A stretch of 64,000 nucleotides of DNA from Candidatus Peribacteria bacterium (GCA_043776335.1 JAYVRL010000011.1:23643-87642), one strand, 5' to 3'; counted from the stretch's first letter, positions 1 through 64,000 are shown. Translations and numbers: made by a program. The notes: generated from the sequence alone by a model not told the origin.

Positions 1-46
1 AAAGATAATGCTTGATAAAGTAAACAAGTTCCTCTTCAATCCTGCC

Positions 47-1222
47 ATGAAATTCTCCAGCAAGACGCAAGATCTCCTCTCTGGGCTGCAGCTCGTGAGC
101 CGTGCGATCGGTTCAGATCAAGTGCTGCCGATTTTGCAAAACATCCTGATTCATACTGAGGGAAAGCGTTGCACGTTGAGCGCTACTAATCTTGAGATTT
201 CCATCGTGACGAGTTTTGAAGTTTCCATCGAAAATGAAGGATCGATCACCATTCCGGCGAAAGCGATTTTAAACTTCATGCAATACAATCAAGATGAAGA
301 AGTCGTGCTTGAAACAAGTGAAGGTACGCAACTCAAACTTCAATCGAAGCGCGCAAAAGCCATCATCTCAGGTGAAGCGGCGAGTGGATTTCCCACCATT
401 ACGAGTATTCAAAAAGAAACAACACTTTCATTGCCTGTCGGGCCGTTGTTGCATGCGCTCAGCCTCGTGACGTTCTCGTGCGCCAAAACAACATCTCGTC
501 CGGTGATTTCCGGCGTCTATGTTCGTCTGGAGAAAGGCGCGCTGGTTTTGGTCGGCACAGACAGTTACAGACTTTCCGAGTATCGCATCAAGGTGGAGGG
601 ACTCATGGGTGAGATCGCCTGCATTATCCCAGCGAGGTTTTTGGAAGAGTTGAAATCCGTCATTGCCTTGCAACGAGGACATGACGATGCGACGGACGGT
701 GGCGATGAAAAAAAGACGAAAGCGGGTGCCGAGAAAAAAGAAACGGAAAAAGTGGACATTCATCTCGGCGCGCAGCAAATCGAGGTGCATGTCGGCACGA
801 CGCGTCTTACCAGTCGATTGATCGACGGCAAATTCCCGGATTACGTGCAGGTTCTACCGAAAGAGTGTCACACGACCGCCACCGTGCACGTGAAAGATCT
901 GCTCGGCGCGGTGAAACGCATGCATTACTTCGCGAAGGAGCTGAACAACAACATCACGTTCTCGTTCACGAAATCCGGCGTTCATCTGCAAACGAAACAG
1001 ACGCAGCTCGGGTCGGATGAGTCGACGATCCCCGTCGAGTTGGACGGCAAAGAAAACAAAATCGCCATCAGCTCCACCTATCTCATCGATTTTCTTAGTC
1101 GTCTCGGCAACGAAAAAGTCATGATTGAATTGTCGGACAAAATGCATCCCGCCGTCTTCAGATTGTCGGGCGGCGAGCCGTTCCTGCATCTCATCATGCC
1201 GTTGCGCATGACGGAAGAATAG
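47..1222 (+). CDS. dnaN: DNA polymerase III beta sliding clamp
   Basis: N-terminus MKFSSKTQDLLSGLQLVSRAIG, LIDGKFPDY and C-terminal LIMPLRM are typical of beta clamps. Start placed at ATG 47 (TTCAAT lies 6 nt upstream); ATG 8 is the alternative. Contains a K/E/D-rich insertion at about 676-756. Confidence 0.9.
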   Translation: MKFSSKTQDLLSGLQLVSRAIGSDQVLPILQNILIHTEGKRCTLSATNLEISIVTSFEVSIENEGSITIPAKAILNFMQYNQDEEVVLETSEGTQLKLQSKRAKAIISGEAASGFPTITSIQKETTLSLPVGPLLHALSLVTFSCAKTTSRPVISGVYVRLEKGALVLVGTDSYRLSEYRIKVEGLMGEIACIIPARFLEELKSVIALQRGHDDATDGGDEKKTKAGAEKKETEKVDIHLGAQQIEVHVGTTRLTSRLIDGKFPDYVQVLPKECHTTATVHVKDLLGAVKRMHYFAKELNNNITFSFTKSGVHLQTKQTQLGSDESTIPVELDGKENKIAISSTYLIDFLSRLGNEKVMIELSDKMHPAVFRLSGGEPFLHLIMPLRMTEE

Positions 1223-1298
1223 AGTATAGTATTTTACAGTTCGCAGGTCGTCCTGCATTCCCGCTCCGATCGCAATCGATCAGAAGAGGGTCGCTCTC

Positions 1299-4200
1299 TT
1301 GTGGGAGAAAAACGCCGCGGACGATCGGCACAGGCTTCACTTTATCGTTTCGATGCTTCCGTCCATTTGCATTGGCGAGACCACGCACAGAGAGCTCGTT
1401 GAGCTGCTGAAGTCTTCGCGTGCACTCACGATTTCAGGTCTCAGCAACGAGACCGCGAAAGCCATGATTGTGAGCCATATCCTTGAAAAAGATCCGCATG
1501 CCGCGATCGTCGTCACTGAAAATGAGGAACGTTCGGAGGGATTGCTTCTCTGGTTCGGATTCTTCGAGCAACCCGCGTTTATCGCTCGATTTGACGCGGA
1601 GGAACCGACATCCGAGCATGTTGCATCCGTTGTGCGGATCATGAAAGGCGAGGGCGTCGCGATTCTCGACCGCGCGACATGGGACACGATGCTGCCGTCG
1701 TTCGCAGAATTGCAGTCCAGCGCCATTCGTTTGGCGGTCGGCGAGAAGATGGATTTCACCGAGTTTTTCTCGAGCCTCATCCGTCTCGGGTACGAACATT
1801 CCGGTGACACGCATTTGATGCCCGGAGAATATCGCCGCACCGGCGACACGCTTGATCTGTATCCCATCGGAGAGAGCGGTCAGGTGCGCATTCTTTTTTC
1901 GTTTGAGAACGTCGATGCCATCAGTCGCACGGACGCAGAGTCCGGTGAGATCGAGGATTTGCAGGACATCATCGTGTATCCGCTGACATGGGAGGAGGTC
2001 CAACACCTTTCGGCGCAGGTGCCGGAACACACGATCGTCGTGACGGATGAGCAGGAGGATTTGAAAGTCGAATCGGACGTGTCCGTCGTGACGCTTACCA
2101 GTTTTCCAGAGTCTGAGGCCGGTCACGTGCATTTGCGCTATCTCTCGGTGTTGAAGTTTTACACGCTCCCCGATTTCATCAATGACGTGCGGGACAAGCT
2201 GAGCCAAGCGTGGACGCTGATCATCGTCAGCAAGCGCGTCGATGACTTGAAAGGCGCGCTGAGCGCCGAGAACATCAGTTTTTTGGATGCTCCCGAACGC
2301 CGCCCCGGCTTCATCACGGTCGTGCCTGCCGATGAGGATGCGCTCCTTCCCCACTCGTTGCAGAATCCGGATCTGAAATGCGCGCTGATCACCGATCGCG
2401 AGATTTTTTCGTTGAAGCGCGAAGCCAAACAACGTTCCGTGCAGAGGCTCTCGCTGGAGTTCATCACGTCGTTGCAGATGGGCGATTTCGTGGTTCACAT
2501 GGAGCACGGCATCGGGCGCTTCGAGGGCATGACGAGCAAGGTCGTGGACGAAGTGGAGCGCGAATATTTGGAGATCACGTACGCGGAAAACGACAAATTG
2601 TTCGTGCCGGTCGATCAAGCCGACAAGCTCAGTAAGTTCGTGCATGAAGAAGGCGAAGAGCCGACGCTCACGCGTCTCGGGTCGAACGAGTGGAAGAAAA
2701 TCACGAAGAAAGTGAACGAAGAAACGGAGAAAGTCGCGAAAGAATTGCTCGAGATTTATGCGAAGCGCGCAAAAGCGAAAGGCTTCCAGTATCCCGACGA
2801 CACCGAGATCCAACGCAAATTCGACGATGCGTTTCCGTACACGGAGACGCCCGGCCAGATCAAAGCGATCGAAGACATCAAGCGCGACATGGAGAGCGGG
2901 CATCCGATGGATCGTCTCGTCTGCGGAGACGTCGGTTTCGGCAAAACCGAAGTCGCCATGCGTGCCGCGTTCAAAGCTTTTCAGGGCGGCAAACAAGTGG
3001 CTCTCCTCTCCCCGATCACGATTTTGACGGATCAGCATTACCAGAGTCTTCTGAAGCGCACGGAGGGATTCAATGTGCGCGTGGACATGTTGTCGCGCTT
3101 TCGTTCGCCTGCCGAACAGCAGGAGACCCTTCGCAAGCTGAAAGAAGGCACGATCGATATCGTCGTCGGCACGCATCGCTTGCTCTCGGATGACATCGAG
3201 TTCCACAATCTCGGCCTCGTCATCATCGACGAAGAGCAGCGGTTCGGCGTGAAACAGAAAGAAAAACTGAAGTCACTACGCTCCTCGGTCGACATTTTGA
3301 CCATGACCGCGACGCCGATCCCGCGCACGCTCAATCTCGGACTCCACAAACTCCGTGACATCACGACGATCACGACGCCGCCTCCGGGCCGCCTCCCGAT
3401 CATCACTGAAGTACGAAAGTACTCCGATGCGCTCGTTCGCGAGGCCATCCTCAAGGAGATCGGGCGGGGTGGACAGGTGTACATGCTCCACAATCGCGTG
3501 CAGACGATCGACGCTTTCGCGATGAAGCTCCGAGCACTCGTGCCGCAGGCGACCTTCGTGGTGACGCACGGACAACTGAAGCCGGAGGTTTTGGAGGAAA
3601 GAATTCTGGACTTCAAGCAAGGTAAATTTCACGTGCTTGTCAGTTCGACGATCATCGAGAACGGCATCGACCTGCCCAGAGCCAACACGCTGATCGTGAA
3701 CGAAGCCGAGAAATTCGGCTTGTCTCAGTTGTATCAGCTGCGCGGTCGCGTCGGTCGCGGCACGGTGCAGGCGTATTCGTACTTCCTCTACCACTCGCAG
3801 CGTCTGAAGGACGATGCCAAGAAGCGTCTTCGCGCGATCGTCGAGGCCAGCGAGCTCGGCTCCGGATTCCAGATCGCCATGCGCGACCTCGAGATCCGCG
3901 GCGCCGGGGAGATCCTCGGCGCGTCCCAGTCCGGCAACATGCAGACCGTCGGCGTCAGTCATTATCTCAGGCTCTTGAAAAACGCCGTGGAAGAATTGAA
4001 AGCGGGCGGCAGATCCGAGGATGAAGATCTCGGCGGCGCCATCGAGATCATTTTGCCGTTTGAGGCGCTGATCCCGTCGTACTTCATCCCCGACGAGCAG
4101 GAAAAGATCAATGTGTATCAGAAACTTGCGGGCAGCGAAGACGAGGCGATGCTGGCGGAATTCGAACAAGAACTGCGCGAGGAGTACGGGCCGCTCCCGA

Positions 4201-4529
4201 AACAGGCTGAGAATCTTCTCAATGTCATTCGCTTGAAGATGGCGTGTCGCAGATCCGGCGTGATGCGCATCAAGATGGACAATCTCTCAGGCGGCAAGCG
4301 CGACGTCGTCATGAATCTCGCCGCGCGCGTGACGGCCGAAGAAATCATGCAGCTGCTCCAGAAATATCCGCAATGGCGCATCAGCGGAGCGACGCTCAGG
4401 ATCGGCGAACCGGAGATGAAGAAAGCCGCGGGCAGCGATGAATGGTTGCCGGCGCTCACGACGCAGATCGCGCTTCTCCAGAAGAAGTCGGCGAAGAAAC
4501 CGAAAACGGAACAGCCGAAAGAAGAGTAA
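1299..4529 (+). CDS. mfd: Transcription-repair coupling factor
   Basis: CarD-like FVVHMEHGIGRFEG, Walker A GDVGFGKTEVAMRAAF, IIDEEQRFGV, TATPIPRTL and QLRGRVGRG. Start uncertain (TTG 1299 or ATG 1353). Confidence 0.92.
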   Translation: MWEKNAADDRHRLHFIVSMLPSICIGETTHRELVELLKSSRALTISGLSNETAKAMIVSHILEKDPHAAIVVTENEERSEGLLLWFGFFEQPAFIARFDAEEPTSEHVASVVRIMKGEGVAILDRATWDTMLPSFAELQSSAIRLAVGEKMDFTEFFSSLIRLGYEHSGDTHLMPGEYRRTGDTLDLYPIGESGQVRILFSFENVDAISRTDAESGEIEDLQDIIVYPLTWEEVQHLSAQVPEHTIVVTDEQEDLKVESDVSVVTLTSFPESEAGHVHLRYLSVLKFYTLPDFINDVRDKLSQAWTLIIVSKRVDDLKGALSAENISFLDAPERRPGFITVVPADEDALLPHSLQNPDLKCALITDREIFSLKREAKQRSVQRLSLEFITSLQMGDFVVHMEHGIGRFEGMTSKVVDEVEREYLEITYAENDKLFVPVDQADKLSKFVHEEGEEPTLTRLGSNEWKKITKKVNEETEKVAKELLEIYAKRAKAKGFQYPDDTEIQRKFDDAFPYTETPGQIKAIEDIKRDMESGHPMDRLVCGDVGFGKTEVAMRAAFKAFQGGKQVALLSPITILTDQHYQSLLKRTEGFNVRVDMLSRFRSPAEQQETLRKLKEGTIDIVVGTHRLLSDDIEFHNLGLVIIDEEQRFGVKQKEKLKSLRSSVDILTMTATPIPRTLNLGLHKLRDITTITTPPPGRLPIITEVRKYSDALVREAILKEIGRGGQVYMLHNRVQTIDAFAMKLRALVPQATFVVTHGQLKPEVLEERILDFKQGKFHVLVSSTIIENGIDLPRANTLIVNEAEKFGLSQLYQLRGRVGRGTVQAYSYFLYHSQRLKDDAKKRLRAIVEASELGSGFQIAMRDLEIRGAGEILGASQSGNMQTVGVSHYLRLLKNAVEELKAGGRSEDEDLGGAIEIILPFEALIPSYFIPDEQEKINVYQKLAGSEDEAMLAEFEQELREEYGPLPKQAENLLNVIRLKMACRRSGVMRIKMDNLSGGKRDVVMNLAARVTAEEIMQLLQKYPQWRISGATLRIGEPEMKKAAGSDEWLPALTTQIALLQKKSAKKPKTEQPKEE

Positions 4530-4542
4530 GCTGAGCACTCAC

Positions 4543-5448
4543 ATGACGATCCTCCTGACAATTGCCGGTCTCTGCGTCTTCGAGACGATTTCGAGCATCG
4601 ACAATGCGATCATCAATGCGGAAGTCCTGCAGACGATGCAGCCCAAGGCTCGTCGGTGGTTTCTGGTCTATGGACTGTTGCTCGCCGTATTCGTCGTACG
4701 CGGCGGATTGCCGTGGTTGATCGTCTGGGCCGTCAATCCGACGCTCGGAGCGTGGGGAGCCCTTACCGCGACGTTTTCAGGGGATCCAGCGGTGGTGCAC
4801 AGCATCGAGCAGTCTTCACCGATTCTTTTGATGGCGGGCGGCACGTTCCTCGTACTGCTCTTTTTGCATTGGCTCTTCCTTGAGCCGAAAGAATTCGGTT
4901 TGCCGGGTGAGAAATTTTTCGCGTCGCAGGGCGTATGGTTTTTCGCCGTGGCGGGGGTACTGCTTGCGACTTTGGTGTGGCATGCGTTTGCAGTCAGTCA
5001 GTTCGCCGCGTTCGCCGCCGTGATCGGCTCGACGACGTTCTTCATCACCCACGGGTTCAAAGAAAATGCCGAGAAGGCCGAAGCGAATTTACTCACGCGC
5101 CACCGATCAGACTGGAGCAAGATTTTTTATCTTGAAGTGATTGACGCGACGTTCAGCATCGATTCCGTGCTCGGCGCATTCGCATTCACGTTTTCGGTGC
5201 CTCTGATTCTGCTTGGCAATGGACTCGGTGCGCTTGTCGTGCGGCAGCTCACGCTCGGCAACATCGATCGCATCAAGAAATACAAATTCCTGAAGAACGG
5301 CGCCATGTATTCGATTCTTGCGCTCGGTTGCGTGATGCTTTTCGACGCGTTCGGCGTGCCGGTGCCCCAGTGGGTATCCCCCGCAGTCACATTCCTTGTC
5401 ATCGGATTTTTCTTTTTGAAATCAAAGCGGGCGATCCGTTTTTCGTAG
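4543..5448 (+). CDS. Integral membrane protein, DUF475/TerC-like
   Basis: Multi-TM protein with N-terminal ETISSIDNAIINAEVL and a second EVIDATFSIDSVLGAFAF motif, as I recall for DUF475. Start set at ATG 4543, after the mfd stop. Confidence 0.7.
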   Translation: MTILLTIAGLCVFETISSIDNAIINAEVLQTMQPKARRWFLVYGLLLAVFVVRGGLPWLIVWAVNPTLGAWGALTATFSGDPAVVHSIEQSSPILLMAGGTFLVLLFLHWLFLEPKEFGLPGEKFFASQGVWFFAVAGVLLATLVWHAFAVSQFAAFAAVIGSTTFFITHGFKENAEKAEANLLTRHRSDWSKIFYLEVIDATFSIDSVLGAFAFTFSVPLILLGNGLGALVVRQLTLGNIDRIKKYKFLKNGAMYSILALGCVMLFDAFGVPVPQWVSPAVTFLVIGFFFLKSKRAIRFS

Positions 5449-5457
5449 GCATGAGCA

Positions 5458-5485
5458 AGGACCCGATACTTTCGTATCAGGTCCT
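5458..5485. terminator. Hairpin between convergent genes
   Basis: aggacccgatac-tttc-gtatcaggtcct, a 12-bp stem with one mismatch, lying between the DUF475 gene (+) and the LamG-like gene (-). No clear U-run. Confidence 0.45.
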
Positions 5486-5534
5486 CTACCCATTGGCGGG
5501 AATGCCAATACATACTCATTGCTCTCAGTCGGAG

Positions 5535-6197
5535 TTACGGCTCGATCAAGAGCTGTTTTCTAGCGCGGTACGGTCGGATGAGGACCGTATTCGGGCCGCC
5601 GACGAATTCGCGCGGCGAGATCGATAGCAGGCACTCGTCAGCCGTGACGCCGATGACGGCGTTTTTGAGAACGGCCTTGGTATTGATGACGAGCGTCAGC
5701 TTTCCCGCTTCGTCCGTGAGGACGACATGATGCCACGTGAATGGCGCCAAGGGGTCGGCCGCCTTGTCTTCAAGACGGACGGGATCTTCGTTCGGCTTGT
5801 TCGACGGTTGCTCCAGCAGCACTTGGCCGCTTGCGAGTCGCAATCGAACATTGGTAGTCCCCGTCAGCTCGAACGGTCGAGTGGTCAGTTGCCCCGAAGC
5901 GCGCGGCGAGATCGACAGATGAGTGGAGTGAGAGACTCTGTCTTCGGGCTTCATGTACGCTTTGTCGAAGTACATGAATTCGAAATCGAGCTTCCCGTTC
6001 ACCCATTTTGTCGAGGCGCAGCCGCGATCGGCGAGCACCAGACCTCCATCACCGTCGCTTTGGGCGACGGAAACACTGTCGGGTTTTGTGAGAACCCATT
6101 CTCTGCCCAGAAATTTCGCTTTGGACGGTTCTTCGGCGACCGCAAGGGTGCCGAAGCAAGCCGCCAACAGGGCAGCACACAAAAAACGATGGACCAT
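5535..6197 (-). CDS. Secreted hypothetical protein, possibly LamG/concanavalin-like
   Basis: Signal peptide MVHRFLCAALLAACFGTLAVAEE. WHHVVLTDEAGKLTLVINTKAV resembles LamG jelly-roll strands (weak). The only gene here with a canonical SD (GGAGGTG, 6202-6208, 4 nt before the ATG). Confidence 0.55.
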   Translation of the reverse strand: MVHRFLCAALLAACFGTLAVAEEPSKAKFLGREWVLTKPDSVSVAQSDGDGGLVLADRGCASTKWVNGKLDFEFMYFDKAYMKPEDRVSHSTHLSISPRASGQLTTRPFELTGTTNVRLRLASGQVLLEQPSNKPNEDPVRLEDKAADPLAPFTWHHVVLTDEAGKLTLVINTKAVLKNAVIGVTADECLLSISPREFVGGPNTVLIRPYRARKQLLIEP

Positions 6198-6274
6198 GAA
6201 ACACCTCCGAAAAAAGTTGTATTGGCGGTATGCCAATGAGCGATGTCCGGCCACGATGGCCGAGACTAAAAGTT

Positions 6275-6280
6275 ATTATA
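6275..6280 (-). promoter_or_regulatory. Putative -10 (TATAAT) for the 5535-6197 gene
   Basis: The minus strand reads TATAAT in an AT-rich stretch. A second TATAAT lies at 6294-6299. A roughly 70-nt leader with an SD follows. Confidence 0.3.
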
Positions 6281-6344
6281 CAATATAAATTGAATTATAG
6301 GAAATAGCGAGATAATGGCTTGTTTGAGGGCCCTCACCCCCTAA

Positions 6345-6420
6345 CCCCCTCCCCCACAAGGGGAGGGGGAACTTTGCTATCTGAGAAAGCAGAGCTTCCT
6401 TCTCCTTTTTGGGAGAAGGA
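6345..6420. repeat. Two tandem GC-rich hairpins downstream of the DUF1697 gene
   Basis: ccccctcccc-cacaa-ggggaggggg (6345-6369, 10 bp) and tccttctcc-tttttg-ggagaagga (6397-6420, 9 bp). Likely a minus-strand terminator or stabiliser. The 6320-6832 plus-strand ORF translates this region as PLTPSPTRGGG. Confidence 0.5.
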
Positions 6421-6436
6421 CAGGAGGATGAGGGAA

Positions 6437-6976
6437 TTATTTCAGCAACTTTTCCACCGTATTCCAGTTTCTAGTCGTCACGGCTTTGCCGAACTCTTTT
6501 TCGAGCACGAGCATCACTTTGGTTGTGTCGGTCTTCGGGCTGATCTGGAGCACGCTGCAGATTTCTTCGTTTGTGACGCGCAGGATTCTGTAATCTTTCA
6601 GCGGCGATTCGTACGACTTCATTTTGCTCACCGGCTTTGTTTTCAGGAATGTCACATAGAGTCGCGTGTCGTCGTCGACCTTGATGCCCTTGAACGGGGC
6701 GGATGTCTGCAGCGTTTTCAACTCCGCTGCGGTGCGGATGAGTACGGGAATCGGAAAACCGAATGTTTTTTCGAGCAGCGTCTCCAATTTTTTCTCGAGA
6801 TCGGCGCGTTTCATCGCTTCGCCGTCGAATGACACGTTGCCGCTGGCGAGCACCGTCACCACGTTTTTGTATCCCGCTTTTTCCAGCGCCTTTTTAAGGG
6901 TCTCCATCGGGACTTTCTTGTTGCCGCCGACGTTGATGCCGCGGAGCAATGCGACGTATCTCGTTGGAGCACTCAT
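6437..6976 (-). CDS. DUF1697 domain protein
   Basis: YVALLRGINVGGNKKVPMETLKKALEKAGYKNVVTVLASGNVSF matches the DUF1697 N-terminal signature as I recall it. Confidence 0.8.
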   Translation of the reverse strand: MSAPTRYVALLRGINVGGNKKVPMETLKKALEKAGYKNVVTVLASGNVSFDGEAMKRADLEKKLETLLEKTFGFPIPVLIRTAAELKTLQTSAPFKGIKVDDDTRLYVTFLKTKPVSKMKSYESPLKDYRILRVTNEEICSVLQISPKTDTTKVMLVLEKEFGKAVTTRNWNTVEKLLK

Positions 6977-6994
6977 AAAACAGGAGAGAAAAAA

Positions 6995-7570
6995 TTAGTG
7001 AAATTTTTGGCTCTTTTTCATCATCTCCAAGATCAACGTCATCCGTTTTGCTCTTGTTTCGGCCTTCTTCGCGGTTTGCAGACGCCAGCCGATGGCGTAC
7101 AGATTCGCCTTGTTCAGCGACCCGAAAAACTTCTCGGCTTTCGCGTTCTTCTTCAGTTCTTTTAAGAAATCCGCGGGAGTGTTCATCGTGCTCGGCGGGT
7201 CGTAGGCGTTCGCCCACCGGCCGTCTTTCTTCGCCTTCTCGACTTCGGCAAGTCCCGATGGTCGCATGCGTTTCTCTTTCGTCAGCCGCGCGACATGTTC
7301 GATATTGCGCTTCGACCAGATGCTTTTTTTGCCTCGCGGCGTGAAGCGATGCAGCCACGTGTCTTTGTCTCCCGTCTCGGATCGACTGTCGATCCAACCG
7401 AAACACAATGCCAGATCGATGGCGTCGGCATGCGAAACACACGGTTTCTTCACATGCTTCTTGAAAAATTTAATTCTGACGTCCTCGGACGCTGCGTGAT
7501 TCTTTTCCAGCCACGATTCCATCGCTTCACTTGTTGCGAAGAAGACAATCGGAAGTTCCGCTTTGGGCAT
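6995..7570 (-). CDS. YdeI/OmpD-associated family protein
   Basis: FATSEAMESWLEKNH...ALCFGWIDS...TPRGKKSIWSKRNIE...YAIGWRLQTAKK pattern. Start at ATG 7570, supported by TATGAT (7577-7582) 6 nt upstream. Confidence 0.75.
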   Translation of the reverse strand: MPKAELPIVFFATSEAMESWLEKNHAASEDVRIKFFKKHVKKPCVSHADAIDLALCFGWIDSRSETGDKDTWLHRFTPRGKKSIWSKRNIEHVARLTKEKRMRPSGLAEVEKAKKDGRWANAYDPPSTMNTPADFLKELKKNAKAEKFFGSLNKANLYAIGWRLQTAKKAETRAKRMTLILEMMKKSQKFH

Positions 7571-7654
7571 GCCAAGATCATACCTAGAATGTTTGCGGCG
7601 AAGCGAATCGTGGAAAGGCTTAGAAAAGCTTAGAACCAACTCCGAGCGACAATA

Positions 7655-8689
7655 TTACATTCGAGTCATTTTTGAGATCGCTTGCTTGAGAGGCTCAAGA
7701 CCACTTTTATCGCTGAAAGAAAGAAGAACGAGAGCCCTATAAATATCAAGGAAAACCATCTTTTCTCGCGGCTTCGTCGTATTTTTCATCGGATAGCGCT
7801 GGAGAAACGCTTCCTGTAAGTCAGGCGGAAATGTGCGGCAGAATTTATGAATATCCTTATCAGCATCCGAAATGGATGCATGTTCCCAATCAATAATTCC
7901 AACTGACCCATCAGCAGCATCGAAAAGTACATTTCCGGCACCAAGGTCTCCATGAACAAATTCAGGTCGATAGCTCATGAAATCAGGATTGCGCAGAGCA
8001 CGTTCTGCATACGGACGAAGAGCGCCATATTCTTCTCGATTCAGAAGCGGCTGGATTTCTTTTGCGAGGAAGTCATCACCAAAGTAGTACTCATACTTTC
8101 CAAGAAGATCTTCTTCATTCACACCGTGCTGCTTCGCCTTTTCGAGTGGCACTGAATGAACTCTACTCAGAGTGTCGGCCATGGTCTTTACAAGAGATTC
8201 ACGAGCCGCTGGCTGCAGGTCAGCGACAATTTTGTCGAGTGGTTGACCGGGTAACGCCGGACATCCGATGAATACAGGTGTTGTATTTGAAGAATATGTA
8301 ATGTGGGGAAATTTCCCCGGAGTCGTTGCAGCTATTTCAGAAAGCAAGGGCTGGAGATGGGTCAGTTTCTTTACAGTATCGGGAGCATTCTTCGTTTTGA
8401 GTAATAGAAAAATATGATCAGGCTTTCCTGCAATGCGCACTCTAAAAGGTTTGCTATTCCAGCCTTCTTCGTCCCCAAGCAGCTCGGCATGTTCGATGAT
8501 TGTGCCTGCGGGCAGCAGGGGGCCGATGGTCGATTGAAATTCTTTTGTAGCACTGCCGAAAAGCTCATTTTCTTTCATCCGCTGATCATCTGCAATCTGA
8601 GCGACAGACGCGTCGGGCATAACGTCTTTCCCTTGCTCTGGGAGTGGAATAGATGAGTCTTCCGGTGCAATATTTTGGTTTTCCTGCAT
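7655..8689 (-). CDS. Aminoglycoside/choline-kinase-type phosphotransferase (APH family)
   Basis: Catalytic FVHGDLGAGNVLFD and IIDWEHASISD motifs. Visibly more AT-rich than the neighbouring genes. Confidence 0.8.
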   Translation of the reverse strand: MQENQNIAPEDSSIPLPEQGKDVMPDASVAQIADDQRMKENELFGSATKEFQSTIGPLLPAGTIIEHAELLGDEEGWNSKPFRVRIAGKPDHIFLLLKTKNAPDTVKKLTHLQPLLSEIAATTPGKFPHITYSSNTTPVFIGCPALPGQPLDKIVADLQPAARESLVKTMADTLSRVHSVPLEKAKQHGVNEEDLLGKYEYYFGDDFLAKEIQPLLNREEYGALRPYAERALRNPDFMSYRPEFVHGDLGAGNVLFDAADGSVGIIDWEHASISDADKDIHKFCRTFPPDLQEAFLQRYPMKNTTKPREKMVFLDIYRALVLLSFSDKSGLEPLKQAISKMTRM

Positions 8690-8695
8690 CTAGAT

Positions 8696-8704
8696 ATCAT
8701 ACCA
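8696..8704 (-). promoter_or_regulatory. Extended -10 (TGgTATGAT) 6 nt upstream of the APH ATG
   Basis: The minus strand reads tggTATGATatctagATG. No SD is present. Confidence 0.5.
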
Positions 8705-8724
8705 TATTTCTCTTTAAAACTGAA

Positions 8725-8799
8725 TGGTGGTCCCGGCGGGAGTCGAACCTGCATCTACCCCTTAGGAGAGGGTCGTTCTATCCATTGAACTACAGGACC
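8725..8799 (-). tRNA. tRNA-Arg (anticodon CCT)
   Basis: Minus strand GGTCCTGTAGTTCAATGGATAGAACGACCCTCTCCTAAGGGGTAGATGCAGGTTCGACTCCCGCCGGGACCACCA. It folds as a cloverleaf with anticodon loop CT-CCT-AA and an encoded CCA. Confidence 0.85.
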
Positions 8800-8841
8800 A
8801 CGGCGAAATAGTAACACGCATACGCGGTTCCTCCGCGGCGT

Positions 8842-9372
8842 TTATCCGAGAACGACGACTTGCCTCGTGTCCTGCGGGAGGCTGCCGGGCTTCACCTTGA
8901 ACTCGGCGACTGGCTGCACGGAGGCCGAGCCGCACGCTTTGGCCGTGCCTGCGAGGTCGCCGTCTTTTGTTTTGAACAGGATGATCACGCGCGGATCGAT
9001 GGCTTCCACGAGGGCGAGGACTTTTTTCGGGTTGTCCGCGGCCACGACGAGGACGTCCACTTCGCCGACGTGCTGGATGTCCGCGTCCGTCCAATCGAGA
9101 ATCGGTCCGTCGATGAAGGCGACGCGCACGTTTTCCATGTGGCACACGTAGCTGATCTGGCGTCCGCCTTCCTGTCCGATGCCGCGCACCAAAATGCCGG
9201 AGAAATCGTATTCACCGGGCCAACTCACCACTTTTTTGTTGGTCAATTCCTCCTCCGGGTGGCTCAAGAACGTCCACGTGTCTTTCGTCACTTTGTCCGG
9301 AAACACGTCGAATGAGGTGGACGAAGCGGAGACGGAACAAGCGGCGCCGGACTTGGGAGAAAACGTGATCAT
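8842..9372 (-). CDS. Hypothetical protein, possibly a degenerate MBL-fold (Lactamase_B-like) protein
   Basis: The C-terminal half (VRVAFIDGP...GEVDVLVVAADNP...IDPRVIILFKT) resembles MBL-fold UPF0173-type proteins, but no HxHxDH motif is seen. TATACT (9381-9386) lies 8 nt upstream of the ATG. Confidence 0.5.
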   Translation of the reverse strand: MITFSPKSGAACSVSASSTSFDVFPDKVTKDTWTFLSHPEEELTNKKVVSWPGEYDFSGILVRGIGQEGGRQISYVCHMENVRVAFIDGPILDWTDADIQHVGEVDVLVVAADNPKKVLALVEAIDPRVIILFKTKDGDLAGTAKACGSASVQPVAEFKVKPGSLPQDTRQVVVLG

Positions 9373-9420
9373 GCCGCGAGAGTATAGGGAATCCGAGTGG
9401 GAGAAGAAAGAGAGCCGTGA

Positions 9421-9495
9421 AGCGGTTAGCGGATAGCGGTTAGCGCTCAGCGGGTAGCAGAAAACCCAGTCGCTATCTCCTAGCTTCCATCCGCT
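9421..9495. repeat. Inverted heptamer-array element, copy A
   Basis: Left arm agcggtt|agcggat|agcggtt|agcgctc|agcgggt, in perfect 7-nt phase. A degenerate complementary arm gctatctcctagcttccatccgct follows. Lies just downstream of the murA stop. Confidence 0.7.
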
Positions 9496-9498
9496 CGA

Positions 9499-10890
9499 TC
9501 AGGCCTCTTCCCTCTCGATAGTCGCGCCCAAAGATTTCAATTTCTCTTCCAGACGGTCATAGCCGCGTTCGATGTAGCGGACGTCCGTGACGACCGTTTC
9601 TCCTTCGGCGCAAAGTCCTGCGAGCACCATGGCGGCGCCGGCGCGGATATCGTTGCTGGCGACTTGTCTGCCGCGGAGTTTGGTCGATCCGATGACGAGC
9701 GCCTGATGCGAGTTTAAAATTTCGATTTTGGCGTCCATGCGTTCGAGTTCGTACAAATAGGCCATGCGACCTTCGAAGAGCACTTCGAAGATCCGACTGA
9801 CGCCTTCGGCCTGCGTGAGCAGCACGCCGAACGGCGCTTGCAAATCGGTCGGGAAGCCCGGGAAGATGTTCGTCTGGATCTTCGTGGCGATGAGTTTCGA
9901 TGTTTCTCCGTCAGCCGTCATATCACCGTTTTTGGCCACCGTCACGACCGCACCCGCGCGACGCAGCGCACCAAGGAACGACGTGAGATGCGACGGGTCG
10001 GCGTCATGCACGGTCACTTTTCCTTTCGTCAGAATGCCTGCGAGCAGGAACACGCCCGCTTCCAAATAGTCGGACGTCACTTTATGCATCGCACCTTTGA
10101 GCAGCGTCTTGCCGCCGTGGATCGTCAGCCTGTGTGAACCGATGCCGTCGACGTTTGCACCGCGCTCTGCGATGAAACGGCACACGTCCTGCACGTGCGG
10201 TTCGCCCGCCGCGAGCTCGATCGTCGTCACGCCTTCCGTGATCGCGGCCGCGAGCGCGACGATTTCGGTCGCCGTCACGGAGAATTCTGAGAGCACGACA
10301 TGACTCGCTTTCAACTTTCCCTTTAGGTGCAATTTGTTGTCCGTGCTCAAATCTTTCGCACCCATTTGCGTGAGCGCATCGACGTGGGCGCTGACGGGCC
10401 TTTTGCCCAGCACGCAGCCTCCGGGGTAGCTCATCTCCACTTCGCCGAAGCGCGCGAGCAGAGGCCCGAGAAGCACGATCGATCCGCGCAGCTTCGAGAC
10501 CAAATCATGCGGGATCGGTTTATTGACAATAGAATCCGTATTCACGGTCACCGTCTGTTCGTCGATCTTCACCGTCGCTCCCAAAAATTCCAAAATCGCG
10601 AGCATCGTGACGGTGTCTCGCAGTCGAGGAACATTGTGGAACACCGAATCGCCCGAGCAGAGCACGGATCCCGCGAGGAGCGGCAACGCCGCATTTTTCG
10701 ATCCGCCGATCGACACCGATCCTTTCAATGGAATGCCGCCTTGGATTCGATATTGAACGTTCATATTGAGAGGGTCGGAATGCAGATGTTGAACAACGTC
10801 GTTCGCGTTTGCCGAGGCTTGCGCAAGCGTCTGATTTTCACCGCTTTTCACCGCCGAAGACGCGTGATCGGCACGCTGGAGTCTGGTCAT
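9499..10890 (-). CDS. murA: UDP-N-acetylglucosamine 1-carboxyvinyltransferase
   Basis: IQGGIPLKGSVSIGGSKNAALPLLAGS and a full-length MurA-like sequence. Canonical-length start is ATG 10764. ATG 10890 has TATGAT 6 nt upstream, so it is used as the outer bound. Confidence 0.9.
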   Translation of the reverse strand: MTRLQRADHASSAVKSGENQTLAQASANANDVVQHLHSDPLNMNVQYRIQGGIPLKGSVSIGGSKNAALPLLAGSVLCSGDSVFHNVPRLRDTVTMLAILEFLGATVKIDEQTVTVNTDSIVNKPIPHDLVSKLRGSIVLLGPLLARFGEVEMSYPGGCVLGKRPVSAHVDALTQMGAKDLSTDNKLHLKGKLKASHVVLSEFSVTATEIVALAAAITEGVTTIELAAGEPHVQDVCRFIAERGANVDGIGSHRLTIHGGKTLLKGAMHKVTSDYLEAGVFLLAGILTKGKVTVHDADPSHLTSFLGALRRAGAVVTVAKNGDMTADGETSKLIATKIQTNIFPGFPTDLQAPFGVLLTQAEGVSRIFEVLFEGRMAYLYELERMDAKIEILNSHQALVIGSTKLRGRQVASNDIRAGAAMVLAGLCAEGETVVTDVRYIERGYDRLEEKLKSLGATIEREEA

Positions 10891-10949
10891 GGACGCATCA
10901 TACGCTGACACAGAGTGCAGGACAATCAATGGCTTCGTTCGTGGCTTTT

Positions 10950-11384
10950 TTATGCGGTTTTCTTTCGACTGATCCACCCGTCGACCAGCAAGAGCGCGAC
11001 GCCGATCGTGATGCAGGAATCGGCGACATTGAAGACGGGGAATGTCCCGACGGCGATGAAGTCCGTCACCGTGCCGTCGAGGAATCGATCGATCAGATTC
11101 GCGATCGCTCCACCGAAGATGATGCCGTAGGCGACGGACGAGAGGCGCGTGAGTTTGGATGTGATCGCGAGCATGAAGACGGCCGCAAGCGCGCCGAGGA
11201 TCACGATTTCTTGCCACGGAGAGGGAATGTGAATGCCGAAGGCGATGCCCGCATTTTTCGAAAGGGAAAAACGAACGAACGAACCGAGGATCGGCACCGA
11301 AGACGTGAGCCACGCACTCGCCGCGAAATCGATCGCGAGAGAGAGTGCGCACGAAGTCAGGGCGACAGAGATCAGAATCATCAT
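10950..11384 (-). CDS. lspA: Lipoprotein signal peptidase II
   Basis: NAGIAFG, IIFGGAIANLIDR and FPVFNVADSCITIG motifs. ATG 11384 has TAGACT 7 nt upstream; TTG 11420 is the alternative. Confidence 0.85.
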   Translation of the reverse strand: MMILISVALTSCALSLAIDFAASAWLTSSVPILGSFVRFSLSKNAGIAFGIHIPSPWQEIVILGALAAVFMLAITSKLTRLSSVAYGIIFGGAIANLIDRFLDGTVTDFIAVGTFPVFNVADSCITIGVALLLVDGWISRKKTA

Positions 11385-11465
11385 CACACTCAGTCTAGGT
11401 GAGGTTTCAGACCCTTCCAATGAAGACTCTTCTCACCGCGCGGACGGGGGTATGATACGTGCCTC

Positions 11466-12677
11466 ATGTTCAAGCGTGCAGATTTTCTTCTCCTCGGCAT
11501 TGCGCTGGGTCTCAGCCTTTTCGGACTCGCGATGATCGCGAGCGTCAGCGTGTATCAGAGCTATCAGCTCACGCAGAGATTCGTGGATGCGGGCACATGG
11601 CTGGCTCCGTCGAATTCTTTTTATTTGTGGCGCAGCTTTCTTCATATGTTGTTCGCGCTCGGAGCGCTCGCGGCAGCCATGCTCATTCCGTATCACTTTT
11701 GGGAGAAACATGCGCGCACGCTCTTTCTCGTGAACATGGCGCTCCTCATTTCACTGTTCATCCCCGGCCTCGGCAACGGATACGGAACGGCTCAAAGCTG
11801 GCTCCAGTTCTCGATTTTCTCGGTTCAGCCGTCGGAATTTCTGAAACTTTCACTCGTGTTCTATCTCGCCGTGTGGTTGCAGAAAAAAGAATCGCTCATC
11901 GGCACGTTTCAAGAGGGATTCGTTCCGTTCGTCGTGCTCCTGTGTCTCTCGACGTTTCTCGTCGCGGTGCAGCCCGATCTCGGAGGGTTCCTCGTGTTCA
12001 CGTCGATCGCGACGACGATGTTTTTCGTCGCGGGCGGCAATCTCTTTCATTTGCTGCTCGGCGCCGCGTCGGCGGGTCTGCTCGGTTTGCCCGTGATCTT
12101 GAACAAGGAATACATCCGCAATCGTTTCACGGTGTTCATTCACATTTTGATGAAGCCCGATGACCAGACCTATCGCGAGGGGATCGGTTTTCAGGTGTAT
12201 CAAGCCCTCATCGCCATCGGTTCGGGCGGACTCTTCGGCGTCGGCTACGGGAAATCGATTCAAAAATTCGGCTACTTGCCCGAAGTGCAATCCGACACGA
12301 TCTTCGCGGCGATGGCCGAGGAGCTCGGCTTTCTTCGCCTTCTGATCGTTCTCGGACTTTACGCGATTCTGATTTATCGAGGCTATCGCATCGCGCGTCA
12401 CGCGCCCGACAGATTCGGCCTTCTGGTCGCCACGGGCATCACCACCGGCATCGCGTTTCAGACGCTGCTGAATATTTGCGTGAATTTATCACTCTTTCCG
12501 ATCACCGGACTCACGTTGCCGTTCATCAGTTACGGCGGTTCATCGCTGCTGACCACGCTTGCGGGCATCGGCATTCTTTTGAATATTTCGATGCACTCGA
12601 CGCAGGAAGACGTCTCGATTCGTCGTCGCACGCGAGAATCGCATCTTGGCTCTCTGAAGCGCTTCATCCACAGTTGA
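11466..12677 (+). CDS. ftsW: SEDS-family peptidoglycan polymerase (FtsW/RodA)
   Basis: Multi-TM protein with PSEFLKLSLVFYLA, LPEVQSDTIFAAMAEELG and LPFISYGGSS. Adjacent to murG. Confidence 0.88.
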   Translation: MFKRADFLLLGIALGLSLFGLAMIASVSVYQSYQLTQRFVDAGTWLAPSNSFYLWRSFLHMLFALGALAAAMLIPYHFWEKHARTLFLVNMALLISLFIPGLGNGYGTAQSWLQFSIFSVQPSEFLKLSLVFYLAVWLQKKESLIGTFQEGFVPFVVLLCLSTFLVAVQPDLGGFLVFTSIATTMFFVAGGNLFHLLLGAASAGLLGLPVILNKEYIRNRFTVFIHILMKPDDQTYREGIGFQVYQALIAIGSGGLFGVGYGKSIQKFGYLPEVQSDTIFAAMAEELGFLRLLIVLGLYAILIYRGYRIARHAPDRFGLLVATGITTGIAFQTLLNICVNLSLFPITGLTLPFISYGGSSLLTTLAGIGILLNISMHSTQEDVSIRRRTRESHLGSLKRFIHS

Positions 12678-12680
12678 TCC

Positions 12681-13769
12681 ATGACTCCGAAGACCATTCT
12701 TTTCGTCGGCGGGGGCAGTCTGGGGCACGTGGCTCCGTGCGTCGCAGTGGCTTCGGTCGTTGGCACGAGGGCGCCGGTCCGCACGGTTTTCGTCTGCGCC
12801 GATCGCGAAGAAGAGACGGCGTTTCTCGCGCATGCGAAGGTTCCGTTTCACACGCTTCGTGCGCCGAAATTTCCGCGCATGATGTCCTTCGCCGCGCTCG
12901 CGTTTCCATTCACATTTTTCATCGCGTTCTGGCAGGCGAAAAAAATCATTGAAACCGAATCCCCCGACCTCGTGTTCTCGAAAGGCGGGTACGTCAGCGT
13001 GCCGGTGTGTCTCGTGGCGAAGTGGAAAAACATTCCCATCGTGTTGCATGAATCCGACAGCGTCATGGGCATGAGCACGCTTCTCATCGCGAAGTGGGCG
13101 CGGACGATCTGCACGGGATTCAAGGATATCGCGGTGCCGTCGTCGATCGCTTCCAAAGTCGTGCACACGGGCAATCCCGTTCGAGCCGTCGTCGCGCACG
13201 GCTCGGAATCCGCAGGACAGCGCATCACAGGATTTTCCGGTCGTCGTCCGGTCGTGATGATCATCGGTGGCAGTCAGGGGTCGCTCGCGATCAATCAGGC
13301 TGTCGAGAAGTCTCTCGGCGCTCTCATTGATCTGGCTGACATCATTCACCTCACGGGAAAAGGAAAAGAAATCCCCGTCAGTCATGCGAGATATTTCGCT
13401 CGCCCGACGGTGATCGAAGAATTGCCGCATCTGTATGCGCTTTCCGATCTCATCATTTCCCGTTCGGGAGCCGGCGTGTTGTCCGAATTGGCGATGCTCC
13501 GAAAACCAGTGATCACGATTCCGCTCGAAGGTGTCGCGCACGATCATCAGGTGAAGAATGCCGAGGCGCTGGTTGCATTGAACGCGGTCGTGCTCCTTGA
13601 GCAAGAAGAACTGCAGACGCTCGCGGAGTGCGTTCGCGAACTGCTCTCGGATGACGCGAAACGAACATCGCTCGGTTTGTCTCTTGCCGCAGCCTTCCCC
13701 GTTGATGCGTCTGAGAGAATCGCCGCCATCCTCCTTGCACCCGCTTCCGACTCGAGCATACAATCCTGA
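12681..13769 (+). CDS. murG: Undecaprenyldiphospho-muramoylpentapeptide beta-N-acetylglucosaminyltransferase
   Basis: GGGSLGHVAPCVAVA, GGSQGS and SRSGAGVLSELA motifs. Confidence 0.9.
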   Translation: MTPKTILFVGGGSLGHVAPCVAVASVVGTRAPVRTVFVCADREEETAFLAHAKVPFHTLRAPKFPRMMSFAALAFPFTFFIAFWQAKKIIETESPDLVFSKGGYVSVPVCLVAKWKNIPIVLHESDSVMGMSTLLIAKWARTICTGFKDIAVPSSIASKVVHTGNPVRAVVAHGSESAGQRITGFSGRRPVVMIIGGSQGSLAINQAVEKSLGALIDLADIIHLTGKGKEIPVSHARYFARPTVIEELPHLYALSDLIISRSGAGVLSELAMLRKPVITIPLEGVAHDHQVKNAEALVALNAVVLLEQEELQTLAECVRELLSDDAKRTSLGLSLAAAFPVDASERIAAILLAPASDSSIQS

Positions 13770-13791
13770 CCCGCTCTTCCCCTTCATTTTT

Positions 13792-14448
13792 ATGCGAAAG
13801 ACAGTTTCTTCAATCGCCGCCGTTCTCACCGCAGCTTCTTTGTCCGCATGCGGCTCGGCGCCTACGCCCGTTGACACGACTCCTCCTCCAGTTTCTTCCT
13901 CCTCCATTCCCATGGCCATGCACTCATCCGTCTCCGCTCCGGCGTGGGATGGCAAGCTTCTGAAAGGCAAGCAGATCGTTGTTCTCAAAACCAGCAAGGG
14001 TGACATCACGCTCGAGCTCAACGCCGATGCCGCGCCGAAGACCGTCACGAATTTCGTGACACTCGCGCAGTCCGGTTATTACGACAATCTGACGTTCCAC
14101 CGTGTCATCCCAGGATTCATGATTCAGGGCGGCGATCCGACCGGCAACGGCACGGGCGGCAAGAGCATTTACGGCGAGATGTTCGAGGATGAGATCAAGG
14201 CTGATTCCGCTCTCTACAAGACGGGATACAAAGCCGGTGTCATCGCGATGGCGAACCGCGGAGCGAACACGAACGGCAGTCAATTCTTCATCATGGACAA
14301 GGATTATCCGCTCCCGCCGAATTATGTGATTTTCGGACACGCAACGTCAGGACTGGATGTCGTGCACGCCATCGCGGCGGTTGATCGCGATTCGAGCAAT
14401 GACATGCCGACGACGCCTGTGACATTCACGATGAAAGTGCAGAAATAA
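13792..14448 (+). CDS. Cyclophilin-type peptidyl-prolyl isomerase, lipoprotein
   Basis: Lipobox LSAC after MRKTVSSIAAVLTAAS. Cyclophilin signature FHRVIPGFMIQGGDPTGNGTGG and NTNGSQFFI. Confidence 0.9.
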   Translation: MRKTVSSIAAVLTAASLSACGSAPTPVDTTPPPVSSSSIPMAMHSSVSAPAWDGKLLKGKQIVVLKTSKGDITLELNADAAPKTVTNFVTLAQSGYYDNLTFHRVIPGFMIQGGDPTGNGTGGKSIYGEMFEDEIKADSALYKTGYKAGVIAMANRGANTNGSQFFIMDKDYPLPPNYVIFGHATSGLDVVHAIAAVDRDSSNDMPTTPVTFTMKVQK

Positions 14449-14472
14449 GGCATCTTCCGCCGTTTGTTGAAG

Positions 14473-14506
14473 CGACTTCTGCTACGATTCGGCAGAAGTC
14501 GTTTTC
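14473..14506 (+). terminator. Rho-independent terminator after the PPIase gene
   Basis: cgacttctgc-tacgattcg-gcagaagtcg (10-bp stem) followed by ttttcg. It ends 3 nt before the gltX ATG, and the loop contains TACGAT. Confidence 0.6.
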
Positions 14507-14508
14507 GT

Positions 14509-15969
14509 ATGCGCACTCGTTTCGCCCCCTCTCCCACAGGCTTTCTCCACGTCGGCGCTTTGCGTACGGCGCTTTTCGCGTGGCTCGTGGCCAAGAAAAC
14601 CGGTTCCGCGTTCACGCTCCGCATCGAGGATACGGATCAGGCGCGCGAGGTTGCGGGCGCGACTGAGAACATCATCCGTACACTCACCTTGGCCGGTATT
14701 CCGCCCGACGAAGGCGTGATGCTCGATGCGAACGGCGAGTTGATGGAGAAGGGCGCGTACGGTCCGTATCACCAGTCGAAACGTTTGGATGTGTACAAGA
14801 AACATCTCGATCAGTTGCTCGCGTCGGGCCATGCGTATCATTGTTTTTGCACGAGCGAACGACTCGACGTGATGCGCAAAAAACAGCAGGAACTTCGTCA
14901 AGCGCCGATGTACGATCGCATGTGTGTCGACTTGCCGAAAGAGGAAGTGCGTCGTCGCATCGCGGCGGGCGAGAAGCACGTGATCCGCATGAAAGTGCCT
15001 CATGAAGAAACGATCGCGTATGACGATGAGATTTACGGTGCGCTCAGTTTCAAAGGATATACGGTGGACGATCAAGTGCTCCTGAAATCCGACGGATTTC
15101 CGACGTATCATCTCGCGCATGTCGTCGACGATCATCTGATGAAGACCGACATGGTCATCAGGGGCGAAGAGTGGTTGTCGTCGCTTCCGAAACATTTGCT
15201 CCTCTTCAAATTTTTCGGCTGGACGGAGCCGAAATACGCGCATGTGCCGCTTCTGCTGAACAAGGATCGCACGAAGCTCAGCAAGCGTCAGAATGACGTC
15301 GCGGCCGAAGATTATTTCACGAAGGGCTACTTGCCCGAGGCGCTCATCAACTTTTTGGCGCTTCTTGGATGGAATCCCGGCACGACGCAGGAACTTTTTT
15401 CCGTGCCCGAGCTCATCGAGGCGTTCAGCTTGGATCACGTGCACAAATCCGGTGCAGTGTTCGATCTCGAGAAGCTCGATTGGCTTCAGGGCCAGTGGAT
15501 GCGTCGCATTCCCGTTGAGAATTTCGTCAGTCGCATCAAAGATCTCGTGGTGGAGAAATTTCCCGCTGCGGCGAAAGATCTGGATTTTGCGAAGCGCGCG
15601 GCATTGATCCAAGAGCGCATCACGTTTTTTCCGGAGGCGCCGGAGATGCTCGGGTATTTCTATGAAACACCGAAGCCGACGATCGAGCTGATCGCGAGTC
15701 CGAAACAAAAAATCGCGGCCGAGGATGTGCCGAAAATTCTCTCTCTTCTTTCGGAGAAACTTTCATCGATCGCGGGAAAAGAGTGGTCGTACGAAACGAT
15801 CGTCGCTGTGTTGGAGCCTGCGATCGTGGCTTCAGGATTCAAGAAAGGACAGATGCTCTGGCCGCTTAGGGCAGCGCTTACGGGTCGCGAATATTCCCCC
15901 GGCGCGTACGAGGTGGCGGCGCTCCTCGGCAAAGAGGAGACGCTGAAGCGACTGAAAGCGGTTGCGTAG
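14509..15969 (+). CDS. gltX: Glutamate--tRNA ligase
   Basis: RFAPSPTGFLHVGALRTALF (HIGH region) and TKLSKRQ (KMSKS). Confidence 0.93.
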   Translation: MRTRFAPSPTGFLHVGALRTALFAWLVAKKTGSAFTLRIEDTDQAREVAGATENIIRTLTLAGIPPDEGVMLDANGELMEKGAYGPYHQSKRLDVYKKHLDQLLASGHAYHCFCTSERLDVMRKKQQELRQAPMYDRMCVDLPKEEVRRRIAAGEKHVIRMKVPHEETIAYDDEIYGALSFKGYTVDDQVLLKSDGFPTYHLAHVVDDHLMKTDMVIRGEEWLSSLPKHLLLFKFFGWTEPKYAHVPLLLNKDRTKLSKRQNDVAAEDYFTKGYLPEALINFLALLGWNPGTTQELFSVPELIEAFSLDHVHKSGAVFDLEKLDWLQGQWMRRIPVENFVSRIKDLVVEKFPAAAKDLDFAKRAALIQERITFFPEAPEMLGYFYETPKPTIELIASPKQKIAAEDVPKILSLLSEKLSSIAGKEWSYETIVAVLEPAIVASGFKKGQMLWPLRAALTGREYSPGAYEVAALLGKEETLKRLKAVA

Positions 15970-15978
15970 CCCGATCTC

Positions 15979-15987
15979 TGGTACACT
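15979..15987 (+). promoter_or_regulatory. Extended -10 (TGgTACACT) 9 nt upstream of ATG 15997
   Basis: tctggTACACTcctctccatATG. No SD is present. Confidence 0.45.
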
Positions 15988-15996
15988 CCTCTCCAT

Positions 15997-16452
15997 ATGG
16001 ATGAAGTCGAAGTCGAGATCAATAACAGCGGCGGGAAGGCGATCATTGAGGGTAAGACATCGATCCCCTTCAAGACCTTCGTGAGTTTGGTGCTCCAGCG
16101 CAAGGTGCAGGCCATCTTCAAGAAGTGTCAGGACGAACCCGTGATCGTGAGCAGCGAACTGTTGACGTCTCTTGCCAGTGCTCCGAACGACCGTCAGGAA
16201 GACAAAGGAAAACTCGTGATCGTCACGATCGGCGTCGGTATTTTGCTCGGCGCATTTTTCACGATCGCGCTCTTCGCGATCCTTATTTTGTTTGGCATTC
16301 ATCCCGAGCTCAAGGATCTCGGCATCGCACTCGGATCGTTGGCCTTCGTCGGCGTCGTGCTCGTGATTCTTCAGAGCACGCAGAAGAAGAGCGGATTCAA
16401 AGAGAAGTTGTACGAATCGATGGAGAAGGTCACTGACCTGATCGCGAGATAG
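15997..16452 (+). CDS. Hypothetical membrane protein
   Basis: Two hydrophobic helices (LVIVTIGVGILLGAFFTIALFAILILF and GIALGSLAFVGVVLVIL). GC3-rich. Abuts murB. No family recognised. Confidence 0.6.
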   Translation: MDEVEVEINNSGGKAIIEGKTSIPFKTFVSLVLQRKVQAIFKKCQDEPVIVSSELLTSLASAPNDRQEDKGKLVIVTIGVGILLGAFFTIALFAILILFGIHPELKDLGIALGSLAFVGVVLVILQSTQKKSGFKEKLYESMEKVTDLIAR

Positions 16453-17319
16453 ATGGAGGTCCGCGAGTCCTTCGCCTTGCGGCCCAAGACCACGATGCGC
16501 ATCGGTGGCACGGCTCGGTATTTCGCCGATCTTCTGAGTCGGGCAGACATCGAAGAGAGCATCGCGTTCGCTCGCAAATGCAAAGTGCCGCTCTTGCCGC
16601 TTGGCAGCGGTTCCAACACGATTTTCGACGATGCGGAAATCCAAGCGCTCGTCGTGCAGATCAAGCACGAAGCCGTGAAGATCGACGGAGTGCGCGTCAC
16701 GGTCGGCGCGGGAAAAAATCTTGCGATGTTGATCAACGAACTCGCGGAACAGGGATTGGATTTGTCGGCTCTCACGGGCATCCCCGGCACGATCGGAGGC
16801 GCGATCGTCGGCAATGCGGGGCAGGGTCACAGCGGGATCTGGATCGATTCGTTCGTCGAGTCCGTCACGGCGTACGTCGAAGACGAGTGGAGGACGTTTT
16901 CGAAAGCAGAGTGCGGTTTCGCGTATCGCGAAAGTTTGTTCAAGCATTCCATCGGACCGATCGTGATTTTCGAAGTCGTGCTGACGATTCCTTTCGGCGA
17001 CGCGAAGACGATCAAGAACACCGTTCAAACGTTGCTGCAGAAACGCATCGAGGCGCAGCCGCATTTGAAGACCGCGGGATCTTGTTTCAAGTCCGTCGGG
17101 AACACGCCCGCGTGGAAATTGATCGACGCCGCGGGACTCCGAGGACTCAAAATCGGCGACGTGGAGATCTCGCCGAAGCATGCGAATTTCCTCATGAATA
17201 TCGGCGAAGGGACGTTTTTGAATGCCGTACAAGTCGTCGAACATGTCAGAGCCAAGGTTCCTGAAAAATTGGATGTCGAAATGCGCTTCATTCAATTCGA
17301 TGGAACTGCGAAGTTTTGA
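16453..17319 (+). CDS. murB: UDP-N-acetylmuramate dehydrogenase
   Basis: TMRIGGTARYF, PLLPLGSGSN, GIPGTIGGAIVGNAG and ISPKHANFL. Confidence 0.9.
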   Translation: MEVRESFALRPKTTMRIGGTARYFADLLSRADIEESIAFARKCKVPLLPLGSGSNTIFDDAEIQALVVQIKHEAVKIDGVRVTVGAGKNLAMLINELAEQGLDLSALTGIPGTIGGAIVGNAGQGHSGIWIDSFVESVTAYVEDEWRTFSKAECGFAYRESLFKHSIGPIVIFEVVLTIPFGDAKTIKNTVQTLLQKRIEAQPHLKTAGSCFKSVGNTPAWKLIDAAGLRGLKIGDVEISPKHANFLMNIGEGTFLNAVQVVEHVRAKVPEKLDVEMRFIQFDGTAKF

Positions 17320-17335
17320 GGTCTAGCATCAGCTC

Positions 17336-17524
17336 ATGCATGAGTCTCCCGAGGCTTCGGAAACTTCGCGCATCGAGCATTCTCCGGCCCAGAACGGCGC
17401 GGAAGATTGGAAAGACTGGTCAGCACTTCCTCAGCTAGATCCGAGGCATCTTCGGAAGTTTTACGAGTGGAAACTGAAGCGACAAACAATCGAAGAACCC
17501 CCGTCTCGAATGGGCGGGGGTTGA
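17336..17524 (+). CDS. Small hypothetical protein (62 aa)
   Basis: TAGCAT (17324-17329) lies 6 nt upstream of the ATG. A terminator hairpin overlaps the 3' end. No homology recognised. Confidence 0.4.
   Translation: MHESPEASETSRIEHSPAQNGAEDWKDWSALPQLDPRHLRKFYEWKLKRQTIEEPPSRMGGG
17496..17522. terminator. Hairpin between the small ORF/murB (+) and ssb (-)
   Basis: aacccccg-tctcgaatggg-cgggggtt, followed by gatcgttt. Confidence 0.5.
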
Positions 17525-17547
17525 TCGTTTGAAGTGCGGAGAGTGGC

Positions 17548-18399
17548 CTAGAACGGCAAGTCTTCCGCTTTGATCTCGGATTCATATTTGATCTCGGGCA
17601 TCGAAGCTGCGCCGACTGAGGCACCGACGGGTGCGGCGGACGAACGCGGCATGCTTGAGCCTTCGGATGACATCGCGCTCATGGCCTCAACGCTGCGTTG
17701 GCCGAGGAGCGTGACTTGATCCGCGATGATCTCGGTCGTCGCGCGCTTGGAGCCTTCTTTCGTCTCCCACGTGCGCGTTTGGACGCGACCGGCGACGAAG
17801 ACGCGCTGACCTTTTTTCACGGATTGCTGGACGGCTTTCGCGAGGTCGCCCCAGATGACGACGTTGTGGAACTCGGCGCGCTCTTTCATTTCGCCGGAGG
17901 CTTTGTCTTTCCACTTTTCATTCGTGGCGACTCCGATCGTGAGCACGCTCTGACCGCCGGTCGTCGTGCGCATCTCGGGTTCGCGCGTCACGTTGCCGAT
18001 GACTTCGGCGCGGTTCAGATAATTGAGCAACGGCGCGGCGCTTGCGGGAGCCTCGGATTGGCCGTCTTTCGGATCGAGCATGATGAGATCCATCGCAACG
18101 ATTTTCGTCTTGCTGCGCTTTTCTTTCGTTTTCTCGTCATCCCAGCTGTCCGTCTGGAGACGACCGGAGACGAAGAGCTGCGAGCCCGCACGGACATATT
18201 GTCCGGCGACATCGGCCATGCTGCCCCAGACCGTGACGGTGTGGAAACTTTTGCCTTGGATGGCGTCTCCTTTCGTCGAGAGGAAGGAATACGGAACGAC
18301 GATATTCAAATCGGTCACGCTGGCGCCGCCGGGCGTTTGGCGGAGAGTGACGGGTTGTGTCTGGTAGCCGATGATTTCTACTCTGTTGAGTGAGAACAT
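17548..18399 (-). CDS. ssb: Single-stranded DNA-binding protein with two tandem OB folds
   Basis: Two SSB-like modules (NRVEIIGYQTQ...FHTVTVWG...VSGRLQTDSW and NRAEVIGNVTR...FHNVVIWG...VAGRVQTRTWE) plus an acidic tail ending EDLPF. The 654-aa track ORF is an antisense run-on; the true start is ATG 18399. Confidence 0.88.
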   Translation of the reverse strand: MFSLNRVEIIGYQTQPVTLRQTPGGASVTDLNIVVPYSFLSTKGDAIQGKSFHTVTVWGSMADVAGQYVRAGSQLFVSGRLQTDSWDDEKTKEKRSKTKIVAMDLIMLDPKDGQSEAPASAAPLLNYLNRAEVIGNVTREPEMRTTTGGQSVLTIGVATNEKWKDKASGEMKERAEFHNVVIWGDLAKAVQQSVKKGQRVFVAGRVQTRTWETKEGSKRATTEIIADQVTLLGQRSVEAMSAMSSEGSSMPRSSAAPVGASVGAASMPEIKYESEIKAEDLPF

Positions 18400-18588
18400 C
18401 ACTGAGTGGGGAATGGAAGTAAAGGAGGCTGTTGGGCCGTGTTCGGGAATCCGAACGTGAACGAACGTACACCCTTGGATTTTCATGCACAATCGAAACC
18501 GATTGATGAAAAATATTTTTAGTTTTTGATAGTACTTTTTTGGAGTCGCGCGCGTAGGTCTCTGCGGAAAAGTGCAGTACACTCTGAT

Positions 18589-21500
18589 GTGATTTTGCCG
18601 CCGCATTTCCTTCGTTTCGGTTCTCCGATGTTCCAGCGTTGCATTCTTCTTTCTTTGGCGCTCGCCTCGCTGACACTTGCGTGGCCCGCCGATGCGACTT
18701 TTTTCGAGCCGAAGATGGGTGATCCGCAGACGTACAAAGACATTCAGGACGGCACGCAGGAAGTGAGAGACAACATCGCGTCGGTGTCGTGCGGCGGATG
18801 GTCGGTCACGGGCGGCAAAGCGAACGGCGTTTCCGTTACGGGCGACATTCCGATCCCCGATCTCGGACATGATTTGCCCGGTCGCACGAACAGCAATCCG
18901 TTGTTCGATCCTCCGAACGGCGTCGGGCAGCGCAGCAATTTCGAATTTCCCGACACCACGTTCGGGTACAAATCTTCGTGCGACATTCTTCTCGACAAAA
19001 TGTACGACCCCGATCTGGCCAAACTGAAACCGCCGAAAGATATCATTCTGAAAGTCGACGGCGACGATCCGGGCTCCGCCGTTTCCGTGGAGATCAAAGA
19101 CGGCGCGGGCTTCATCGACGTGAATCCGAAACATTGGTGCGTGCGTTACGACAAAGCCGTGCCCGTGTGGTGCAAGAAGCTCTACGAAGAAGCGTGGCCT
19201 GCCCTCGCCGCCGCCGCTCATTCCCTCCTCGGTCGCAATACGTTTTGCCCCGATCCTCCCGCGGACGCGCTCTGGGCGCCGACGTACGTCGACAAACATT
19301 TTTGCATGGATCGTGCTCCGGCGATCTCGGACACGAACGTGTGCATCGGTCAAGAATGCCGCACGACGTGGCTTCCGGAATTCGAAAACTATATCGCCGA
19401 CTGCGCGTGGCAAGCCGCTTTCGACGCCGACGGGAATTACATCGGTCAGGTGCCCGTTGATAATCCCGCAACGACTCCGAATGGCGTGATCGGCGGGTAT
19501 GAGTTCGGACAATCAAGTTCGTACTATCGGCACTATGCCGGCGGATACATGGAACCGGGAGTGCATGTGAACGCTCCGGGCGGCGGCGGCACGTGGAACA
19601 TCCGCGCCGAGTGTTACGAATATTACAAAGAGGACGATCCGAGAGATTTCATCACGTCCAATGAAGGCGGCGGCAAAGACAACGACGAGCAGTGCGAGTT
19701 CGTCATCCATGATCCGTACAGCGAGCAAAATCCGAAGTCGCCCGAGTGGGATCCCGGAGATCATCAGCAAAAGGAAAACGTCCCCGTTCCGCCCGCGACC
19801 GATCCTGCGCGCGATCCGAGGTCGGCGCCCGATCCGTGGGTCGTCGATGACAGCACAAACCTGTCGGTCATCGACGTGAAGAAACTCCAAGATCTTCAGA
19901 AAGCATTCGATGACCCCGCTGACATCACGGGTGTCGTCGGCGCCATCATTCCGATCAAACTGCGTGCGACGCAGATCACGACGACCGATCACGCCCGCAC
20001 GGATATTTTCGACGATACCGATCATCGCGGTCTCGGGGATTTCTGGGAGAGACAGGAGAAACTTCTGCAGAAGATGGTTGTGAATCCGACGACGCGTCTT
20101 CTGATGCCCGCGCGGTTCCTCGTGGGACTCAACGAAGACAATCCGCTCTTCCAATATGTGAGAGGCATGGTCTCCAAATCGAACGGCACGGTGGAGTTGA
20201 CCCTGCGCGCAGGGCCAGAAGATCTCGGCAATGCGTTGCAATCTCTCATGAAAACATACGTCATGCCGATTCGCGAAGTTCGCATCCCGATTCTGTTGCC
20301 CTTGATGTCCGACGAAGAGATCAACGCGCGTATTTTCGATTGGCAACAATGGAAGCAACTCGAGGACAAAGATGCCGCCATTCAGGGTCGCGCGTCATTT
20401 TCCGGAGACGCGGATCCGCTCATCGCGAAGTTGCAGAACTACAAAGCCAACATTCAGCAACAGCGCGCCCTCAGGAACGCCGTCGATCGTGAACTGACGA
20501 GACTCTATGATCCCGTCCGCCAATTCGAACGGTTTATCGCCGACTGGTATCAGAGCAACACGTCCCTTCTGCAACAGGCGGCCGTGCAGGCCAAGCAGGG
20601 CCAGCAGCTGAAGCGGATCTGGCGTCATGTGCAAAACTCGATGCTCGAGGCGGATGCGTGTCAGCTGCAATGGTGCTCGAACATGCGGTACTCGCCTCCG
20701 ATTTATTCGTTGCTCGACAACTGGTGGGCGGCCGAGGGACAGCCGCTGCATGCGAGTCGCGATCAAGGTTTCCAGCCAGACAGTCTGGAGTCCGTGCCAT
20801 TCACTCCGGCGATCGATCAAATGTATGATTTTTCTTTCATCGATTTTCCGGCGACGGAATTGCTCATCCCTGTGCTCGCGCCGATTCAGGTGAAAGTGAA
20901 GCTGCCGATCCCTCCGATGATCGGTTCCAAGCCGCAGGATCCGACGGATTTTCCGGACTTGCCGAATTTGCCCGATGCGTCGGTCTTTGACGCGTTTCCG
21001 ATGCCGACCGTGCATGTGCCCGCGCAGGAATTGTTGCAGCTTCCGCCGGCGCAAGATTTGTCTGCAGCCAAAGATATTCTTCGCAAATTTCGCAAGATCG
21101 TCGACGGCAAGTCCGTGAACGATCAAATCGATGAGGAAAATGCGGAAGAGGCCAACGGCGGCATTCCGTACGATGAAGGCATGAATCCCACGATGGACCG
21201 GCACACGATGGTCGGTGCGTATTGTCGCTTCATTCCGAGCATCATGATTCCGCCGGATCCTGAGGAAAAGCACGGCAATCCCGCCAAGATTTTGCACGTG
21301 GAGAACGATCTCCGCGAACGCGCGGCGCGTCTTTTCTCACGCTGGCTCCCCGAGCGATTCGAAGATTACGCGGGTCGCATGGCGCGACTGAACAGGGATT
21401 TCCCCGCACCCGCGAAGCCCCCGTGCAAAGAAGACATCATTTGCATGTTCCTGCCGGCCGAGAAGACGACGACGGTGAAATGGCAGATGTTCTTTCTGGA

Positions 21501-21669
21501 CAATGCCACGGATTTCAATTCTTTCGGGGACAACCTCAGGAACCTGACTCTTCCGCTCAATGAGATCGACAATCCGTACGGCACCGCGACGATCAAAGTT
21601 TTGAAACGATTGTTCCCCAACATCGATTTTCCGATCACCGTCAATCTGAGTCCTTCCTCCCCCGCATGA
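18589..21669 (+). CDS. Large secreted Cys-rich hypothetical protein (cluster protein 1)
   Basis: Signal peptide ...MFQRCILLSLALASLTLAWPADA, about 17 Cys and no recognisable domain. Start is GTG 18589 (TACACT 5 nt upstream) or ATG 18628. The stop overlaps the next ATG (ATGA). Confidence 0.8.
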   Translation: MILPPHFLRFGSPMFQRCILLSLALASLTLAWPADATFFEPKMGDPQTYKDIQDGTQEVRDNIASVSCGGWSVTGGKANGVSVTGDIPIPDLGHDLPGRTNSNPLFDPPNGVGQRSNFEFPDTTFGYKSSCDILLDKMYDPDLAKLKPPKDIILKVDGDDPGSAVSVEIKDGAGFIDVNPKHWCVRYDKAVPVWCKKLYEEAWPALAAAAHSLLGRNTFCPDPPADALWAPTYVDKHFCMDRAPAISDTNVCIGQECRTTWLPEFENYIADCAWQAAFDADGNYIGQVPVDNPATTPNGVIGGYEFGQSSSYYRHYAGGYMEPGVHVNAPGGGGTWNIRAECYEYYKEDDPRDFITSNEGGGKDNDEQCEFVIHDPYSEQNPKSPEWDPGDHQQKENVPVPPATDPARDPRSAPDPWVVDDSTNLSVIDVKKLQDLQKAFDDPADITGVVGAIIPIKLRATQITTTDHARTDIFDDTDHRGLGDFWERQEKLLQKMVVNPTTRLLMPARFLVGLNEDNPLFQYVRGMVSKSNGTVELTLRAGPEDLGNALQSLMKTYVMPIREVRIPILLPLMSDEEINARIFDWQQWKQLEDKDAAIQGRASFSGDADPLIAKLQNYKANIQQQRALRNAVDRELTRLYDPVRQFERFIADWYQSNTSLLQQAAVQAKQGQQLKRIWRHVQNSMLEADACQLQWCSNMRYSPPIYSLLDNWWAAEGQPLHASRDQGFQPDSLESVPFTPAIDQMYDFSFIDFPATELLIPVLAPIQVKVKLPIPPMIGSKPQDPTDFPDLPNLPDASVFDAFPMPTVHVPAQELLQLPPAQDLSAAKDILRKFRKIVDGKSVNDQIDEENAEEANGGIPYDEGMNPTMDRHTMVGAYCRFIPSIMIPPDPEEKHGNPAKILHVENDLRERAARLFSRWLPERFEDYAGRMARLNRDFPAPAKPPCKEDIICMFLPAEKTTTVKWQMFFLDNATDFNSFGDNLRNLTLPLNEIDNPYGTATIKVLKRLFPNIDFPITVNLSPSSPA

Positions 21670-22397
21670 AGTCATTGCAAGCGCGCATCGGCCTGATCGT
21701 CGCCGGAAGCATCTGCGTTTCTGCTGTGCTGACGGGTTCGGGCAGCGCGCAGGTCACCGCGACCAAAGAGGGTTGTCGTGCGCGCATCGTCGATGAGCTC
21801 AGCGCCGCGCAGCTTGAGTATCGCGCTCACGTTTTCGGTTCGCGCAAAGACCGTGACAACACATTCACGGTGCTGACCGGCGGGGAGACGAATGCTCAGT
21901 ATCGCGGCATTTTCGAAACCCAAGGGAGACTGACGTCGGAATTGGTCTGGCCGCTCGTCGAGAGCTATCGCGTTCTCCGATGCAGAAGCACGGCCGTGTG
22001 CGAAGCGGCGAAACAATCGTTCGGCGTGACGAATCAAATGCTGAACGTTCGGCCCATCGGTTGTGAGCGTCAGCAGATTCAAAGTTATGACGAATGCAGC
22101 TTCATCAGTTCCGCCGGCACCGCGCCGCAGTCCGATCTTGCGGGCGTGCAGCAAGAATGCGGGGTTCTCGTCGGAGAATCGTTGAAGGCCGAGAGGTCGG
22201 TGTTGAGATTGGCCGTGAGTTACGACAGCGGATATCGCGCGGCTTTGCAGCTTGGCGGGATGATCGATTGGATGCAGGAAGATCTTCCGAGCAAGGCGCT
22301 CAAACCGGTGCGTGACATGATCAATCTTCTTGGCAAACTCCACGAAATTCCCTGTTTCATAGGCGAGTGTGACAGCCCCGATACTTCCGGTCTCTGA
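21666..22397 (+). CDS. Secreted Cys-rich hypothetical protein (cluster protein 2)
   Basis: Signal peptide MKSLQARIGLIVAGSICVSAVLTGSGSAQV. Nine mature-region Cys. ATGA-coupled to protein 1. Confidence 0.75.
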   Translation: MKSLQARIGLIVAGSICVSAVLTGSGSAQVTATKEGCRARIVDELSAAQLEYRAHVFGSRKDRDNTFTVLTGGETNAQYRGIFETQGRLTSELVWPLVESYRVLRCRSTAVCEAAKQSFGVTNQMLNVRPIGCERQQIQSYDECSFISSAGTAPQSDLAGVQQECGVLVGESLKAERSVLRLAVSYDSGYRAALQLGGMIDWMQEDLPSKALKPVRDMINLLGKLHEIPCFIGECDSPDTSGL

Positions 22398-22400
22398 TCC

Positions 22401-23372
22401 ATGAACATTCGTTCCCTCCTCGTCGGCTTCAGAACAACGCTTCCTCTTCGAGTGAAGAAGCACGGCACGATCATCGCGGTTCTCACGCTTCTTCTGATCG
22501 TCGGTGTTTCGTCGAATGTGATCGTGAAGATGCAGCCGGCCCACGGTCAGATCCCCGGAGCCGGAGGGAGTTCCAGCAGTGCGGACGAGAATTTGCGCGC
22601 GTGCAGCTCCGTCGGGACGATTTTTGAAAACGTGTACAACCTGACGGATGTCATGGCGCTCTTCAAACAACGGGCGTCCGGAGTCGTCAAAGAACGCGAA
22701 GATTTTCTCATGACGCCCTCGAAGTGGCAGTGTTTGCCGGGTCAAACGGGCAGCGCCGATCCGCCGATGCCGCAGCTTCAGCAGCTTGCGGCGAATATGC
22801 CCGGTTGGTATTTCCGCTACGGGACGCCCGGAAACATGACGACGATTTTCAAGCCGGTGTCCTTCACCGCGTTTTCTTCGGTCCTCGGCGAATTTGAACG
22901 GGAGTACGAGTGCAAACTCTCGGAGTTTCAAGTCAGCGCTTTCGCGGACGTTGCGATCAACAATGATTTGAAAACCGGCGAGCAACCGCCGAATCAATTT
23001 TGTTGCGATGTCTCCACCAATACATGCGTCCTCGCGACGGATCCGACGTATTGCTCGAGCCCTCCGACGGACGACGCCCAATGCAACTTGGCGTGCGATC
23101 TCGGTCCGACGATGTATGACTTCGGCACTCGCCCCCTTCCGTATGTGCAGCTGCAGCTTGTGGAGCGCCAGCGTGCCCGGGTCGCCGTGGAACGAACGAT
23201 CTTGGCGATGCGTTCGTTTGAGATCAACTACGCCTACGCCAAGCAACTCACGTGTTTCCAGCGCGCGTCCCTCGACCTGAAGAACGAACTCGGGTTGCTC
23301 GCCGACACCACCAGTTGCATGCCGAGAATTTGGGACGCAGTGACTTCGCTTCACGACCGCAAAGGCCAATGA
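22401..23372 (+). CDS. Membrane-anchored Cys-rich hypothetical protein (cluster protein 3)
   Basis: N-terminal signal-anchor GTIIAVLTLLLIVGVSSNVIV and 12 Cys, including a CCDVSTNTCVLATDPTYC cluster. Starts 3 nt after the protein 2 stop. Confidence 0.75.
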   Translation: MNIRSLLVGFRTTLPLRVKKHGTIIAVLTLLLIVGVSSNVIVKMQPAHGQIPGAGGSSSSADENLRACSSVGTIFENVYNLTDVMALFKQRASGVVKEREDFLMTPSKWQCLPGQTGSADPPMPQLQQLAANMPGWYFRYGTPGNMTTIFKPVSFTAFSSVLGEFEREYECKLSEFQVSAFADVAINNDLKTGEQPPNQFCCDVSTNTCVLATDPTYCSSPPTDDAQCNLACDLGPTMYDFGTRPLPYVQLQLVERQRARVAVERTILAMRSFEINYAYAKQLTCFQRASLDLKNELGLLADTTSCMPRIWDAVTSLHDRKGQ

Positions 23373-25183
23373 AATACGCGCGCATCCTCGCATCGGCATC
23401 ATTGATTCTCCTGTTGCCCCAAGCAGTCGGAGCCCAGTCGATGTTCGACATCTTCTTCGATGATGCGAAGCGGACCAAAATCAACGTGTATCCTAGCCAG
23501 AAGGTCAAAAAGTTCATCGTGGATGAAATGCAAGACTGGGAAGGAAACGGCATTCAATTGGTCTCCGGCGATATCAACGCTGCGGTGGACAACAAAACGG
23601 CGACGGACAACAATGACGGATTGTGTCAGAACAAAGTCGACGCGTCGGGCAACGATCTTGAGCTGTCGCAGGAGAAATGCGCGGATCTCAGAGACGCCAT
23701 TCTTTCTCTCGTGAAAGACGAAGAACAGGCGGATGCGCTGGGCGATGATCTTATCGCCGCGGCCAACGGATCCGAGCTCGCCACCGCCGATGAGCCCCAT
23801 CGTCCCGTGAAGATGGGCACGCTCAGTTTGCTGATCAAACGTGTGTGGTCCGGCACCGGCGTCAGCATCATTCCGTGGGACGGCACCGCGGACAGTGAGG
23901 TGTCGACTCTCGAGGGAGCATTGAACGGACTGAGCCCCGACGAGCTGGAGGAGGCGGTGCTTCGCTACCATCACGGCTATTTCCGGGACCAACGCGAAGC
24001 GGATCCGAGATTCTCGGGAATCGCGAACTCCGTGGGGAATGCGCTTTCGCAAATCGCGAGCAAACTTTCCATCAACGGCGAACCGAAAGACACGGGCGAA
24101 TTCGCCACGCCGAAATTGCAAGTGAAGAACGTGGCTCTGTGGGCGAGAAAGGATGATCTCGGCATCCAGTGGGTGTATCCCGAGCACAGTCTGCGACTGA
24201 AGGTGAAAAGGGCGGATCAGTATCCGTCGCTGTTTCAGGGCGCGGGCAGCGGCATGCTCGCATACCCCTTCGAATTTGAAGGCACGACGGCACCGACCGA
24301 TGCGGGCCTGAAGTCGCCGCTGTGCAGTCGCACGACCGGTGTCCACGGTTATCTCTGTCATCCCGTGTCGCTGACGACTCCCGAGTGCAACAATGACGCG
24401 CCTGACACCATCAATCTTGTTCTGTGTTCCAAAAAAACGAAGCAGACGGTCGCGGGTCCGGACGCGTGTTCCGATTTCAAAGACCTCTTCCTCGACGACG
24501 GTCAGCCGATCCTCGATCCCAATGATTCGGCGCGCATCAATCCGAATCTGACGCAGGCTGACAAGGCCAAGGTTTGTTCGCCTGACACGAAAATTTTGTA
24601 TCAGGACGACATCAGCGCCCATGCGTGCTACATCAGTCTCTGCGTCGCTCAGTCGATGAGCGGGCACACGTTGGTGCCGAATCGCAACACGGTCGTCACC
24701 AACGAAGCGACATCGCCGTATCTCTCCTGCATTCGCGCCGATCCTCAACTCGGCCTCTACAGTGAGAGCGCGGTGAAATCTCCGTTTCCGCTTCCCGCAT
24801 ACGTCGGAGACAAATTAGTGCAGGATTTCGAACGCGAGTATTGCTTGAAGAACGGCGATGCCGCGAGACCGACACTCGGAGACTGCATCTTCAAGACGGA
24901 TCAGGTGGCCAATTCTCCGTCCATTGCTCAGGAGAGAGTGATGTACAGGATCGTGACGGAAGCGAGTCAGGTCGCGCAAGATCAGGATGCGTTCTTATCC
25001 CTTGCGAGCGCGATCGGTCAGCGAGCGGCGCTCGATCAGACCGTGTTGATGGAGCAGAAATTGTTCGCGTCCGTCGCGCAATTCATCCAGCAGATGGCGG
25101 ATCTGTTTCTGGAGCTGAAGCGCGCTCCGGTCACGACCGTCGCTTGTCCGTGGACGGGGCCTTTCCATGAACTTGGCAAATAA
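23369..25183 (+). CDS. Secreted Cys-rich hypothetical protein (cluster protein 4)
   Basis: Signal peptide MKYARILASASLILLLPQAVGAQS. About 14 Cys. ATGA overlap with protein 3. Confidence 0.78.
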   Translation: MKYARILASASLILLLPQAVGAQSMFDIFFDDAKRTKINVYPSQKVKKFIVDEMQDWEGNGIQLVSGDINAAVDNKTATDNNDGLCQNKVDASGNDLELSQEKCADLRDAILSLVKDEEQADALGDDLIAAANGSELATADEPHRPVKMGTLSLLIKRVWSGTGVSIIPWDGTADSEVSTLEGALNGLSPDELEEAVLRYHHGYFRDQREADPRFSGIANSVGNALSQIASKLSINGEPKDTGEFATPKLQVKNVALWARKDDLGIQWVYPEHSLRLKVKRADQYPSLFQGAGSGMLAYPFEFEGTTAPTDAGLKSPLCSRTTGVHGYLCHPVSLTTPECNNDAPDTINLVLCSKKTKQTVAGPDACSDFKDLFLDDGQPILDPNDSARINPNLTQADKAKVCSPDTKILYQDDISAHACYISLCVAQSMSGHTLVPNRNTVVTNEATSPYLSCIRADPQLGLYSESAVKSPFPLPAYVGDKLVQDFEREYCLKNGDAARPTLGDCIFKTDQVANSPSIAQERVMYRIVTEASQVAQDQDAFLSLASAIGQRAALDQTVLMEQKLFASVAQFIQQMADLFLELKRAPVTTVACPWTGPFHELGK

Positions 25184-25184
25184 C

Positions 25185-26822
25185 ATGCGTCGTTTTTTCC
25201 TCCTCATCGGCCTTCTCCTCATTCCCACCGCGGTGTCGGCCGCCGCGTTGTCTCCGTGGGTCGATCATGTGATTTCCCGCGCTGAGAATGCGAAGAGTTT
25301 CGCTCTCGGATTGCCAGTCGGGAGCTGCGAAGATGTCGCAGTGATGCAGGAAATCGAGAATAATCTCAGCCTCGTTCGGTCATCCGTGAATGCCAGCGTC
25401 GATCTCGCGCAGGAAGCGCAATTTACGAAGGAACGCACGGTGTGTTTCCAAAGTGATCGACGATTGCTCGAGGATGAGCTGAAGAAAATTTTGGACGCGC
25501 TGAACGGCACCGCCGCCTCTTGCAATGCGCAGGCCGCCACCGCGCTCCGCGAGGATTATGCGTTCCTCGCCGACGCCTATCGATCCTTCCTCCGCGGTTC
25601 GGCAGATCCGGGATTCAAAGACGACACCCTTTGGTATACGTATCCGTTTGAAAATCAGACTCTCTGGGACAACGGATCCGAGAAAGTCTACGACGAGAAT
25701 TCGACCGAACCGCTCTGTCCGTACACCACTGATTACGGTCCGCATGCCATCGCCTACATTCCCGCATCAGGAGCGGTGGGAGTGGGCAGTCCGTCTTTTG
25801 ACATCAAGAGTTACGGTTGTGACAAAGAGACGATCAACGCGCTTCCTTTGGGCATTCCGATCGAGATGTCGGATTTCACGGACTTTCTCGACCATACCGA
25901 CTCTTTGGCTTCGGATTTATACACGCTGATCAGCCAAACGCTCTTCAACATCAACAGCACGATCGCGATTTTGACGTCGAAGACTCCTCCGACTCCTCCG
26001 ACGGGCGCGGCTTCGCCCCCTCCTCATGCCGTCGCGAGCGGCTGTCTTCGTCCGCCATCCCCCGAGCTTGGCGGTGGGGGCGATCCTGCCGCGGTCGATC
26101 AGATTCTCGACTCGTACCCCGATTATTTCGATGAGAAAAATCTGAGAATCGATCCGGCAACGGGCCAGCCGACGTTCAATCCTCCGCAAGATTTGTTATT
26201 GCCGGTCGGGATGCTCTTTCGGCCGACCACTGATTTTTTCCTGTCCATGCCGAATGCACTCATTCTCAGTCGCGCGTTCATCGCGAAGCAGAACGATGCG
26301 GGTTTTGATCGACCGTTGCCGAATTGGGCGACGGGCACGAACTACGACGATATGTTTCAGGTCGTGAGTCGCATGGTCGACAGTCCCGACATGTTGCGCT
26401 TTATCTCCTCCAACATTCAGGGGGAATCCGGCTTCTATGACGCCGTCGGCCGAGACAGTTACGAGCGCAACGGGGAGGCCGCAAAACCGCTGGAGAAAGC
26501 CGTGCAAGCGCTCTCCGATATCACCGAGAATTATTTCCCGAAAAAGTACGTGCCGCAGGTCACGTATTTGCTTCTTCGTTCGTGCGTCGACGCCCATTGC
26601 CAGAAGACGCTCGACACCGTTGCGCGTCGCATTTTGAATCCGTTCTGCCACCCCTATGTTTCCGGCAAATACACGGATCAGAAACTGGCGGACAAATGTT
26701 TCTGCAGAAACGGTTTTGAGAACGAGAATTTTTGCATGGGCCAGTCGAACATGGGTTCGCAGCCCGATGCGGAGTTGCAGTGCGGAGAGCCGACATCCTC
26801 TTCTTCCTCGGCGGGTCCATAA
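25185..26822 (+). CDS. Secreted Cys-rich hypothetical protein (cluster protein 5)
   Basis: Signal peptide MRRFFLLIGLLLIPTAVSAAA. About 13 Cys and a Pro-rich linker TPPTPPTGAASPPP. ATG 25185 lies 1 nt after the protein 4 stop; ATG 25167 is the alternative. Confidence 0.78.
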   Translation: MRRFFLLIGLLLIPTAVSAAALSPWVDHVISRAENAKSFALGLPVGSCEDVAVMQEIENNLSLVRSSVNASVDLAQEAQFTKERTVCFQSDRRLLEDELKKILDALNGTAASCNAQAATALREDYAFLADAYRSFLRGSADPGFKDDTLWYTYPFENQTLWDNGSEKVYDENSTEPLCPYTTDYGPHAIAYIPASGAVGVGSPSFDIKSYGCDKETINALPLGIPIEMSDFTDFLDHTDSLASDLYTLISQTLFNINSTIAILTSKTPPTPPTGAASPPPHAVASGCLRPPSPELGGGGDPAAVDQILDSYPDYFDEKNLRIDPATGQPTFNPPQDLLLPVGMLFRPTTDFFLSMPNALILSRAFIAKQNDAGFDRPLPNWATGTNYDDMFQVVSRMVDSPDMLRFISSNIQGESGFYDAVGRDSYERNGEAAKPLEKAVQALSDITENYFPKKYVPQVTYLLLRSCVDAHCQKTLDTVARRILNPFCHPYVSGKYTDQKLADKCFCRNGFENENFCMGQSNMGSQPDAELQCGEPTSSSSSAGP

Positions 26823-26850
26823 AAAGCTTCCGATAAGGCTCTGAGGACTC

Positions 26851-26856
26851 TACGAT
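26851..26856 (+). promoter_or_regulatory. -10-like TACGAT 6 nt upstream of the dnaE GTG
   Basis: ctcTACGATagccgcGTG. No SD is present. Confidence 0.4.
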
Positions 26857-26862
26857 AGCCGC

Positions 26863-29800
26863 GTGAAAGCCTCCGACTTCGTTCATCTGCATTGCCACTC
26901 CACGTTCTCTCTTCTTGAGGCCGTGCCGACGCCCGAAGAGATCGTTTTGCGTGCCAAAGAGCTCGGCCAGAACGCCGTCGGAATCGCGGACAAGGGATAC
27001 ACGTACGGCCTGATCGAGTTTTACAAGGCGTGCAAAAGCCACGGTCTCAAAGCGATTCTCGGGCTTGAAACGTACGTCGCAGCCCGCACGCGTTTTGACA
27101 AAGAAAGTTCGTCCGACACGCGCAGATATCCGCTGGTGTTGCTTGCCGCGAACGAAGAGGGTTACCAAAATCTTCTCGAACTTGCGACGAAGGCCGCGCT
27201 CGAAGGAATGTATTACAAACCTCGCGTCGATGCCGAACTGTTGAAGCAGTACGGCAAGGGTTTGATCGCGCTTTCGGGTCCGATCAGCGGCTCCATTCCG
27301 CAGGCGGCGCTCGCCGAGGATTTCGACCGAGTGAAGACCATCACCGAGCAGTATCGATCGTTCTTCGGTTCGGAGAACGTGTATTTCGAACTGAACGAAT
27401 TGCCGAACGTGCCGGGACAATCCGAGGTCAATCAACAGTTGATTCGCTGCGCGAAAGAATTGAGCGTGCCGCTCGTGGCGACCTGCAACAGTCACTATTG
27501 CCGCACCGAAGACGCCGAGGCGCATGACGTCTTGCTCTGCATCCAGAAGAACGCCAACGTCGGCGATACGGGAAGATTTTCGATGATGAGCAGCGACTTT
27601 TCAATGCGTCCGTTCGAAGAAATGGAGAAAGCATTCGCGCATGTCCCCGAGGCCCTCGAGAACACGCGCGTCATCGCCGATCGATGCAATCTGAAGATTC
27701 CGTTCGGCGATTATAAAATCCCGAGTTTTCCCGTGCGACAAGGTGAAACGGAAGAATCGCTGTTGAACGAGCTCTGCGAAGTCGGCCTGAAGCGGCGTTA
27801 TGCGCACATCATCGCCAAGGCTCCGGAGCGCGAAAAAGAAATTCGCGATCGTCTCGTGTACGAGCTCGGCGTCATCAAGAACATGGGGTTCTCCGGTTAC
27901 TTTCTCATCGTCGCCGACTTCATTTCCGAAGCGAAAAAACGCGGCATCACGGTCGGCCCCGGTCGAGGCTCCGCGGCCGGCTCCATCGTGAGTTACGTGC
28001 TTGATATCACGACGCTCGATCCGCTGGAACACGGCTTGCTCTTCGAAAGGTTCTTGAATCCGGAACGCATCTCTATGCCCGATATCGACATCGACTTCGC
28101 CGATACGCGCAGAGACGAAGTGCTCGAATACGTCCGCGGCAAATACGGCGCGGATCGCGTGATTCAAATTTGCACGTTCGGAACGCTCGCCGCCAGAGCC
28201 GCCGTGAAAGACGTCGGCCGCGCGTTCGGCGTCTCGTTCGCCGAGATGAACGCGCTCGCGAAGCTGATCTCCGATCGTCCCGGCACGGAGCTGGCCGAAG
28301 CGATGGAAACCGACGAGTTGAAAGACGTCGTCGCGACGAACGAGACGTATCGCAAGATCATCGACGTTGCGCTGAAACTCGAAGGCAAAGCTCGACACGT
28401 CTCCGTGCATGCGTGCGGTGTCGTCATCACACCAGAGCCGGCAGTGAAATACACCGCTTTGCAGCGCGCGCCGAAAGACGAAAACACCATTATCACGCAG
28501 TACGATGCCAAGCCTTTGGAATCGTTGGGACTCCTGAAAATGGACTTCCTCGGCCTCAAAAACCTCACGATCATCCAGACGGCGCTTTTGATCATCGAGC
28601 GCATGCATGACGTGAAGATCGACATCGCCACGATCTCGACCGATGACAAGAAAACATTCGAGCTCCTCGCGCGCGGGGAGACGACGGGCGTCTTTCAGCT
28701 CGAGTCCGCGGGCATGCGCAGATACTTGAAGCAGCTGAAGCCGACGGTCGTGGATGACATCACGGCCATGGTGTCTCTGTACCGTCCGGGTCCGATGGAC
28801 AAAATCCCCGATTACATCAAATGCAAACACGGCGAGAAAGAAGTGACGTACTTGCACCCCGATCTCGAGCCGATCCTGAAGCCGACGTACGGCGTCGGCA
28901 TTTATCAGGAGCAGATTTTGGAAATGGCCAAAGTCTTCGCGGGATTCTCGCTCGGCGAAGCGGATTTGCTTCGTCGCGCCATCGGCAAGAAGATCAAGAA
29001 AGAGCTGGATGCGCAGCGTGAGAAATTCATCAAAGACGCGATGGCTCGCGGGTACACGCAGAAGCTCGTGTCCACGCTGTTCGACGACGTCATCACCCCG
29101 TTTGCAGGCTACGGCTTCAACAAATCGCACGGCGCGTGTTACGCGCGCATCGCGTACGAAACCGCGTATTTGAAGGCGCATTACCCGACGGAATTCATGG
29201 CCGCGCTGCTCAGCAGCGAGAATGGCGACACGGACCGCATCTCCATCGAAATCGAAGAGGCGCGTGCGATGGGACTCGATGTGCTGCCGCCGGATATCAA
29301 CGAATCGCTCGCGCACTTCACGGCTCTGCCGAGCGGCAAGATCCGTTTCGGATTGCTCGGGATCAAAGGAGTCGGTGAGAGCTCCATCCGTCAGATTCTC
29401 GCGATTCGCGACGGTGAGGACGGCAAAGATCGCATGCCGTTCGCGTCGATCGAAGATCTGGCCACTCGCGTGCCGAGCAAACTTCTGAACAAGAAATTGT
29501 TGGAGTCCCTCGCGAAAGCCGGTGCGTTCGATTCGCTCGGAGAACGGGCGATGCTCGTGAGTCAGTACGACAAAGTCGCGGAATTCAGCAAATCCACGGG
29601 CGATGCGGGCCTTTCGCAGACGGGGATGTTCGAATCGCTCGGTGCCCAGAGTGACGGCGCGGCGCTGGCATTCGACAGAGTCGAGCCCGCCACCGCGTAT
29701 CAGAAGCTCCGGTGGGAGAAGGAAACGCTCGGGCTCTACGTTTCCAGTCATCCGCTCGCGGGCCTCAAGAAGTACATCAGCAAGAAAGCCCGTCTCATCG

Positions 29801-30636
29801 ACACGCTGTCGGGCGACGATCTCAATCGCAAAGTGACGGTCGCGGGCATCCTCGAGCAGACCAAGCTCATCCACACGAAAAAGGGCGACACGATGGCGAT
29901 CGTCACGATCGAAGATCCGACCGGCCGCATGGAGGTCACGTTGTTCCCCCGCACGTATGCGCAGTGCAAGGAAATCCTCGAGAAGCCCGATTCCATTTTC
30001 GTGTTCGCAGGGACGCTCGACATGCGCATGGGCGCTCCGCAGTTGAAAGCCGAGGCCGTGAAACGCGTTTCACTTGAGGTGATGGTGCAACATGCGAAGG
30101 ATGAGAACATGTTCAATGAAGAAGAGGCGAAGCATTGGAGCGCCGCGGGCAGACGCAAAACGGAAGAAGAAACGGTCGAGCTTGGCACGGATGAAGATGT
30201 GCTTGCACCCACATCCCCCGTTGAGGTGCTTGTGACGCCCACGGACAGTGTCGCGGGCCCGCTTACCGCGTGGATTCGTGAGGGGATGCCGACGGCAGAA
30301 CCTCTCAAGAAAGTCGGGCTTTCGGGATACTTGATCCGCGAAGCGGATAGTGGCGAACCGATAGCGGAGAACGCAATGGTAGAGAGAGAAGAGACAGACG
30401 TGTCTACCCGCTCACCGCTCACCGCTACACGCTCGATTTCCATCCACACCGTGACGCTCCCAGCCCGTGCGCCGAAACAACTTCTTCTCGATGTGAAATC
30501 GATCTTCGAAACGTTCCCGGGAACTGAAAAAGTGCAGCTCCGGATCGGCGAAAAAACGGTGCCTGTCGGCTTGACGATCGCGATGTCACCGCTTCTTGAA
30601 AAGCGGTTGGAAGAGGCCCTCAAGCGTCACGCATAG
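26863..30636 (+). CDS. dnaE: DNA polymerase III alpha subunit
   Basis: PHP domain FVHLHCHSTFSLLE, GPGRGSAAGS, MPDIDIDF, LLKMDFLGLKNL, FNKSHGACYA and an OB-fold region. GTG start. The C-terminal tail carries repeat copy B. Confidence 0.95.
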   Translation: MKASDFVHLHCHSTFSLLEAVPTPEEIVLRAKELGQNAVGIADKGYTYGLIEFYKACKSHGLKAILGLETYVAARTRFDKESSSDTRRYPLVLLAANEEGYQNLLELATKAALEGMYYKPRVDAELLKQYGKGLIALSGPISGSIPQAALAEDFDRVKTITEQYRSFFGSENVYFELNELPNVPGQSEVNQQLIRCAKELSVPLVATCNSHYCRTEDAEAHDVLLCIQKNANVGDTGRFSMMSSDFSMRPFEEMEKAFAHVPEALENTRVIADRCNLKIPFGDYKIPSFPVRQGETEESLLNELCEVGLKRRYAHIIAKAPEREKEIRDRLVYELGVIKNMGFSGYFLIVADFISEAKKRGITVGPGRGSAAGSIVSYVLDITTLDPLEHGLLFERFLNPERISMPDIDIDFADTRRDEVLEYVRGKYGADRVIQICTFGTLAARAAVKDVGRAFGVSFAEMNALAKLISDRPGTELAEAMETDELKDVVATNETYRKIIDVALKLEGKARHVSVHACGVVITPEPAVKYTALQRAPKDENTIITQYDAKPLESLGLLKMDFLGLKNLTIIQTALLIIERMHDVKIDIATISTDDKKTFELLARGETTGVFQLESAGMRRYLKQLKPTVVDDITAMVSLYRPGPMDKIPDYIKCKHGEKEVTYLHPDLEPILKPTYGVGIYQEQILEMAKVFAGFSLGEADLLRRAIGKKIKKELDAQREKFIKDAMARGYTQKLVSTLFDDVITPFAGYGFNKSHGACYARIAYETAYLKAHYPTEFMAALLSSENGDTDRISIEIEEARAMGLDVLPPDINESLAHFTALPSGKIRFGLLGIKGVGESSIRQILAIRDGEDGKDRMPFASIEDLATRVPSKLLNKKLLESLAKAGAFDSLGERAMLVSQYDKVAEFSKSTGDAGLSQTGMFESLGAQSDGAALAFDRVEPATAYQKLRWEKETLGLYVSSHPLAGLKKYISKKARLIDTLSGDDLNRKVTVAGILEQTKLIHTKKGDTMAIVTIEDPTGRMEVTLFPRTYAQCKEILEKPDSIFVFAGTLDMRMGAPQLKAEAVKRVSLEVMVQHAKDENMFNEEEAKHWSAAGRRKTEEETVELGTDEDVLAPTSPVEVLVTPTDSVAGPLTAWIREGMPTAEPLKKVGLSGYLIREADSGEPIAENAMVEREETDVSTRSPLTATRSISIHTVTLPARAPKQLLLDVKSIFETFPGTEKVQLRIGEKTVPVGLTIAMSPLLEKRLEEALKRHA
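30342..30433. repeat. Inverted heptamer-array element, copy B (inside dnaE)
   Basis: Left arm agcggat|agtggcg|aaccgat|agcggag. Right arm ctacccg|ctcaccg|ctcaccg|ctacacg (30404-30431), in 7-nt phase. Translated in frame as ...EADSGEPIAENAMVEREETDVSTRSPLTATRS... Confidence 0.65.
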
Positions 30637-30640
30637 GTCT

Positions 30641-31252
30641 ATGCAGATTCATCGATCGCCATCGGATGCCATGAGAATCGCTCTTGAGGTGATCGAGCGC
30701 GGCGGCTCGGTTGTGCATGCCACCGAGACGTGTTACGGCATCACGTGTGATCTTGCGAACAGTGAGGCCGTTGCGCATCTCTTCCGCGTGAAAAATCGCC
30801 CCGTCGATCAGCCGGTGAGCGTTCTTTTTTCGTCGCTTGCGCATGCGATGGAGTACGGCGAGTTCAGTGCTGAGGCGCTCAGACTCGCGACCTTGCATTT
30901 CCCCGGTCCGCTCACGATCGTGGTGCCCGTGCATTCCGCGGCTCCGCGGCCGATCTTCGTCACGGGTGACGGCAAGACGCCTGCGATGATCGGTGTCCGC
31001 ATTTCATCGCATCCGACCGCGATCGCGCTGGCGAAAGGAGCGGATACGCCGATCGCCACGACGTCGGCGAATCTTCATGGCAAATCAAACCCTTATTCAT
31101 TGTCCGACATCGAGCAGCAGTGGCAGTCGCACACGCCGAAGCCGGATTTATTCATTGATGATGGCGTGTTGCCCGAGGTCAGCCCTTCGACCGTCGTGCA
31201 GGTCGTCGGCAACGCCGTTCGCGTTCTGCGGCAAGGAGACATCGTCGTGTGA
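30641..31252 (+). CDS. tsaC: L-threonylcarbamoyladenylate synthase (YrdC/TsaC family)
   Basis: VVHATETCYGITCDLANSEAVAHLFRVKNRPVDQPVSVL and TTSANLHG motifs. Confidence 0.85.
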   Translation: MQIHRSPSDAMRIALEVIERGGSVVHATETCYGITCDLANSEAVAHLFRVKNRPVDQPVSVLFSSLAHAMEYGEFSAEALRLATLHFPGPLTIVVPVHSAAPRPIFVTGDGKTPAMIGVRISSHPTAIALAKGADTPIATTSANLHGKSNPYSLSDIEQQWQSHTPKPDLFIDDGVLPEVSPSTVVQVVGNAVRVLRQGDIVV

Positions 31253-31735
31253 CACCCTGAGATTTTCTTGAGCCCGCCGATGCATGCTTTCGAGCACGCC
31301 GTTCGTTTTCTGCCGCATTTCCAATTTCAGATTGCCCAGTCTCAAATCGAAATTTTCCCGTGTCAAATCGTCATTTTTTCGGAGCACGGTGTTGATCCCC
31401 TTTCCGAGCATTTGATTTTCCTCTTCGGTTTCCGCGGCGCCGTTCCACTGAACGTAATTGCCCGTGAGGCTGACGCCGACTGCGGCGACGAGCACATAGA
31501 CGAGGCGGCGCATGGTGCGCAATTTCGTTGAGGGACTTTGTATCCGCTCACCCTGATTGCTTTGCTGCTGCCTGTTTTCATCCGCTTCGCATTCTTTCAG
31601 TACCTCCATGAGCGGACGGCCCACGTTGCTTGGCTTATTCAGGCGGTGCAGCTCTGTCGGAGGATTCCTTCCGTATCCGGGGAAGCCCATTTCCTCGAGC
31701 CGATTGCGACGGATATCTTCTCCTCTTGAGGTCAT
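31148..31735 (-). CDS. Hypothetical protein with one TM segment
   Basis: TACCAT (31744-31749) lies 8 nt upstream of the ATG. TM segment LVYVLVAAVGVSLTG. GC3-rich. The last roughly 35 codons overlap the tsaC 3' end convergently. Confidence 0.5.
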   Translation of the reverse strand: MTSRGEDIRRNRLEEMGFPGYGRNPPTELHRLNKPSNVGRPLMEVLKECEADENRQQQSNQGERIQSPSTKLRTMRRLVYVLVAAVGVSLTGNYVQWNGAAETEEENQMLGKGINTVLRKNDDLTRENFDLRLGNLKLEMRQKTNGVLESMHRRAQENLRVSHDDVSLPQNANGVADDLHDGRRADLGQHAIINE

Positions 31736-31839
31736 AGTTTTTCATGGTAACGAAAACCGTCATGAAGTAAACATTCCCAGCCAAGTAGGGCTCGGGAAGC
31801 CGCATTTCACCTCAGTTTGAATGCCTGTAGGATGTCGCC

Positions 31840-32286
31840 ATGCGTTGCCCCCGTTGCAAGAACGACGACACGGCCGTGATCGATTCGCGTCTCACCGAAG
31901 AGGGTCGTGCCATCCGTCGCCGCCGCGAATGCGCGAAGTGCGAACACCGCTTCACCACGTTCGAGCGTCAGGAGTTGGCGTCACTCATCGTCGTGAAACG
32001 TGACGGCACGCGTGAGCCGTACAGCCGCACCAAACTCGAGCGCGGCATCTGGTTGGCATGCACGAAGCGTCCGATTTCCCAAAAGCAGATCGATCGCATG
32101 CTCTCGGATCTCGAAGAAAAATGGGGCAAGAACAAAGAAGAAGTGGAGAGCACGACGATCGGCGGCGACGTGATGAACGCCCTCGCGAAGCTCGACAAAG
32201 TCGCTTACATCCGTTTCGCGTCCGTGCATCGCGAGTTCAAAGACGTCGCGGAGTTCAAAGAAGAGCTCGGCAGGCTTTTTAAATAG
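31840..32286 (+). CDS. nrdR: Transcriptional repressor NrdR
   Basis: Zinc ribbon MRCPRCKNDDTAVIDSR...ECAKCEHRFTTFE plus an ATP-cone (VVKRDGTREPYSRTKL). Confidence 0.93.
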   Translation: MRCPRCKNDDTAVIDSRLTEEGRAIRRRRECAKCEHRFTTFERQELASLIVVKRDGTREPYSRTKLERGIWLACTKRPISQKQIDRMLSDLEEKWGKNKEEVESTTIGGDVMNALAKLDKVAYIRFASVHREFKDVAEFKEELGRLFK

Positions 32287-32385
32287 CAGCGAGCGTGTAG
32301 CAAGTAGCGGATCGTTTGTCGGTGCGGCTTTTCACTCGTTGCTAGTTTCTACCCTCTACCTTCTAACCGCTACCTGCTACCCGCT
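32284..32385. repeat. Inverted heptamer-array element, copy C
   Basis: Left arm tagcagc|gagcgtg|tagcaag|tagcgga. Right arm ctaccct|ctacctt|ctaaccg|ctacctg|ctacccg (32349-32383). Lies between the nrdR stop and the aspS promoter. Confidence 0.7.
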
Positions 32386-32392
32386 TCTTCGG

Positions 32393-32398
32393 TATACT
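32393..32398 (+). promoter_or_regulatory. -10 TATACT 6 nt upstream of the aspS ATG
   Basis: cggTATACTccccgcATG. No SD is present. Confidence 0.5.
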
Positions 32399-32404
32399 CC
32401 CCGC

Positions 32405-34168
32405 ATGCTTCGTACCCACACCTGCGGCGAACTGACGACCAAGAACGTCGACGGCACCGTCACGCTCTGCGGTTGGGTCAACACGCGACGCGATCACGGC
32501 GGGCTGATCTTCATCGATCTCCGAGACCGATACGGCCTGACGCAGATCGTGTTTCACCCCGAGCAAGCTGCGGAGGTTTTCAAGCTCGGTGAGACCGTGC
32601 GCCCCGAGTGGGTGCTCAGGATCACGGGTACGGTGTCGAAGCGCCTCGAAGGGACGGAGAACGCCAAGATGCCGACGGGACAGATCGAGATCGTCGCGAC
32701 GAAACTGGAAGTTCTCAGCCGCGCCAAAACGCCGCCGTTCGAGATCGACTCCGAGAAAACGGTGAACGAAGAATTGCGTCTGCAGTATCGCTACCTCGAC
32801 ATGCGTCGCGCCCAGATGCAGCGCAACATCGCGCTCCGATCTCGCGTTTTTCAGATCATTCGCAAGTACTTCACCGATCAGAATTGTCTCGAGATCGATA
32901 CGCCGTGTCTGATCAAAGGCACGCCCGAAGGCGCGCGAGAATACATCGTCCCGTCGCGCGTGTATCCCGGCAACTTCTTCGTGTTGCCGCAGAGTCCGCA
33001 GCAGCTGAAGCAGCTGTGCATGGTCGGCGGTCTCGACAAATATTTTCAGATCGCCAGATGTTTCCGCGATGAAGATCTGAGAGGCGACCGTCAGCCCGAG
33101 TTTTTGCAGCTCGACTTCGAGATGAGTTTTTGCGAACAGGCGGACGTGCAGGCGGTGATTCAGGGTTCCATCGAGCAGATCATTCGCGAGTGCAGCCCGA
33201 AGAAATTGAAGTGGGGCACAGTCGAGAGCTTCACGTGGCAGCACGTGATGGACACCTACGGCTCGGACAAACCGGATCTTCGTTTCGATCTGCCGATCAC
33301 CGATGTCTCGGATCTGTGCGCGGGGTGCGGCTTCAAAGTCTTCGAGGATGCGCTCGCCGCCAAAGGCGCTGTCAGAGCCCTGAGAGTCCCGGGAGGATCG
33401 GTGTTGGCACGGAGTGAGATCGACACGTGGACGGAGCTTGCCAAAGAGCTGAAGGCCAAAGGCCTCGCGTACATTCTCTTTAAAGAAGAGGGTCCGCAAT
33501 CGCCGCTCTTGAAATTCTTCAAGCCCGGCTTCCTCGAGAAGTTGATCGAAAAAACCGGAGCGCAAACTGGCGATGCGCTCTTCTTCGGCGCCGACAAAAT
33601 CAAGATCGTCTGCGCGTCCCTCGGCCGCATCCGCCTCGAAGCCGCCAAGCGGTTCAACCTCGTCGACACGTCCGTGCATGCACTCTTCTGGGTCACGAAT
33701 TTCCCGATGTTCGAGGAGAATGACGACGGCACGCTCACGTTCAGCCATCATCCGTTCACGAGTCCGAACATCGAAGAGTGGAAACATCGCAAAGAAAGCC
33801 CGCTCAAAGTGCATTCCGTCTGTTACGACCTCGTGCTCGACGGCTACGAGCTCGGTTCCGGTTCCATTCGTATTCATGATCCCGTGTTGCAATCCGAAGT
33901 CTTTGAAATGCTCGGCATCAACAAAGAAGATCAGCAGAAACGTTTCGGGCACATCCTGAGCGCGTTCGAATACGGCGCTCCCCCGCACGGCGGCTTCGCA
34001 TACGGCATCGATCGCGTCGTGATGATCCTCGCGGGCGAACCGAACATCCGCGAGGTCACGCCCTTCCCGAAAGATCAGAAAGCCAAAGATCTGATGCTCG
34101 GCGCTCCATCCCCCGTCCCGTCGCAACAGCTGAAAGAATTGCGCCTGGCGCTCGAAGATCTCGAGTAG
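32405..34168 (+). CDS. aspS: Aspartate--tRNA ligase
   Basis: N-terminal OB MLRTHTCGELT...GWV, class II motifs FRDEDLRGDRQPEF and GGFAYGIDRVVM. Confidence 0.95.
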   Translation: MLRTHTCGELTTKNVDGTVTLCGWVNTRRDHGGLIFIDLRDRYGLTQIVFHPEQAAEVFKLGETVRPEWVLRITGTVSKRLEGTENAKMPTGQIEIVATKLEVLSRAKTPPFEIDSEKTVNEELRLQYRYLDMRRAQMQRNIALRSRVFQIIRKYFTDQNCLEIDTPCLIKGTPEGAREYIVPSRVYPGNFFVLPQSPQQLKQLCMVGGLDKYFQIARCFRDEDLRGDRQPEFLQLDFEMSFCEQADVQAVIQGSIEQIIRECSPKKLKWGTVESFTWQHVMDTYGSDKPDLRFDLPITDVSDLCAGCGFKVFEDALAAKGAVRALRVPGGSVLARSEIDTWTELAKELKAKGLAYILFKEEGPQSPLLKFFKPGFLEKLIEKTGAQTGDALFFGADKIKIVCASLGRIRLEAAKRFNLVDTSVHALFWVTNFPMFEENDDGTLTFSHHPFTSPNIEEWKHRKESPLKVHSVCYDLVLDGYELGSGSIRIHDPVLQSEVFEMLGINKEDQQKRFGHILSAFEYGAPPHGGFAYGIDRVVMILAGEPNIREVTPFPKDQKAKDLMLGAPSPVPSQQLKELRLALEDLE

Positions 34169-34198
34169 TCGTTTTCCGCAGACGCAAGGGCTGAAGTG

Positions 34199-34207
34199 TG
34201 GTATACT
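34199..34207 (+). promoter_or_regulatory. Extended -10 (TGgTATACT) 6 nt upstream of ATG 34214
   Basis: gtgTGgTATACTggggagATG. Confidence 0.5.
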
Positions 34208-34213
34208 GGGGAG

Positions 34214-35203
34214 ATGCTTGATGAACCCATCACACCGCAGCCGGTCTCTCCGTCCGCTCCGCCAGAGCCCGAACACAACTACGTCGCCGATGTGGCCGCG
34301 ACTGTCGGTACGGGCGGCCCTTCGCGTATGGACGACATCTCGAATGCGGCGATGGCGGGACAGAAACGCGCCGAGAGAGAGGTGGCGATTCATCAAAAAC
34401 TCAAAGAGAAAAAGCTCGAAGAAGAGCGGAAATCCAAACAGCTTCTCGCGGAGGACAATCGCGCCAAAGCGGAGGGCAAGCAGAAGAAAAAAGGGTATCG
34501 GACGATGATCAAGACTCGCGAAAAAGCTCTGGCGGAGGACAAGGCGCGTCGTGAAAAAGAAGCGAAGGCCGCCGCGGAGGAACAGAAAGAGCGCGAGGCG
34601 AAGCGCAAGGAAGAGCAGGGATACATGAAAGAATTGCATGATGTCGCCGCATTGAAGCAGGGCATGAAAAACCGTGAAAACGCCGCCAAACGAAAGCAAG
34701 AATCCGAGCAGCATAAAGCCGAGGCCGAGCATCGACGCAAGATCGAGGACGCCAATCAGGCGGAGCGTGCGCGTTTCGATCAGATCGATCGCGAGGCGTA
34801 TGCGCAGAAGGCGGTGATTGACGGCGAAACGCGATCGAAGCTGTATCAGTTGGAGGCATCCGCGAGGTCGAAGCAACACGAACTCGAGTCGAACATGAAC
34901 AACGAACTTTCCATGGTTAAAATCGGCGCCCCTGCCGACGTGCAACGTTTGCAGGCCGATATTCAGGCTCGCATGCGCAATCAGAAGCGGTTTGCCTACA
35001 ACGAGGTCGCTGACAAGAACGCGGCCATCATGACCGAAGATCGTAGCAAGAAAGAATCGGTCCGCGTCGGGATTCAGCAGAAGCGAGGCGAGGCGACGAT
35101 CGCGAAACAGAACGCCATTCACGCCGCCGATCGTTGGCTAAGCAACCGCATGAACGACATTGATCGGACATTCCGCGAAGAAACGAGCGGTATCCATCAT
35201 TAA
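34214..35203 (+). CDS. K/E-rich coiled-coil hypothetical protein
   Basis: Long charged heptad-like stretches (KEKKLEEERKSKQLLAEDNRAKAEGKQKKK...). No family recognised. GTG 34196 is the alternative start. Confidence 0.6.
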   Translation: MLDEPITPQPVSPSAPPEPEHNYVADVAATVGTGGPSRMDDISNAAMAGQKRAEREVAIHQKLKEKKLEEERKSKQLLAEDNRAKAEGKQKKKGYRTMIKTREKALAEDKARREKEAKAAAEEQKEREAKRKEEQGYMKELHDVAALKQGMKNRENAAKRKQESEQHKAEAEHRRKIEDANQAERARFDQIDREAYAQKAVIDGETRSKLYQLEASARSKQHELESNMNNELSMVKIGAPADVQRLQADIQARMRNQKRFAYNEVADKNAAIMTEDRSKKESVRVGIQQKRGEATIAKQNAIHAADRWLSNRMNDIDRTFREETSGIHH

Positions 35204-35224
35204 CAAACGGTATCATCGGTCCGT

Positions 35225-35310
35225 GCCCAGGTGGCGAAATGGCAGACGCATCAGCCTTAGGAGCTGACGGGAGCAATCCCATGGAGGTTCAAGTCCTCTC
35301 CTGGGCACCA
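35225..35310 (+). tRNA. tRNA-Leu (anticodon TAG)
   Basis: GCCCAGGTGGCGAAATGGCAGACGCATCAGCCTTAGGAGCTGACGGGAGCAATCCCATGGAGGTTCAAGTCCTCTCCTGGGCACCA. It has a long variable arm, anticodon loop CT-TAG-GA and an encoded CCA. Confidence 0.9.
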
Positions 35311-35315
35311 AAGAT

Positions 35316-35948
35316 CTACGACTTGAACAGCAACATTTGCGTGCCGAACGTTCGCATGCGACGCGGCGGCATCTGCAGCGTGTCGGTGAATTCCTTGAGC
35401 GCCGTTTGCACGGCGGGAAAGTGATAATCGTGCATCACGATGACGCCGCCCGGCGACAGACGGTCCCAGAAGTAGAACAAACTGTCTTTCATCGATTGAT
35501 AGAGATCCACGTCCAGATGCACCAAACAAAATTTCGGGAATTCCTTGCCCGTGACGCTGGTCGGGAAAAATCCTTTGATGAGATGTACGTTGCAGTAGCG
35601 CGAGAGATACTTCGCCACTTGTTCCTCGGGCGCGGCGAACGCTTTTTCTTGCATGAGATTCGCGCCTGCGACCGACTGGTCCCGCTCAGTGTTGGCGGGC
35701 AATCCTTCGAACGTGTCGAAGCCGTAGAATTCTTTGGCACCTTTCGCTTCGCAGAGGATTTTCGAGCTCGCTCCGCGGAACGTCCCGACTTCTCCGATCG
35801 CTCCTTCGACGTCGCGCTGCATGCGGGAGAGCTCATAGAGTGCGAATGCCTCGGCGGGCTGGAGGAGACATTCTTGCTCTGCGTAGACCGAACGGAGGAA
35901 GGCGACGACGGTCGGATCTTGGTACATTTTGAGCATCAGAAATTGCAT
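35316..35948 (-). CDS. Class I SAM-dependent methyltransferase, TylF/MycF-like
   Basis: GEVGTFRGASS, FYGFDTFEGLP, LVHLDVDLYQS and GGVIVMHDY. Start chosen at ATG 35948 (TAATGT 5 nt upstream). Upstream alternatives run as far as TTG 36047. Confidence 0.72.
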   Translation of the reverse strand: MQFLMLKMYQDPTVVAFLRSVYAEQECLLQPAEAFALYELSRMQRDVEGAIGEVGTFRGASSKILCEAKGAKEFYGFDTFEGLPANTERDQSVAGANLMQEKAFAAPEEQVAKYLSRYCNVHLIKGFFPTSVTGKEFPKFCLVHLDVDLYQSMKDSLFYFWDRLSPGGVIVMHDYHFPAVQTALKEFTDTLQMPPRRMRTFGTQMLLFKS

Positions 35949-36414
35949 GCGGTACATTACGAAGAGCAAGAATTTTCTCGAAGGAGGGAACACGTACAGG
36001 AAGAAATGGCGGAGATTCATCGGTGTGAAAAAAAAGATTCCAGGCAAAAAGTCTACCAGACGCGCTTTGGCCTTTCAATTTGCATCCGAAAAGCTCCGTC
36101 GCCGAGTTCGTTCTGCGCCGACGTCTCATCAGGAGGTTTTCTCCTCCTCTTTTTGTCGGCTGTTTTGGATCCGAAGACCAGTTTGCCTTCTTTCGTCGTG
36201 ATTTTTCGGTGTTGCCGCCGTCTTTCAAGTTTTGATTGGCAGCTTCCAGCAACGCGGCCACGGCTTTTTGCGCCTCAGCCGACAATTCTTTGTACGCCGC
36301 GTTCAGCGTCTCCAAAGACGGGGGCATGAAGGCGATTTCCTTGCCGTTGAGCGCGCGGGTTTTCCTGTCGACTTCGAGCACGTCGGCGACGTATTTGTCG
36401 ATCATCGTTTTCAA
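35833..36414 (-). CDS. Hypothetical protein; only the first 70-95 codons look coding
   Basis: Starts 6 nt after the stop of the 36420-38135 gene. The N-terminal MKTMIDKYVADVLEVD...AVAALLEAANQNLKDGG region is GC3-rich. The R-rich remainder loses the GC3 bias and overlaps the methyltransferase start. Confidence 0.35.
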   Translation of the reverse strand: MKTMIDKYVADVLEVDRKTRALNGKEIAFMPPSLETLNAAYKELSAEAQKAVAALLEAANQNLKDGGNTEKSRRKKANWSSDPKQPTKRGGENLLMRRRRRTNSATELFGCKLKGQSASGRLFAWNLFFHTDESPPFLPVRVPSFEKILALRNVPHAISDAQNVPRSDRRRLPPFGLRRARMSPPARRGIRTL

Positions 36415-36419
36415 CTTTT

Positions 36420-38135
36420 TCAGCTCGGCGGGAGTGTTGTCTTTGTTTCGCCGGCTTTACTTTTCGCGTCTTTTAGCTCTTCCAATCGCTTCTCGAGCTT
36501 CTGGCGATCTTTGATCGCTTTCTTCAGTTCGTTCTTCGCTTGGTCGAGTTTGTCTTTCTTCACCGCGATCGCCTCGTCCTTCGGGTTTTTATCGATGTCT
36601 TTCTCGAGCCCTTCAATCGTTTCGTCGAGAGACTTTTCTTTCACCTTCGAATCCTTGATGTCACTCTCCGCGGTTTTGATTTCTCGGTCTCGTCCCTCGT
36701 CCGTGAGTTCGGTGACCGGCTTTTTGGAGTTTGTCGTTTCTGCCTTTTTCTCTTTGCCGATATTTTTGAATTTGCCGCTGATGCCCATCAGCACTTGCAC
36801 GAGACCGACGATGGCCATGATGCCGCGCAGATTGTCCTGCGTCATCCGCACCTCGCCTTTCTCCGCATTGCTCTGCTCGGGGTCGACGCCCATCATGAGG
36901 AGTGTTCCTTGGATGATCAATCGGTCGTTCTCGTTTTTGCCGCTCAATCCTTTGAGCAAATTGAGAACGCCCTGACGCTGTTTTTCGTTCAAACCGCCGG
37001 AACGCTCCGGTGTTCTGCGGCTTTCGGTCGCGATCCCGTCGAAGGCTTTCTTCTGGTCGGGTGTGAGCGAATCCAAGAATTTTTGCGTCTCCGGCAAGGC
37101 CGGTGTTTTCGTCGCAGACACGGGCAGTCTGTTCAGGACATCCTGCTGCACGTTCCGCGGCAACTGATCGAACGCCGTGAGCGCGGGAACGATCGTTTCT
37201 CTCTGTTCCTCGGGGATGGCGTTCAGGGTGCGGGCGACGGGTCCTTGCGTTTCTGAGGGCAGCTGCTCAACCGCCGTTCGCACCGCAGCGGGCTCGAGGC
37301 TGCTGACACCGTTATCAAGATCGAAACGCGTGTTTTCACCCGCGCCGACGCCCGTGCGGTTCGGATTGTCGACGGAGCCGACGCCCTGATTTTGTCCCGC
37401 ATTCGGATCGAACGGCATGCCGATGAGCATGTCGATCTGACGCTGCACTTGATCGTGTCGATTTTTGAGTCCCATGAGGTCGTTCAGCTGAGGCTGGAGA
37501 CGACTGAACTCTGCGGCCGCGAGCATTTGTCTGCCTCCCGTTAGATTTTTGGCGCGGGTGTTATTCACGCGCATCTGCTGCACGCGGAAGTCGCGGTCGA
37601 TATTGTTGAAACCGCGCTCCATCCGGACGATCTGCGCGTTCAACTGTTTCAGTTCCTGACGGAGCGACACGAGCTCCGGATTTTGCGGCGGGCCTTCGCG
37701 CAGGGTCGAGATTCGTCCGCGTCCGTTGGCGAAGCTGACGTGCAGTCCCATCGAATGAAGAGACGGATCATCGGGTGGATTGCCGACGCGGTTGCGATCG
37801 GACACATGCCTTTCGATTTCGCTGCGCGATTCCTTGCCGCTTTCGACACGCTGCAGCAGTTCGTCGTATTTCACTTGTTCCGCATTGAGAATGAGATCAC
37901 GCGATTCGTTCGCGCTCGTCGTCGTGCTTTCCTGCCTGCGAGCGGCTTCGTCGCCGATGCGTTCGGCTGTTTGCTCGGAGTTCAGTCCCTCGAAAGATCG
38001 CGGCTCGACCGGCGCGCGCTCAGAGGCCTCCTGTGAAAGACTCGGCTCGTTATTCGTCCCGCCCGGACTCATCGAGAGCAAGCGCTGCTCGGCGAGTGTG
38101 TGGCTGTGCCGAAAGTGGCGGGAGAAGAGTGACAT
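36420..38135 (-). CDS. Large hypothetical protein (about 571 aa)
   Basis: Polar, disordered-looking N-terminal part, one hydrophobic segment (GIMAIVGLVQVLMGISG) and a K/E-rich coiled-coil C-terminus. No family recognised. ATG 38168 is the alternative start. Confidence 0.6.
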   Translation of the reverse strand: MSLFSRHFRHSHTLAEQRLLSMSPGGTNNEPSLSQEASERAPVEPRSFEGLNSEQTAERIGDEAARRQESTTTSANESRDLILNAEQVKYDELLQRVESGKESRSEIERHVSDRNRVGNPPDDPSLHSMGLHVSFANGRGRISTLREGPPQNPELVSLRQELKQLNAQIVRMERGFNNIDRDFRVQQMRVNNTRAKNLTGGRQMLAAAEFSRLQPQLNDLMGLKNRHDQVQRQIDMLIGMPFDPNAGQNQGVGSVDNPNRTGVGAGENTRFDLDNGVSSLEPAAVRTAVEQLPSETQGPVARTLNAIPEEQRETIVPALTAFDQLPRNVQQDVLNRLPVSATKTPALPETQKFLDSLTPDQKKAFDGIATESRRTPERSGGLNEKQRQGVLNLLKGLSGKNENDRLIIQGTLLMMGVDPEQSNAEKGEVRMTQDNLRGIMAIVGLVQVLMGISGKFKNIGKEKKAETTNSKKPVTELTDEGRDREIKTAESDIKDSKVKEKSLDETIEGLEKDIDKNPKDEAIAVKKDKLDQAKNELKKAIKDRQKLEKRLEELKDAKSKAGETKTTLPPS

Positions 38136-38136
38136 G

Positions 38137-38490
38137 CTAATGTTGGGGATCTGAAAATTTGGACTCAAGCGCGGTGATGTCTTGGTCTTCGCCGGCTTGC
38201 ATCTTTTGTTCCAACGATTTCATTCCCGTGCGTTTGTGAGCGGCGAATTGTTTCAACCAATCTTTTTCGAATTCCCCCATGCGCGCGTCATATTCTTTGA
38301 ACGCTTCGGTGAAGCGCGCAGTCATTTCAGCGCGTTCCTCGGGGAGAGCCTCTCGGAGCCACTGTTTCGTGCGTTCGAGATTGCCGCTCAAAAGATCGGG
38401 CTCGATCTCGTCCATGATGGCATCGTAGAGCTCGGTGCCGTCGAGGAGGACGGATCCGTTCATGACCGATGAGCAGAGCGTGTGCGGCAT
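38137..38490 (-). CDS. Small acidic helical hypothetical protein
   Basis: First gene of a three-gene minus-strand operon. MNGSVLLDGTELYDAIMDEIEPDLL... Start is ATG 38490 or 38463. Confidence 0.5.
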   Translation of the reverse strand: MPHTLCSSVMNGSVLLDGTELYDAIMDEIEPDLLSGNLERTKQWLREALPEERAEMTARFTEAFKEYDARMGEFEKDWLKQFAAHKRTGMKSLEQKMQAGEDQDITALESKFSDPQH

Positions 38491-38591
38491 GGATGTCGGT
38501 ATGAATATTTCACATTATTATAGCAGAGGATGCTTCCGGTCGCAACGACCTCCTCTGCGTCATCCTCAGCCTCGTGAGGTACCATGCACTC

Positions 38592-40241
38592 ATGCGCATC
38601 TTCACATTTCCACTCCTTGCATTCGCTGTTTTTCCCGCAACCGCGCTTGCGCTCACCATTCAGCCAGCTCATCTGTACACGGATGTTCGTACCGCGAGTC
38701 CCGAAGCCGCGGGCATCAACATGCTCAGTCGCGAAGGCCTCGTGCAGGGCTATCAAAACGGTTTCTTCGGTGTCAGTCGTCAAATCAATCGAGCGGAATT
38801 TCTGAAGATCGCGATGGGTGCCGTCGGTGGCGCATCTGAGGGCACGAGCGGCGATTGTTTCCCCGATGTGCGCAGCCAGTGGTTTGCTCCGTACGTCTGC
38901 ACGGCCAACGCGCAGGATATCGTCGCGGGATATTCGGACGGCTTTTTTCATCCCGAACAAACGGTGAGTTACGGAGAAGCGTTGAAAATACTTGATGTGC
39001 TCTTTGGGTATGAGGTCTCACCCGCAAAAGGTGCGCATTGGGCGGAGTCGTATTACATGGCGGCCGTCGCCAAGCAGACCGATCTTCCTGTCACGATTGA
39101 TTTGGACAGGCCGCTTACCCGAGGTCTTGCCGCGCGTCTTCTTGCCGCGTTTCTTGCGGAGTCCAAAGGGCAGCTACCCGTTCTTCGTCTCGCGGAGGCT
39201 GGACAGTATCTGCCGGAATCTTCTTCGAGCAGCATGAGCTCGTCGAGTTCCTCAATGTCTTCGTCTTCTTCCGTCTCTTCATCGTCTTCGCCTGTCGCAT
39301 TCGCTCCGCTCTTCACGCTTCCGTCCGTGAGTCATTTTTTGATCACGGGGCAGAAGTCCGATGCCGTCGCCGATATCATCGTTCGCAGCACGACGGAGAC
39401 CGCGCACATTGCATCCGTGCAAGTGAAACTGGCGAACGAAGTGCTCTCACTCGACACGCTGGAGCTCGTGAACGCATTGGATGGAACGCTTGTCGCTGTG
39501 CTGACGAAGCGGACGACGACCGACATCGCGGATTACAAACTGACGTATGAAGCGCAGATCGCGTTGTCTTCTCAGATGCAGATTCCCGCAGACAAAGACG
39601 TTCGTTTGGTGCTCCGCGCGAACATTCGTGCGATCGGCAACAACGGCGCATCCGAACAGCTGTTGCAAGTTCGCACGTTCTCCGTGACGCTCCACGGCGA
39701 CACTTCGTTCAATACGTTCAATATTCCGGCCGTCGCGCCTTTTCCGAAGCATCAGACGTCGTTCGGTCGCATCGTGAAGGTGCTGCGCACATCGCCCGCC
39801 TCCGCTCCGATGGCGTCATCCGTCGGTGCCGTTGTCAGTGCATTTTCTTTCAGCGGCAGCTCCGTCGCCGACAAGTCACTCACGATCGAGAGTCTCACGT
39901 TCTCCGTGACGCGCACGGGCAATTTCACCGCGTCCAATTGGAACCTTCGACCGCAAGGTTCCGCTCTTTCCGTGCCGTGCACGATCAGCCAAGACGGATT
40001 GACCGTCAGCTGCTTGAACATTCAGTCCATCGGCGGGATTCCTTCGGCAACGCCGCTTGCGCTTGAGCTTCGTGCGGATCTTGCCCTGCCGAACGGTGTG
40101 ACAAACGCGACTCTGCAGACGAACCTCACTTCCGCAGGGTCACCGGAACAACTCGGTGCGGTGCAGTGGACGGACGGCTCAGGGCATTTCCGTTGGATCG
40201 AAGGCAACGGCGTCATCGCTACCGGCACATATCTTCAGTAG
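38592..40241 (+). CDS. S-layer-homology (SLH) domain surface protein
   Basis: Signal peptide MRIFTFPLLAFAVFPATALA. SLH-like repeats (FTDV-type YTDVRTASPEAAGINMLSREGLVQGY, FPDVRSQWFAPYVCTANAQDIVAGYSDGFFHPEQ). A 24-residue Ser-rich linker. TACCAT lies 6 nt upstream of the ATG. Confidence 0.78.
   Translation: MRIFTFPLLAFAVFPATALALTIQPAHLYTDVRTASPEAAGINMLSREGLVQGYQNGFFGVSRQINRAEFLKIAMGAVGGASEGTSGDCFPDVRSQWFAPYVCTANAQDIVAGYSDGFFHPEQTVSYGEALKILDVLFGYEVSPAKGAHWAESYYMAAVAKQTDLPVTIDLDRPLTRGLAARLLAAFLAESKGQLPVLRLAEAGQYLPESSSSSMSSSSSSMSSSSSVSSSSSPVAFAPLFTLPSVSHFLITGQKSDAVADIIVRSTTETAHIASVQVKLANEVLSLDTLELVNALDGTLVAVLTKRTTTDIADYKLTYEAQIALSSQMQIPADKDVRLVLRANIRAIGNNGASEQLLQVRTFSVTLHGDTSFNTFNIPAVAPFPKHQTSFGRIVKVLRTSPASAPMASSVGAVVSAFSFSGSSVADKSLTIESLTFSVTRTGNFTASNWNLRPQGSALSVPCTISQDGLTVSCLNIQSIGGIPSATPLALELRADLALPNGVTNATLQTNLTSAGSPEQLGAVQWTDGSGHFRWIEGNGVIATGTYLQ
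39219..39290 (+). repeat. Ser-rich low-complexity coding tract
   Basis: Encodes SSSSSMSSSSSSMSSSSSVSSSSS within the SLH protein. Confidence 0.8.
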
Positions 40242-40251
40242 ACACGCGGAA

Positions 40252-40273
40252 GCAGTCGAGGGGAATCGACTGC
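40252..40273. terminator. Perfect 8-bp hairpin between the SLH gene and the small minus-strand ORF
   Basis: gcagtcga-ggggaa-tcgactgc. No strong U-run. Confidence 0.4.
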
Positions 40274-40296
40274 GTCATCGCGAATCGTCGCTTTGA

Positions 40297-40398
40297 TTAC
40301 TGGAAGTTAGCGGAGATCACGAGCAAGAATGCGCTCGCGAACGTCGTCCACAATGTGGCCAACACGGCCAATTTCTCCTTGTGTTCGTCGTGTGACAT
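40297..40398 (-). CDS. Candidate 33-aa hydrophobic micro-protein (not in the ORF track)
   Basis: ATG...TAA encodes MSHDEHKEKLAVLATLWTTFASAFLLVISANFQ. GC3-rich. TATAAT (40425-40430) lies about 30 nt upstream, and the hairpin at 40252-40273 lies downstream. Confidence 0.3.
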   Translation of the reverse strand: MSHDEHKEKLAVLATLWTTFASAFLLVISANFQ

Positions 40399-40443
40399 AA
40401 GTGTGTGTGAAGAAGTAATGTTAGTATTATACTATATTTTTGA

Positions 40444-41289
40444 TTATTTAGCAAGCACCTTCCTCAGCTCCTCTGCCATCGTCAGAGCTTCTTTTTGAGC
40501 AGCTTGTTGCCAGTCGGATCCTGCGGAAGCGTACAGAATGCTGCGGGAGGCGTTTACGATCGCTCCCGTGGCATCGGGCAAGAATCCCGCTTTGCAGTCG
40601 TCGGCGGTCCCTCCCTGTGCGCCGTAGCCCGGGATGAGGAACGGCACGTGTGGCATGAGCGTGCGCAGGTATTTCAGCTCTTCGGCGTAGGTCGCTCCCA
40701 CGACTGCGCCCATGCATGAGAGGTTGCTCTCGGTTCCAAGTCCTTCCGCAGCCCAACTCTCCACGAGCTGCGCCATGTATTCATGCACCGCTTCATCCCC
40801 CGTCGGCAAATCTTGAAGTTCACCCGAGCTCGGGTTGCTCGTTTTCACGAGAACGTATATTCCGCGATCGTTCTTGAGACAGCGATCCATGAATGGTTTG
40901 ATGCCGTCCGAGCCGAGGTACGGCGTGACGGTGAGTGCGTCGATCGGGCTGTCTTTGCCGAGGTACGCGTCGGCATACGCTTCGCACGTCGAGCCGATGT
41001 CGTTTCTTTTGCCGTCCGCGATGACGATCAGATTTTTTTTCTGCGCGTGCGCGCAGACTTCGAAGAACACTTTCATTCCTTGCCAGCCGAGCAGCTCGAA
41101 GTACGCCATTTGCGGCTTCACGGCGCAGGCGACCTCGCCGACGGCGTCGATGATCCCGCAGCAAAATTGCTTCACGCCTTCGGGATTCTTTTCGATTCCT
41201 TCGGGGAGCTTCGAAAGCACGGGATCGAGACCCACGCAGACCGGCGATGTCTTTTTGATCCGCTCAGTGAGTCGATCGGCGTAGTGCAT
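40444..41289 (-). CDS. pyrF: Orotidine-5'-phosphate decarboxylase (type 2)
   Basis: SPVCVGLDP, IADGKRNDIGST and PGYGAQGG. Start at ATG 41289 (TATTGT 7 nt upstream); ATG 41325 is the alternative. Confidence 0.9.
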   Translation of the reverse strand: MHYADRLTERIKKTSPVCVGLDPVLSKLPEGIEKNPEGVKQFCCGIIDAVGEVACAVKPQMAYFELLGWQGMKVFFEVCAHAQKKNLIVIADGKRNDIGSTCEAYADAYLGKDSPIDALTVTPYLGSDGIKPFMDRCLKNDRGIYVLVKTSNPSSGELQDLPTGDEAVHEYMAQLVESWAAEGLGTESNLSCMGAVVGATYAEELKYLRTLMPHVPFLIPGYGAQGGTADDCKAGFLPDATGAIVNASRSILYASAGSDWQQAAQKEALTMAEELRKVLAK

Positions 41290-41354
41290 TGCCGCTACAA
41301 TAGCGGTGTCTCCGTATATTTGCAAAATTACTAAATTTATTTCATAATATCTTT

Positions 41355-42053
41355 ATGTCGGTGAAAAGTTTTGAACATTCGCAGAGGGAAACATCCAAAG
41401 GTTCCAGAGCTATCAGCCGGAACAAATTCAACGCGATTCTCAAGGCGCAACAACTCGCTCCACAACTTGTCGAAGAGTTTGGCGCACGCCTTCGAGAACT
41501 AAGCGACTTGGGTATGAATCAGACGGAGATCGCTCGCTCGCTTGCGGAGAGCGAATTGACGAAAGACGACTACGGAAATTTTGAGATTCTTCGCACCGCC
41601 GTGAGTGAAGCCGTGCGCAAAATTTTGACCCCTGAAGAAGCGGAGGAGCGCAGATTGGATGCGTGGAGGCGTGGTCTTGCATCCGTGCCGGCGGCGATGC
41701 GAGAAGAAGGAAGACGAAAAGGTCTGGAAAAATCTCATTTGCTGAAAGATTGGAAGCCCGAAGAGGAAAAAATTCTTTTGGAAACGGCGCCTTTGCATCT
41801 GCATCCCGCAGAAAGCAGATATCGCGGGAGGATTGATTGGGGTCACGTCACTGCTGTGATGCACGGCATTCAAGGCTTTCGGAAACGCGAAGCAAATGCT
41901 TACAAACAACGATATTCGATTCTTCGAAACGCCGGAGAAGCCCAGCCTTTGGGCAGCGCCGCAGATACAAGGTCGGAGGCCTTGGAGATGCATGAAGCCT
42001 CGGAGCATCATGCGGACAATACGCATTCTGAAAATCTCAGAGTTGTGAGTTAA
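41355..42053 (+). CDS. Hypothetical protein
   Basis: CATAAT lies 6 nt upstream of the ATG. No family recognised. The stop overlaps the comM stop (shared TTAA). Confidence 0.55.
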   Translation: MSVKSFEHSQRETSKGSRAISRNKFNAILKAQQLAPQLVEEFGARLRELSDLGMNQTEIARSLAESELTKDDYGNFEILRTAVSEAVRKILTPEEAEERRLDAWRRGLASVPAAMREEGRRKGLEKSHLLKDWKPEEEKILLETAPLHLHPAESRYRGRIDWGHVTAVMHGIQGFRKREANAYKQRYSILRNAGEAQPLGSAADTRSEALEMHEASEHHADNTHSENLRVVS

Positions 42054-43549
42054 ACCCCGACGCTCTGTCGATATTGCAACGCCTCCGCGATGTGGTTGCG
42101 GCCGATTTTTTCCGCGCCTTCCAAATCCGCGATCGTGCGCGCCACCTTGATCGTGCGGTGATAGGTGCGTGCGGAAAAGCCGAGCTTCGTCGCGGCTTGC
42201 GAGAGCAGCTGTTCGCTCGGCGCGTCGAGCGGGCAGAGCAGATCCAGATCGCGCACGCTCATCTCTTTGTTCGTCGAGATCGACATACCCTGAAAGCGTG
42301 CCAGTTGGCGCTGTCTGGCCGAGAGCACGCGCGCGCGGATCACCGCGCTGGTTTCGGTCGTCGGGTCGGGCTTGCGTCGCAGATCGCTGATCTCCACGGG
42401 TTGCACGTCGATCGTGAGATCGATGCGGTCGAGCAACGGCGCGGAGATTCTGCGCTTCATGCGTTCGGCGGATGCCGCGCTAAATTTCGGCGGGTTCATC
42501 GCCGCGACGAGAATGAAATCCGCGGGGAACGTCACCGTGGCTTGCGCGCGATTGATCGTGATGCGACGATCTTCCATCGGTTGGCGCAACACTTCGAGAA
42601 CCTGCGACGGGAATTCCGCGAGTTCGTCGAGGAACAAGACTCCGCGGTGCGCGAGAGAGATTTCTCCGGGGATCGGATGTTGTCCTCCGCCGACGATCGC
42701 CACACCGCTCGCCGTGTGATGCACGGTGCGCAGCGGTCGTTCCAACAAGAGTGGAGTTTCGATCGGCAAGAGATTCGCGACGGAGTAGATGCCGGTGACT
42801 TCCAAGGATTCTTCGCGCGAGAGCGGGGGGAGAATGCCTCGCAGCGCGTTGGCGAGCAATGTTTTGCCCGATCCCGGAGCGCCCGAGAGCAGCACATTGT
42901 GGCCGCCAGCGGCTGCGATCTCCAGCGCGCGTTTGGCGAGAATTTGTCCCCGCACGTCGGAAAAATCCACATGTGTTTTCGTTTCCGGAGCGGATGCCGG
43001 CGTGTCGATCGTCGGCGGTTCCATCTCTCCGCGCAGACACGCGATGACGTCTTTCAGATTGTTGAGCGCGAGTACCCGAAGGCCCGGCACGAGCGCGGCT
43101 TCGGCTCCGTTTTGTTCCGGTACGACGATCGACTTGATGCCGAGATCGCGGCAAGCGAGAGCGCATGACAGCACGCCGGTCACATGACGGAGCGATCCGT
43201 CGAACGCCAGCTCGCCGAGGAATGCCGTCTCTTTCATCGCCTTCGGCGGCAAGTCGATGACGTTGTTGCTCTGGAGGATGCCGAGCGCGATCGCGAGATC
43301 GAAACGCGAACCCGTTTTGCGGATGTGCGCGGGCGCGAGATTCACGTTCGTGATGCGACCCATCGGCGTGCGGTAGCCGCACGCTTTCAGCGCCATCATC
43401 ACGCGTTGTTTGCTTTCTTGGATCGCCGCATCGCCGAGTCCGACGATGGAAAATTTCGGTTCGCCCGCGGTCGGGATGACGCCGATCTCGACGTCGATGC
43501 GGAGTGCTTTCAGTCCGACAGTGGTGAATGAGGTGAGTTGTGTGAGCAT
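42050..43549 (-). CDS. comM: YifB/ComM family Mg-chelatase-like AAA+ ATPase
   Basis: Lon-protease-like N-terminal domain, Walker A LLSGAPGSGKTLLA, VLFLDELAEF and LLDRIDL. Confidence 0.92.
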   Translation of the reverse strand: MLTQLTSFTTVGLKALRIDVEIGVIPTAGEPKFSIVGLGDAAIQESKQRVMMALKACGYRTPMGRITNVNLAPAHIRKTGSRFDLAIALGILQSNNVIDLPPKAMKETAFLGELAFDGSLRHVTGVLSCALACRDLGIKSIVVPEQNGAEAALVPGLRVLALNNLKDVIACLRGEMEPPTIDTPASAPETKTHVDFSDVRGQILAKRALEIAAAGGHNVLLSGAPGSGKTLLANALRGILPPLSREESLEVTGIYSVANLLPIETPLLLERPLRTVHHTASGVAIVGGGQHPIPGEISLAHRGVLFLDELAEFPSQVLEVLRQPMEDRRITINRAQATVTFPADFILVAAMNPPKFSAASAERMKRRISAPLLDRIDLTIDVQPVEISDLRRKPDPTTETSAVIRARVLSARQRQLARFQGMSISTNKEMSVRDLDLLCPLDAPSEQLLSQAATKLGFSARTYHRTIKVARTIADLEGAEKIGRNHIAEALQYRQSVGV

Positions 43550-43669
43550 GGGATGTCGCGGGGAAGTGGAAAAGTAAGGAGGTAAACGTATGGTGTACTA
43601 TCGTACACCTCAGCGCAAGGCAGAACGCAAGACAAAGCCCTTTGACTGTGGTGTAGTGATGAGCGGTCC

Positions 43670-44032
43670 ATGTTCACCACTCAAGAAATCGGCGCTCACG
43701 GCGAAGACACGGCGGCTCGGTATCTCGCGCGCAGCGGCTATCAAGTACGCGAGCGCAATGTCCGTTTCAAGCGAGACGAAATCGATATCGTCGCGTTTGA
43801 TCGAGCTGAAAAAATGATCGTGTTCGCCGAAGTGAAAACACGCTCTTCTCATTCCGAGCGGTATCCCATTCATACGGCAGTGGATCTTCGAAAGCGTCGC
43901 GCGATGAGACGCGCCGTCGCCGCGTGGGTGCTCGCACATCAATTCGAAGGTTCGGGGAGAATCGACATTCTTTCGGTCTGTGAGGGCCGCATCGTGGAGC
44001 ATCTCAAAGACATCGGTTCGGATTTTTTCTGA
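43670..44032 (+). CDS. yraN: YraN family (UPF0102) endonuclease-like protein
   Basis: GAHGEDTAARYLARSGYQVRERNVRFKRDEIDIVAFD...FAEVKTR pattern. Confidence 0.85.
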   Translation: MFTTQEIGAHGEDTAARYLARSGYQVRERNVRFKRDEIDIVAFDRAEKMIVFAEVKTRSSHSERYPIHTAVDLRKRRAMRRAVAAWVLAHQFEGSGRIDILSVCEGRIVEHLKDIGSDFF

Positions 44033-44110
44033 GTCAGATAATAAAACATAGTTTATAGATTTGTCATCTGCCGATGGGTGGGTACAGAACGTGTTTTGTG
44101 GTACAATGAC

Positions 44111-45892
44111 ATGATTTTCCGATCACACATAAAGAACACATCTTTCAAACATCGGGTATTGCCCGTAGCCAGCGTCACGCTCGCGATGCTCATGATCGTG
44201 CTCGGTCTCAGTTCGGGACGTCCGACTCTTGCCGACGGCGTCTGCGGTGACAGCACGATGGACGCAGGTGAGCAGTGCGATGACGGCAATCTTACGAATG
44301 GCGACGGCTGCAGTTCAAAATGCACCGTTGAAAAATGCGGCAACGGCGTCATCGATGCGAACGAACAGTGCGATGATGCCAATACGAGTTCCGGCGACGG
44401 TTGCAATCAATACTGCCAAATCGAATTTTGCGGTGATCACGTCGTGCAGAGTTCCCTCGGAGAAGAGTGTGACGACGGCAATGGCGTCTCGGGAGACGGG
44501 TGCAGTTCGACCTGCAAGGGCAATGATCAATCGCTCCATCCCGCTTCGGAGAATAAAAAAGATCAGACCAAACAAGACTCCGCCGCGCCGGTGGGGGACG
44601 GCAGTGATCAATCGACGACCCCCGTCGAAGCCGCGCAAGCCGCGGTCGCGCGGCTCATCCAGAGTCAGGCCGTCGCCGCGAGCATCTTCCTTGCCAGTCC
44701 GGATGGTCAGGATTACAAAGCGTATTTGAACCGTGAAGAAGGCATCCAGCTTGAGCAGATCATTCAGAAGATTGAGAACCGCAGGTATCTCAGCGTGCAG
44801 GAACGCGCATGGGCAGTGCAGCTCTATGCCAAGCTGACGGAGGCCAAAGTCGCCGAGCGTCTGCGCTACACCGATCTCTTGAAACAATTCATCGCGACAC
44901 CGATCAGCTCGGAGGTCGTGACGGAGAAGAGTCTCGCGAAGACCCGCCTTGTCGATGTCGAAGTGCCCGTGGCCATCGGTGAGTTGAAACGCGCCGTGAC
45001 CATCATTCAACGCGGACAGCTGAAGCAGCAGGTGACGCTCGACATCGACAAATTGCATCGTCAGGGCATCAGCATCGAGGCCAATGTTCCGCTCGATTAT
45101 CAGCAGTTTTTGAGCAAAGGCAATCGTCCGATCGAAGTCTTCACCACACTGAAGTCTCTGAAGGAGGCGACGGAAAAGTTTGCGACGAATAATCTTCCGG
45201 CTTCTCTCGAGATCATTCGTGCGGGAGCCGAAGATTTGAAGAAGATGCTTCCCATTTTTGAGCGTGAATACAGATTGAAGCCTGTCGATGCGCAGTCGTT
45301 TTTGAATGACATCCAGACGACGTCGAACGACGTGACGAATCAAGATGCGTATCGCATCGTCAGCGCCGTGAATCGATTCCTCCTTGCTCTCGAACGGCAG
45401 AAAATCATCAGTTCCGCGGATCTCGTGGCGGGCATCGGTGTTCCCCACGCCGCTGCGGGCGTGGAGCGCATGACGAAGGAAGTCGGTGACAACGCGGTCG
45501 TGCCGCAGACGACGGACATTCGTTCGTTCGTCCAGGGCATGACGACATTTGTGCCCACCGAGTACAAAGAAATCTTCGCGAACGGCACGTTGGAAGATCA
45601 GCGCGCCGCGCTTCTCCAATTCCTTCGCACCGACGATCGCGCCACGGCGCTCATGGACACGATGCGGAAGTCCGGCCGGAAGGATTTCGATCAGCGTTTC
45701 GATGAGCTCCGCGCTCAGATTTTGCGCGTTGGCACGATCACGGACACTGATACGACATGCGATGATTCCATGCCGGATGCGCTCCAGTGCACGGCGACCT
45801 TTCTCCATGACCTTCAAGACACCGTTCGCTCGCAGAGCGTCTACTCGCGCGTGGTCGGCTGGCTTCAGGATTACTTCGGCATCGGTCAATGA
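44111..45892 (+). CDS. Secreted protein with three Cys-rich (Myxococcus-type, CxxGEQCDDGNxxxGDGCSxxC) repeats
   Basis: TM/signal segment VASVTLAMLMIVLGL. Repeats CGDSTMDAGEQCDDGNLTNGDGCSSKC, CGNGVIDANEQCDDANTSSGDGCNQYC and CGDHVV..GEECDDGNGVSGDGCSSTC, followed by a roughly 430-aa helical region. TGgTACAAT ends 3 nt before the ATG. Confidence 0.72.
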   Translation: MIFRSHIKNTSFKHRVLPVASVTLAMLMIVLGLSSGRPTLADGVCGDSTMDAGEQCDDGNLTNGDGCSSKCTVEKCGNGVIDANEQCDDANTSSGDGCNQYCQIEFCGDHVVQSSLGEECDDGNGVSGDGCSSTCKGNDQSLHPASENKKDQTKQDSAAPVGDGSDQSTTPVEAAQAAVARLIQSQAVAASIFLASPDGQDYKAYLNREEGIQLEQIIQKIENRRYLSVQERAWAVQLYAKLTEAKVAERLRYTDLLKQFIATPISSEVVTEKSLAKTRLVDVEVPVAIGELKRAVTIIQRGQLKQQVTLDIDKLHRQGISIEANVPLDYQQFLSKGNRPIEVFTTLKSLKEATEKFATNNLPASLEIIRAGAEDLKKMLPIFEREYRLKPVDAQSFLNDIQTTSNDVTNQDAYRIVSAVNRFLLALERQKIISSADLVAGIGVPHAAAGVERMTKEVGDNAVVPQTTDIRSFVQGMTTFVPTEYKEIFANGTLEDQRAALLQFLRTDDRATALMDTMRKSGRKDFDQRFDELRAQILRVGTITDTDTTCDDSMPDALQCTATFLHDLQDTVRSQSVYSRVVGWLQDYFGIGQ

Positions 45893-47046
45893 GCGACTTT
45901 CCCCCTTCCTCCGTCGGCGCGAACCTGACGAATGCTGCGGCTCTGCCGCAGGCGCCCGTCGCGCCCGTCATCGAAGAGATGCAGGGACGCAAAGGCCTTG
46001 ATCTCGCCGTGATCAAAAAAGGCGCGAAAGACTTCTTGGAGTTCATGGATGCCTCCAAAGAGGTGTTCTACGCGTATCTCTATCATCGCACCGGTTCAGA
46101 GAAAGTCGCCCGCACGCTTCTCAGCGAGATCTACGTCGACACCCTTTCCCGAGCGATGTCGCTCTGGTGGTTCGGCACGCTCGGCTTGAAGTTGCTTCTC
46201 GATCATGCCGATCATGCCGTCACCGAGCAGTCGCTCGGCGAGGCCGATCTCGACAAAGTGTATGTGCCGAGTCTCGTGTGGCTCACCGATACGGAGCGCG
46301 TTTCCGCGGCCACGTTGCATGATGCGCTTTGGACGCTTCCGGCACCGGCACAACGCCTTTTGATTCTTTCGCTTTTCGTCGGACTTTCGGATGCGCGCAT
46401 CGCGGAAGTGTTCTCGATCTCGGCGAACGACGTGACGTCGCAACTCGTGACGGCAAAAGAGCTGCTGCTCACTCGTTGGCAGCCGACTCCGGAGCTCGCG
46501 ACCAAGTTGCAATCGCTCGTGTTCGTGCCGTCGCTTGATCTTCAGAGCGAGACGAATCTGCGTTTCAACATGGTGGAGAAGTACAACTCGCTCCGTCTTC
46601 GCAAGTACCAGTGGGTCATTCTCGCGGGACTCTTCGCGGTCATGAGCAACGTGATCGTCGCGAGCGTTCTCGCGTTCGCGGTCATCACCGAGCCGCCGAC
46701 GTCGCTTCGCGGCACGCGCACCCAGGTCGCTTCGCTCGACGCCGTGTTGATCAATCGCGAATTGCAGTTGGCCGACGCCAAGCGTTCCGTTGCCGCATCC
46801 TTCCGAGAGGCGCAGCGCGTCGCGGCATTCGACGTCTCGCGTGACTTCACGTCGCTCGGTCTCGCATCCGCTCTCGAAGCGTTGAAATCTCAGCAGGATC
46901 AGGAATCGGAGGTCAATCGTCTCCAGAAACTCATGCAGCGCGCACGCACGGCGATGGCGCCGATTCTTATTCCGCATCTTCAACTGGCGATGCAGGAAGT
47001 CCGCGCGATTCTCGCCGCGGGGCCGCAGAGTCAGACAGTGCGGTAA
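45889..47046 (+). CDS. ECF-type sigma-70-like protein fused to a TM segment and extracytoplasmic C-terminal region
   Basis: Region 2-like VFYAYLYHRTGSEKVARTLLSEIYVDTL. Region 4 HTH LPAPAQRLLILSLFVGLSDARIAEVFSISANDVTSQL. TM segment WVILAGLFAVMSNVIVASVLAFAVI. ATGA overlap with the upstream gene. Confidence 0.6.
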   Translation: MSDFPPSSVGANLTNAAALPQAPVAPVIEEMQGRKGLDLAVIKKGAKDFLEFMDASKEVFYAYLYHRTGSEKVARTLLSEIYVDTLSRAMSLWWFGTLGLKLLLDHADHAVTEQSLGEADLDKVYVPSLVWLTDTERVSAATLHDALWTLPAPAQRLLILSLFVGLSDARIAEVFSISANDVTSQLVTAKELLLTRWQPTPELATKLQSLVFVPSLDLQSETNLRFNMVEKYNSLRLRKYQWVILAGLFAVMSNVIVASVLAFAVITEPPTSLRGTRTQVASLDAVLINRELQLADAKRSVAASFREAQRVAAFDVSRDFTSLGLASALEALKSQQDQESEVNRLQKLMQRARTAMAPILIPHLQLAMQEVRAILAAGPQSQTVR

Positions 47047-47100
47047 TCGCAGACCGCTTCTTCATGTTTCCCTGAGAAGATTCGGGTACATTCTTTTCAC

Positions 47101-47979
47101 ATGCCTGTGCTGCCTTCCGTCTTCGCCTACGAGTCCATGGGGACGAAATGGAAGGTCACGGTCTGGGATGCGCTTCAGGACGACGAACGCAAGGAGTTGG
47201 AATCCGAAGTGAAGCGTCGGAGCAAAGCGTTCGAGTCGGCCTATTCGCGTTTCGATCGCTCGTCGCTCGTGTGGTCTCTCACGGAGAAGCACGGAGTCGT
47301 CGCGGTGCCGCGTGATCTCGTTCAAATGCTTCGCTTGTACGAGAAATTCGAAAGACTGTCAGAAGGAAAATTCACGCCGCTCGTCGGGTTTTCTTTGAGC
47401 GACATGGGGTATGACAAGGAATATTCCTTTGAACCTAAGAAGAAAATCCGTCCCGTCCCGAAGTTTTCCGACGCGCTTCACATCGTCGATGAAGAACACA
47501 TCGAGCTCTCGGATTCGGTGCTCATCGATGTCGGTGCGGTCGGCAAAGGTTACTTCGTGGACATGATCGCGGCGCTCCTCCGCGACCGCGGATACAAGCG
47601 CTTCCTCGTCGACGGGAGCGGCGATATTTTCTACGAAGGAGACGGGCAGACACTCCGTTGCGGGCTCGAGCATCCCGCCGACGCGACCAAAGTGATCGGC
47701 GTCCTCACGATCACCGGCGGCGCGTTCTGCGGCTCCGCGAGCAATCGGCGACGGTGGCACAACTATCATCACATCATCGACCCGCAGTCCCTCGCCTCGC
47801 CGCAACATATTCTCGCCACATGGGTGCAGGCGCCGACCGCCGCCGAGGCCGACGCGCTCGCGACGTGCGTCTTCCTCTGTGACCCCGAGAAATTTTCTTC
47901 AGAGCATTTCGAGTATTGCATGTTGAATGACAAGCATGCCGTCAAACGTTCCGCGGGATTCGGAGCGGAATTGTTTTAG
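47101..47979 (+). CDS. apbE: FAD:protein FMN transferase
   Basis: FTPLVG, IDVGAVGKGYFVD, LVDGSGDI and HIIDP motifs. TACATT lies 8 nt upstream of the ATG. Confidence 0.87.
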   Translation: MPVLPSVFAYESMGTKWKVTVWDALQDDERKELESEVKRRSKAFESAYSRFDRSSLVWSLTEKHGVVAVPRDLVQMLRLYEKFERLSEGKFTPLVGFSLSDMGYDKEYSFEPKKKIRPVPKFSDALHIVDEEHIELSDSVLIDVGAVGKGYFVDMIAALLRDRGYKRFLVDGSGDIFYEGDGQTLRCGLEHPADATKVIGVLTITGGAFCGSASNRRRWHNYHHIIDPQSLASPQHILATWVQAPTAAEADALATCVFLCDPEKFSSEHFEYCMLNDKHAVKRSAGFGAELF

Positions 47980-47983
47980 GAAC

Positions 47984-48526
47984 TCAGGAAGCAGCCGCTT
48001 CGACTTTGATCTTTTGCACGGCATCCATGAAGCCGATCGGCGTCAGCGACGAACCGTTCACGACGTCGAGCATGACCTCATCGATCGATTTGCCGATGAC
48101 AAGCTGTTTGTAGCCTTCGCCGAATGCAGCTTGCATCATCTGGCTTCTGCCGCCCTGAGCGGTTCCTTCGTACGAGGTATCGGTGATGACGCTGTTTTGG
48201 AGCGTGAGTGAGACATTGATCTCTTCTGCGCCCGAAGGCGACATGTAATCGCCGGCCGCTGAGAACGTTCCGTCTTTATATGCGTGACGCTGTTTCATAA
48301 GCGAGGAAGAATCTTTCGCTGGCATGCTCGATGCCGCAGTCGTGTTCTCCTGCGATGCGCTCATGGCGTCGGAGGGGGGGACGACCGCATCGTTTTTTCC
48401 CGTCGAACATCCCGAAAGAAGCATGCCCATCATCGCGGCCGCCACGATCGGCTCGCGCATGTTGAGTTGCAGATCGTCATCGGACATCGAGGATTGAGAG
48501 GCGAAGAAGTTCTGAGGTTGAGTCAT
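47984..48526 (-). CDS. FMN-binding-domain lipoprotein (probable ApbE substrate)
   Basis: Lipobox LLSGC. YKDGTFSAAGDYMSPSGAEEINVSLTLQNSVITD resembles FMN_bind. DVVNGSSLT resembles the Dxx(s/t)gA(T/S) flavinylation motif. Start uncertain (48526 or 48460). Confidence 0.6.
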   Translation of the reverse strand: MTQPQNFFASQSSMSDDDLQLNMREPIVAAAMMGMLLSGCSTGKNDAVVPPSDAMSASQENTTAASSMPAKDSSSLMKQRHAYKDGTFSAAGDYMSPSGAEEINVSLTLQNSVITDTSYEGTAQGGRSQMMQAAFGEGYKQLVIGKSIDEVMLDVVNGSSLTPIGFMDAVQKIKVEAAAS

Positions 48527-48651
48527 GGAACGGTGGGAAAAAATCGGACAGATCGTAACGATGTCACGGCGAAGAGTACAGATGCGGGGTTAAGGAGGCA
48601 TTAAGGAAGCGATTTCATTGTGAGCGCGATGTGCGCGTTCAATGTCCGCCT

Positions 48652-49104
48652 CTACTTCTTGCAACTCTTCTTGCTCATCGCGTCGTGGATTTCCGTGGCG
48701 GTGCGACCGAGGACGCTCGCGAGATACTTTTCGAACCATGTGCGCATGTTGGCATCTTCGAAATGCATGCGGCTCATGCTGCAGAGGAACGCTTTTTCAT
48801 CGCCATCCATGGATGGAGCACTGCCGGTGAACGGAGTGTTGAAACGATGGAAGACATTCGGATACGACGATTTCGCCGTGTAGAGCGTCGCCTTGATGAT
48901 CGCGTCCATGCCGTGACCGGAATGTCCGCCCTTGCCTCCACCTCCGCTACCTCCGCCACCTGAAGAGCCGCCGGATGATCCGCCACCTCCTCCGCCACTA
49001 CTTCCTCCTCCGTCTTCAGCGAATGCGAGAGGTGTGGCGATGAGAGCAACGGTGAATGCCGCAGCCAGCGTGGCTCGCGACAGATGCTTCAGGGAGAGAT
49101 GCAC
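48652..49104 (-). CDS. Secreted hypothetical protein with a Gly/Ser-rich linker
   Basis: GTG start. Signal peptide LSRATLAAAFTVALIATPLAFA, then GGGSSGGGGGGSSGGSSGGGGSGGGGKGG, then a roughly 85-aa C-terminal domain of unknown family. Confidence 0.55.
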   Translation of the reverse strand: MHLSLKHLSRATLAAAFTVALIATPLAFAEDGGGSSGGGGGGSSGGSSGGGGSGGGGKGGHSGHGMDAIIKATLYTAKSSYPNVFHRFNTPFTGSAPSMDGDEKAFLCSMSRMHFEDANMRTWFEKYLASVLGRTATEIHDAMSKKSCKK

Positions 49105-49235
49105 GGGAATGTGGGGGGGAGGGATAGAACTCCATCGTAACCGCTGTTGAGTGAATTTAAAAAGCTTTTTCCTCTTCTCGGGTTTGGCCGCGGCCGTTTT
49201 CTTGATTTTTTACGGTGGCGTTCCATGATGCACGG

Positions 49236-49508
49236 ATGAAGTCCCTTCGCGCCCGCAGTTGTAGCAGCATCTACGAACAAGTGGCTCGCATGGACATGGT
49301 CGTCGTGCGGATGGTGTCGCCGCACGCGGGGTTGCTCTTCCGCGAACGGATGTACACGGTGCTGAATACCGCCCCGCGCGTCACGTGTGTAAATTCCCGC
49401 TCGGGCTTTTTCGAGATCGAGACGGTTTGGCAAATCCTTCAAGAGATGAACGCCATCATCGATGCGCTACATTTGCCGATCGACATCGACGGCAACGTGA
49501 GGACGTGA
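49236..49508 (+). CDS. Small hypothetical protein (90 aa)
   Basis: Strong GC3 bias in this frame. CATGAT lies 6 nt upstream of the ATG. Preferred over the overlapping minus-strand ORF 49089-49442. Confidence 0.4.
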   Translation: MKSLRARSCSSIYEQVARMDMVVVRMVSPHAGLLFRERMYTVLNTAPRVTCVNSRSGFFEIETVWQILQEMNAIIDALHLPIDIDGNVRT

Positions 49509-49632
49509 GATTTGCCGAAAGGATGCGAAATTTTCAGATCGAATGTTTTTAAAAGTGGCGGGACATTCTGGATACCGTCAGAACTTGACTCAATCGTGAC
49601 AATTCTAAACTTCTTTTATAAAGTTATAAGCC

Positions 49633-50310
49633 ATGAACATTGATCTCTACGCGTATCTCGTCCTTGGAATATTTTTCTTCGGACTATGGATTATTTTTTA
49701 CGCGCTTCGTCCGGATCTCCGCCCTATGATGCTCTGGGCTTCACTCGCAGGTGCTATTTCTGGCCCGCTATCGGAAATTTGGTACTTTAAGGATTACTGG
49801 CTTCCGCCTACGATCGTCGGACAGGGCGTGATCTCTCCCGAGGACGTGCTTTTCGGCTTCTCGGTCTTTGGTGTCGCGGTGGCTGCGCTTCCTACAATCA
49901 CACGGACATACTTCACAGATCAGTATCCGAAACATTCGTGGCTCCTAGCAGCATTTATCCTGTCGTTCTTCGCAGGATTTCTTCTTTTCACAGATCTCCT
50001 CGGAATCAATTCCATCGTCGCGGCATCCCTAACTCTTTTGCTCTGGACCACCGGCATCGTGATGGTGCGGCGCGATCTTTTCTGGTTGTCGTTCAAAAGC
50101 GGACTGCTCCTCACGGTATTTTCGATCATCATCTATATTCCCCTCTTGGAGGTTGCAAACGACTACCTCCGTCAGTATTGGCTTCTTTGGGATCAGCCTA
50201 TCGGGATAACAATCCTTGGAGGTGCCCCTCTGACAGAAGTCATCTGGTATTTCTGCCTGGGTTCCTCATCAGTATTTTTTCTCTACATCAAAGGCAAGAA
50301 GCTGAAATAG
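49633..50310 (+). CDS. Membrane protein with two lycopene-cyclase-domain-like halves
   Basis: Six to seven TM segments. ISPEDVLFGF and PLTEVIWYF resemble the PxE(E/D) motif of CrtYc/Yd-type domains (from memory). The gene is AT-richer than its surroundings. Confidence 0.5.
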   Translation: MNIDLYAYLVLGIFFFGLWIIFYALRPDLRPMMLWASLAGAISGPLSEIWYFKDYWLPPTIVGQGVISPEDVLFGFSVFGVAVAALPTITRTYFTDQYPKHSWLLAAFILSFFAGFLLFTDLLGINSIVAASLTLLLWTTGIVMVRRDLFWLSFKSGLLLTVFSIIIYIPLLEVANDYLRQYWLLWDQPIGITILGGAPLTEVIWYFCLGSSSVFFLYIKGKKLK

Positions 50311-50320
50311 TTTTTGAGAA

Positions 50321-50397
50321 TGGCGGAGCCAACGAGATTCGAACTCGCGACCTCTTCCGTGACAGGGAAGCGCTCTAACCAGCTGAGCTATGGCTCC
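50321..50397 (-). tRNA. tRNA-Asp (anticodon GTC)
   Basis: Minus strand GGAGCCATAGCTCAGCTGGTTAGAGCGCTTCCCTGTCACGGAAGAGGTCGCGAGTTCGAATCTCGTTGGCTCCGCCA. Anticodon loop CT-GTC-AC. CCA encoded. Confidence 0.92.
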
Positions 50398-50526
50398 ACA
50401 CGAGTGGTTCATTTTCTGCTTGTCACTAAAACGGTGTCACAAGGATCAGGCGCGGCGCTGCACTGTACTGCAGCTGACAGAGACTAGCAAACTAGCTCAG
50501 GCCTGACAATGCGACCGTAGTGCGCC

Positions 50527-52188
50527 TTACGCGTGTTTCCACGCCTTCTCAATGTACTCGTTCAAGCAACGATGCGTGTTGAACGTGCCCGCGAGGCCGA
50601 TGCTGCGCTTCATGCGTCGCGCCCAGCGGACGTGATCGGGGTAGACGTACTCGGGAATCACTTGGTATTGGAGCTGCGTGTACAGATCCTCCGCATCGAT
50701 GGTGCGCGTGTCATCGGCGTCCAGCGCTTGTGAGAGTGGTCCGATGCGCCAGCCTGACTGCGGATCCATTTCATAGCCTTCGATCCACCAACCGTCGAGC
50801 GTCGAGAGATTGATCGTGCCGTTCACGGCCGCCTTCATGCCCGAGGTTCCGGATGCTTCGTGCAAACGTGTCGGCGTATTCAGCCAGACGTCGGCGCCGG
50901 AGACGAGTAAGCGCGCGAGATCGGGATTGTAATTCGGCAAATAGACGATCGAGATTTTGTCTTTCAATTCGCGACTCCGTTGGATCATGCGTTGGATCAC
51001 TTCCTGTCCGAACGGATCGGCGGGATGCGCGTTGCCGGAGTGGATGATTTGCAATTTTCCTTGCCCCGCTTCGATGAGACGTTCGAGATTCGTGTAGAGC
51101 AGCTCCGGACGCTTGTACGCGACGACTCTGCGCGCACTCGCGATCGTGAGCACGTCCTCCTTCAGCGGCACCGGCGCGTATTTGTTCGCTTCGGCGATCA
51201 ATCTTCGTTTGGCCGAACCGTGCGCTGCGAGGAGCTCCGCATCCGGAATCTCGCGGCAATGCTTCGAAAGCAACGTCGGGTCGAGCTGCCAACCAGGTGC
51301 ATACTTGTCGAATAGATCTTTTATTTCCTTCGACGTCCAACGTCCGAGGTGCACGCCGTTCGTGATGTATCCGATGTTTTCGTTTGGGAACATTCTGTTG
51401 CTCACCATGCCGTGGACGCGCGACACCGCGAAACTTTTTTTCGACAGATGCATCGCGAGATGCGTCATCGAGAGAGCATCATCGCCCGCGAGCTTTTTGA
51501 TGTGCCACGGCAGGTTGTCGCCGAGCACCTTCCACGCCATGTCATACGGGAAGACATCGTGCCCCGCTTTCACCGGCGTGTGCGTGGTGAACGCGCAGGA
51601 CGGACGGACGTTTTCATCCTTGAAGTCGCGCTCTTTGAGAAGCTCCAGCGTCAAAAATGCGGCATGGCCTTCGTTCATGTGGAACGTGCCGATCTCGCCG
51701 TATCCGAGGGCTCGGAGCATCCTGACGCCGCCGATGCCGAGCACCGCTTCTTGCTTCAAGCGCATCGTGCCGTCTCCGCCGTAGAGATAACTGGTGATCG
51801 CACGATCTTCGGCGCGATTTTCCGTGAGATTCGTATCGAGAAAAAAGACCGGTACTTTGTGGTCTCCGTCTTTCAGATCCAGCGCCCACGCGCCGATCGT
51901 GACATCGCGTCCTTCGAGTGTCATTTTCACTTTGTTCGGAAGCAACGTCAGGTGATCCTGCGGTCGCCAATCGGTTTGCGTGTAGGACTGCGAACCGTCT
52001 TCGCGAATGTCTTGATGCATGTAGCCGTGTTGCCAGCACATCGTGACGCATGCGGCGTCGAGATGAAGATCGCGCGCGGAGAGCATCAGATCAGCCGCGA
52101 GCATGCCGAGGCCGCCGGCGTACGTCGGAATCTCGGCCTTCAGGCCGATTTCCATCGTGAAGTACGCGACGGTGAGGTTGTTTTTCAT
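50527..52188 (-). CDS. glgP: Alpha-glucan family phosphorylase
   Basis: AYFTMEIGL...IPTYAGGLGMLAAD, EASGTSGMKAAVNG (PLP Lys region). Start at ATG 52188 (MKNNLTVAYF). Confidence 0.9.
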   Translation of the reverse strand: MKNNLTVAYFTMEIGLKAEIPTYAGGLGMLAADLMLSARDLHLDAACVTMCWQHGYMHQDIREDGSQSYTQTDWRPQDHLTLLPNKVKMTLEGRDVTIGAWALDLKDGDHKVPVFFLDTNLTENRAEDRAITSYLYGGDGTMRLKQEAVLGIGGVRMLRALGYGEIGTFHMNEGHAAFLTLELLKERDFKDENVRPSCAFTTHTPVKAGHDVFPYDMAWKVLGDNLPWHIKKLAGDDALSMTHLAMHLSKKSFAVSRVHGMVSNRMFPNENIGYITNGVHLGRWTSKEIKDLFDKYAPGWQLDPTLLSKHCREIPDAELLAAHGSAKRRLIAEANKYAPVPLKEDVLTIASARRVVAYKRPELLYTNLERLIEAGQGKLQIIHSGNAHPADPFGQEVIQRMIQRSRELKDKISIVYLPNYNPDLARLLVSGADVWLNTPTRLHEASGTSGMKAAVNGTINLSTLDGWWIEGYEMDPQSGWRIGPLSQALDADDTRTIDAEDLYTQLQYQVIPEYVYPDHVRWARRMKRSIGLAGTFNTHRCLNEYIEKAWKHA

Positions 52189-52250
52189 GTTTCTAAATAT
52201 TATTATACCATATTTATCGAATAATTGCACATTGGCTTGGAATGCCGAAG

Positions 52251-52259
52251 TGGTACTGT
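52251..52259 (+). promoter_or_regulatory. Extended -10 (TGgTACTGT) 6 nt upstream of ATG 52266
   Basis: aagTGgTACTGTttcgtcATG. Confidence 0.45.
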
Positions 52260-52265
52260 TTCGTC

Positions 52266-52541
52266 ATGAGTAGCGGACATCCCGAAGGCGATCGAAATGA
52301 CCCGCAGCCTCTCGCCGAGACGGGTGTCGCCGCGGGCGAAGATGTTGCGCCCGATTCACCTCTCACGGATGCGCAGTGGAATGCGCTGCTCGATGATCAA
52401 CCGCTGCCCGTCGGCGAGCTGACGGACGATGCGCGCGCGAGATTCGCGAAGACGGTGGATGCGGGGCTCGATCTTGAAGATCCGAAGACGTGGGAAGGGA
52501 TCGTCAGGAAGCCGTTCGTCGACGATGAAACCGAGTCGTAG
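52266..52541 (+). CDS. Small acidic hypothetical protein
   Basis: D/E-rich and GC3-rich. Start chosen from the promoter position; ATG 52242 is the alternative. Confidence 0.45.
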   Translation: MSSGHPEGDRNDPQPLAETGVAAGEDVAPDSPLTDAQWNALLDDQPLPVGELTDDARARFAKTVDAGLDLEDPKTWEGIVRKPFVDDETES

Positions 52542-52583
52542 GCTTCAGGAGAACATTGAAGTGATCGTCTATACTCATCTCGC

Positions 52584-53966
52584 ATGATCGATCCGCACAT
52601 TTTTCGCGCCTACGATATTCGCGGCAAAGCGGGCACGCAGCTCACGACCGAGGCGTGTCTCTTGATCGGCAAAGCGTTCGGCGCGGTTTTGTTTGAAAAA
52701 TACGGCGAAGAGCATCCGCATCCGACCGTCGCCGTCGGGCGCGATGCGCGGACGCACAGTCCCGCATTCGAGTCCGCGCTCATCGACGGCTTGGTGTCCG
52801 CGGGTTGCAACGTTCTTCGGATCGGCCAGACGCCGAGTCCTTTGAATTATTTCACGATTTGCAATTCGCATTTCGATGCCGGCGTGCAGATCACCGCCAG
52901 TCACAATCCGAAGGAAGACAACGGCATCAAATTGCAGCTTCGCGATGCCGAGGCGTACAGCGGCGCGGATTTGCAAGATCTGCGTGAGCGCATCGAGAAG
53001 AAAGTTTTTCGCACAGCCGAAGGATCCGTCGAAGATCTGGACGCGATCACGCCGTACAAAGCGTATCTTGCGAAGATGTTCGCGGGTATCGGGAAGAGTA
53101 AAAAAGTCGTTGTGGATGCGGGAAACGGCGTGGCCGGACCCGTGTACTGCGATGTCCTTCGATCCGCGGGATGCCAAGTGATCGAGATGTACACGGAGCC
53201 GGACGGCACGTTCCCGAATCACGCCGCCGATCCGAGCAAGCATTCCACGCTCGCGGAGTTGCAGGCGCGCGTCGTCGCGGAAAAAGCGGATTGCGGATTC
53301 GCGTTCGACGGCGACGGCGATCGCGTCGGCTTGGTCGACGAGAAAGGCGCGATCGTGACCGCCGATTCGGCGTTGTTGCTCCTCGCGCGGGATCATCTGT
53401 CCCGCCATGCGGGCGCTCCGGTTATTTTCACGGTGAGCAATTCGAGTTTGCTCGAGACGGAGGTGAAGAAATGGCGCGGCAATCCCGTGATGTGCAAAGT
53501 AGGACATTCGTTCGTGGAACATGCGATGCGAGAGCACGACGCCTTGCTCGGCGGCGAACAGTCAGGGCATTTTTTCTGCGGCGAAGATTATTTCGGCTTC
53601 GATGACGCCATCGTCGCGGCGTTGCGCTTGCTCTCGATTCTCCACGCACGGAAGAAAAGCGTGTCGTCGTTGATCGCGGAATTTCCCCGTGTGTATCAGA
53701 TGGCCGAACGTCGTCCGCACTGTGCGGATGCGAAAAAAGCAGACGTCGTTCGTCGTGCCACCGAGTTCTTCGCCAAGAATCATCCCGTTGTCACGCTCGA
53801 CGGCGCGCGCATCGATTTCGGTGAGGGTGCGTGGGCGGGCATCCGGTTCAGCAATACGTCGCCCTGCCTCTCGATCTGCATCGAAGCTCGCAGTCCCGAG
53901 AAACTGAAGGCGGTGGAGGCCGAAGTTCTCGCGCATCTCGGAACGTATCCCGAGGTCGAGATGTAG
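52584..53966 (+). CDS. Phosphomannomutase/phosphoglucomutase (alpha-D-phosphohexomutase)
   Basis: IFRAYDIRG, active-site TASHNPKEDNGIK, FDGDGDR and GGEQSGH. TATACT lies 8 nt upstream of the ATG. Confidence 0.92.
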   Translation: MIDPHIFRAYDIRGKAGTQLTTEACLLIGKAFGAVLFEKYGEEHPHPTVAVGRDARTHSPAFESALIDGLVSAGCNVLRIGQTPSPLNYFTICNSHFDAGVQITASHNPKEDNGIKLQLRDAEAYSGADLQDLRERIEKKVFRTAEGSVEDLDAITPYKAYLAKMFAGIGKSKKVVVDAGNGVAGPVYCDVLRSAGCQVIEMYTEPDGTFPNHAADPSKHSTLAELQARVVAEKADCGFAFDGDGDRVGLVDEKGAIVTADSALLLLARDHLSRHAGAPVIFTVSNSSLLETEVKKWRGNPVMCKVGHSFVEHAMREHDALLGGEQSGHFFCGEDYFGFDDAIVAALRLLSILHARKKSVSSLIAEFPRVYQMAERRPHCADAKKADVVRRATEFFAKNHPVVTLDGARIDFGEGAWAGIRFSNTSPCLSICIEARSPEKLKAVEAEVLAHLGTYPEVEM

Positions 53967-54012
53967 CGGAAAAACGAGGATGAGCGGATAGAAGAGAGCG
54001 GGTAGCGAATAG
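53963..54012. repeat. Inverted heptamer-array element, copy D left arm
   Basis: gtagcgga...gcggata|gaagaga|gcgggta|gcgaata. Overlaps the pgm stop codon. Confidence 0.65.
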
Positions 54013-54032
54013 ATGCAGGAGCACATTCACGT

Positions 54033-54038
54033 CATGCT
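54033..54038 (+). promoter_or_regulatory. -10-like CATGCT 6 nt upstream of the four-helix-bundle gene ATG
   Basis: gtCATGCTtttcgtATG. Confidence 0.4.
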
Positions 54039-54044
54039 TTTCGT

Positions 54045-54407
54045 ATGATCAATCTTCCTTTTCAGAAGCTATTGGTTTGGCAAAAAGGTTTGGTACTTGT
54101 GAAAGATGTCTATCGGTTGACACGAGAGTTTCCTCCAAATGAACTCTACGGCCTTACACAGCAGATCCGTCGTGCGGCGGTTTCCGTACCGTCGAATATC
54201 GCTGAAGGCAGTCAGAGAGGTTCCGATAAAGAATTTCAGTATTTTTTAAGAATTTCCAAAGGATCTTTGGCGGAATTGGAAACACAAATTATCCTTGCAC
54301 AGGAACTTGGGTATCTCTCTTCAGCATCTGCAGATGCGTTGCTTGGCAGTATTGTGGAGTTATCCAAGATGCTCCGTGCTTTTCTTGCTAAGATGACTAT
54401 CCGCTAA
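54045..54407 (+). CDS. Four-helix-bundle protein (23S rRNA intervening-sequence protein family, Avd-like)
   Basis: LLVWQKGLVLVKDVYRLTREFPPNELYGLTQQIRRAAVSVPSNIAEGSQRGSDKEF..FL.IS.GSL.ELETQ matches the TIGR02436/PF05635 pattern from memory. AT-richer than its neighbours. Confidence 0.85.
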   Translation: MINLPFQKLLVWQKGLVLVKDVYRLTREFPPNELYGLTQQIRRAAVSVPSNIAEGSQRGSDKEFQYFLRISKGSLAELETQIILAQELGYLSSASADALLGSIVELSKMLRAFLAKMTIR

Positions 54408-54426
54408 CCACTATCCGCTATCCGCC
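54397..54426. repeat. Inverted heptamer-array element, copy D right arm
   Basis: ctatccg|ctaacca|ctatccg|ctatccg, in 7-nt phase. Overlaps the stop codon of the four-helix-bundle gene. Confidence 0.7.
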
Positions 54427-54476
54427 CGTCACCCCTTTCCCTCACCGGCCGTCGCTGGATTCTGCGTTCGGAGCAT

Positions 54477-56057
54477 TTGCCGTCCAAGCCCGACGAGGTG
54501 GTGCGATTGCTGTCAAAAAATCGCGGCATCGGATTCGAGGACGTCGCGAAAGGAACGCTCTCCGATCCGTTCTTGTTTTCCGAGATGGAAAGGGCCGTCG
54601 AACGGATCGAACGCGCGATGAAGAATCATGAAACGATCGCGGTGTTCGGCGATTACGATGCCGACGGCATCACCGCCACCGCACAGCTGGTGCGCTTCTT
54701 CAGGCGCCACGGCATCGAGCCCGTTGCGTATCTGCCCGATCGCTTGCGCGAAGGGTACGGCATGAAAAAAGTCAGCATCGATCTTTTGAAAACGAAAGGA
54801 GTTTCCTTGATCGTCACGGTCGACAACGGCATCGCCGCTCATGCCGAAATCGCGCAAGCCGCTGCGCTCGGGATGGATGTCATCGTGACGGATCATCATC
54901 GCATTCAGGGTTCTCGTCCCGCGGCGTACGCGGTGATTCACCCTGAAATCGGCGACGCGTTTCCGAATCAACATCTTTCCGGTTCAGGCGTCGCGTTCAT
55001 GCTCGTGCGTGCGCTCGAGCACGGCTCGGTTTGGAACGGCATCGAGCAGGACGTCATTCTGGCGATGATCGGGACGATCGGAGACGTGATGCCGCTGACG
55101 GGCGAAAATCGTACGCTTGTCATTCACGGCTTGAAGTTGATCGCCAAATTGCCGCCGTGTCCGTTGAAAGATTTGATCGATGACGTTTCGGACGGCAAGG
55201 AGATCACGAGCGGAGACATCGCGTTTCGCGTCGTGCCTCGGATCAACGCCGCGGGTCGCATGCAGCATCCGTTGCTCGCGCTCGATGCGTTGCTTGAGGG
55301 GGGCGACGCGCTTGAATCATTGCATCGCCTGAACGGCGATCGGCAATCGGCCATCGAAGACGCTCTCTCACTCGTTCGTCCGCTCGTCGATTGGTCGCAA
55401 CCGTTTTTGTTTTCGGTTTCGGATCAAGTGACTTCCGGCATCGTCGGACTCATCGCGGGTCGCCTCACCGAAGAATCCGGTCGACCGTCGCTTGTCGCAT
55501 CCAGAAGCGGAGAACTCTGCACGGCGTCGCTGCGCAGCGTTCCGTCCGTGGACGTCATGACGTGTCTCGAGCATCCCCTCGTACGTCCGCTGCTTCTCAC
55601 GTGCGGCGGCCACGCGCAGGCGGGAGGCTGCACGTTCGCGTTCAAAGACGCGGAGAAGATTCAGGCCGGATTGTCGCGGGCCGTGTCCGACCTCGGTCAT
55701 TCGGTCGAGAGCCTGCTCCCCGAGATTGCGATCGATCACGAATTGCCGCACGCGCATTTGATCCTCTCTCTCGCGAAAGCGTTGGAATCCCTGCAGCCGT
55801 TCGGGCATGCGAATGAGCAGCCACTCTTTCTCGTGAAGAATCTGAAAGTCGAGAGCGTGCGCTCGGTCGGTTCCGAGAACACGCATTTGCAGATCGTCTT
55901 CGCGGGTCACAGGGGCATCGCTTTCCGCTTGGGATCTCTCACAGATCGATTGGCACCCGGTTCCGTCGTCGACGTCGCCTGTGCGCTCTCCATCAACGCG
56001 TGGAACGGTCGTGAAAGTCTTCAGCTCATGGTGAAAGACATCAGATTGTCGGCATAA
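54477..56057 (+). CDS. recJ: Single-stranded-DNA-specific exonuclease RecJ
   Basis: DHH motifs IAVFGDYDADGITA, VTVDNG and IVTDHH, plus DHHA1 GGHAQAGG. TTG is the first canonical start, and the reading frame is open upstream to the TAA at 54405. Confidence 0.9.
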   Translation: MPSKPDEVVRLLSKNRGIGFEDVAKGTLSDPFLFSEMERAVERIERAMKNHETIAVFGDYDADGITATAQLVRFFRRHGIEPVAYLPDRLREGYGMKKVSIDLLKTKGVSLIVTVDNGIAAHAEIAQAAALGMDVIVTDHHRIQGSRPAAYAVIHPEIGDAFPNQHLSGSGVAFMLVRALEHGSVWNGIEQDVILAMIGTIGDVMPLTGENRTLVIHGLKLIAKLPPCPLKDLIDDVSDGKEITSGDIAFRVVPRINAAGRMQHPLLALDALLEGGDALESLHRLNGDRQSAIEDALSLVRPLVDWSQPFLFSVSDQVTSGIVGLIAGRLTEESGRPSLVASRSGELCTASLRSVPSVDVMTCLEHPLVRPLLLTCGGHAQAGGCTFAFKDAEKIQAGLSRAVSDLGHSVESLLPEIAIDHELPHAHLILSLAKALESLQPFGHANEQPLFLVKNLKVESVRSVGSENTHLQIVFAGHRGIAFRLGSLTDRLAPGSVVDVACALSINAWNGRESLQLMVKDIRLSA

Positions 56058-56100
56058 AAAGAACACACGACGAAAAAACGGTCACAGTCTTTCCGGAGAT

Positions 56101-56322
56101 TTAGACCGGAACCAACGTGCCTTCCATCTGGAAGACCTCGGTCACCGGCGACTGGAGCGCCATGGCGATCTTGTACGCCAACAGCACGGAAGGATTCGTG
56201 GCCGCGCGCTCGATGCTCATCACCGTTTGCCTGCTGACCCCCACGCGCAGCGCCAGTTCTTCTTGCGTCATCCCGCGCTCGAAGCGAAGGCGGCGGATAT
56301 TGTTGTGGAGAATGGCAGCCAT
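56101..56322 (-). CDS. XRE-family helix-turn-helix transcriptional regulator
   Basis: NNIRRLRFERGMTQEELALRVGVSRQTVMSIERAATNPSVLLAYKIAMAL is a typical Cro/C1 HTH. Confidence 0.85.
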   Translation of the reverse strand: MAAILHNNIRRLRFERGMTQEELALRVGVSRQTVMSIERAATNPSVLLAYKIAMALQSPVTEVFQMEGTLVPV

Positions 56323-56558
56323 GCGGAAAGGTGAAGTGAGGAATCTATCGTACCCCTGTTTCGGATGGAACGATAGCGTGGGGATTGTACCGATCTCCGA
56401 TGACAGAGCAAGTCCGACTTTTTCATGTTCACGCGAGAATTTGCGACGACGAATCGTCGGATGTTCTCAAGGAAGAGTTCACATCACCTCATAAAGGACG
56501 TTTTTTCCCAGACCGAATTTTTGCGCGGAACATCGTTTCTTCGGTACGATACCGTGAA

Positions 56559-57032
56559 ATGATTCCTTCTCCGTTTCACGGCATCTTTTCTTCATCCGTC
56601 CAGTCGGATGATGCTGTGCCGATTCCGCAGAAGGAAGCCGCGAAAGTGATGCCGCCACCGAACACCGCATCGACTCAGGGAGCGACGCAGGCTCGCGCCA
56701 GCGGGCTCGGACAAGTGGCGCTTGATATCTTCGAGTTCGACAATTACTACATCATCAAAGCGCCGATCGCCGGCGTTCGCCTCGCGGATCTGGACATCGA
56801 GATCACGGACAACGTCCTCACGATTCGCGGAGCGCGTCGTCAGACTGACACGATCCCCGAGGAGCAGTATTACTTGAAAGAATGTTTCTGGGGCGAGTTT
56901 CAGCGGTCGGTGACATTGCCGTGTTCGATCGACCCGAAGAAAGTGAAGGCGACGTTCAACAAAGATTCGATTCTGAAAATCATCGTGCCGAAAGAAGAGG
57001 ACAAAGTGAAAATCATTCGCATCAGCGAGTAG
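56559..57032 (+). CDS. Hsp20/alpha-crystallin small heat-shock protein
   Basis: ALDIFEFDNYYIIKAPIAGVRLADLDIEITDNVLTIRGAR...FQRSVTLPCSIDPKKVKATFNKDSILKIIVPK. TACGAT lies 8 nt upstream of ATG 56559. Confidence 0.88.
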   Translation: MIPSPFHGIFSSSVQSDDAVPIPQKEAAKVMPPPNTASTQGATQARASGLGQVALDIFEFDNYYIIKAPIAGVRLADLDIEITDNVLTIRGARRQTDTIPEEQYYLKECFWGEFQRSVTLPCSIDPKKVKATFNKDSILKIIVPKEEDKVKIIRISE

Positions 57033-57041
57033 CTTCACGAA

Positions 57042-57060
57042 AGGGAAACTGCGTTTCCCT
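57042..57060 (+). terminator. Hairpin after hsp20
   Basis: agggaaac-tgc-gtttccct. No U-run. Confidence 0.4.
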
Positions 57061-57129
57061 CTCGAGGACTCTCCATATGAAGAAAAATCCCTTCATCATT
57101 CGTCGTTTTTCGATCATACTTCGCCTCCT

Positions 57130-57786
57130 ATGCAAATCCTCTTCTTCTCGATTTTCTGTTTTCTGCTGCTGGTCGGTTGTTCCGGTGACAATCCCGCCAA
57201 AGCCAAAGTCGATTACCAATCCGCCGTTCGTTACCTGCAAGGCGCTGGAGTCCCGCAGGATGTTGCAAAAGCCGTCGCATTGCTGCAGACGTCGAGTGAG
57301 GAAGGAAGCGCTGATGCCCAACTCGCGCTCGGTTATCTCTATCTGAAGGGAAAGGGCGTGACGCAGGACACGGCGAAAGGAATGTCACTGTTCAAGAACG
57401 CCGCGAAGAAGGGCAATATCGACGCGATGTACAACGTCGGTCTCGCCTATGCGCGAGGAGAGGTCGTGCCGAAGGATTTCAAAGAATCGTTCTCATGGTT
57501 CGAGATGGCCGCATTGCAGGATGACGTCGGTTCGCAGTACAACCTCGGCGTGATGTACATGAACGGCGAAGGCACGGTGAAAGACCCCCTGGCGGCATAC
57601 GCTTGGTTCAAGTTCGCGGATGATCACGGTTACGCGAAAGCCAAGGACGGAATGGCCGCGGCAAAGGCGGCGCTGACGAGCGATCAGGTCAAGAATCTTG
57701 ATCGCGAAGTGGCGCGCATCGCAGGCCGTATCAAACGTTCTGTGCAGGTCCAACTGACGCCGGGACAACAGAATGCGCCGCTCTGA
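57130..57786 (+). CDS. Sel1-repeat (SLR/TPR-like) lipoprotein
   Basis: Lipobox LLVGC. Repeated units AQLALGYLYLKGKGVTQD, AMYNVGLAYARGEVVPKD and SQYNLGVMYMNGEGTVKD. Confidence 0.85.
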   Translation: MQILFFSIFCFLLLVGCSGDNPAKAKVDYQSAVRYLQGAGVPQDVAKAVALLQTSSEEGSADAQLALGYLYLKGKGVTQDTAKGMSLFKNAAKKGNIDAMYNVGLAYARGEVVPKDFKESFSWFEMAALQDDVGSQYNLGVMYMNGEGTVKDPLAAYAWFKFADDHGYAKAKDGMAAAKAALTSDQVKNLDREVARIAGRIKRSVQVQLTPGQQNAPL

Positions 57787-57829
57787 GCCCGCAAATCAAC
57801 AGCTGTCGTCTATACTTATTCTTAGATTT

Positions 57830-57859
57830 CCCGGGAACTTCGCGTCCGAAGCTCCCGGG
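57830..57859. terminator. 13-bp hairpin between convergent genes
   Basis: cccgggaacttcg-cgtc-cgaagctcccggg (one mismatch). Lies between the Sel1 gene (+) and the 57888-58112 ORF (-). Confidence 0.5.
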
Positions 57860-57887
57860 GAATTGGTCGTCAGCATCCGTGCCGACA

Positions 57888-58112
57888 CTACGCGTGCGCG
57901 CTCATCTTGTTCGCTTTTTTCAGGCGTTGTTCGAGCGCCCGCTTTCGTTTCGCGAGATCACCGTTGATCTTCTTCCTCGCTTGGATCTTGGCGATCTCTT
58001 CGAGCTCGGCGGTCACTTGATCCAAGTTCAGCGTGCTCACATTTTTCCAGTAGTTTGGCATCGGCATGTTCCTGCTGACAGTTTTTCCTGTGCCGACCAC
58101 CCCACGTTCCAC
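57888..58112 (-). CDS. Small basic coiled-coil hypothetical protein
   Basis: GC3-rich. ...NYWKNVSTLNLDQVTAELEEIAKIQARKKINGDLAKRKRALEQRLKK. Start uncertain (GTG 58112 or an internal ATG). Confidence 0.4.
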   Translation of the reverse strand: MERGVVGTGKTVSRNMPMPNYWKNVSTLNLDQVTAELEEIAKIQARKKINGDLAKRKRALEQRLKKANKMSAHA

Positions 58113-58387
58113 GTGGAGTAAAAAAATCGGACGACAGGTGCTGAGTTGCGGCAGTGATGTGAAGGAACGACGAAACGCCCTTCCGTGCGGGAGGGGTGGA
58201 GCTGAGTGCGAGCGATTCTCGACTACATCAGCGCGTCCCTCCCCTGCTTGCAGCGGACGGAAACGACGCGAATGGAGACGAAAAGATGTTGCATGTCTGC
58301 CGTGATTATCTTCATCAGATTTTTTCTGTCAAGAAAGTCGGACGTTTTTTCTTGTCATGAGCCTCTGACTTCCCGACACTTCAAACG

Positions 58388-58972
58388 ATGAAAGTCCTTC
58401 TGATCGACAATTACGATTCCTTCACGTGGAATCTCTGGCAGCTGATCTCCGCACTGGGAGCCGACTGTGTCGTGCATCCTCACGATCGCATATCCTTGGA
58501 TGAGGTCGCGGCGTTGCGACCCGATCGCATCGTGATTTCTCCCGGCCCCGGCACGCCCGCGGATGCGGGGATTTCCTGCGACGTGATCCGACGCTTCGGT
58601 TCGACGATCCCGATCCTCGGCGTGTGTCTCGGGCACCAGTGCGTCGCCGCCGTTTTCGGAGGATTGTCTTCGGTGACGCATGCGCCGACGGTGATGCATG
58701 GCAAAACGAGCGCTGTTTTCCATGATCAGAAAAGCGTTTTTCGCGGCTTGCCATCACCGTTTTCAGCCGCTCGGTATCATTCGCTCGTCGTGGAGACGTT
58801 GCCGTCGGATTTCGAGCTGCTTGCATGGACGGGGACGCAGAAAAACCCCGACGTTCTCATGGGCATGCGCCACAAAAATTTGCCGATCGTCGGCGTGCAG
58901 TTTCACCCCGAATCGTTTTTGACCGAGCATGGCGAGAAGCTGATGAAGAATTTTTTAACTTCTCGTTCATGA
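58388..58972 (+). CDS. pabA: Aminodeoxychorismate/anthranilate synthase glutamine amidotransferase component
   Basis: MKVLLIDNYDSFTWNL, ILGVCLGHQ and VQFHPES. Assigned to pabA because it is ATGA-coupled to pabB-pabC. Confidence 0.85.
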   Translation: MKVLLIDNYDSFTWNLWQLISALGADCVVHPHDRISLDEVAALRPDRIVISPGPGTPADAGISCDVIRRFGSTIPILGVCLGHQCVAAVFGGLSSVTHAPTVMHGKTSAVFHDQKSVFRGLPSPFSAARYHSLVVETLPSDFELLAWTGTQKNPDVLMGMRHKNLPIVGVQFHPESFLTEHGEKLMKNFLTSRS

Positions 58973-61029
58973 GGATTTCTTCTCTTCGACTTTCGGCGTT
59001 CGATCCCGCGGAGTTTCTGCGGAAGCTCGGAAAGAACGAGCGTGAGCCGGTGCTTCTTCAATGCGGCAGATTCACGGTGATCGGATGGAATCCGAGCGAG
59101 CGGATCCGCACGGACGATGCCGAGGAGGCTCGTGCGAAACTCAATACCCTCGCGGCCAAGCGTCGCGTTCGCTACGACGGTCCGCTGCCGTTCGTCGGAG
59201 GATTGATCGGATACGCGAGTGCCGATCTTGGCTGTTCGTTGCTGCGCATCAAACCGACCGCCGCGGATCGTTTTCATCTGCCGTTTGTGAATGTCGGTTC
59301 GTACGATGAGGTCATTCTCAGCGATGGCGACCGTGTTTTTGTCGTCGGATCGAAAGCATTCGAAGCCGAGGTGCTGAAGGTTCATGCGCGACCGTTGTCA
59401 CCTTCGCGATTTTCTCCGCTTCGTTTTCGATCAAGTGTCACGCGCGTCGAGTACGCGAAAAGATTTCAGGAAATCAAGCGGCTGATTCATGAGGGCGATG
59501 TGTATCAACTGAATTCGACGTTCACATTCGATGCTCGGTCATCCGCCGACCCCACACAAGTTTTTTCCGATCTTTATCATGCGCATCCCGCGCCGTGCGC
59601 CGCGTATCTCGATGCGGGCGATTGTCGATTGCTTTCATTGTCGCCCGAACGATTCGTGACGGTAGAAGGCTCTCAAATCGCAACGTTTCCCGTGAAAGGG
59701 ACGCGTCCGCGAGGTCTGACGGAAGCCAAAGATGAGCAATTGCGTGCTGAGCTTCTGAAGAGCGAAAAAGAAGCGGCCGAACTCAATATGATCACGGATT
59801 TGCTTCGCAATGATCTCGGCAAAATCGCGCGCATCGGCTCGGTGCGAGTCAGCGAGCATCGACGAGTCGATCCCACGCCGTCGGTCTGGCACACCTCGTC
59901 GATCATCGAGGCCGAGTTGGCGCCCGACGTCTCGCCGATCGACGCGCTTTTCTCGATGCTTCCCGCGGGATCCGTGACGGGTTGCCCGAAGAAACAGGCA
60001 TGCATCGAGATCGATCGGCTCGAAGGCGTGCGACGCGGGCCGTACACGGGTGTGATTTTCGCGCAGAGCGATCACGGTTGTTTCACAAGTTCCGTCGTCA
60101 TCCGCACGTTGGTTCACCAGAAGAAAACATTTTCGCTCGGCGTCGGAGGCGGCATCGTCGATGACTCGAAACTTGCAGACGAATGGCGAGAAACGCAACA
60201 CAAAGCCGCGCCGTTTCTGCGCATGCAGAAGACGAAAGAGAACAATGTGATCCTGCGAAAAATTTGGATCAACGGTGCGTCTGCAAAGCGGTCCGATCCG
60301 CGAGTCGTGCTTCTTGATCCGTCGAACGAAGACGCGCGCGGCGTCTTCGAGACGATGCGCACGAAAGATGGCGCGATTCATTTGCTTACCGCCCATCTGG
60401 AGCGTCTCGCATCTTCCGCGAAACTTCTGAAGATGCGATTGCCGCGCTCGATCGATGCCATCGCATCGGATCTTCGGAAGGTCGCTCGATCGGGAGATGC
60501 GCCGAGTCGCGTGAAAATCGTCGCCACCGATCGTGACATTCTCATTGCAATGGAACCGCTCGCAGTCGATCGATGCCAAGACGACGGCATTGCCGCGACG
60601 TGTATCCGTTGCGATCGAGCATTGCCCGCGGCCAAGGCGTTGCCGTATCACAAAGAATGGCGAGCTCATGCACAGGCGCGATCGCGCGGCTTCGGCGAAG
60701 CGCTGCTCGTAGATCGATCGGGGCATGTGCCCGAAGCCGCGTATGGCAATCTGTTCTGGGTCGAAGACAGAACGCTCTTCACGGCCGCCGCAGGCATGCT
60801 TGCGGGCATCACCCGCGCCGAAGTCTTGGCACTCGCGCGGAAGCATCGCATTCGCGTGAAGTTCGCTTCTCCGACGCAGAAACGATTGTTTGCCGCCGAT
60901 GAAGTGTTCCTCACGAAGTCCTTGAGCGGCATCACGCCGATCGTGCGGATCGATCGCAACGTGATCGGAGGCGGACGGACGGGCGCGGTCACGCAGTTCT
61001 TCATGAAATGGCTTTCCATAGCCCCCTGA
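58969..61029 (+). CDS. pabBC: Fused aminodeoxychorismate synthase component I / aminodeoxychorismate lyase
   Basis: Chorismate-binding module (EGDVYQLNST, PAGSVTGCPK, GPYTGV). It is followed by a class IV aminotransferase-like module (GVFETMRTKDGAIHLLTAHLERL, AAYGNLFWV). Confidence 0.82.
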   Translation: MRISSLRLSAFDPAEFLRKLGKNEREPVLLQCGRFTVIGWNPSERIRTDDAEEARAKLNTLAAKRRVRYDGPLPFVGGLIGYASADLGCSLLRIKPTAADRFHLPFVNVGSYDEVILSDGDRVFVVGSKAFEAEVLKVHARPLSPSRFSPLRFRSSVTRVEYAKRFQEIKRLIHEGDVYQLNSTFTFDARSSADPTQVFSDLYHAHPAPCAAYLDAGDCRLLSLSPERFVTVEGSQIATFPVKGTRPRGLTEAKDEQLRAELLKSEKEAAELNMITDLLRNDLGKIARIGSVRVSEHRRVDPTPSVWHTSSIIEAELAPDVSPIDALFSMLPAGSVTGCPKKQACIEIDRLEGVRRGPYTGVIFAQSDHGCFTSSVVIRTLVHQKKTFSLGVGGGIVDDSKLADEWRETQHKAAPFLRMQKTKENNVILRKIWINGASAKRSDPRVVLLDPSNEDARGVFETMRTKDGAIHLLTAHLERLASSAKLLKMRLPRSIDAIASDLRKVARSGDAPSRVKIVATDRDILIAMEPLAVDRCQDDGIAATCIRCDRALPAAKALPYHKEWRAHAQARSRGFGEALLVDRSGHVPEAAYGNLFWVEDRTLFTAAAGMLAGITRAEVLALARKHRIRVKFASPTQKRLFAADEVFLTKSLSGITPIVRIDRNVIGGGRTGAVTQFFMKWLSIAP

Positions 61030-61063
61030 AGCTGCAGGCGAATTGTGCTACACTCTTCGCACT

Positions 61064-61888
61064 GTGAAAGTCACACAAGCCATTCTTCCGGTCGCCGGAT
61101 TCGGCACGCGATTTCTGCCGTGGACGAAAGTCGTGCCGAAAGAACTGTTGCCGATCGGTTCGAAGCCGATCATCGCGCTCCTCGTCGACGAATGCATGAG
61201 CGTCGGCATCAACGACATTTGCTTCGTCATCAGTCGCGGCAAAGAGGCGATTCCGCAGTTCTTCTACGCGCAGCCGGAGCTGGAACGCGAGCTCGCACGT
61301 CGCAATAAGTCGCATCTGCTCGAGGAGCTTACGAAGTACAACTCGGTCAGGTTTCACGTCGCGTATCAGGAGGAGATGAAAGGCGACGGTCACGCGATCT
61401 TGCAGGCCAAAGAGTGGGTGGATTCGGACACGCTCGCGATCCTCTTTGGTGACGACCTCATCGGCGGAGATCGCAACGGTTTGCAGCAGCTCATGAGCGC
61501 GTGGAAGGATCTCGGTGCGAAGAAGGAAACGGCGATGCTGTGCCTGCACGACATCGAGCGCAAACTGACGCACAAGTATGGCATCGTCGAGATCGCGCCA
61601 GACAAACACAAGAGCCGCACGAAGACGATCACGGGTCTCGTGGAGAAGCCGAAGCCCGAGGACGCGCCGTCCACGCTCGCGGTCGTCGGCAAATATCTGA
61701 TCCCCCGTTCCACGATCGACGTGCTGGAGAAAGTCGACAGCGGTCATCATGACAAAGAGATCCGCCTGATCGACGCGTTGAAGTCGCAGCTCAAGAAGAT
61801 CGAAATCTACGGCTACGAATTCGAAGGCCGCAGATTCGATACGGGTACGCCCGAGGGCTACCGCGAGGCGGTGATGGAACTGGGCTAA
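61064..61888 (+). CDS. galU: UTP--glucose-1-phosphate uridylyltransferase
   Basis: ILPVAGFGTRFLPWTKVVPKELLP and VEKP motifs. GTG 61064 start with TGcTACACT 9 nt upstream; TTG 61043 is the alternative. Confidence 0.9.
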   Translation: MKVTQAILPVAGFGTRFLPWTKVVPKELLPIGSKPIIALLVDECMSVGINDICFVISRGKEAIPQFFYAQPELERELARRNKSHLLEELTKYNSVRFHVAYQEEMKGDGHAILQAKEWVDSDTLAILFGDDLIGGDRNGLQQLMSAWKDLGAKKETAMLCLHDIERKLTHKYGIVEIAPDKHKSRTKTITGLVEKPKPEDAPSTLAVVGKYLIPRSTIDVLEKVDSGHHDKEIRLIDALKSQLKKIEIYGYEFEGRRFDTGTPEGYREAVMELG

Positions 61889-61892
61889 AAGA

Positions 61893-61920
61893 TTGACATA
61901 AATTTTTTTGTTGTTAAAAT
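61893..61920 (+). promoter_or_regulatory. Near-consensus sigma-70 promoter abutting ATG 61929
   Basis: TTGACA, a 16-nt spacer with TGt, then TAAAAT, then 8 nt to the ATG. No SD is present. Confidence 0.6.
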
Positions 61921-61928
61921 ACACATAT

Positions 61929-62822
61929 ATGGCCACTCCGCTGACAAAGAAGGACTTGTACACTTTTCTCGAGGAAAAAGGTGAAGTTGTCGATATACCT
62001 TCTTCGCTTGCATGGCGGGAGGAAACTGATGTAAATGTGAAGGCAGGGATCTACGAAGAGCTTGTAAAACTGTCTTCAGAAACACTGCGGAAAAGCAGAT
62101 CGATCATCGATATTTGCTCAGGCCACTGTCCGGTTGAGTGTGAAATGGGAAGCGAAATGCTCGGAGGGAAAAAGGTGATCTGCCTTGAAGCAAATCCCGT
62201 ATCGATCGTGAGCTCCGTTCAGAGACTGTCCGAGCGCAACATCCTCAGTCGTATCGTGGTTCCAGATGGGGAAATCGAAGAATCCGATGCGCCCATCACC
62301 TTTCTTTTCAGTGAAATAACAAAATCTCGTGCTGCGATGGACGCACTTCTTCAAGGGGGTGCCGATCTTTCGATCTTCACATTTGCCGGAGCTTGCGCAC
62401 GACTTGCGTCGTCAGAAACCGACAGGACGGCACGGCAGAAAAAGTTGCAGCAATTAACCACCGATGTCATTTTTGAAGGTTTGGCTGCCGCTTCTCTTCA
62501 CACGAAAAAAGACGGGGCGCTCATTCGTGCCGAACGCATTGTTATTCCGAGTGATGAGAAGGTTGAGAAAAAGGCAGTGCGTCAAATGGAGGAAGATCTT
62601 CACAAGATAACATCTCCTTTCTGGGTCATTGAAAGTTCAAAAATGTTGGCACATCACGGTGTCATCAATGAAGCACACATCCGGATGCTGAGCGCGCAAG
62701 GCATCAATCCGGCAAGGATGCATGAAAGGGTTACAACTCACACGCTTCGACGCAACGGCAAACCATTTGATGCGACATTGCTTCACTCGAGAAAAAGTGA
62801 CTCCATGAGCAACCGTCTTTGA
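61929..62822 (+). CDS. Hypothetical protein (weak methyltransferase-like motif)
   Basis: IIDICSGHCPV faintly resembles SAM motif I; otherwise unrecognised. Clearly AT-richer than its neighbours. Confidence 0.55.
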   Translation: MATPLTKKDLYTFLEEKGEVVDIPSSLAWREETDVNVKAGIYEELVKLSSETLRKSRSIIDICSGHCPVECEMGSEMLGGKKVICLEANPVSIVSSVQRLSERNILSRIVVPDGEIEESDAPITFLFSEITKSRAAMDALLQGGADLSIFTFAGACARLASSETDRTARQKKLQQLTTDVIFEGLAAASLHTKKDGALIRAERIVIPSDEKVEKKAVRQMEEDLHKITSPFWVIESSKMLAHHGVINEAHIRMLSAQGINPARMHERVTTHTLRRNGKPFDATLLHSRKSDSMSNRL

Positions 62823-62893
62823 GCGACGCATAAGGAAACCTCCTCGGCTTTCGCGGGGCATGGGAACTGGGTTGGATGGCTCTTTTTTCATGT

Positions 62894-64000
62894 TTACAGC
62901 TCCCGCTTCAGGAGCTCGATTTCATCGCGCAGATCGGCTGCTTTTTCGAATTCCATGTTCTCCGCCGCCAGTTCCATTTGCTCCGTGAGCTCTTCCACGA
63001 GACGCTTCTTCTCGTCCTTCGGGATCTTCTGATGATCATACTTCTTGCGGCCGAGCTTCAGCTTGCTGTGTTCTTCCGCGATGTCTTTGATCGCCTTGAT
63101 GATCGATTGCGGAGTGATGCCGTGTTTCGTGTTATGCGCTTCTTGGATCGCGCGACGACGATTCGTTTCGTCGATGGCGGCTTGCATCGCGGGCGTCATT
63201 TTGTCGGCGTACAGCGTCACGTGACCGCTGATATTGCGAGCCGCGCGGCCGATGGTCTGGATGAGCGCATCGCGCGAACGAAGGAAGCCTTGTTGATCGG
63301 CATCGAGAATCGCGATGAAGCTGACCTCGGGCAGGTCGAGGCCTTCTCGAAGCAAGTTGATGCCGACGAGGATGTCGATCTCGCCTGAGCGGAGTTGCCT
63401 GAGGATCTCAATGCGCTCCATCGTCTCAATGTCGCTATGGAGGTAACGCACGTTGTAATCGGCGTCGTTGTAGTACGTCGCGAGGTCCTCGGCGCTTTTC
63501 TTCGTGAGAGCCGTGATGAGCACGCGTTCGCCGCGTTTGATGGTTTCGTTGATTTCTTTCGTGATGTCGTCGATTTGATGTTTTTTCGGACGGATGGTTA
63601 CGATCGGATCCAGTAGTCCCGTCGGACGGATGATCTGTTCCACGAGGCGGTCTTTCGCCGTGTTCTTGAACTCGTATTGGCCGGGAGTCGCCGAGACGTA
63701 CACGGCTTGGAACACGCGCTTTTCGAATTCGTGAAATTGCAACGGACGATTGTCCGTCGCGCTCGGCAAGCGGAATCCGTAGTCTATGAGCGTTTTCTTG
63801 CGTTGCAAGTTTCCTTCGTACATGCCGCCGATCTGCGGGATCGAGATATGCGATTCGTCGATGAACGTCACGAAATCTTCCGGAAAATAATCGAGGAGCG
63901 TCTCGGGTGGAGAACCCGGTTCGCGATTGCCGAAGTAGCGCACATAGTTCTCGATGCCCGTGCAGTAGCCCGTTTCTTTCAGCATCTCGATGTCGTACTC
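62894..64000 (-). CDS. uvrB: Excinuclease ABC subunit B (C-terminal part; continues beyond the window)
   Basis: [29 protein letters not shown], helicase C motifs and the C-terminal UVR domain [19 protein letters not shown]. The frame is open to position 64000. Confidence 0.93.

Follow-up and report, generated by a model that had tools for sequence, protein, structure and literature searches.

A conserved five-gene operon of exported, cysteine-patterned proteins in Peregrinibacteria as a candidate for a membrane-anchored surface complex

Five consecutive genes between ssb and dnaE of a Candidatus Peribacteria bacterium encode exported proteins without characterised relatives, and these proteins probably form one membrane-anchored complex. 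The most likely product is a cell-surface complex that is specific to the lineage and resembles nothing characterised. External contact or attachment as the job of this complex is proposed only tentatively, and the full statement of a constitutive, Peregrinibacteria-specific, extracytoplasmic complex of five subunits for contact with the outside falls just short of an even chance. The genes lie in a stretch of 64,000 nucleotides (GCA_043776335.1 JAYVRL010000011.1:23643-87642), which is referred to as the window.

Organization of the operon

The operon and its flanks comprise the following features:

17548-18399, minus strand: ssb, upstream flank of the operon
18400-18627, no strand: divergent intergenic region between ssb and G1, 228 nt with an A/T-rich stretch; presumed promoter region
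18628-21669, plus strand: G1, secreted protein of 1013 aa, 16 Cys in the mature part
21666-22397, plus strand: G2, secreted protein of 243 aa, 8 exported Cys
22401-23372, plus strand: G3, bitopic membrane protein of 323 aa, 11 exported Cys
23369-25183, plus strand: G4, secreted protein of 604 aa, 14 exported Cys
25185-26822, plus strand: G5, secreted protein of 545 aa, 13 exported Cys
26863-30636, plus strand: dnaE, downstream flank of the operon

A sequence-only reading of this DNA had described five same-strand reading frames and their junctions, all of which are present with exact coordinates. The start codons of G2 and G4 overlap the stop codons of G1 and G3, respectively (ATGA at 21666 and 23369), a gap of 3 nt separates G2 from G3 (TGA-TCC-ATG, 22395-22403), and a single nucleotide separates G4 from G5 (TAA-C-ATG, 25181-25187). 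For G1, a length of 1013-1026 aa had been given; the start at 18628, not the GTG codon at 18589, is supported by the N-termini of the orthologs and by a separate gene call on identical contigs (1013 aa). Each gene has tens of protein-level homologs, so G1-G5 are real genes and not chance ORFs. Their GC3 of 0.67-0.70 is similar to that of the neighbours and the GC level is flat throughout the operon region, as expected from the native composition claimed earlier.

The operon promoter is presumably located within the ssb-G1 spacer, and the five genes are presumably co-transcribed; a simple scan of 18400-18627 found no sigma-70 consensus promoter. The start/stop coupling noted in the sequence-only reading is confirmed as a tightly coupled unit in the window and in relatives, but the "stoichiometric co-translation" deduced from it exceeds what an overlap proves.

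Conservation and genomic context

The five genes occur in the same order downstream of a divergent ssb in every related locus that is long enough. This set of loci includes 30 GTDB species genomes and, with the operon of the window counted, yields 25 complete non-redundant operons. Distant loci (L039-L045) also hold the five-gene order, and ortholog identity decreases to about 20-30% across Peregrinibacteria; the co-conservation of gene order suggested earlier as a test is strict in all relatives. In Ca. Peribacter riflensis, the same genes are ORFs 963-967, which have been published only as "hypothetical". In all annotated relatives, G1 is preceded at a distance of about 200-250 nt by the divergent ssb, and the junctions of distant relatives range from -11 to +5 nt with one exception of 71 nt. 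The operon is delimited as a unit because its downstream neighbour differs among relatives. It is universal and single-copy and resides amid the housekeeping genes ftsW, murG, murB, ssb, and dnaE.

Protein sizes vary considerably among lineages for G1 (882-1836 aa) and G4 (599-986 aa), with a much narrower range for G2 (235-314 aa) and G3 (248-356 aa). Median identities of 38-46% for the five proteins compared to 51-52% for MurG and Sua5 indicate that the operon evolves only slightly faster. Among 10 genomes, the residual evolutionary rates of G1-G5 correlate with each other (0.61 on average, 0.87 for G4-G5), compared to a residual correlation of 0.03 with six neighbouring housekeeping proteins. 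This covariation could simply result from the shared extracytoplasmic location.

Export signals and membrane anchoring

G1, G2, G4, and G5 start with a hydrophobic Sec-type signal peptide that is kept in all orthologs, and in a heuristic test these peptides show basic residues at the N-terminus, about 10-15 residues of hydrophobic core, and a cleavage motif of the small-x-small type. In G1, the signal peptide consists of residues 1-23 (nt 18628-18696). In G3, the R/K/H-rich residues 1-21 are followed by a transmembrane helix at residues 23-41 (nt 22467-22523) with a mean hydropathy of 2.6. This layout is common to 36 orthologs and fits the type II (N-in) signal-anchor class, with a single hydrophobic helix, positive charges preceding it, and no cleavage motif. 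Hydropathy and conservation are thus in line with the four Sec signal peptides and the one N-terminal anchor that had been recognised before.

Hydropathy revealed no hydrophobic segment in G1-G5 beyond these N-terminal signals and the anchor, and G3 appears to be the sole membrane anchor among the five proteins. None of them contains a lipobox ([LVI][ASTVI][GAS]C), an LPXTG-type C-terminal motif or hydrophobic tail, or a Tat signal; a prepilin motif is absent from their first 60 residues, and they have no pilin match in Pfam. The SLH domain (PF00395) was not matched in the five proteins by the same search that finds it at 38592-40241 of the window.

Sequence and fold relationships

The five proteins have no match in Pfam-A or NCBIfam at curated thresholds, the best hits (E of at least 0.017) being far below the cut-offs, and zero matches in PHROGs and PADLOC. 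Neither PG-binding, SLH, POTRA, or LysM domains nor PF13948 were found in them, and the operon has no phage or plasmid matches. Profiles of all five compared with PDB chains gave E-values of at least 0.4. Foldseek searches with the AlphaFold models of G1 and G4 gave E-values of at least 2 for the PDB, where matches to viral spikes had E-values of about 3-9 and probabilities of at most 0.04, and the G1 model gave E-values of at least 0.9 for BFVD. Divergent orthologs have no family matches either, except for one DUF4215 repeat in G5 of locus L044. A profile search with G2 retrieved 92 homologs, all with E-values of at most 1e-39, none of which is named or has a Pfam domain. Thus, the statement that no family is recognisable holds by sequence for all five proteins and by predicted fold for G1 and G4, and the profile and structure searches proposed for its refutation returned no confident match to a characterised system. 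A paralogous family of mutual duplicates was rejected, as hhalign probabilities did not exceed 15% in any of the ten pairs.

Number and invariance of cysteines

The 9-17 Cys that had been assigned to each exported part are total numbers (17, 9, 11, 14, and 13 for G1-G5); one Cys each of G1 and G2 sits inside the signal peptide, and the exported parts hold 16, 8, 11, 14, and 13. The Cys fraction is 1.7-3.7% compared to 1.2% in a crude gene set of the window, and Peribacteria proteomes contain 1.67% (PMC4736985). The enrichment is moderate, in a phylum with an already Cys-rich proteome, and the earlier description as disulfide-rich applies to the conserved, disulfide-type nature of the Cys residues, with richness being only relative.

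The invariance of the Cys residues, more than their amount, is the striking feature of the five proteins. In all 36 orthologs, the 8 exported Cys of G2 are invariant, and so are 5 core Cys of G3, the exported domain of which additionally contains a 6-Cys insert (residues ~195-235, nt 22983-23105). The number of exported Cys is odd in 36/36 orthologs of G3 (5, 7, or 11), always 8 in G2, and even in 24/25 cases in G1. For the five proteins together, the total is even in 24 of 25 operons; odd totals were found in three operons (L029, L041, L042) and may be caused by errors in the signal-peptide cut sites. Co-loss of Cys recovers plausible intramolecular pairs, namely C48/C113 in G5 and C171/C182, C678/C866, and C933/C939 in G1. 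As C678 and C866 are jointly missing from the same six genomes and C933 and C939 are jointly missing in L038, intramolecular disulfides C678-C866 and C933-C939 are predicted for G1.

A possible cysteine link between G4 and G5

Two regions could provide a covalent link between G4 and G5:

24659-24748, plus strand: G4 segment 431-460 (SGHTLVPNRNTVVTNEATSPYLSCIRADPQ), containing C454 (codon 24728-24730)
26736-26819, plus strand: G5 C-terminal tail, residues 518-545, with the single Cys C533 (codon 26781-26783)

G4 is the best conserved of the five proteins and has numerous charged or polar residues that do not vary, among them E118, R206, R439, E446, D458, and E466. In the AF2 model of the G4 monomer (pLDDT 71.6, pTM 0.58), the blocks 131-150, 321-330, 431-460, and 591-600 have pLDDT values of about 31-51 although they are among the most conserved. 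Segment 431-460 has a conservation of 0.73-0.81 and yet a pLDDT of 31-38, and it is read here as a putative partner-binding segment and interchain disulfide site.

The G5 tail including C533 is absent in L019, L034, L035, and L038, and the same four genomes lack C454 of G4. Altogether, 23 genomes have both residues, 4 have neither, and 0 are discordant; discordant cases were not encountered in further metagenome loci either. L019 branches away from the other three, and the co-occurrence involves at least two independent events. In the distant loci L039, L040, L042, and L043, the Cys column of G4 is filled though G5 has no tail; the rule is perfect in the closer clade only. The G5 tail is regarded as a candidate tailpiece for an interchain disulfide to C454 of G4.

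Architecture of G1

The AF2 model of G1 (pLDDT 74, pTM 0.60) and its conservation distinguish two regions:

18808-19752, plus strand: G1 N-terminal domain, residues 61-375, β-rich according to AF2 secondary structure
20008-21666, plus strand: G1 conserved core, residues 461-1013, according to the AF2 model and conservation

The core is built from an α/β module, three long helices at 562-680, an extended stretch rich in Pro, and a C-terminal part that is helical. G1 has 38 close homologs and its HMM profile covers 214 representative clusters, the distant members of which mostly align only from profile position ~280 on. Conservation of the N-terminal domain is the lowest in the protein (0.55; 17-22% identity to distant orthologs), and all insertions of at least 20 aa (up to 189 aa) are located after residues 1, 65, 198, 232, 241, 263, and 273. 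Four of these seven lineage-specific insertion sites contain 6-20% Cys. These features suggest that the N-terminal domain could be a distal, outward-facing module.

Proposed structure and role of the complex

Invariance of the Cys residues, the odd Cys number of G3, the co-occurrence of C454 and C533, and the covariation of rates point to a disulfide-linked core of G3, G4, and G5, which would also bear G1 and G2. The five genes would encode the subunits of one constitutive, Peregrinibacteria-specific complex outside the cytoplasmic membrane. A promoter between ssb and G1 would drive transcription, and translation would be coupled where stop and start codons overlap or abut. The Sec pathway would export all five products, which would undergo oxidative folding; for Peribacteria, one disulfide-bond-formation protein and the absence of fatty-acid synthesis have been described (PMC4736985). 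G3 would be kept in the membrane by its N-terminal signal anchor and serve as the tether. It would be covalently linked to G4 through the one Cys left unpaired in each protein after internal pairing, and in the window's clade G4 would also be bound to the G5 tail through a C454-C533 disulfide. G1 and G2, with their even Cys numbers, would bind non-covalently.

The conserved parts of constant size, which are G2, G3, and the C-terminal two thirds of G1, would form a membrane-proximal core, and the variable N-terminal β domain of G1 would face outward, as would G4 and G5 in other lineages, where their sizes vary. This orientation is suggested by the confinement of insertions and lowest conservation to the N-terminal domain of G1 and by the large size range of G1 and G4 compared to the near-constant G2 and G3. 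The complex would mediate physical contact outside the cell, i.e. attachment to a partner cell or surface, in keeping with the symbiotic way of life inferred for these bacteria. Peribacteria are inferred symbionts with a heavy investment in surface proteins (PMC4736985).

The membrane-tethered multi-protein assembly envisaged in the sequence-only reading is indirectly supported by Cys parity, the co-loss of Cys in G4 and G5, the unmodelled conserved segments, and rate covariation; the physical assembly, its specific disulfides, its orientation, and its function are inferred. Cys parity could also be explained by G3-G3 and G4-G4 homodimers, or by free thiols.

Alternative explanations

Three observations count against attachment, namely the embedding of a universal single-copy operon among housekeeping genes, an evolutionary rate only slightly above that of MurG and Sua5, and the lack of a known adhesin fold in the searches with the G1 and G4 models. 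The operon might instead encode a housekeeping envelope scaffold, an internal structural or morphogenetic element without contact with other cells that links the membrane to peptidoglycan or an S-layer or acts with the wall-synthesis or division machinery. This is rather unlikely, even though the universal, single-copy operon has a fixed place beside lspA-ftsW-murG-...-murB, its rate is near that of MurG and Sua5, and a wall-anchored SLH-type surface layer protein is encoded elsewhere in the window. The bitopic N-in topology of G3 is also typical of divisome and elongasome adaptors such as FtsQ/DivIB, FtsL, and FtsB, which are encoded in dcw clusters; G3 shares with them the single transmembrane helix and the extracytoplasmic domain, and the operon is close to ftsW, murG, and murB. 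These adaptors are not known to be disulfide-rich or to have four large secreted partners, and no POTRA, FtsQ, or DivIB domains were detected in the operon proteins. Furthermore, the wall genes and the operon are not linked as one transcription unit, since ssb lies between them on the opposite strand, and the adjacency is functionally little informative because the whole block is conserved phylum-wide. Exposed surfaces would more typically show features such as the big lineage-specific Cys-rich insertions of G1 and the size variation of G4, and none of the five proteins has a PG-binding, SLH, POTRA, or LysM domain.

An extracytoplasmic scavenging or enzymatic machine that takes up or processes an external resource which these auxotrophs do not produce themselves, e.g. 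lipids or wall precursors, is improbable. Such a machine would have functional counterparts in the surface lipid-uptake proteins of other wall-reduced or auxotrophic bacteria, and the many invariant charged or polar residues of G4 would be in accordance with such a function. A universal, essential-looking surface apparatus would also suit Peribacteria, which lack the synthesis of fatty acids, cofactors, and most amino acids (PMC4736985). However, no library contains a catalytic or transporter motif or domain matching any of the proteins, G1 and G4 have no fold match to any PDB entry, and genes for a membrane permease or ATPase are found neither in nor beside the operon. It is even less probable that the five proteins are co-regulated yet independent, sharing an operon and a compartment without assembling. 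Operon membership alone is no proof of a complex, but the strict gene order, gene number, and coupling over very deep divergence argue against independence, as do the persistently odd Cys count of G3, the correlated gain and loss of Cys in G4 and G5, the conserved segments unmodelled in monomers, and the covarying rates. Mobile, viral, or defence-island cargo placed by chance between ssb and dnaE is effectively refuted by native GC and GC3, a fixed position in all relatives, and the lack of PHROG, PADLOC, phage, and plasmid matches and of a BFVD fold match for G1; nothing but the absent annotation speaks for it.

Comparison with known systems

The idea of a lineage-specific envelope structure with intermolecular disulfides, which is predicted from sequence for the operon, is shared with the chlamydial outer membrane complex of OmcA, OmcB, and MOMP, a lineage-specific, disulfide-cross-linked network of co-encoded Cys-rich exported proteins. 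Chlamydiae are diderm, and their complex resides in the outer membrane, is lipoprotein- or porin-anchored, and is much richer in Cys. The operon proteins have no sequence relation to it (no Pfam match), and their anchor is the bitopic signal-anchor protein G3. Membrane-anchored, disulfide-linked complexes of five proteins are also known from cell entry, namely the PTRAMP-CSS-Ripr-CyRPA-RH5 complex of Plasmodium and the gH/gL pentamer of herpesviruses. The architecture proposed for the operon would be analogous to these only in having a single-pass anchor, a covalently bound secreted partner, non-covalently bound Cys-rich subunits that include a protein of about 1000 aa, and a distal part that varies. 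There is no homology or fold match, the operon is bacterial, and a binding or fusion role would be suggested by analogy only. An uncharacterised surface machine, in which a membrane-anchored five-protein apparatus with interchain disulfides docks onto partner cells and possibly exchanges material or fuses with them, is unlikely. If true, this apparatus, built from folds without known relatives, would correspond in function to the parasite and viral entry complexes and be the defining envelope organelle of the Peregrinibacteria phylum.

Very Cys-rich extracellular proteins of Peribacteria have been published before and belong to the DUF4215/Myxococcus cysteine-rich-repeat type (Anantharaman et al. 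2016, PMC4736985), for which tandem PF13948 repeats and a Cys content of about 5-11% served as criteria. These proteins contain 2.4-11% Cys, have 580-3860 aa, and are strain-variable, and ORFs 963-967 of P. riflensis are absent from the list of Cys-rich proteins in Table S4 (PMC4736985). They resemble the operon proteins in occurring in the same organisms, in Sec export, in presumed structural disulfides, and in a suggested role at the cell surface. The five proteins of the window differ from them in that they contain 1.7-3.7% Cys and no DUF4215 repeat, are universally present, and are encoded in a constant order. A further similarity lies in the Cys-rich insertions gained by some G1 and G5 orthologs, and the DUF4215 repeat in the L044 ortholog of G5 is a single distant case. 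A true DUF4215 protein is encoded elsewhere in the window (44111-45892).

Organization and export signals of the operon

An ORF scan delimits a block of five genes (G1-G5) on the forward strand, which is flanked by ssb and dnaE:

17548-18399, - strand, ssb
18628-26822, + strand, five-ORF block G1-G5
18628-21669, + strand, G1, 1013 aa
21666-22397, + strand, G2, 243 aa
22401-23372, + strand, G3, 323 aa
23369-25183, + strand, G4, 604 aa
25185-26822, + strand, G5, 545 aa
26863-30636, + strand, dnaE

These product lengths were obtained from an independent gene call in two assemblies with identical DNA. The sequence-only reading had let the block begin at 18589; based on the gene call and the N-termini of orthologs, the start of G1 is at 18628 and that of G5 at 25185. 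The junctions it described are exact, with ATGA overlaps at 21666 and 23369, TGA-TCC-ATG at 22395-22403 and TAA-C-ATG at 25181-25187. From these junctions, we infer that the five genes are co-transcribed. Scans for promoters and terminators gave nothing above shuffled expectation, and an Rfam search of the window matched tRNAs alone. As the scan found no terminator-like site in the 40-nt gap between G5 and dnaE, the transcript may continue into dnaE.

Signal peptides had been ascribed to four of the products and an N-terminal anchor to G3, and both assignments hold. G1, G2, G4, and G5 start with a short basic stretch, which is followed by a hydrophobic core and an AxA-like site, and in G3 a basic N-terminus of 21 residues precedes the single hydrophobic helix at residues 23-41. 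No second hydrophobic segment, lipobox, LPXTG, prepilin or Tat motif was detected in any of the five proteins by sequence scan. GC and GC3 of the five genes match those of neighbouring genes, as expected from the native composition noted earlier. The former range of 9-17 cysteines per exported part has to be corrected to 16, 8, 11, 14, and 13 for G1-G5, respectively; in both G1 and G2, a single Cys belongs to the signal peptide and is not part of the exported count. The proteins are Cys-rich in a limited sense, as their Cys content of 1.7-3.7% amounts to just a ~1.5- to 3-fold enrichment over the window background (1.2%). A Cys fraction of 1.67% has been reported for the proteome of the class (PMC4736985).

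Distribution and gene order

Homologs of G1 form 38 clusters with 36-60% identity, and all named ones belong to Candidatus Peribacteria or Peribacteraceae; for G4, 65 such clusters were found. When one genome was scanned for each GTDB species, 30 loci were obtained, all from Peribacteria or Peregrinibacteria MAGs. Gene-order conservation, which had been proposed as a check, was observed by tblastn in every locus of sufficient length, with G1-G2-G3-G4-G5 on one strand. An exhaustive HMM search over 1.84 billion representative proteins, conducted for G1, retrieved 214 clusters, of which 146 reached E<=1e-30, and the named distant matches were "Candidatus Peregrinibacteria bacterium" and Peribacteria RIFOXYC2_FULL_58_10. 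For G2, the profile search gave 92 proteins, every one at E<=1e-39 and none with a name or a Pfam domain; since there are no matches between 1e-39 and the cut-off, this family is sharply bounded.

The same five-gene unit is present in the loci around the most distant homologs (L039-L045), with junctions mostly between -11 and +5 nt. Their neighbourhood is that of the window: lspA, ftsW, murG, PPIase, gltX, a small TM protein, and murB precede an ssb gene on the opposite strand, which is followed by G1-G5 and then dnaE and sua5. The small membrane protein of the gltX/murB interval (window 15997-16452, + strand, 151 aa) has no Pfam family, keeps its position phylum-wide with 42-71% identity, and is another lineage-conserved uncharacterised gene in the same block. 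The ssb product of the window (17548-18399, - strand, 283 aa) contains two SSB/OB-fold domains per chain, and relatives give the same double match. Two such domains in one chain are best known from Deinococcus-Thermus.

The right-hand neighbour varies: dnaE is inverted in one locus (L027) and absent nearby in another (L038), an extra Laminin_G_3 gene is found in L005 and L023, and genes are inserted in L034 and L035. The conserved unit is therefore G1-G5. The extra gene (L005 18855-22286, likewise in L006 and L023) is a sixth gene of one lineage that overlaps the G5 stop codon upstream of dnaE. Its product of 1143 aa contains a Laminin_G_3 (concanavalin-like lectin) domain and may bind carbohydrates as a lineage-specific accessory of the putative complex. 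The insertions in L034 (17971-20535) and L035 (12082-12627) are unrelated genes with an RRM-like RNA-binding protein in both loci; that of L034 also encodes a 631-aa AAA/OLD-like ATPase which looks like a defence gene. As hints to the function of the operon, the genes between G5 and dnaE in relatives were discarded, being unrelated and lineage-specific (Laminin_G_3, RRM-like, AAA/OLD-like, SLH-like).

The complete Ca. Peribacter riflensis genome contains the unit as ORFs 963-967 (1030, 279, 263, 821, and 521 aa), with ssb and dnaE on either side; all five are annotated as "hypothetical protein" and missing from the published table of Cys-rich proteins. All related genomes and metagenome loci that were examined contain the module, none was found in named organisms outside the phylum, and its evolution is vertical.

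Search for characterized relatives

The five families had been described as unrecognisable, and this description stands: Pfam, NCBIfam, PHROGs, and PADLOC gave no near-threshold match. Eight divergent, longer orthologs were also compared with Pfam, and a DUF4215 repeat in a single G5 was the sole match. Neither sequence nor profile searches against all PDB sequences matched any of the five families; the profiles, among them a deeper one for G2, gave E>=0.4. The suggested structure comparison was conducted for two of the five proteins, G1 and G4. The AlphaFold2 model of G1 (37-sequence alignment, pLDDT 74, pTM 0.60) retrieved nothing under E=2 in PDB and nothing under E=0.9 in BFVD with Foldseek, and that of G4 (63 sequences, pLDDT 71.6, pTM 0.58) nothing under E=2 in PDB. 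Thus, neither profile nor fold searches produced a confident match. The best Foldseek matches of G1 (window 20092-20307, residues ~489-560) were KH-like or PII-like alpha/beta modules of ~64 aa with E ~2-5, a top probability of 0.33, and a TM-score of ~0.5 over 64 residues; one match to the T3SS ring protein EscJ was also among the top ones. A ring-building motif in G1 was rejected because these scores are insignificant, and the matches are a weak lead to a domain that might resemble one.

Paralogy was rejected as well, the five families being unrelated to one another. The same applies to an origin from a phage, a plasmid or a defence island, given the native GC and GC3 and the empty PHROGs and PADLOC searches; phage and plasmid collections held no match to G1-G5. 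A gene of deviating composition in the window encodes an APH-type phosphotransferase (7655-8689, - strand; GC3 0.41 vs 0.6-0.75 in most neighbours), which adjoins tRNA-Arg at 8725-8799 and may have been acquired horizontally. Identity with the published "very Cys-rich" proteins of Peribacteria was rejected because ORFs 963-967 of P. riflensis are not in that table.

No description of the operon was found in the literature; it has been sequenced and deposited many times, solely as hypothetical proteins. No homology-type test assigned any of G1-G5 to a known system, and the closest ones are analogies rather than relatives. The very Cys-rich surface proteins of the DUF4215 type in the same bacteria belong to different families. 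The disulfide-cross-linked chlamydial outer membrane complex is an analogy to the putative complex, as are the membrane-anchored, disulfide-linked five-protein entry complexes of Plasmodium and herpesviruses, and bitopic divisome adaptors resemble G3 in topology only. By the measures applied, with the fold tested for two of five proteins, the operon does not match any known kind of system. Peregrinibacteria, which are widespread and uncultured, form a branch within the Candidate Phyla Radiation (CPR), and uncharacterised lineage-specific genes are common in CPR genomes, so that the lack of a known relative is less surprising here than in a model organism.

Protein anatomy and evolutionary rates

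The G1 model has five regions. A beta-rich domain (residues 61-375) is followed by a Pro/Asp-rich low-confidence linker, an alpha/beta module leading into three long helices (562-680), an extended Pro-rich segment, and a helical C-terminal part. All insertions of >=20 aa in G1 orthologs lie within the N-terminal domain, and four of the seven insertion sites contain 6-20% Cys. This domain is also the least conserved part of G1, and distant homologs mostly align only from position ~280. The G4 model is mostly helical with a C-terminal helix of 65 residues. Across the phylum, G1 ranges from 882 to 1836 aa and G4 from 599 to 986 aa; the size spread of G2 (235-314 aa) and G3 (248-356 aa) is far narrower. 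Median identity to the window proteins is 38-46% for G1-G5, 51-52% for MurG and Sua5, 60% for MurB, and 76-78% for DnaE and FtsW. Thus, the five proteins are moderately constrained and not hypervariable.

Evidence for a proposed assembly of G1-G5

All eight exported cysteines of G2 and the five core cysteines of G3 are invariant in 36 of 36 orthologs. Of the cysteines of G4, 11 of 14 are invariant, and of those of G5, 8 of 13. The exported Cys number is always 8 in G2 and even in 24 of 25 operons in G1. In G3 it is odd in 36/36 orthologs (5, 7 or 11) because an optional insert always contributes 2 or 6. The cysteine numbers of G4 and G5 in the closer clade are 14 and 13, or 13 and 12, respectively. 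The five-protein total is even in 24/25 operons.

Two of these residues vary together: G4-C454 in the conserved motif EATSPYL[AS]C, and G5-C533, the sole Cys of the C-terminal tail. Of the genomes compared, 23 have both residues, four have neither (L019, L034, L035, L038), and none is discordant. On a concatenated-protein tree, L019 is separated from the remaining three that lack the pair, which requires at least two gain/loss events. Further metagenome loci were all concordant and added no independent events. The co-loss criterion also recovers sensible intramolecular pairs (G5 C48/C113; G1 C171/C182, C678/C866, and C933/C939), which validates the approach. When the C454-C533 pair is set aside, 13 cysteines are left in G4 and 5 or 11 in G3. 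As both numbers are odd, they are most simply explained by a predicted G3-G4 interchain disulfide.

In the monomer model of G4, pLDDT is lowest at residues 131-150, 321-330, 431-460 (with C454), and 591-600, which are among its most conserved segments; G1 933-960 is likewise conserved with low pLDDT. Such segments would be expected where folding needs a partner. After species divergence, taken from six neighbouring housekeeping proteins, had been regressed out, residual pairwise distances of G1-G5 correlated with a mean r of 0.61, in contrast to 0.03 for controls; the strongest pairs were G4-G5 (0.87), G1-G5 (0.81), G1-G4 (0.77), and G3-G4 (0.75). This is supportive and not decisive, because only 10 genomes with non-independent pairs were used. 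As counter-cases, four distant loci (L039, L040, L042, L043) keep a Cys in the C454 column though their G5 is tailless, and three operons have an odd five-protein Cys total. Cys parity alone would also fit homodimers or free thiols.

Proposed mechanism and role

G1-G5 probably form one membrane-anchored complex. According to this model, they would be produced as one coupled translation unit, exported via Sec, and folded oxidatively; the phylum has been reported to encode a disulfide-bond-formation protein (PMC4736985). The five products would then assemble on the outer side of the membrane with G3 as sole tether, to which G4 would be bound covalently. Within this clade, G4 would also be bound covalently to the G5 tail, and G1 and G2 would be held non-covalently. 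The variable N-terminal domain of G1 would point outward, and so would G4 and G5 in other lineages, where their size varies.

For the role of this complex, contact with an external partner or surface is tentatively favoured, because variable distal modules sit on a conserved core, the lifestyle has been inferred to be symbiotic, and conserved surface machines are used for attachment in other CPR bacteria. The universality of the operon, its housekeeping neighbourhood, and its moderate evolutionary rate would also suit an internal envelope scaffold, which is a less probable reading. It is unlikely that the complex is a scavenging or enzymatic machine, and very unlikely that the five products are independent secreted proteins.

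As the module is ubiquitous in relatives, vertically evolved, exported, and apparently covalently assembled from families unrelated to anything characterised, it is a strong candidate for a structure defining how Peregrinibacteria cells interact with their surroundings, and G1-G5 may represent a phylum-defining envelope module. The module can serve as a phylum marker and its proteins as antigens for labelling and sorting cells. The five proteins, two with moderately confident models, are open to structural work, and both of the specific disulfides that are predicted (G3-G4 and G4-C454/G5-C533) are testable by mass spectrometry in environmental or recombinant material.

Other genes of the window

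Several further genes were observed downstream of dnaE:

38592-40241, + strand, 549-aa exported protein with SLH domains (E 1.6e-17)
44111-45892, + strand, 593-aa protein with 14 Cys and three DUF4215 (Myxococcus-type cysteine-rich) repeats
45889-47046, + strand, 385-aa protein with zero Cys and a weak sigma-70 region-4 match
36420-38135, - strand, 571-aa ORF with zero cysteine and no Pfam match
32363-34732, - strand, 789-aa ORF with a hydrophobic N-terminus and no Pfam family

The SLH protein implies that the organism has a putative wall-anchored surface-layer-type protein. The DUF4215 protein is of the kind described for Peribacteria, and the gene with the sigma-70 match overlaps it. The 571-aa ORF is located in the 36001-38000 bin, where the AT skew reaches its strongest value in the window (-0.32), and the 789-aa ORF is a further envelope candidate.
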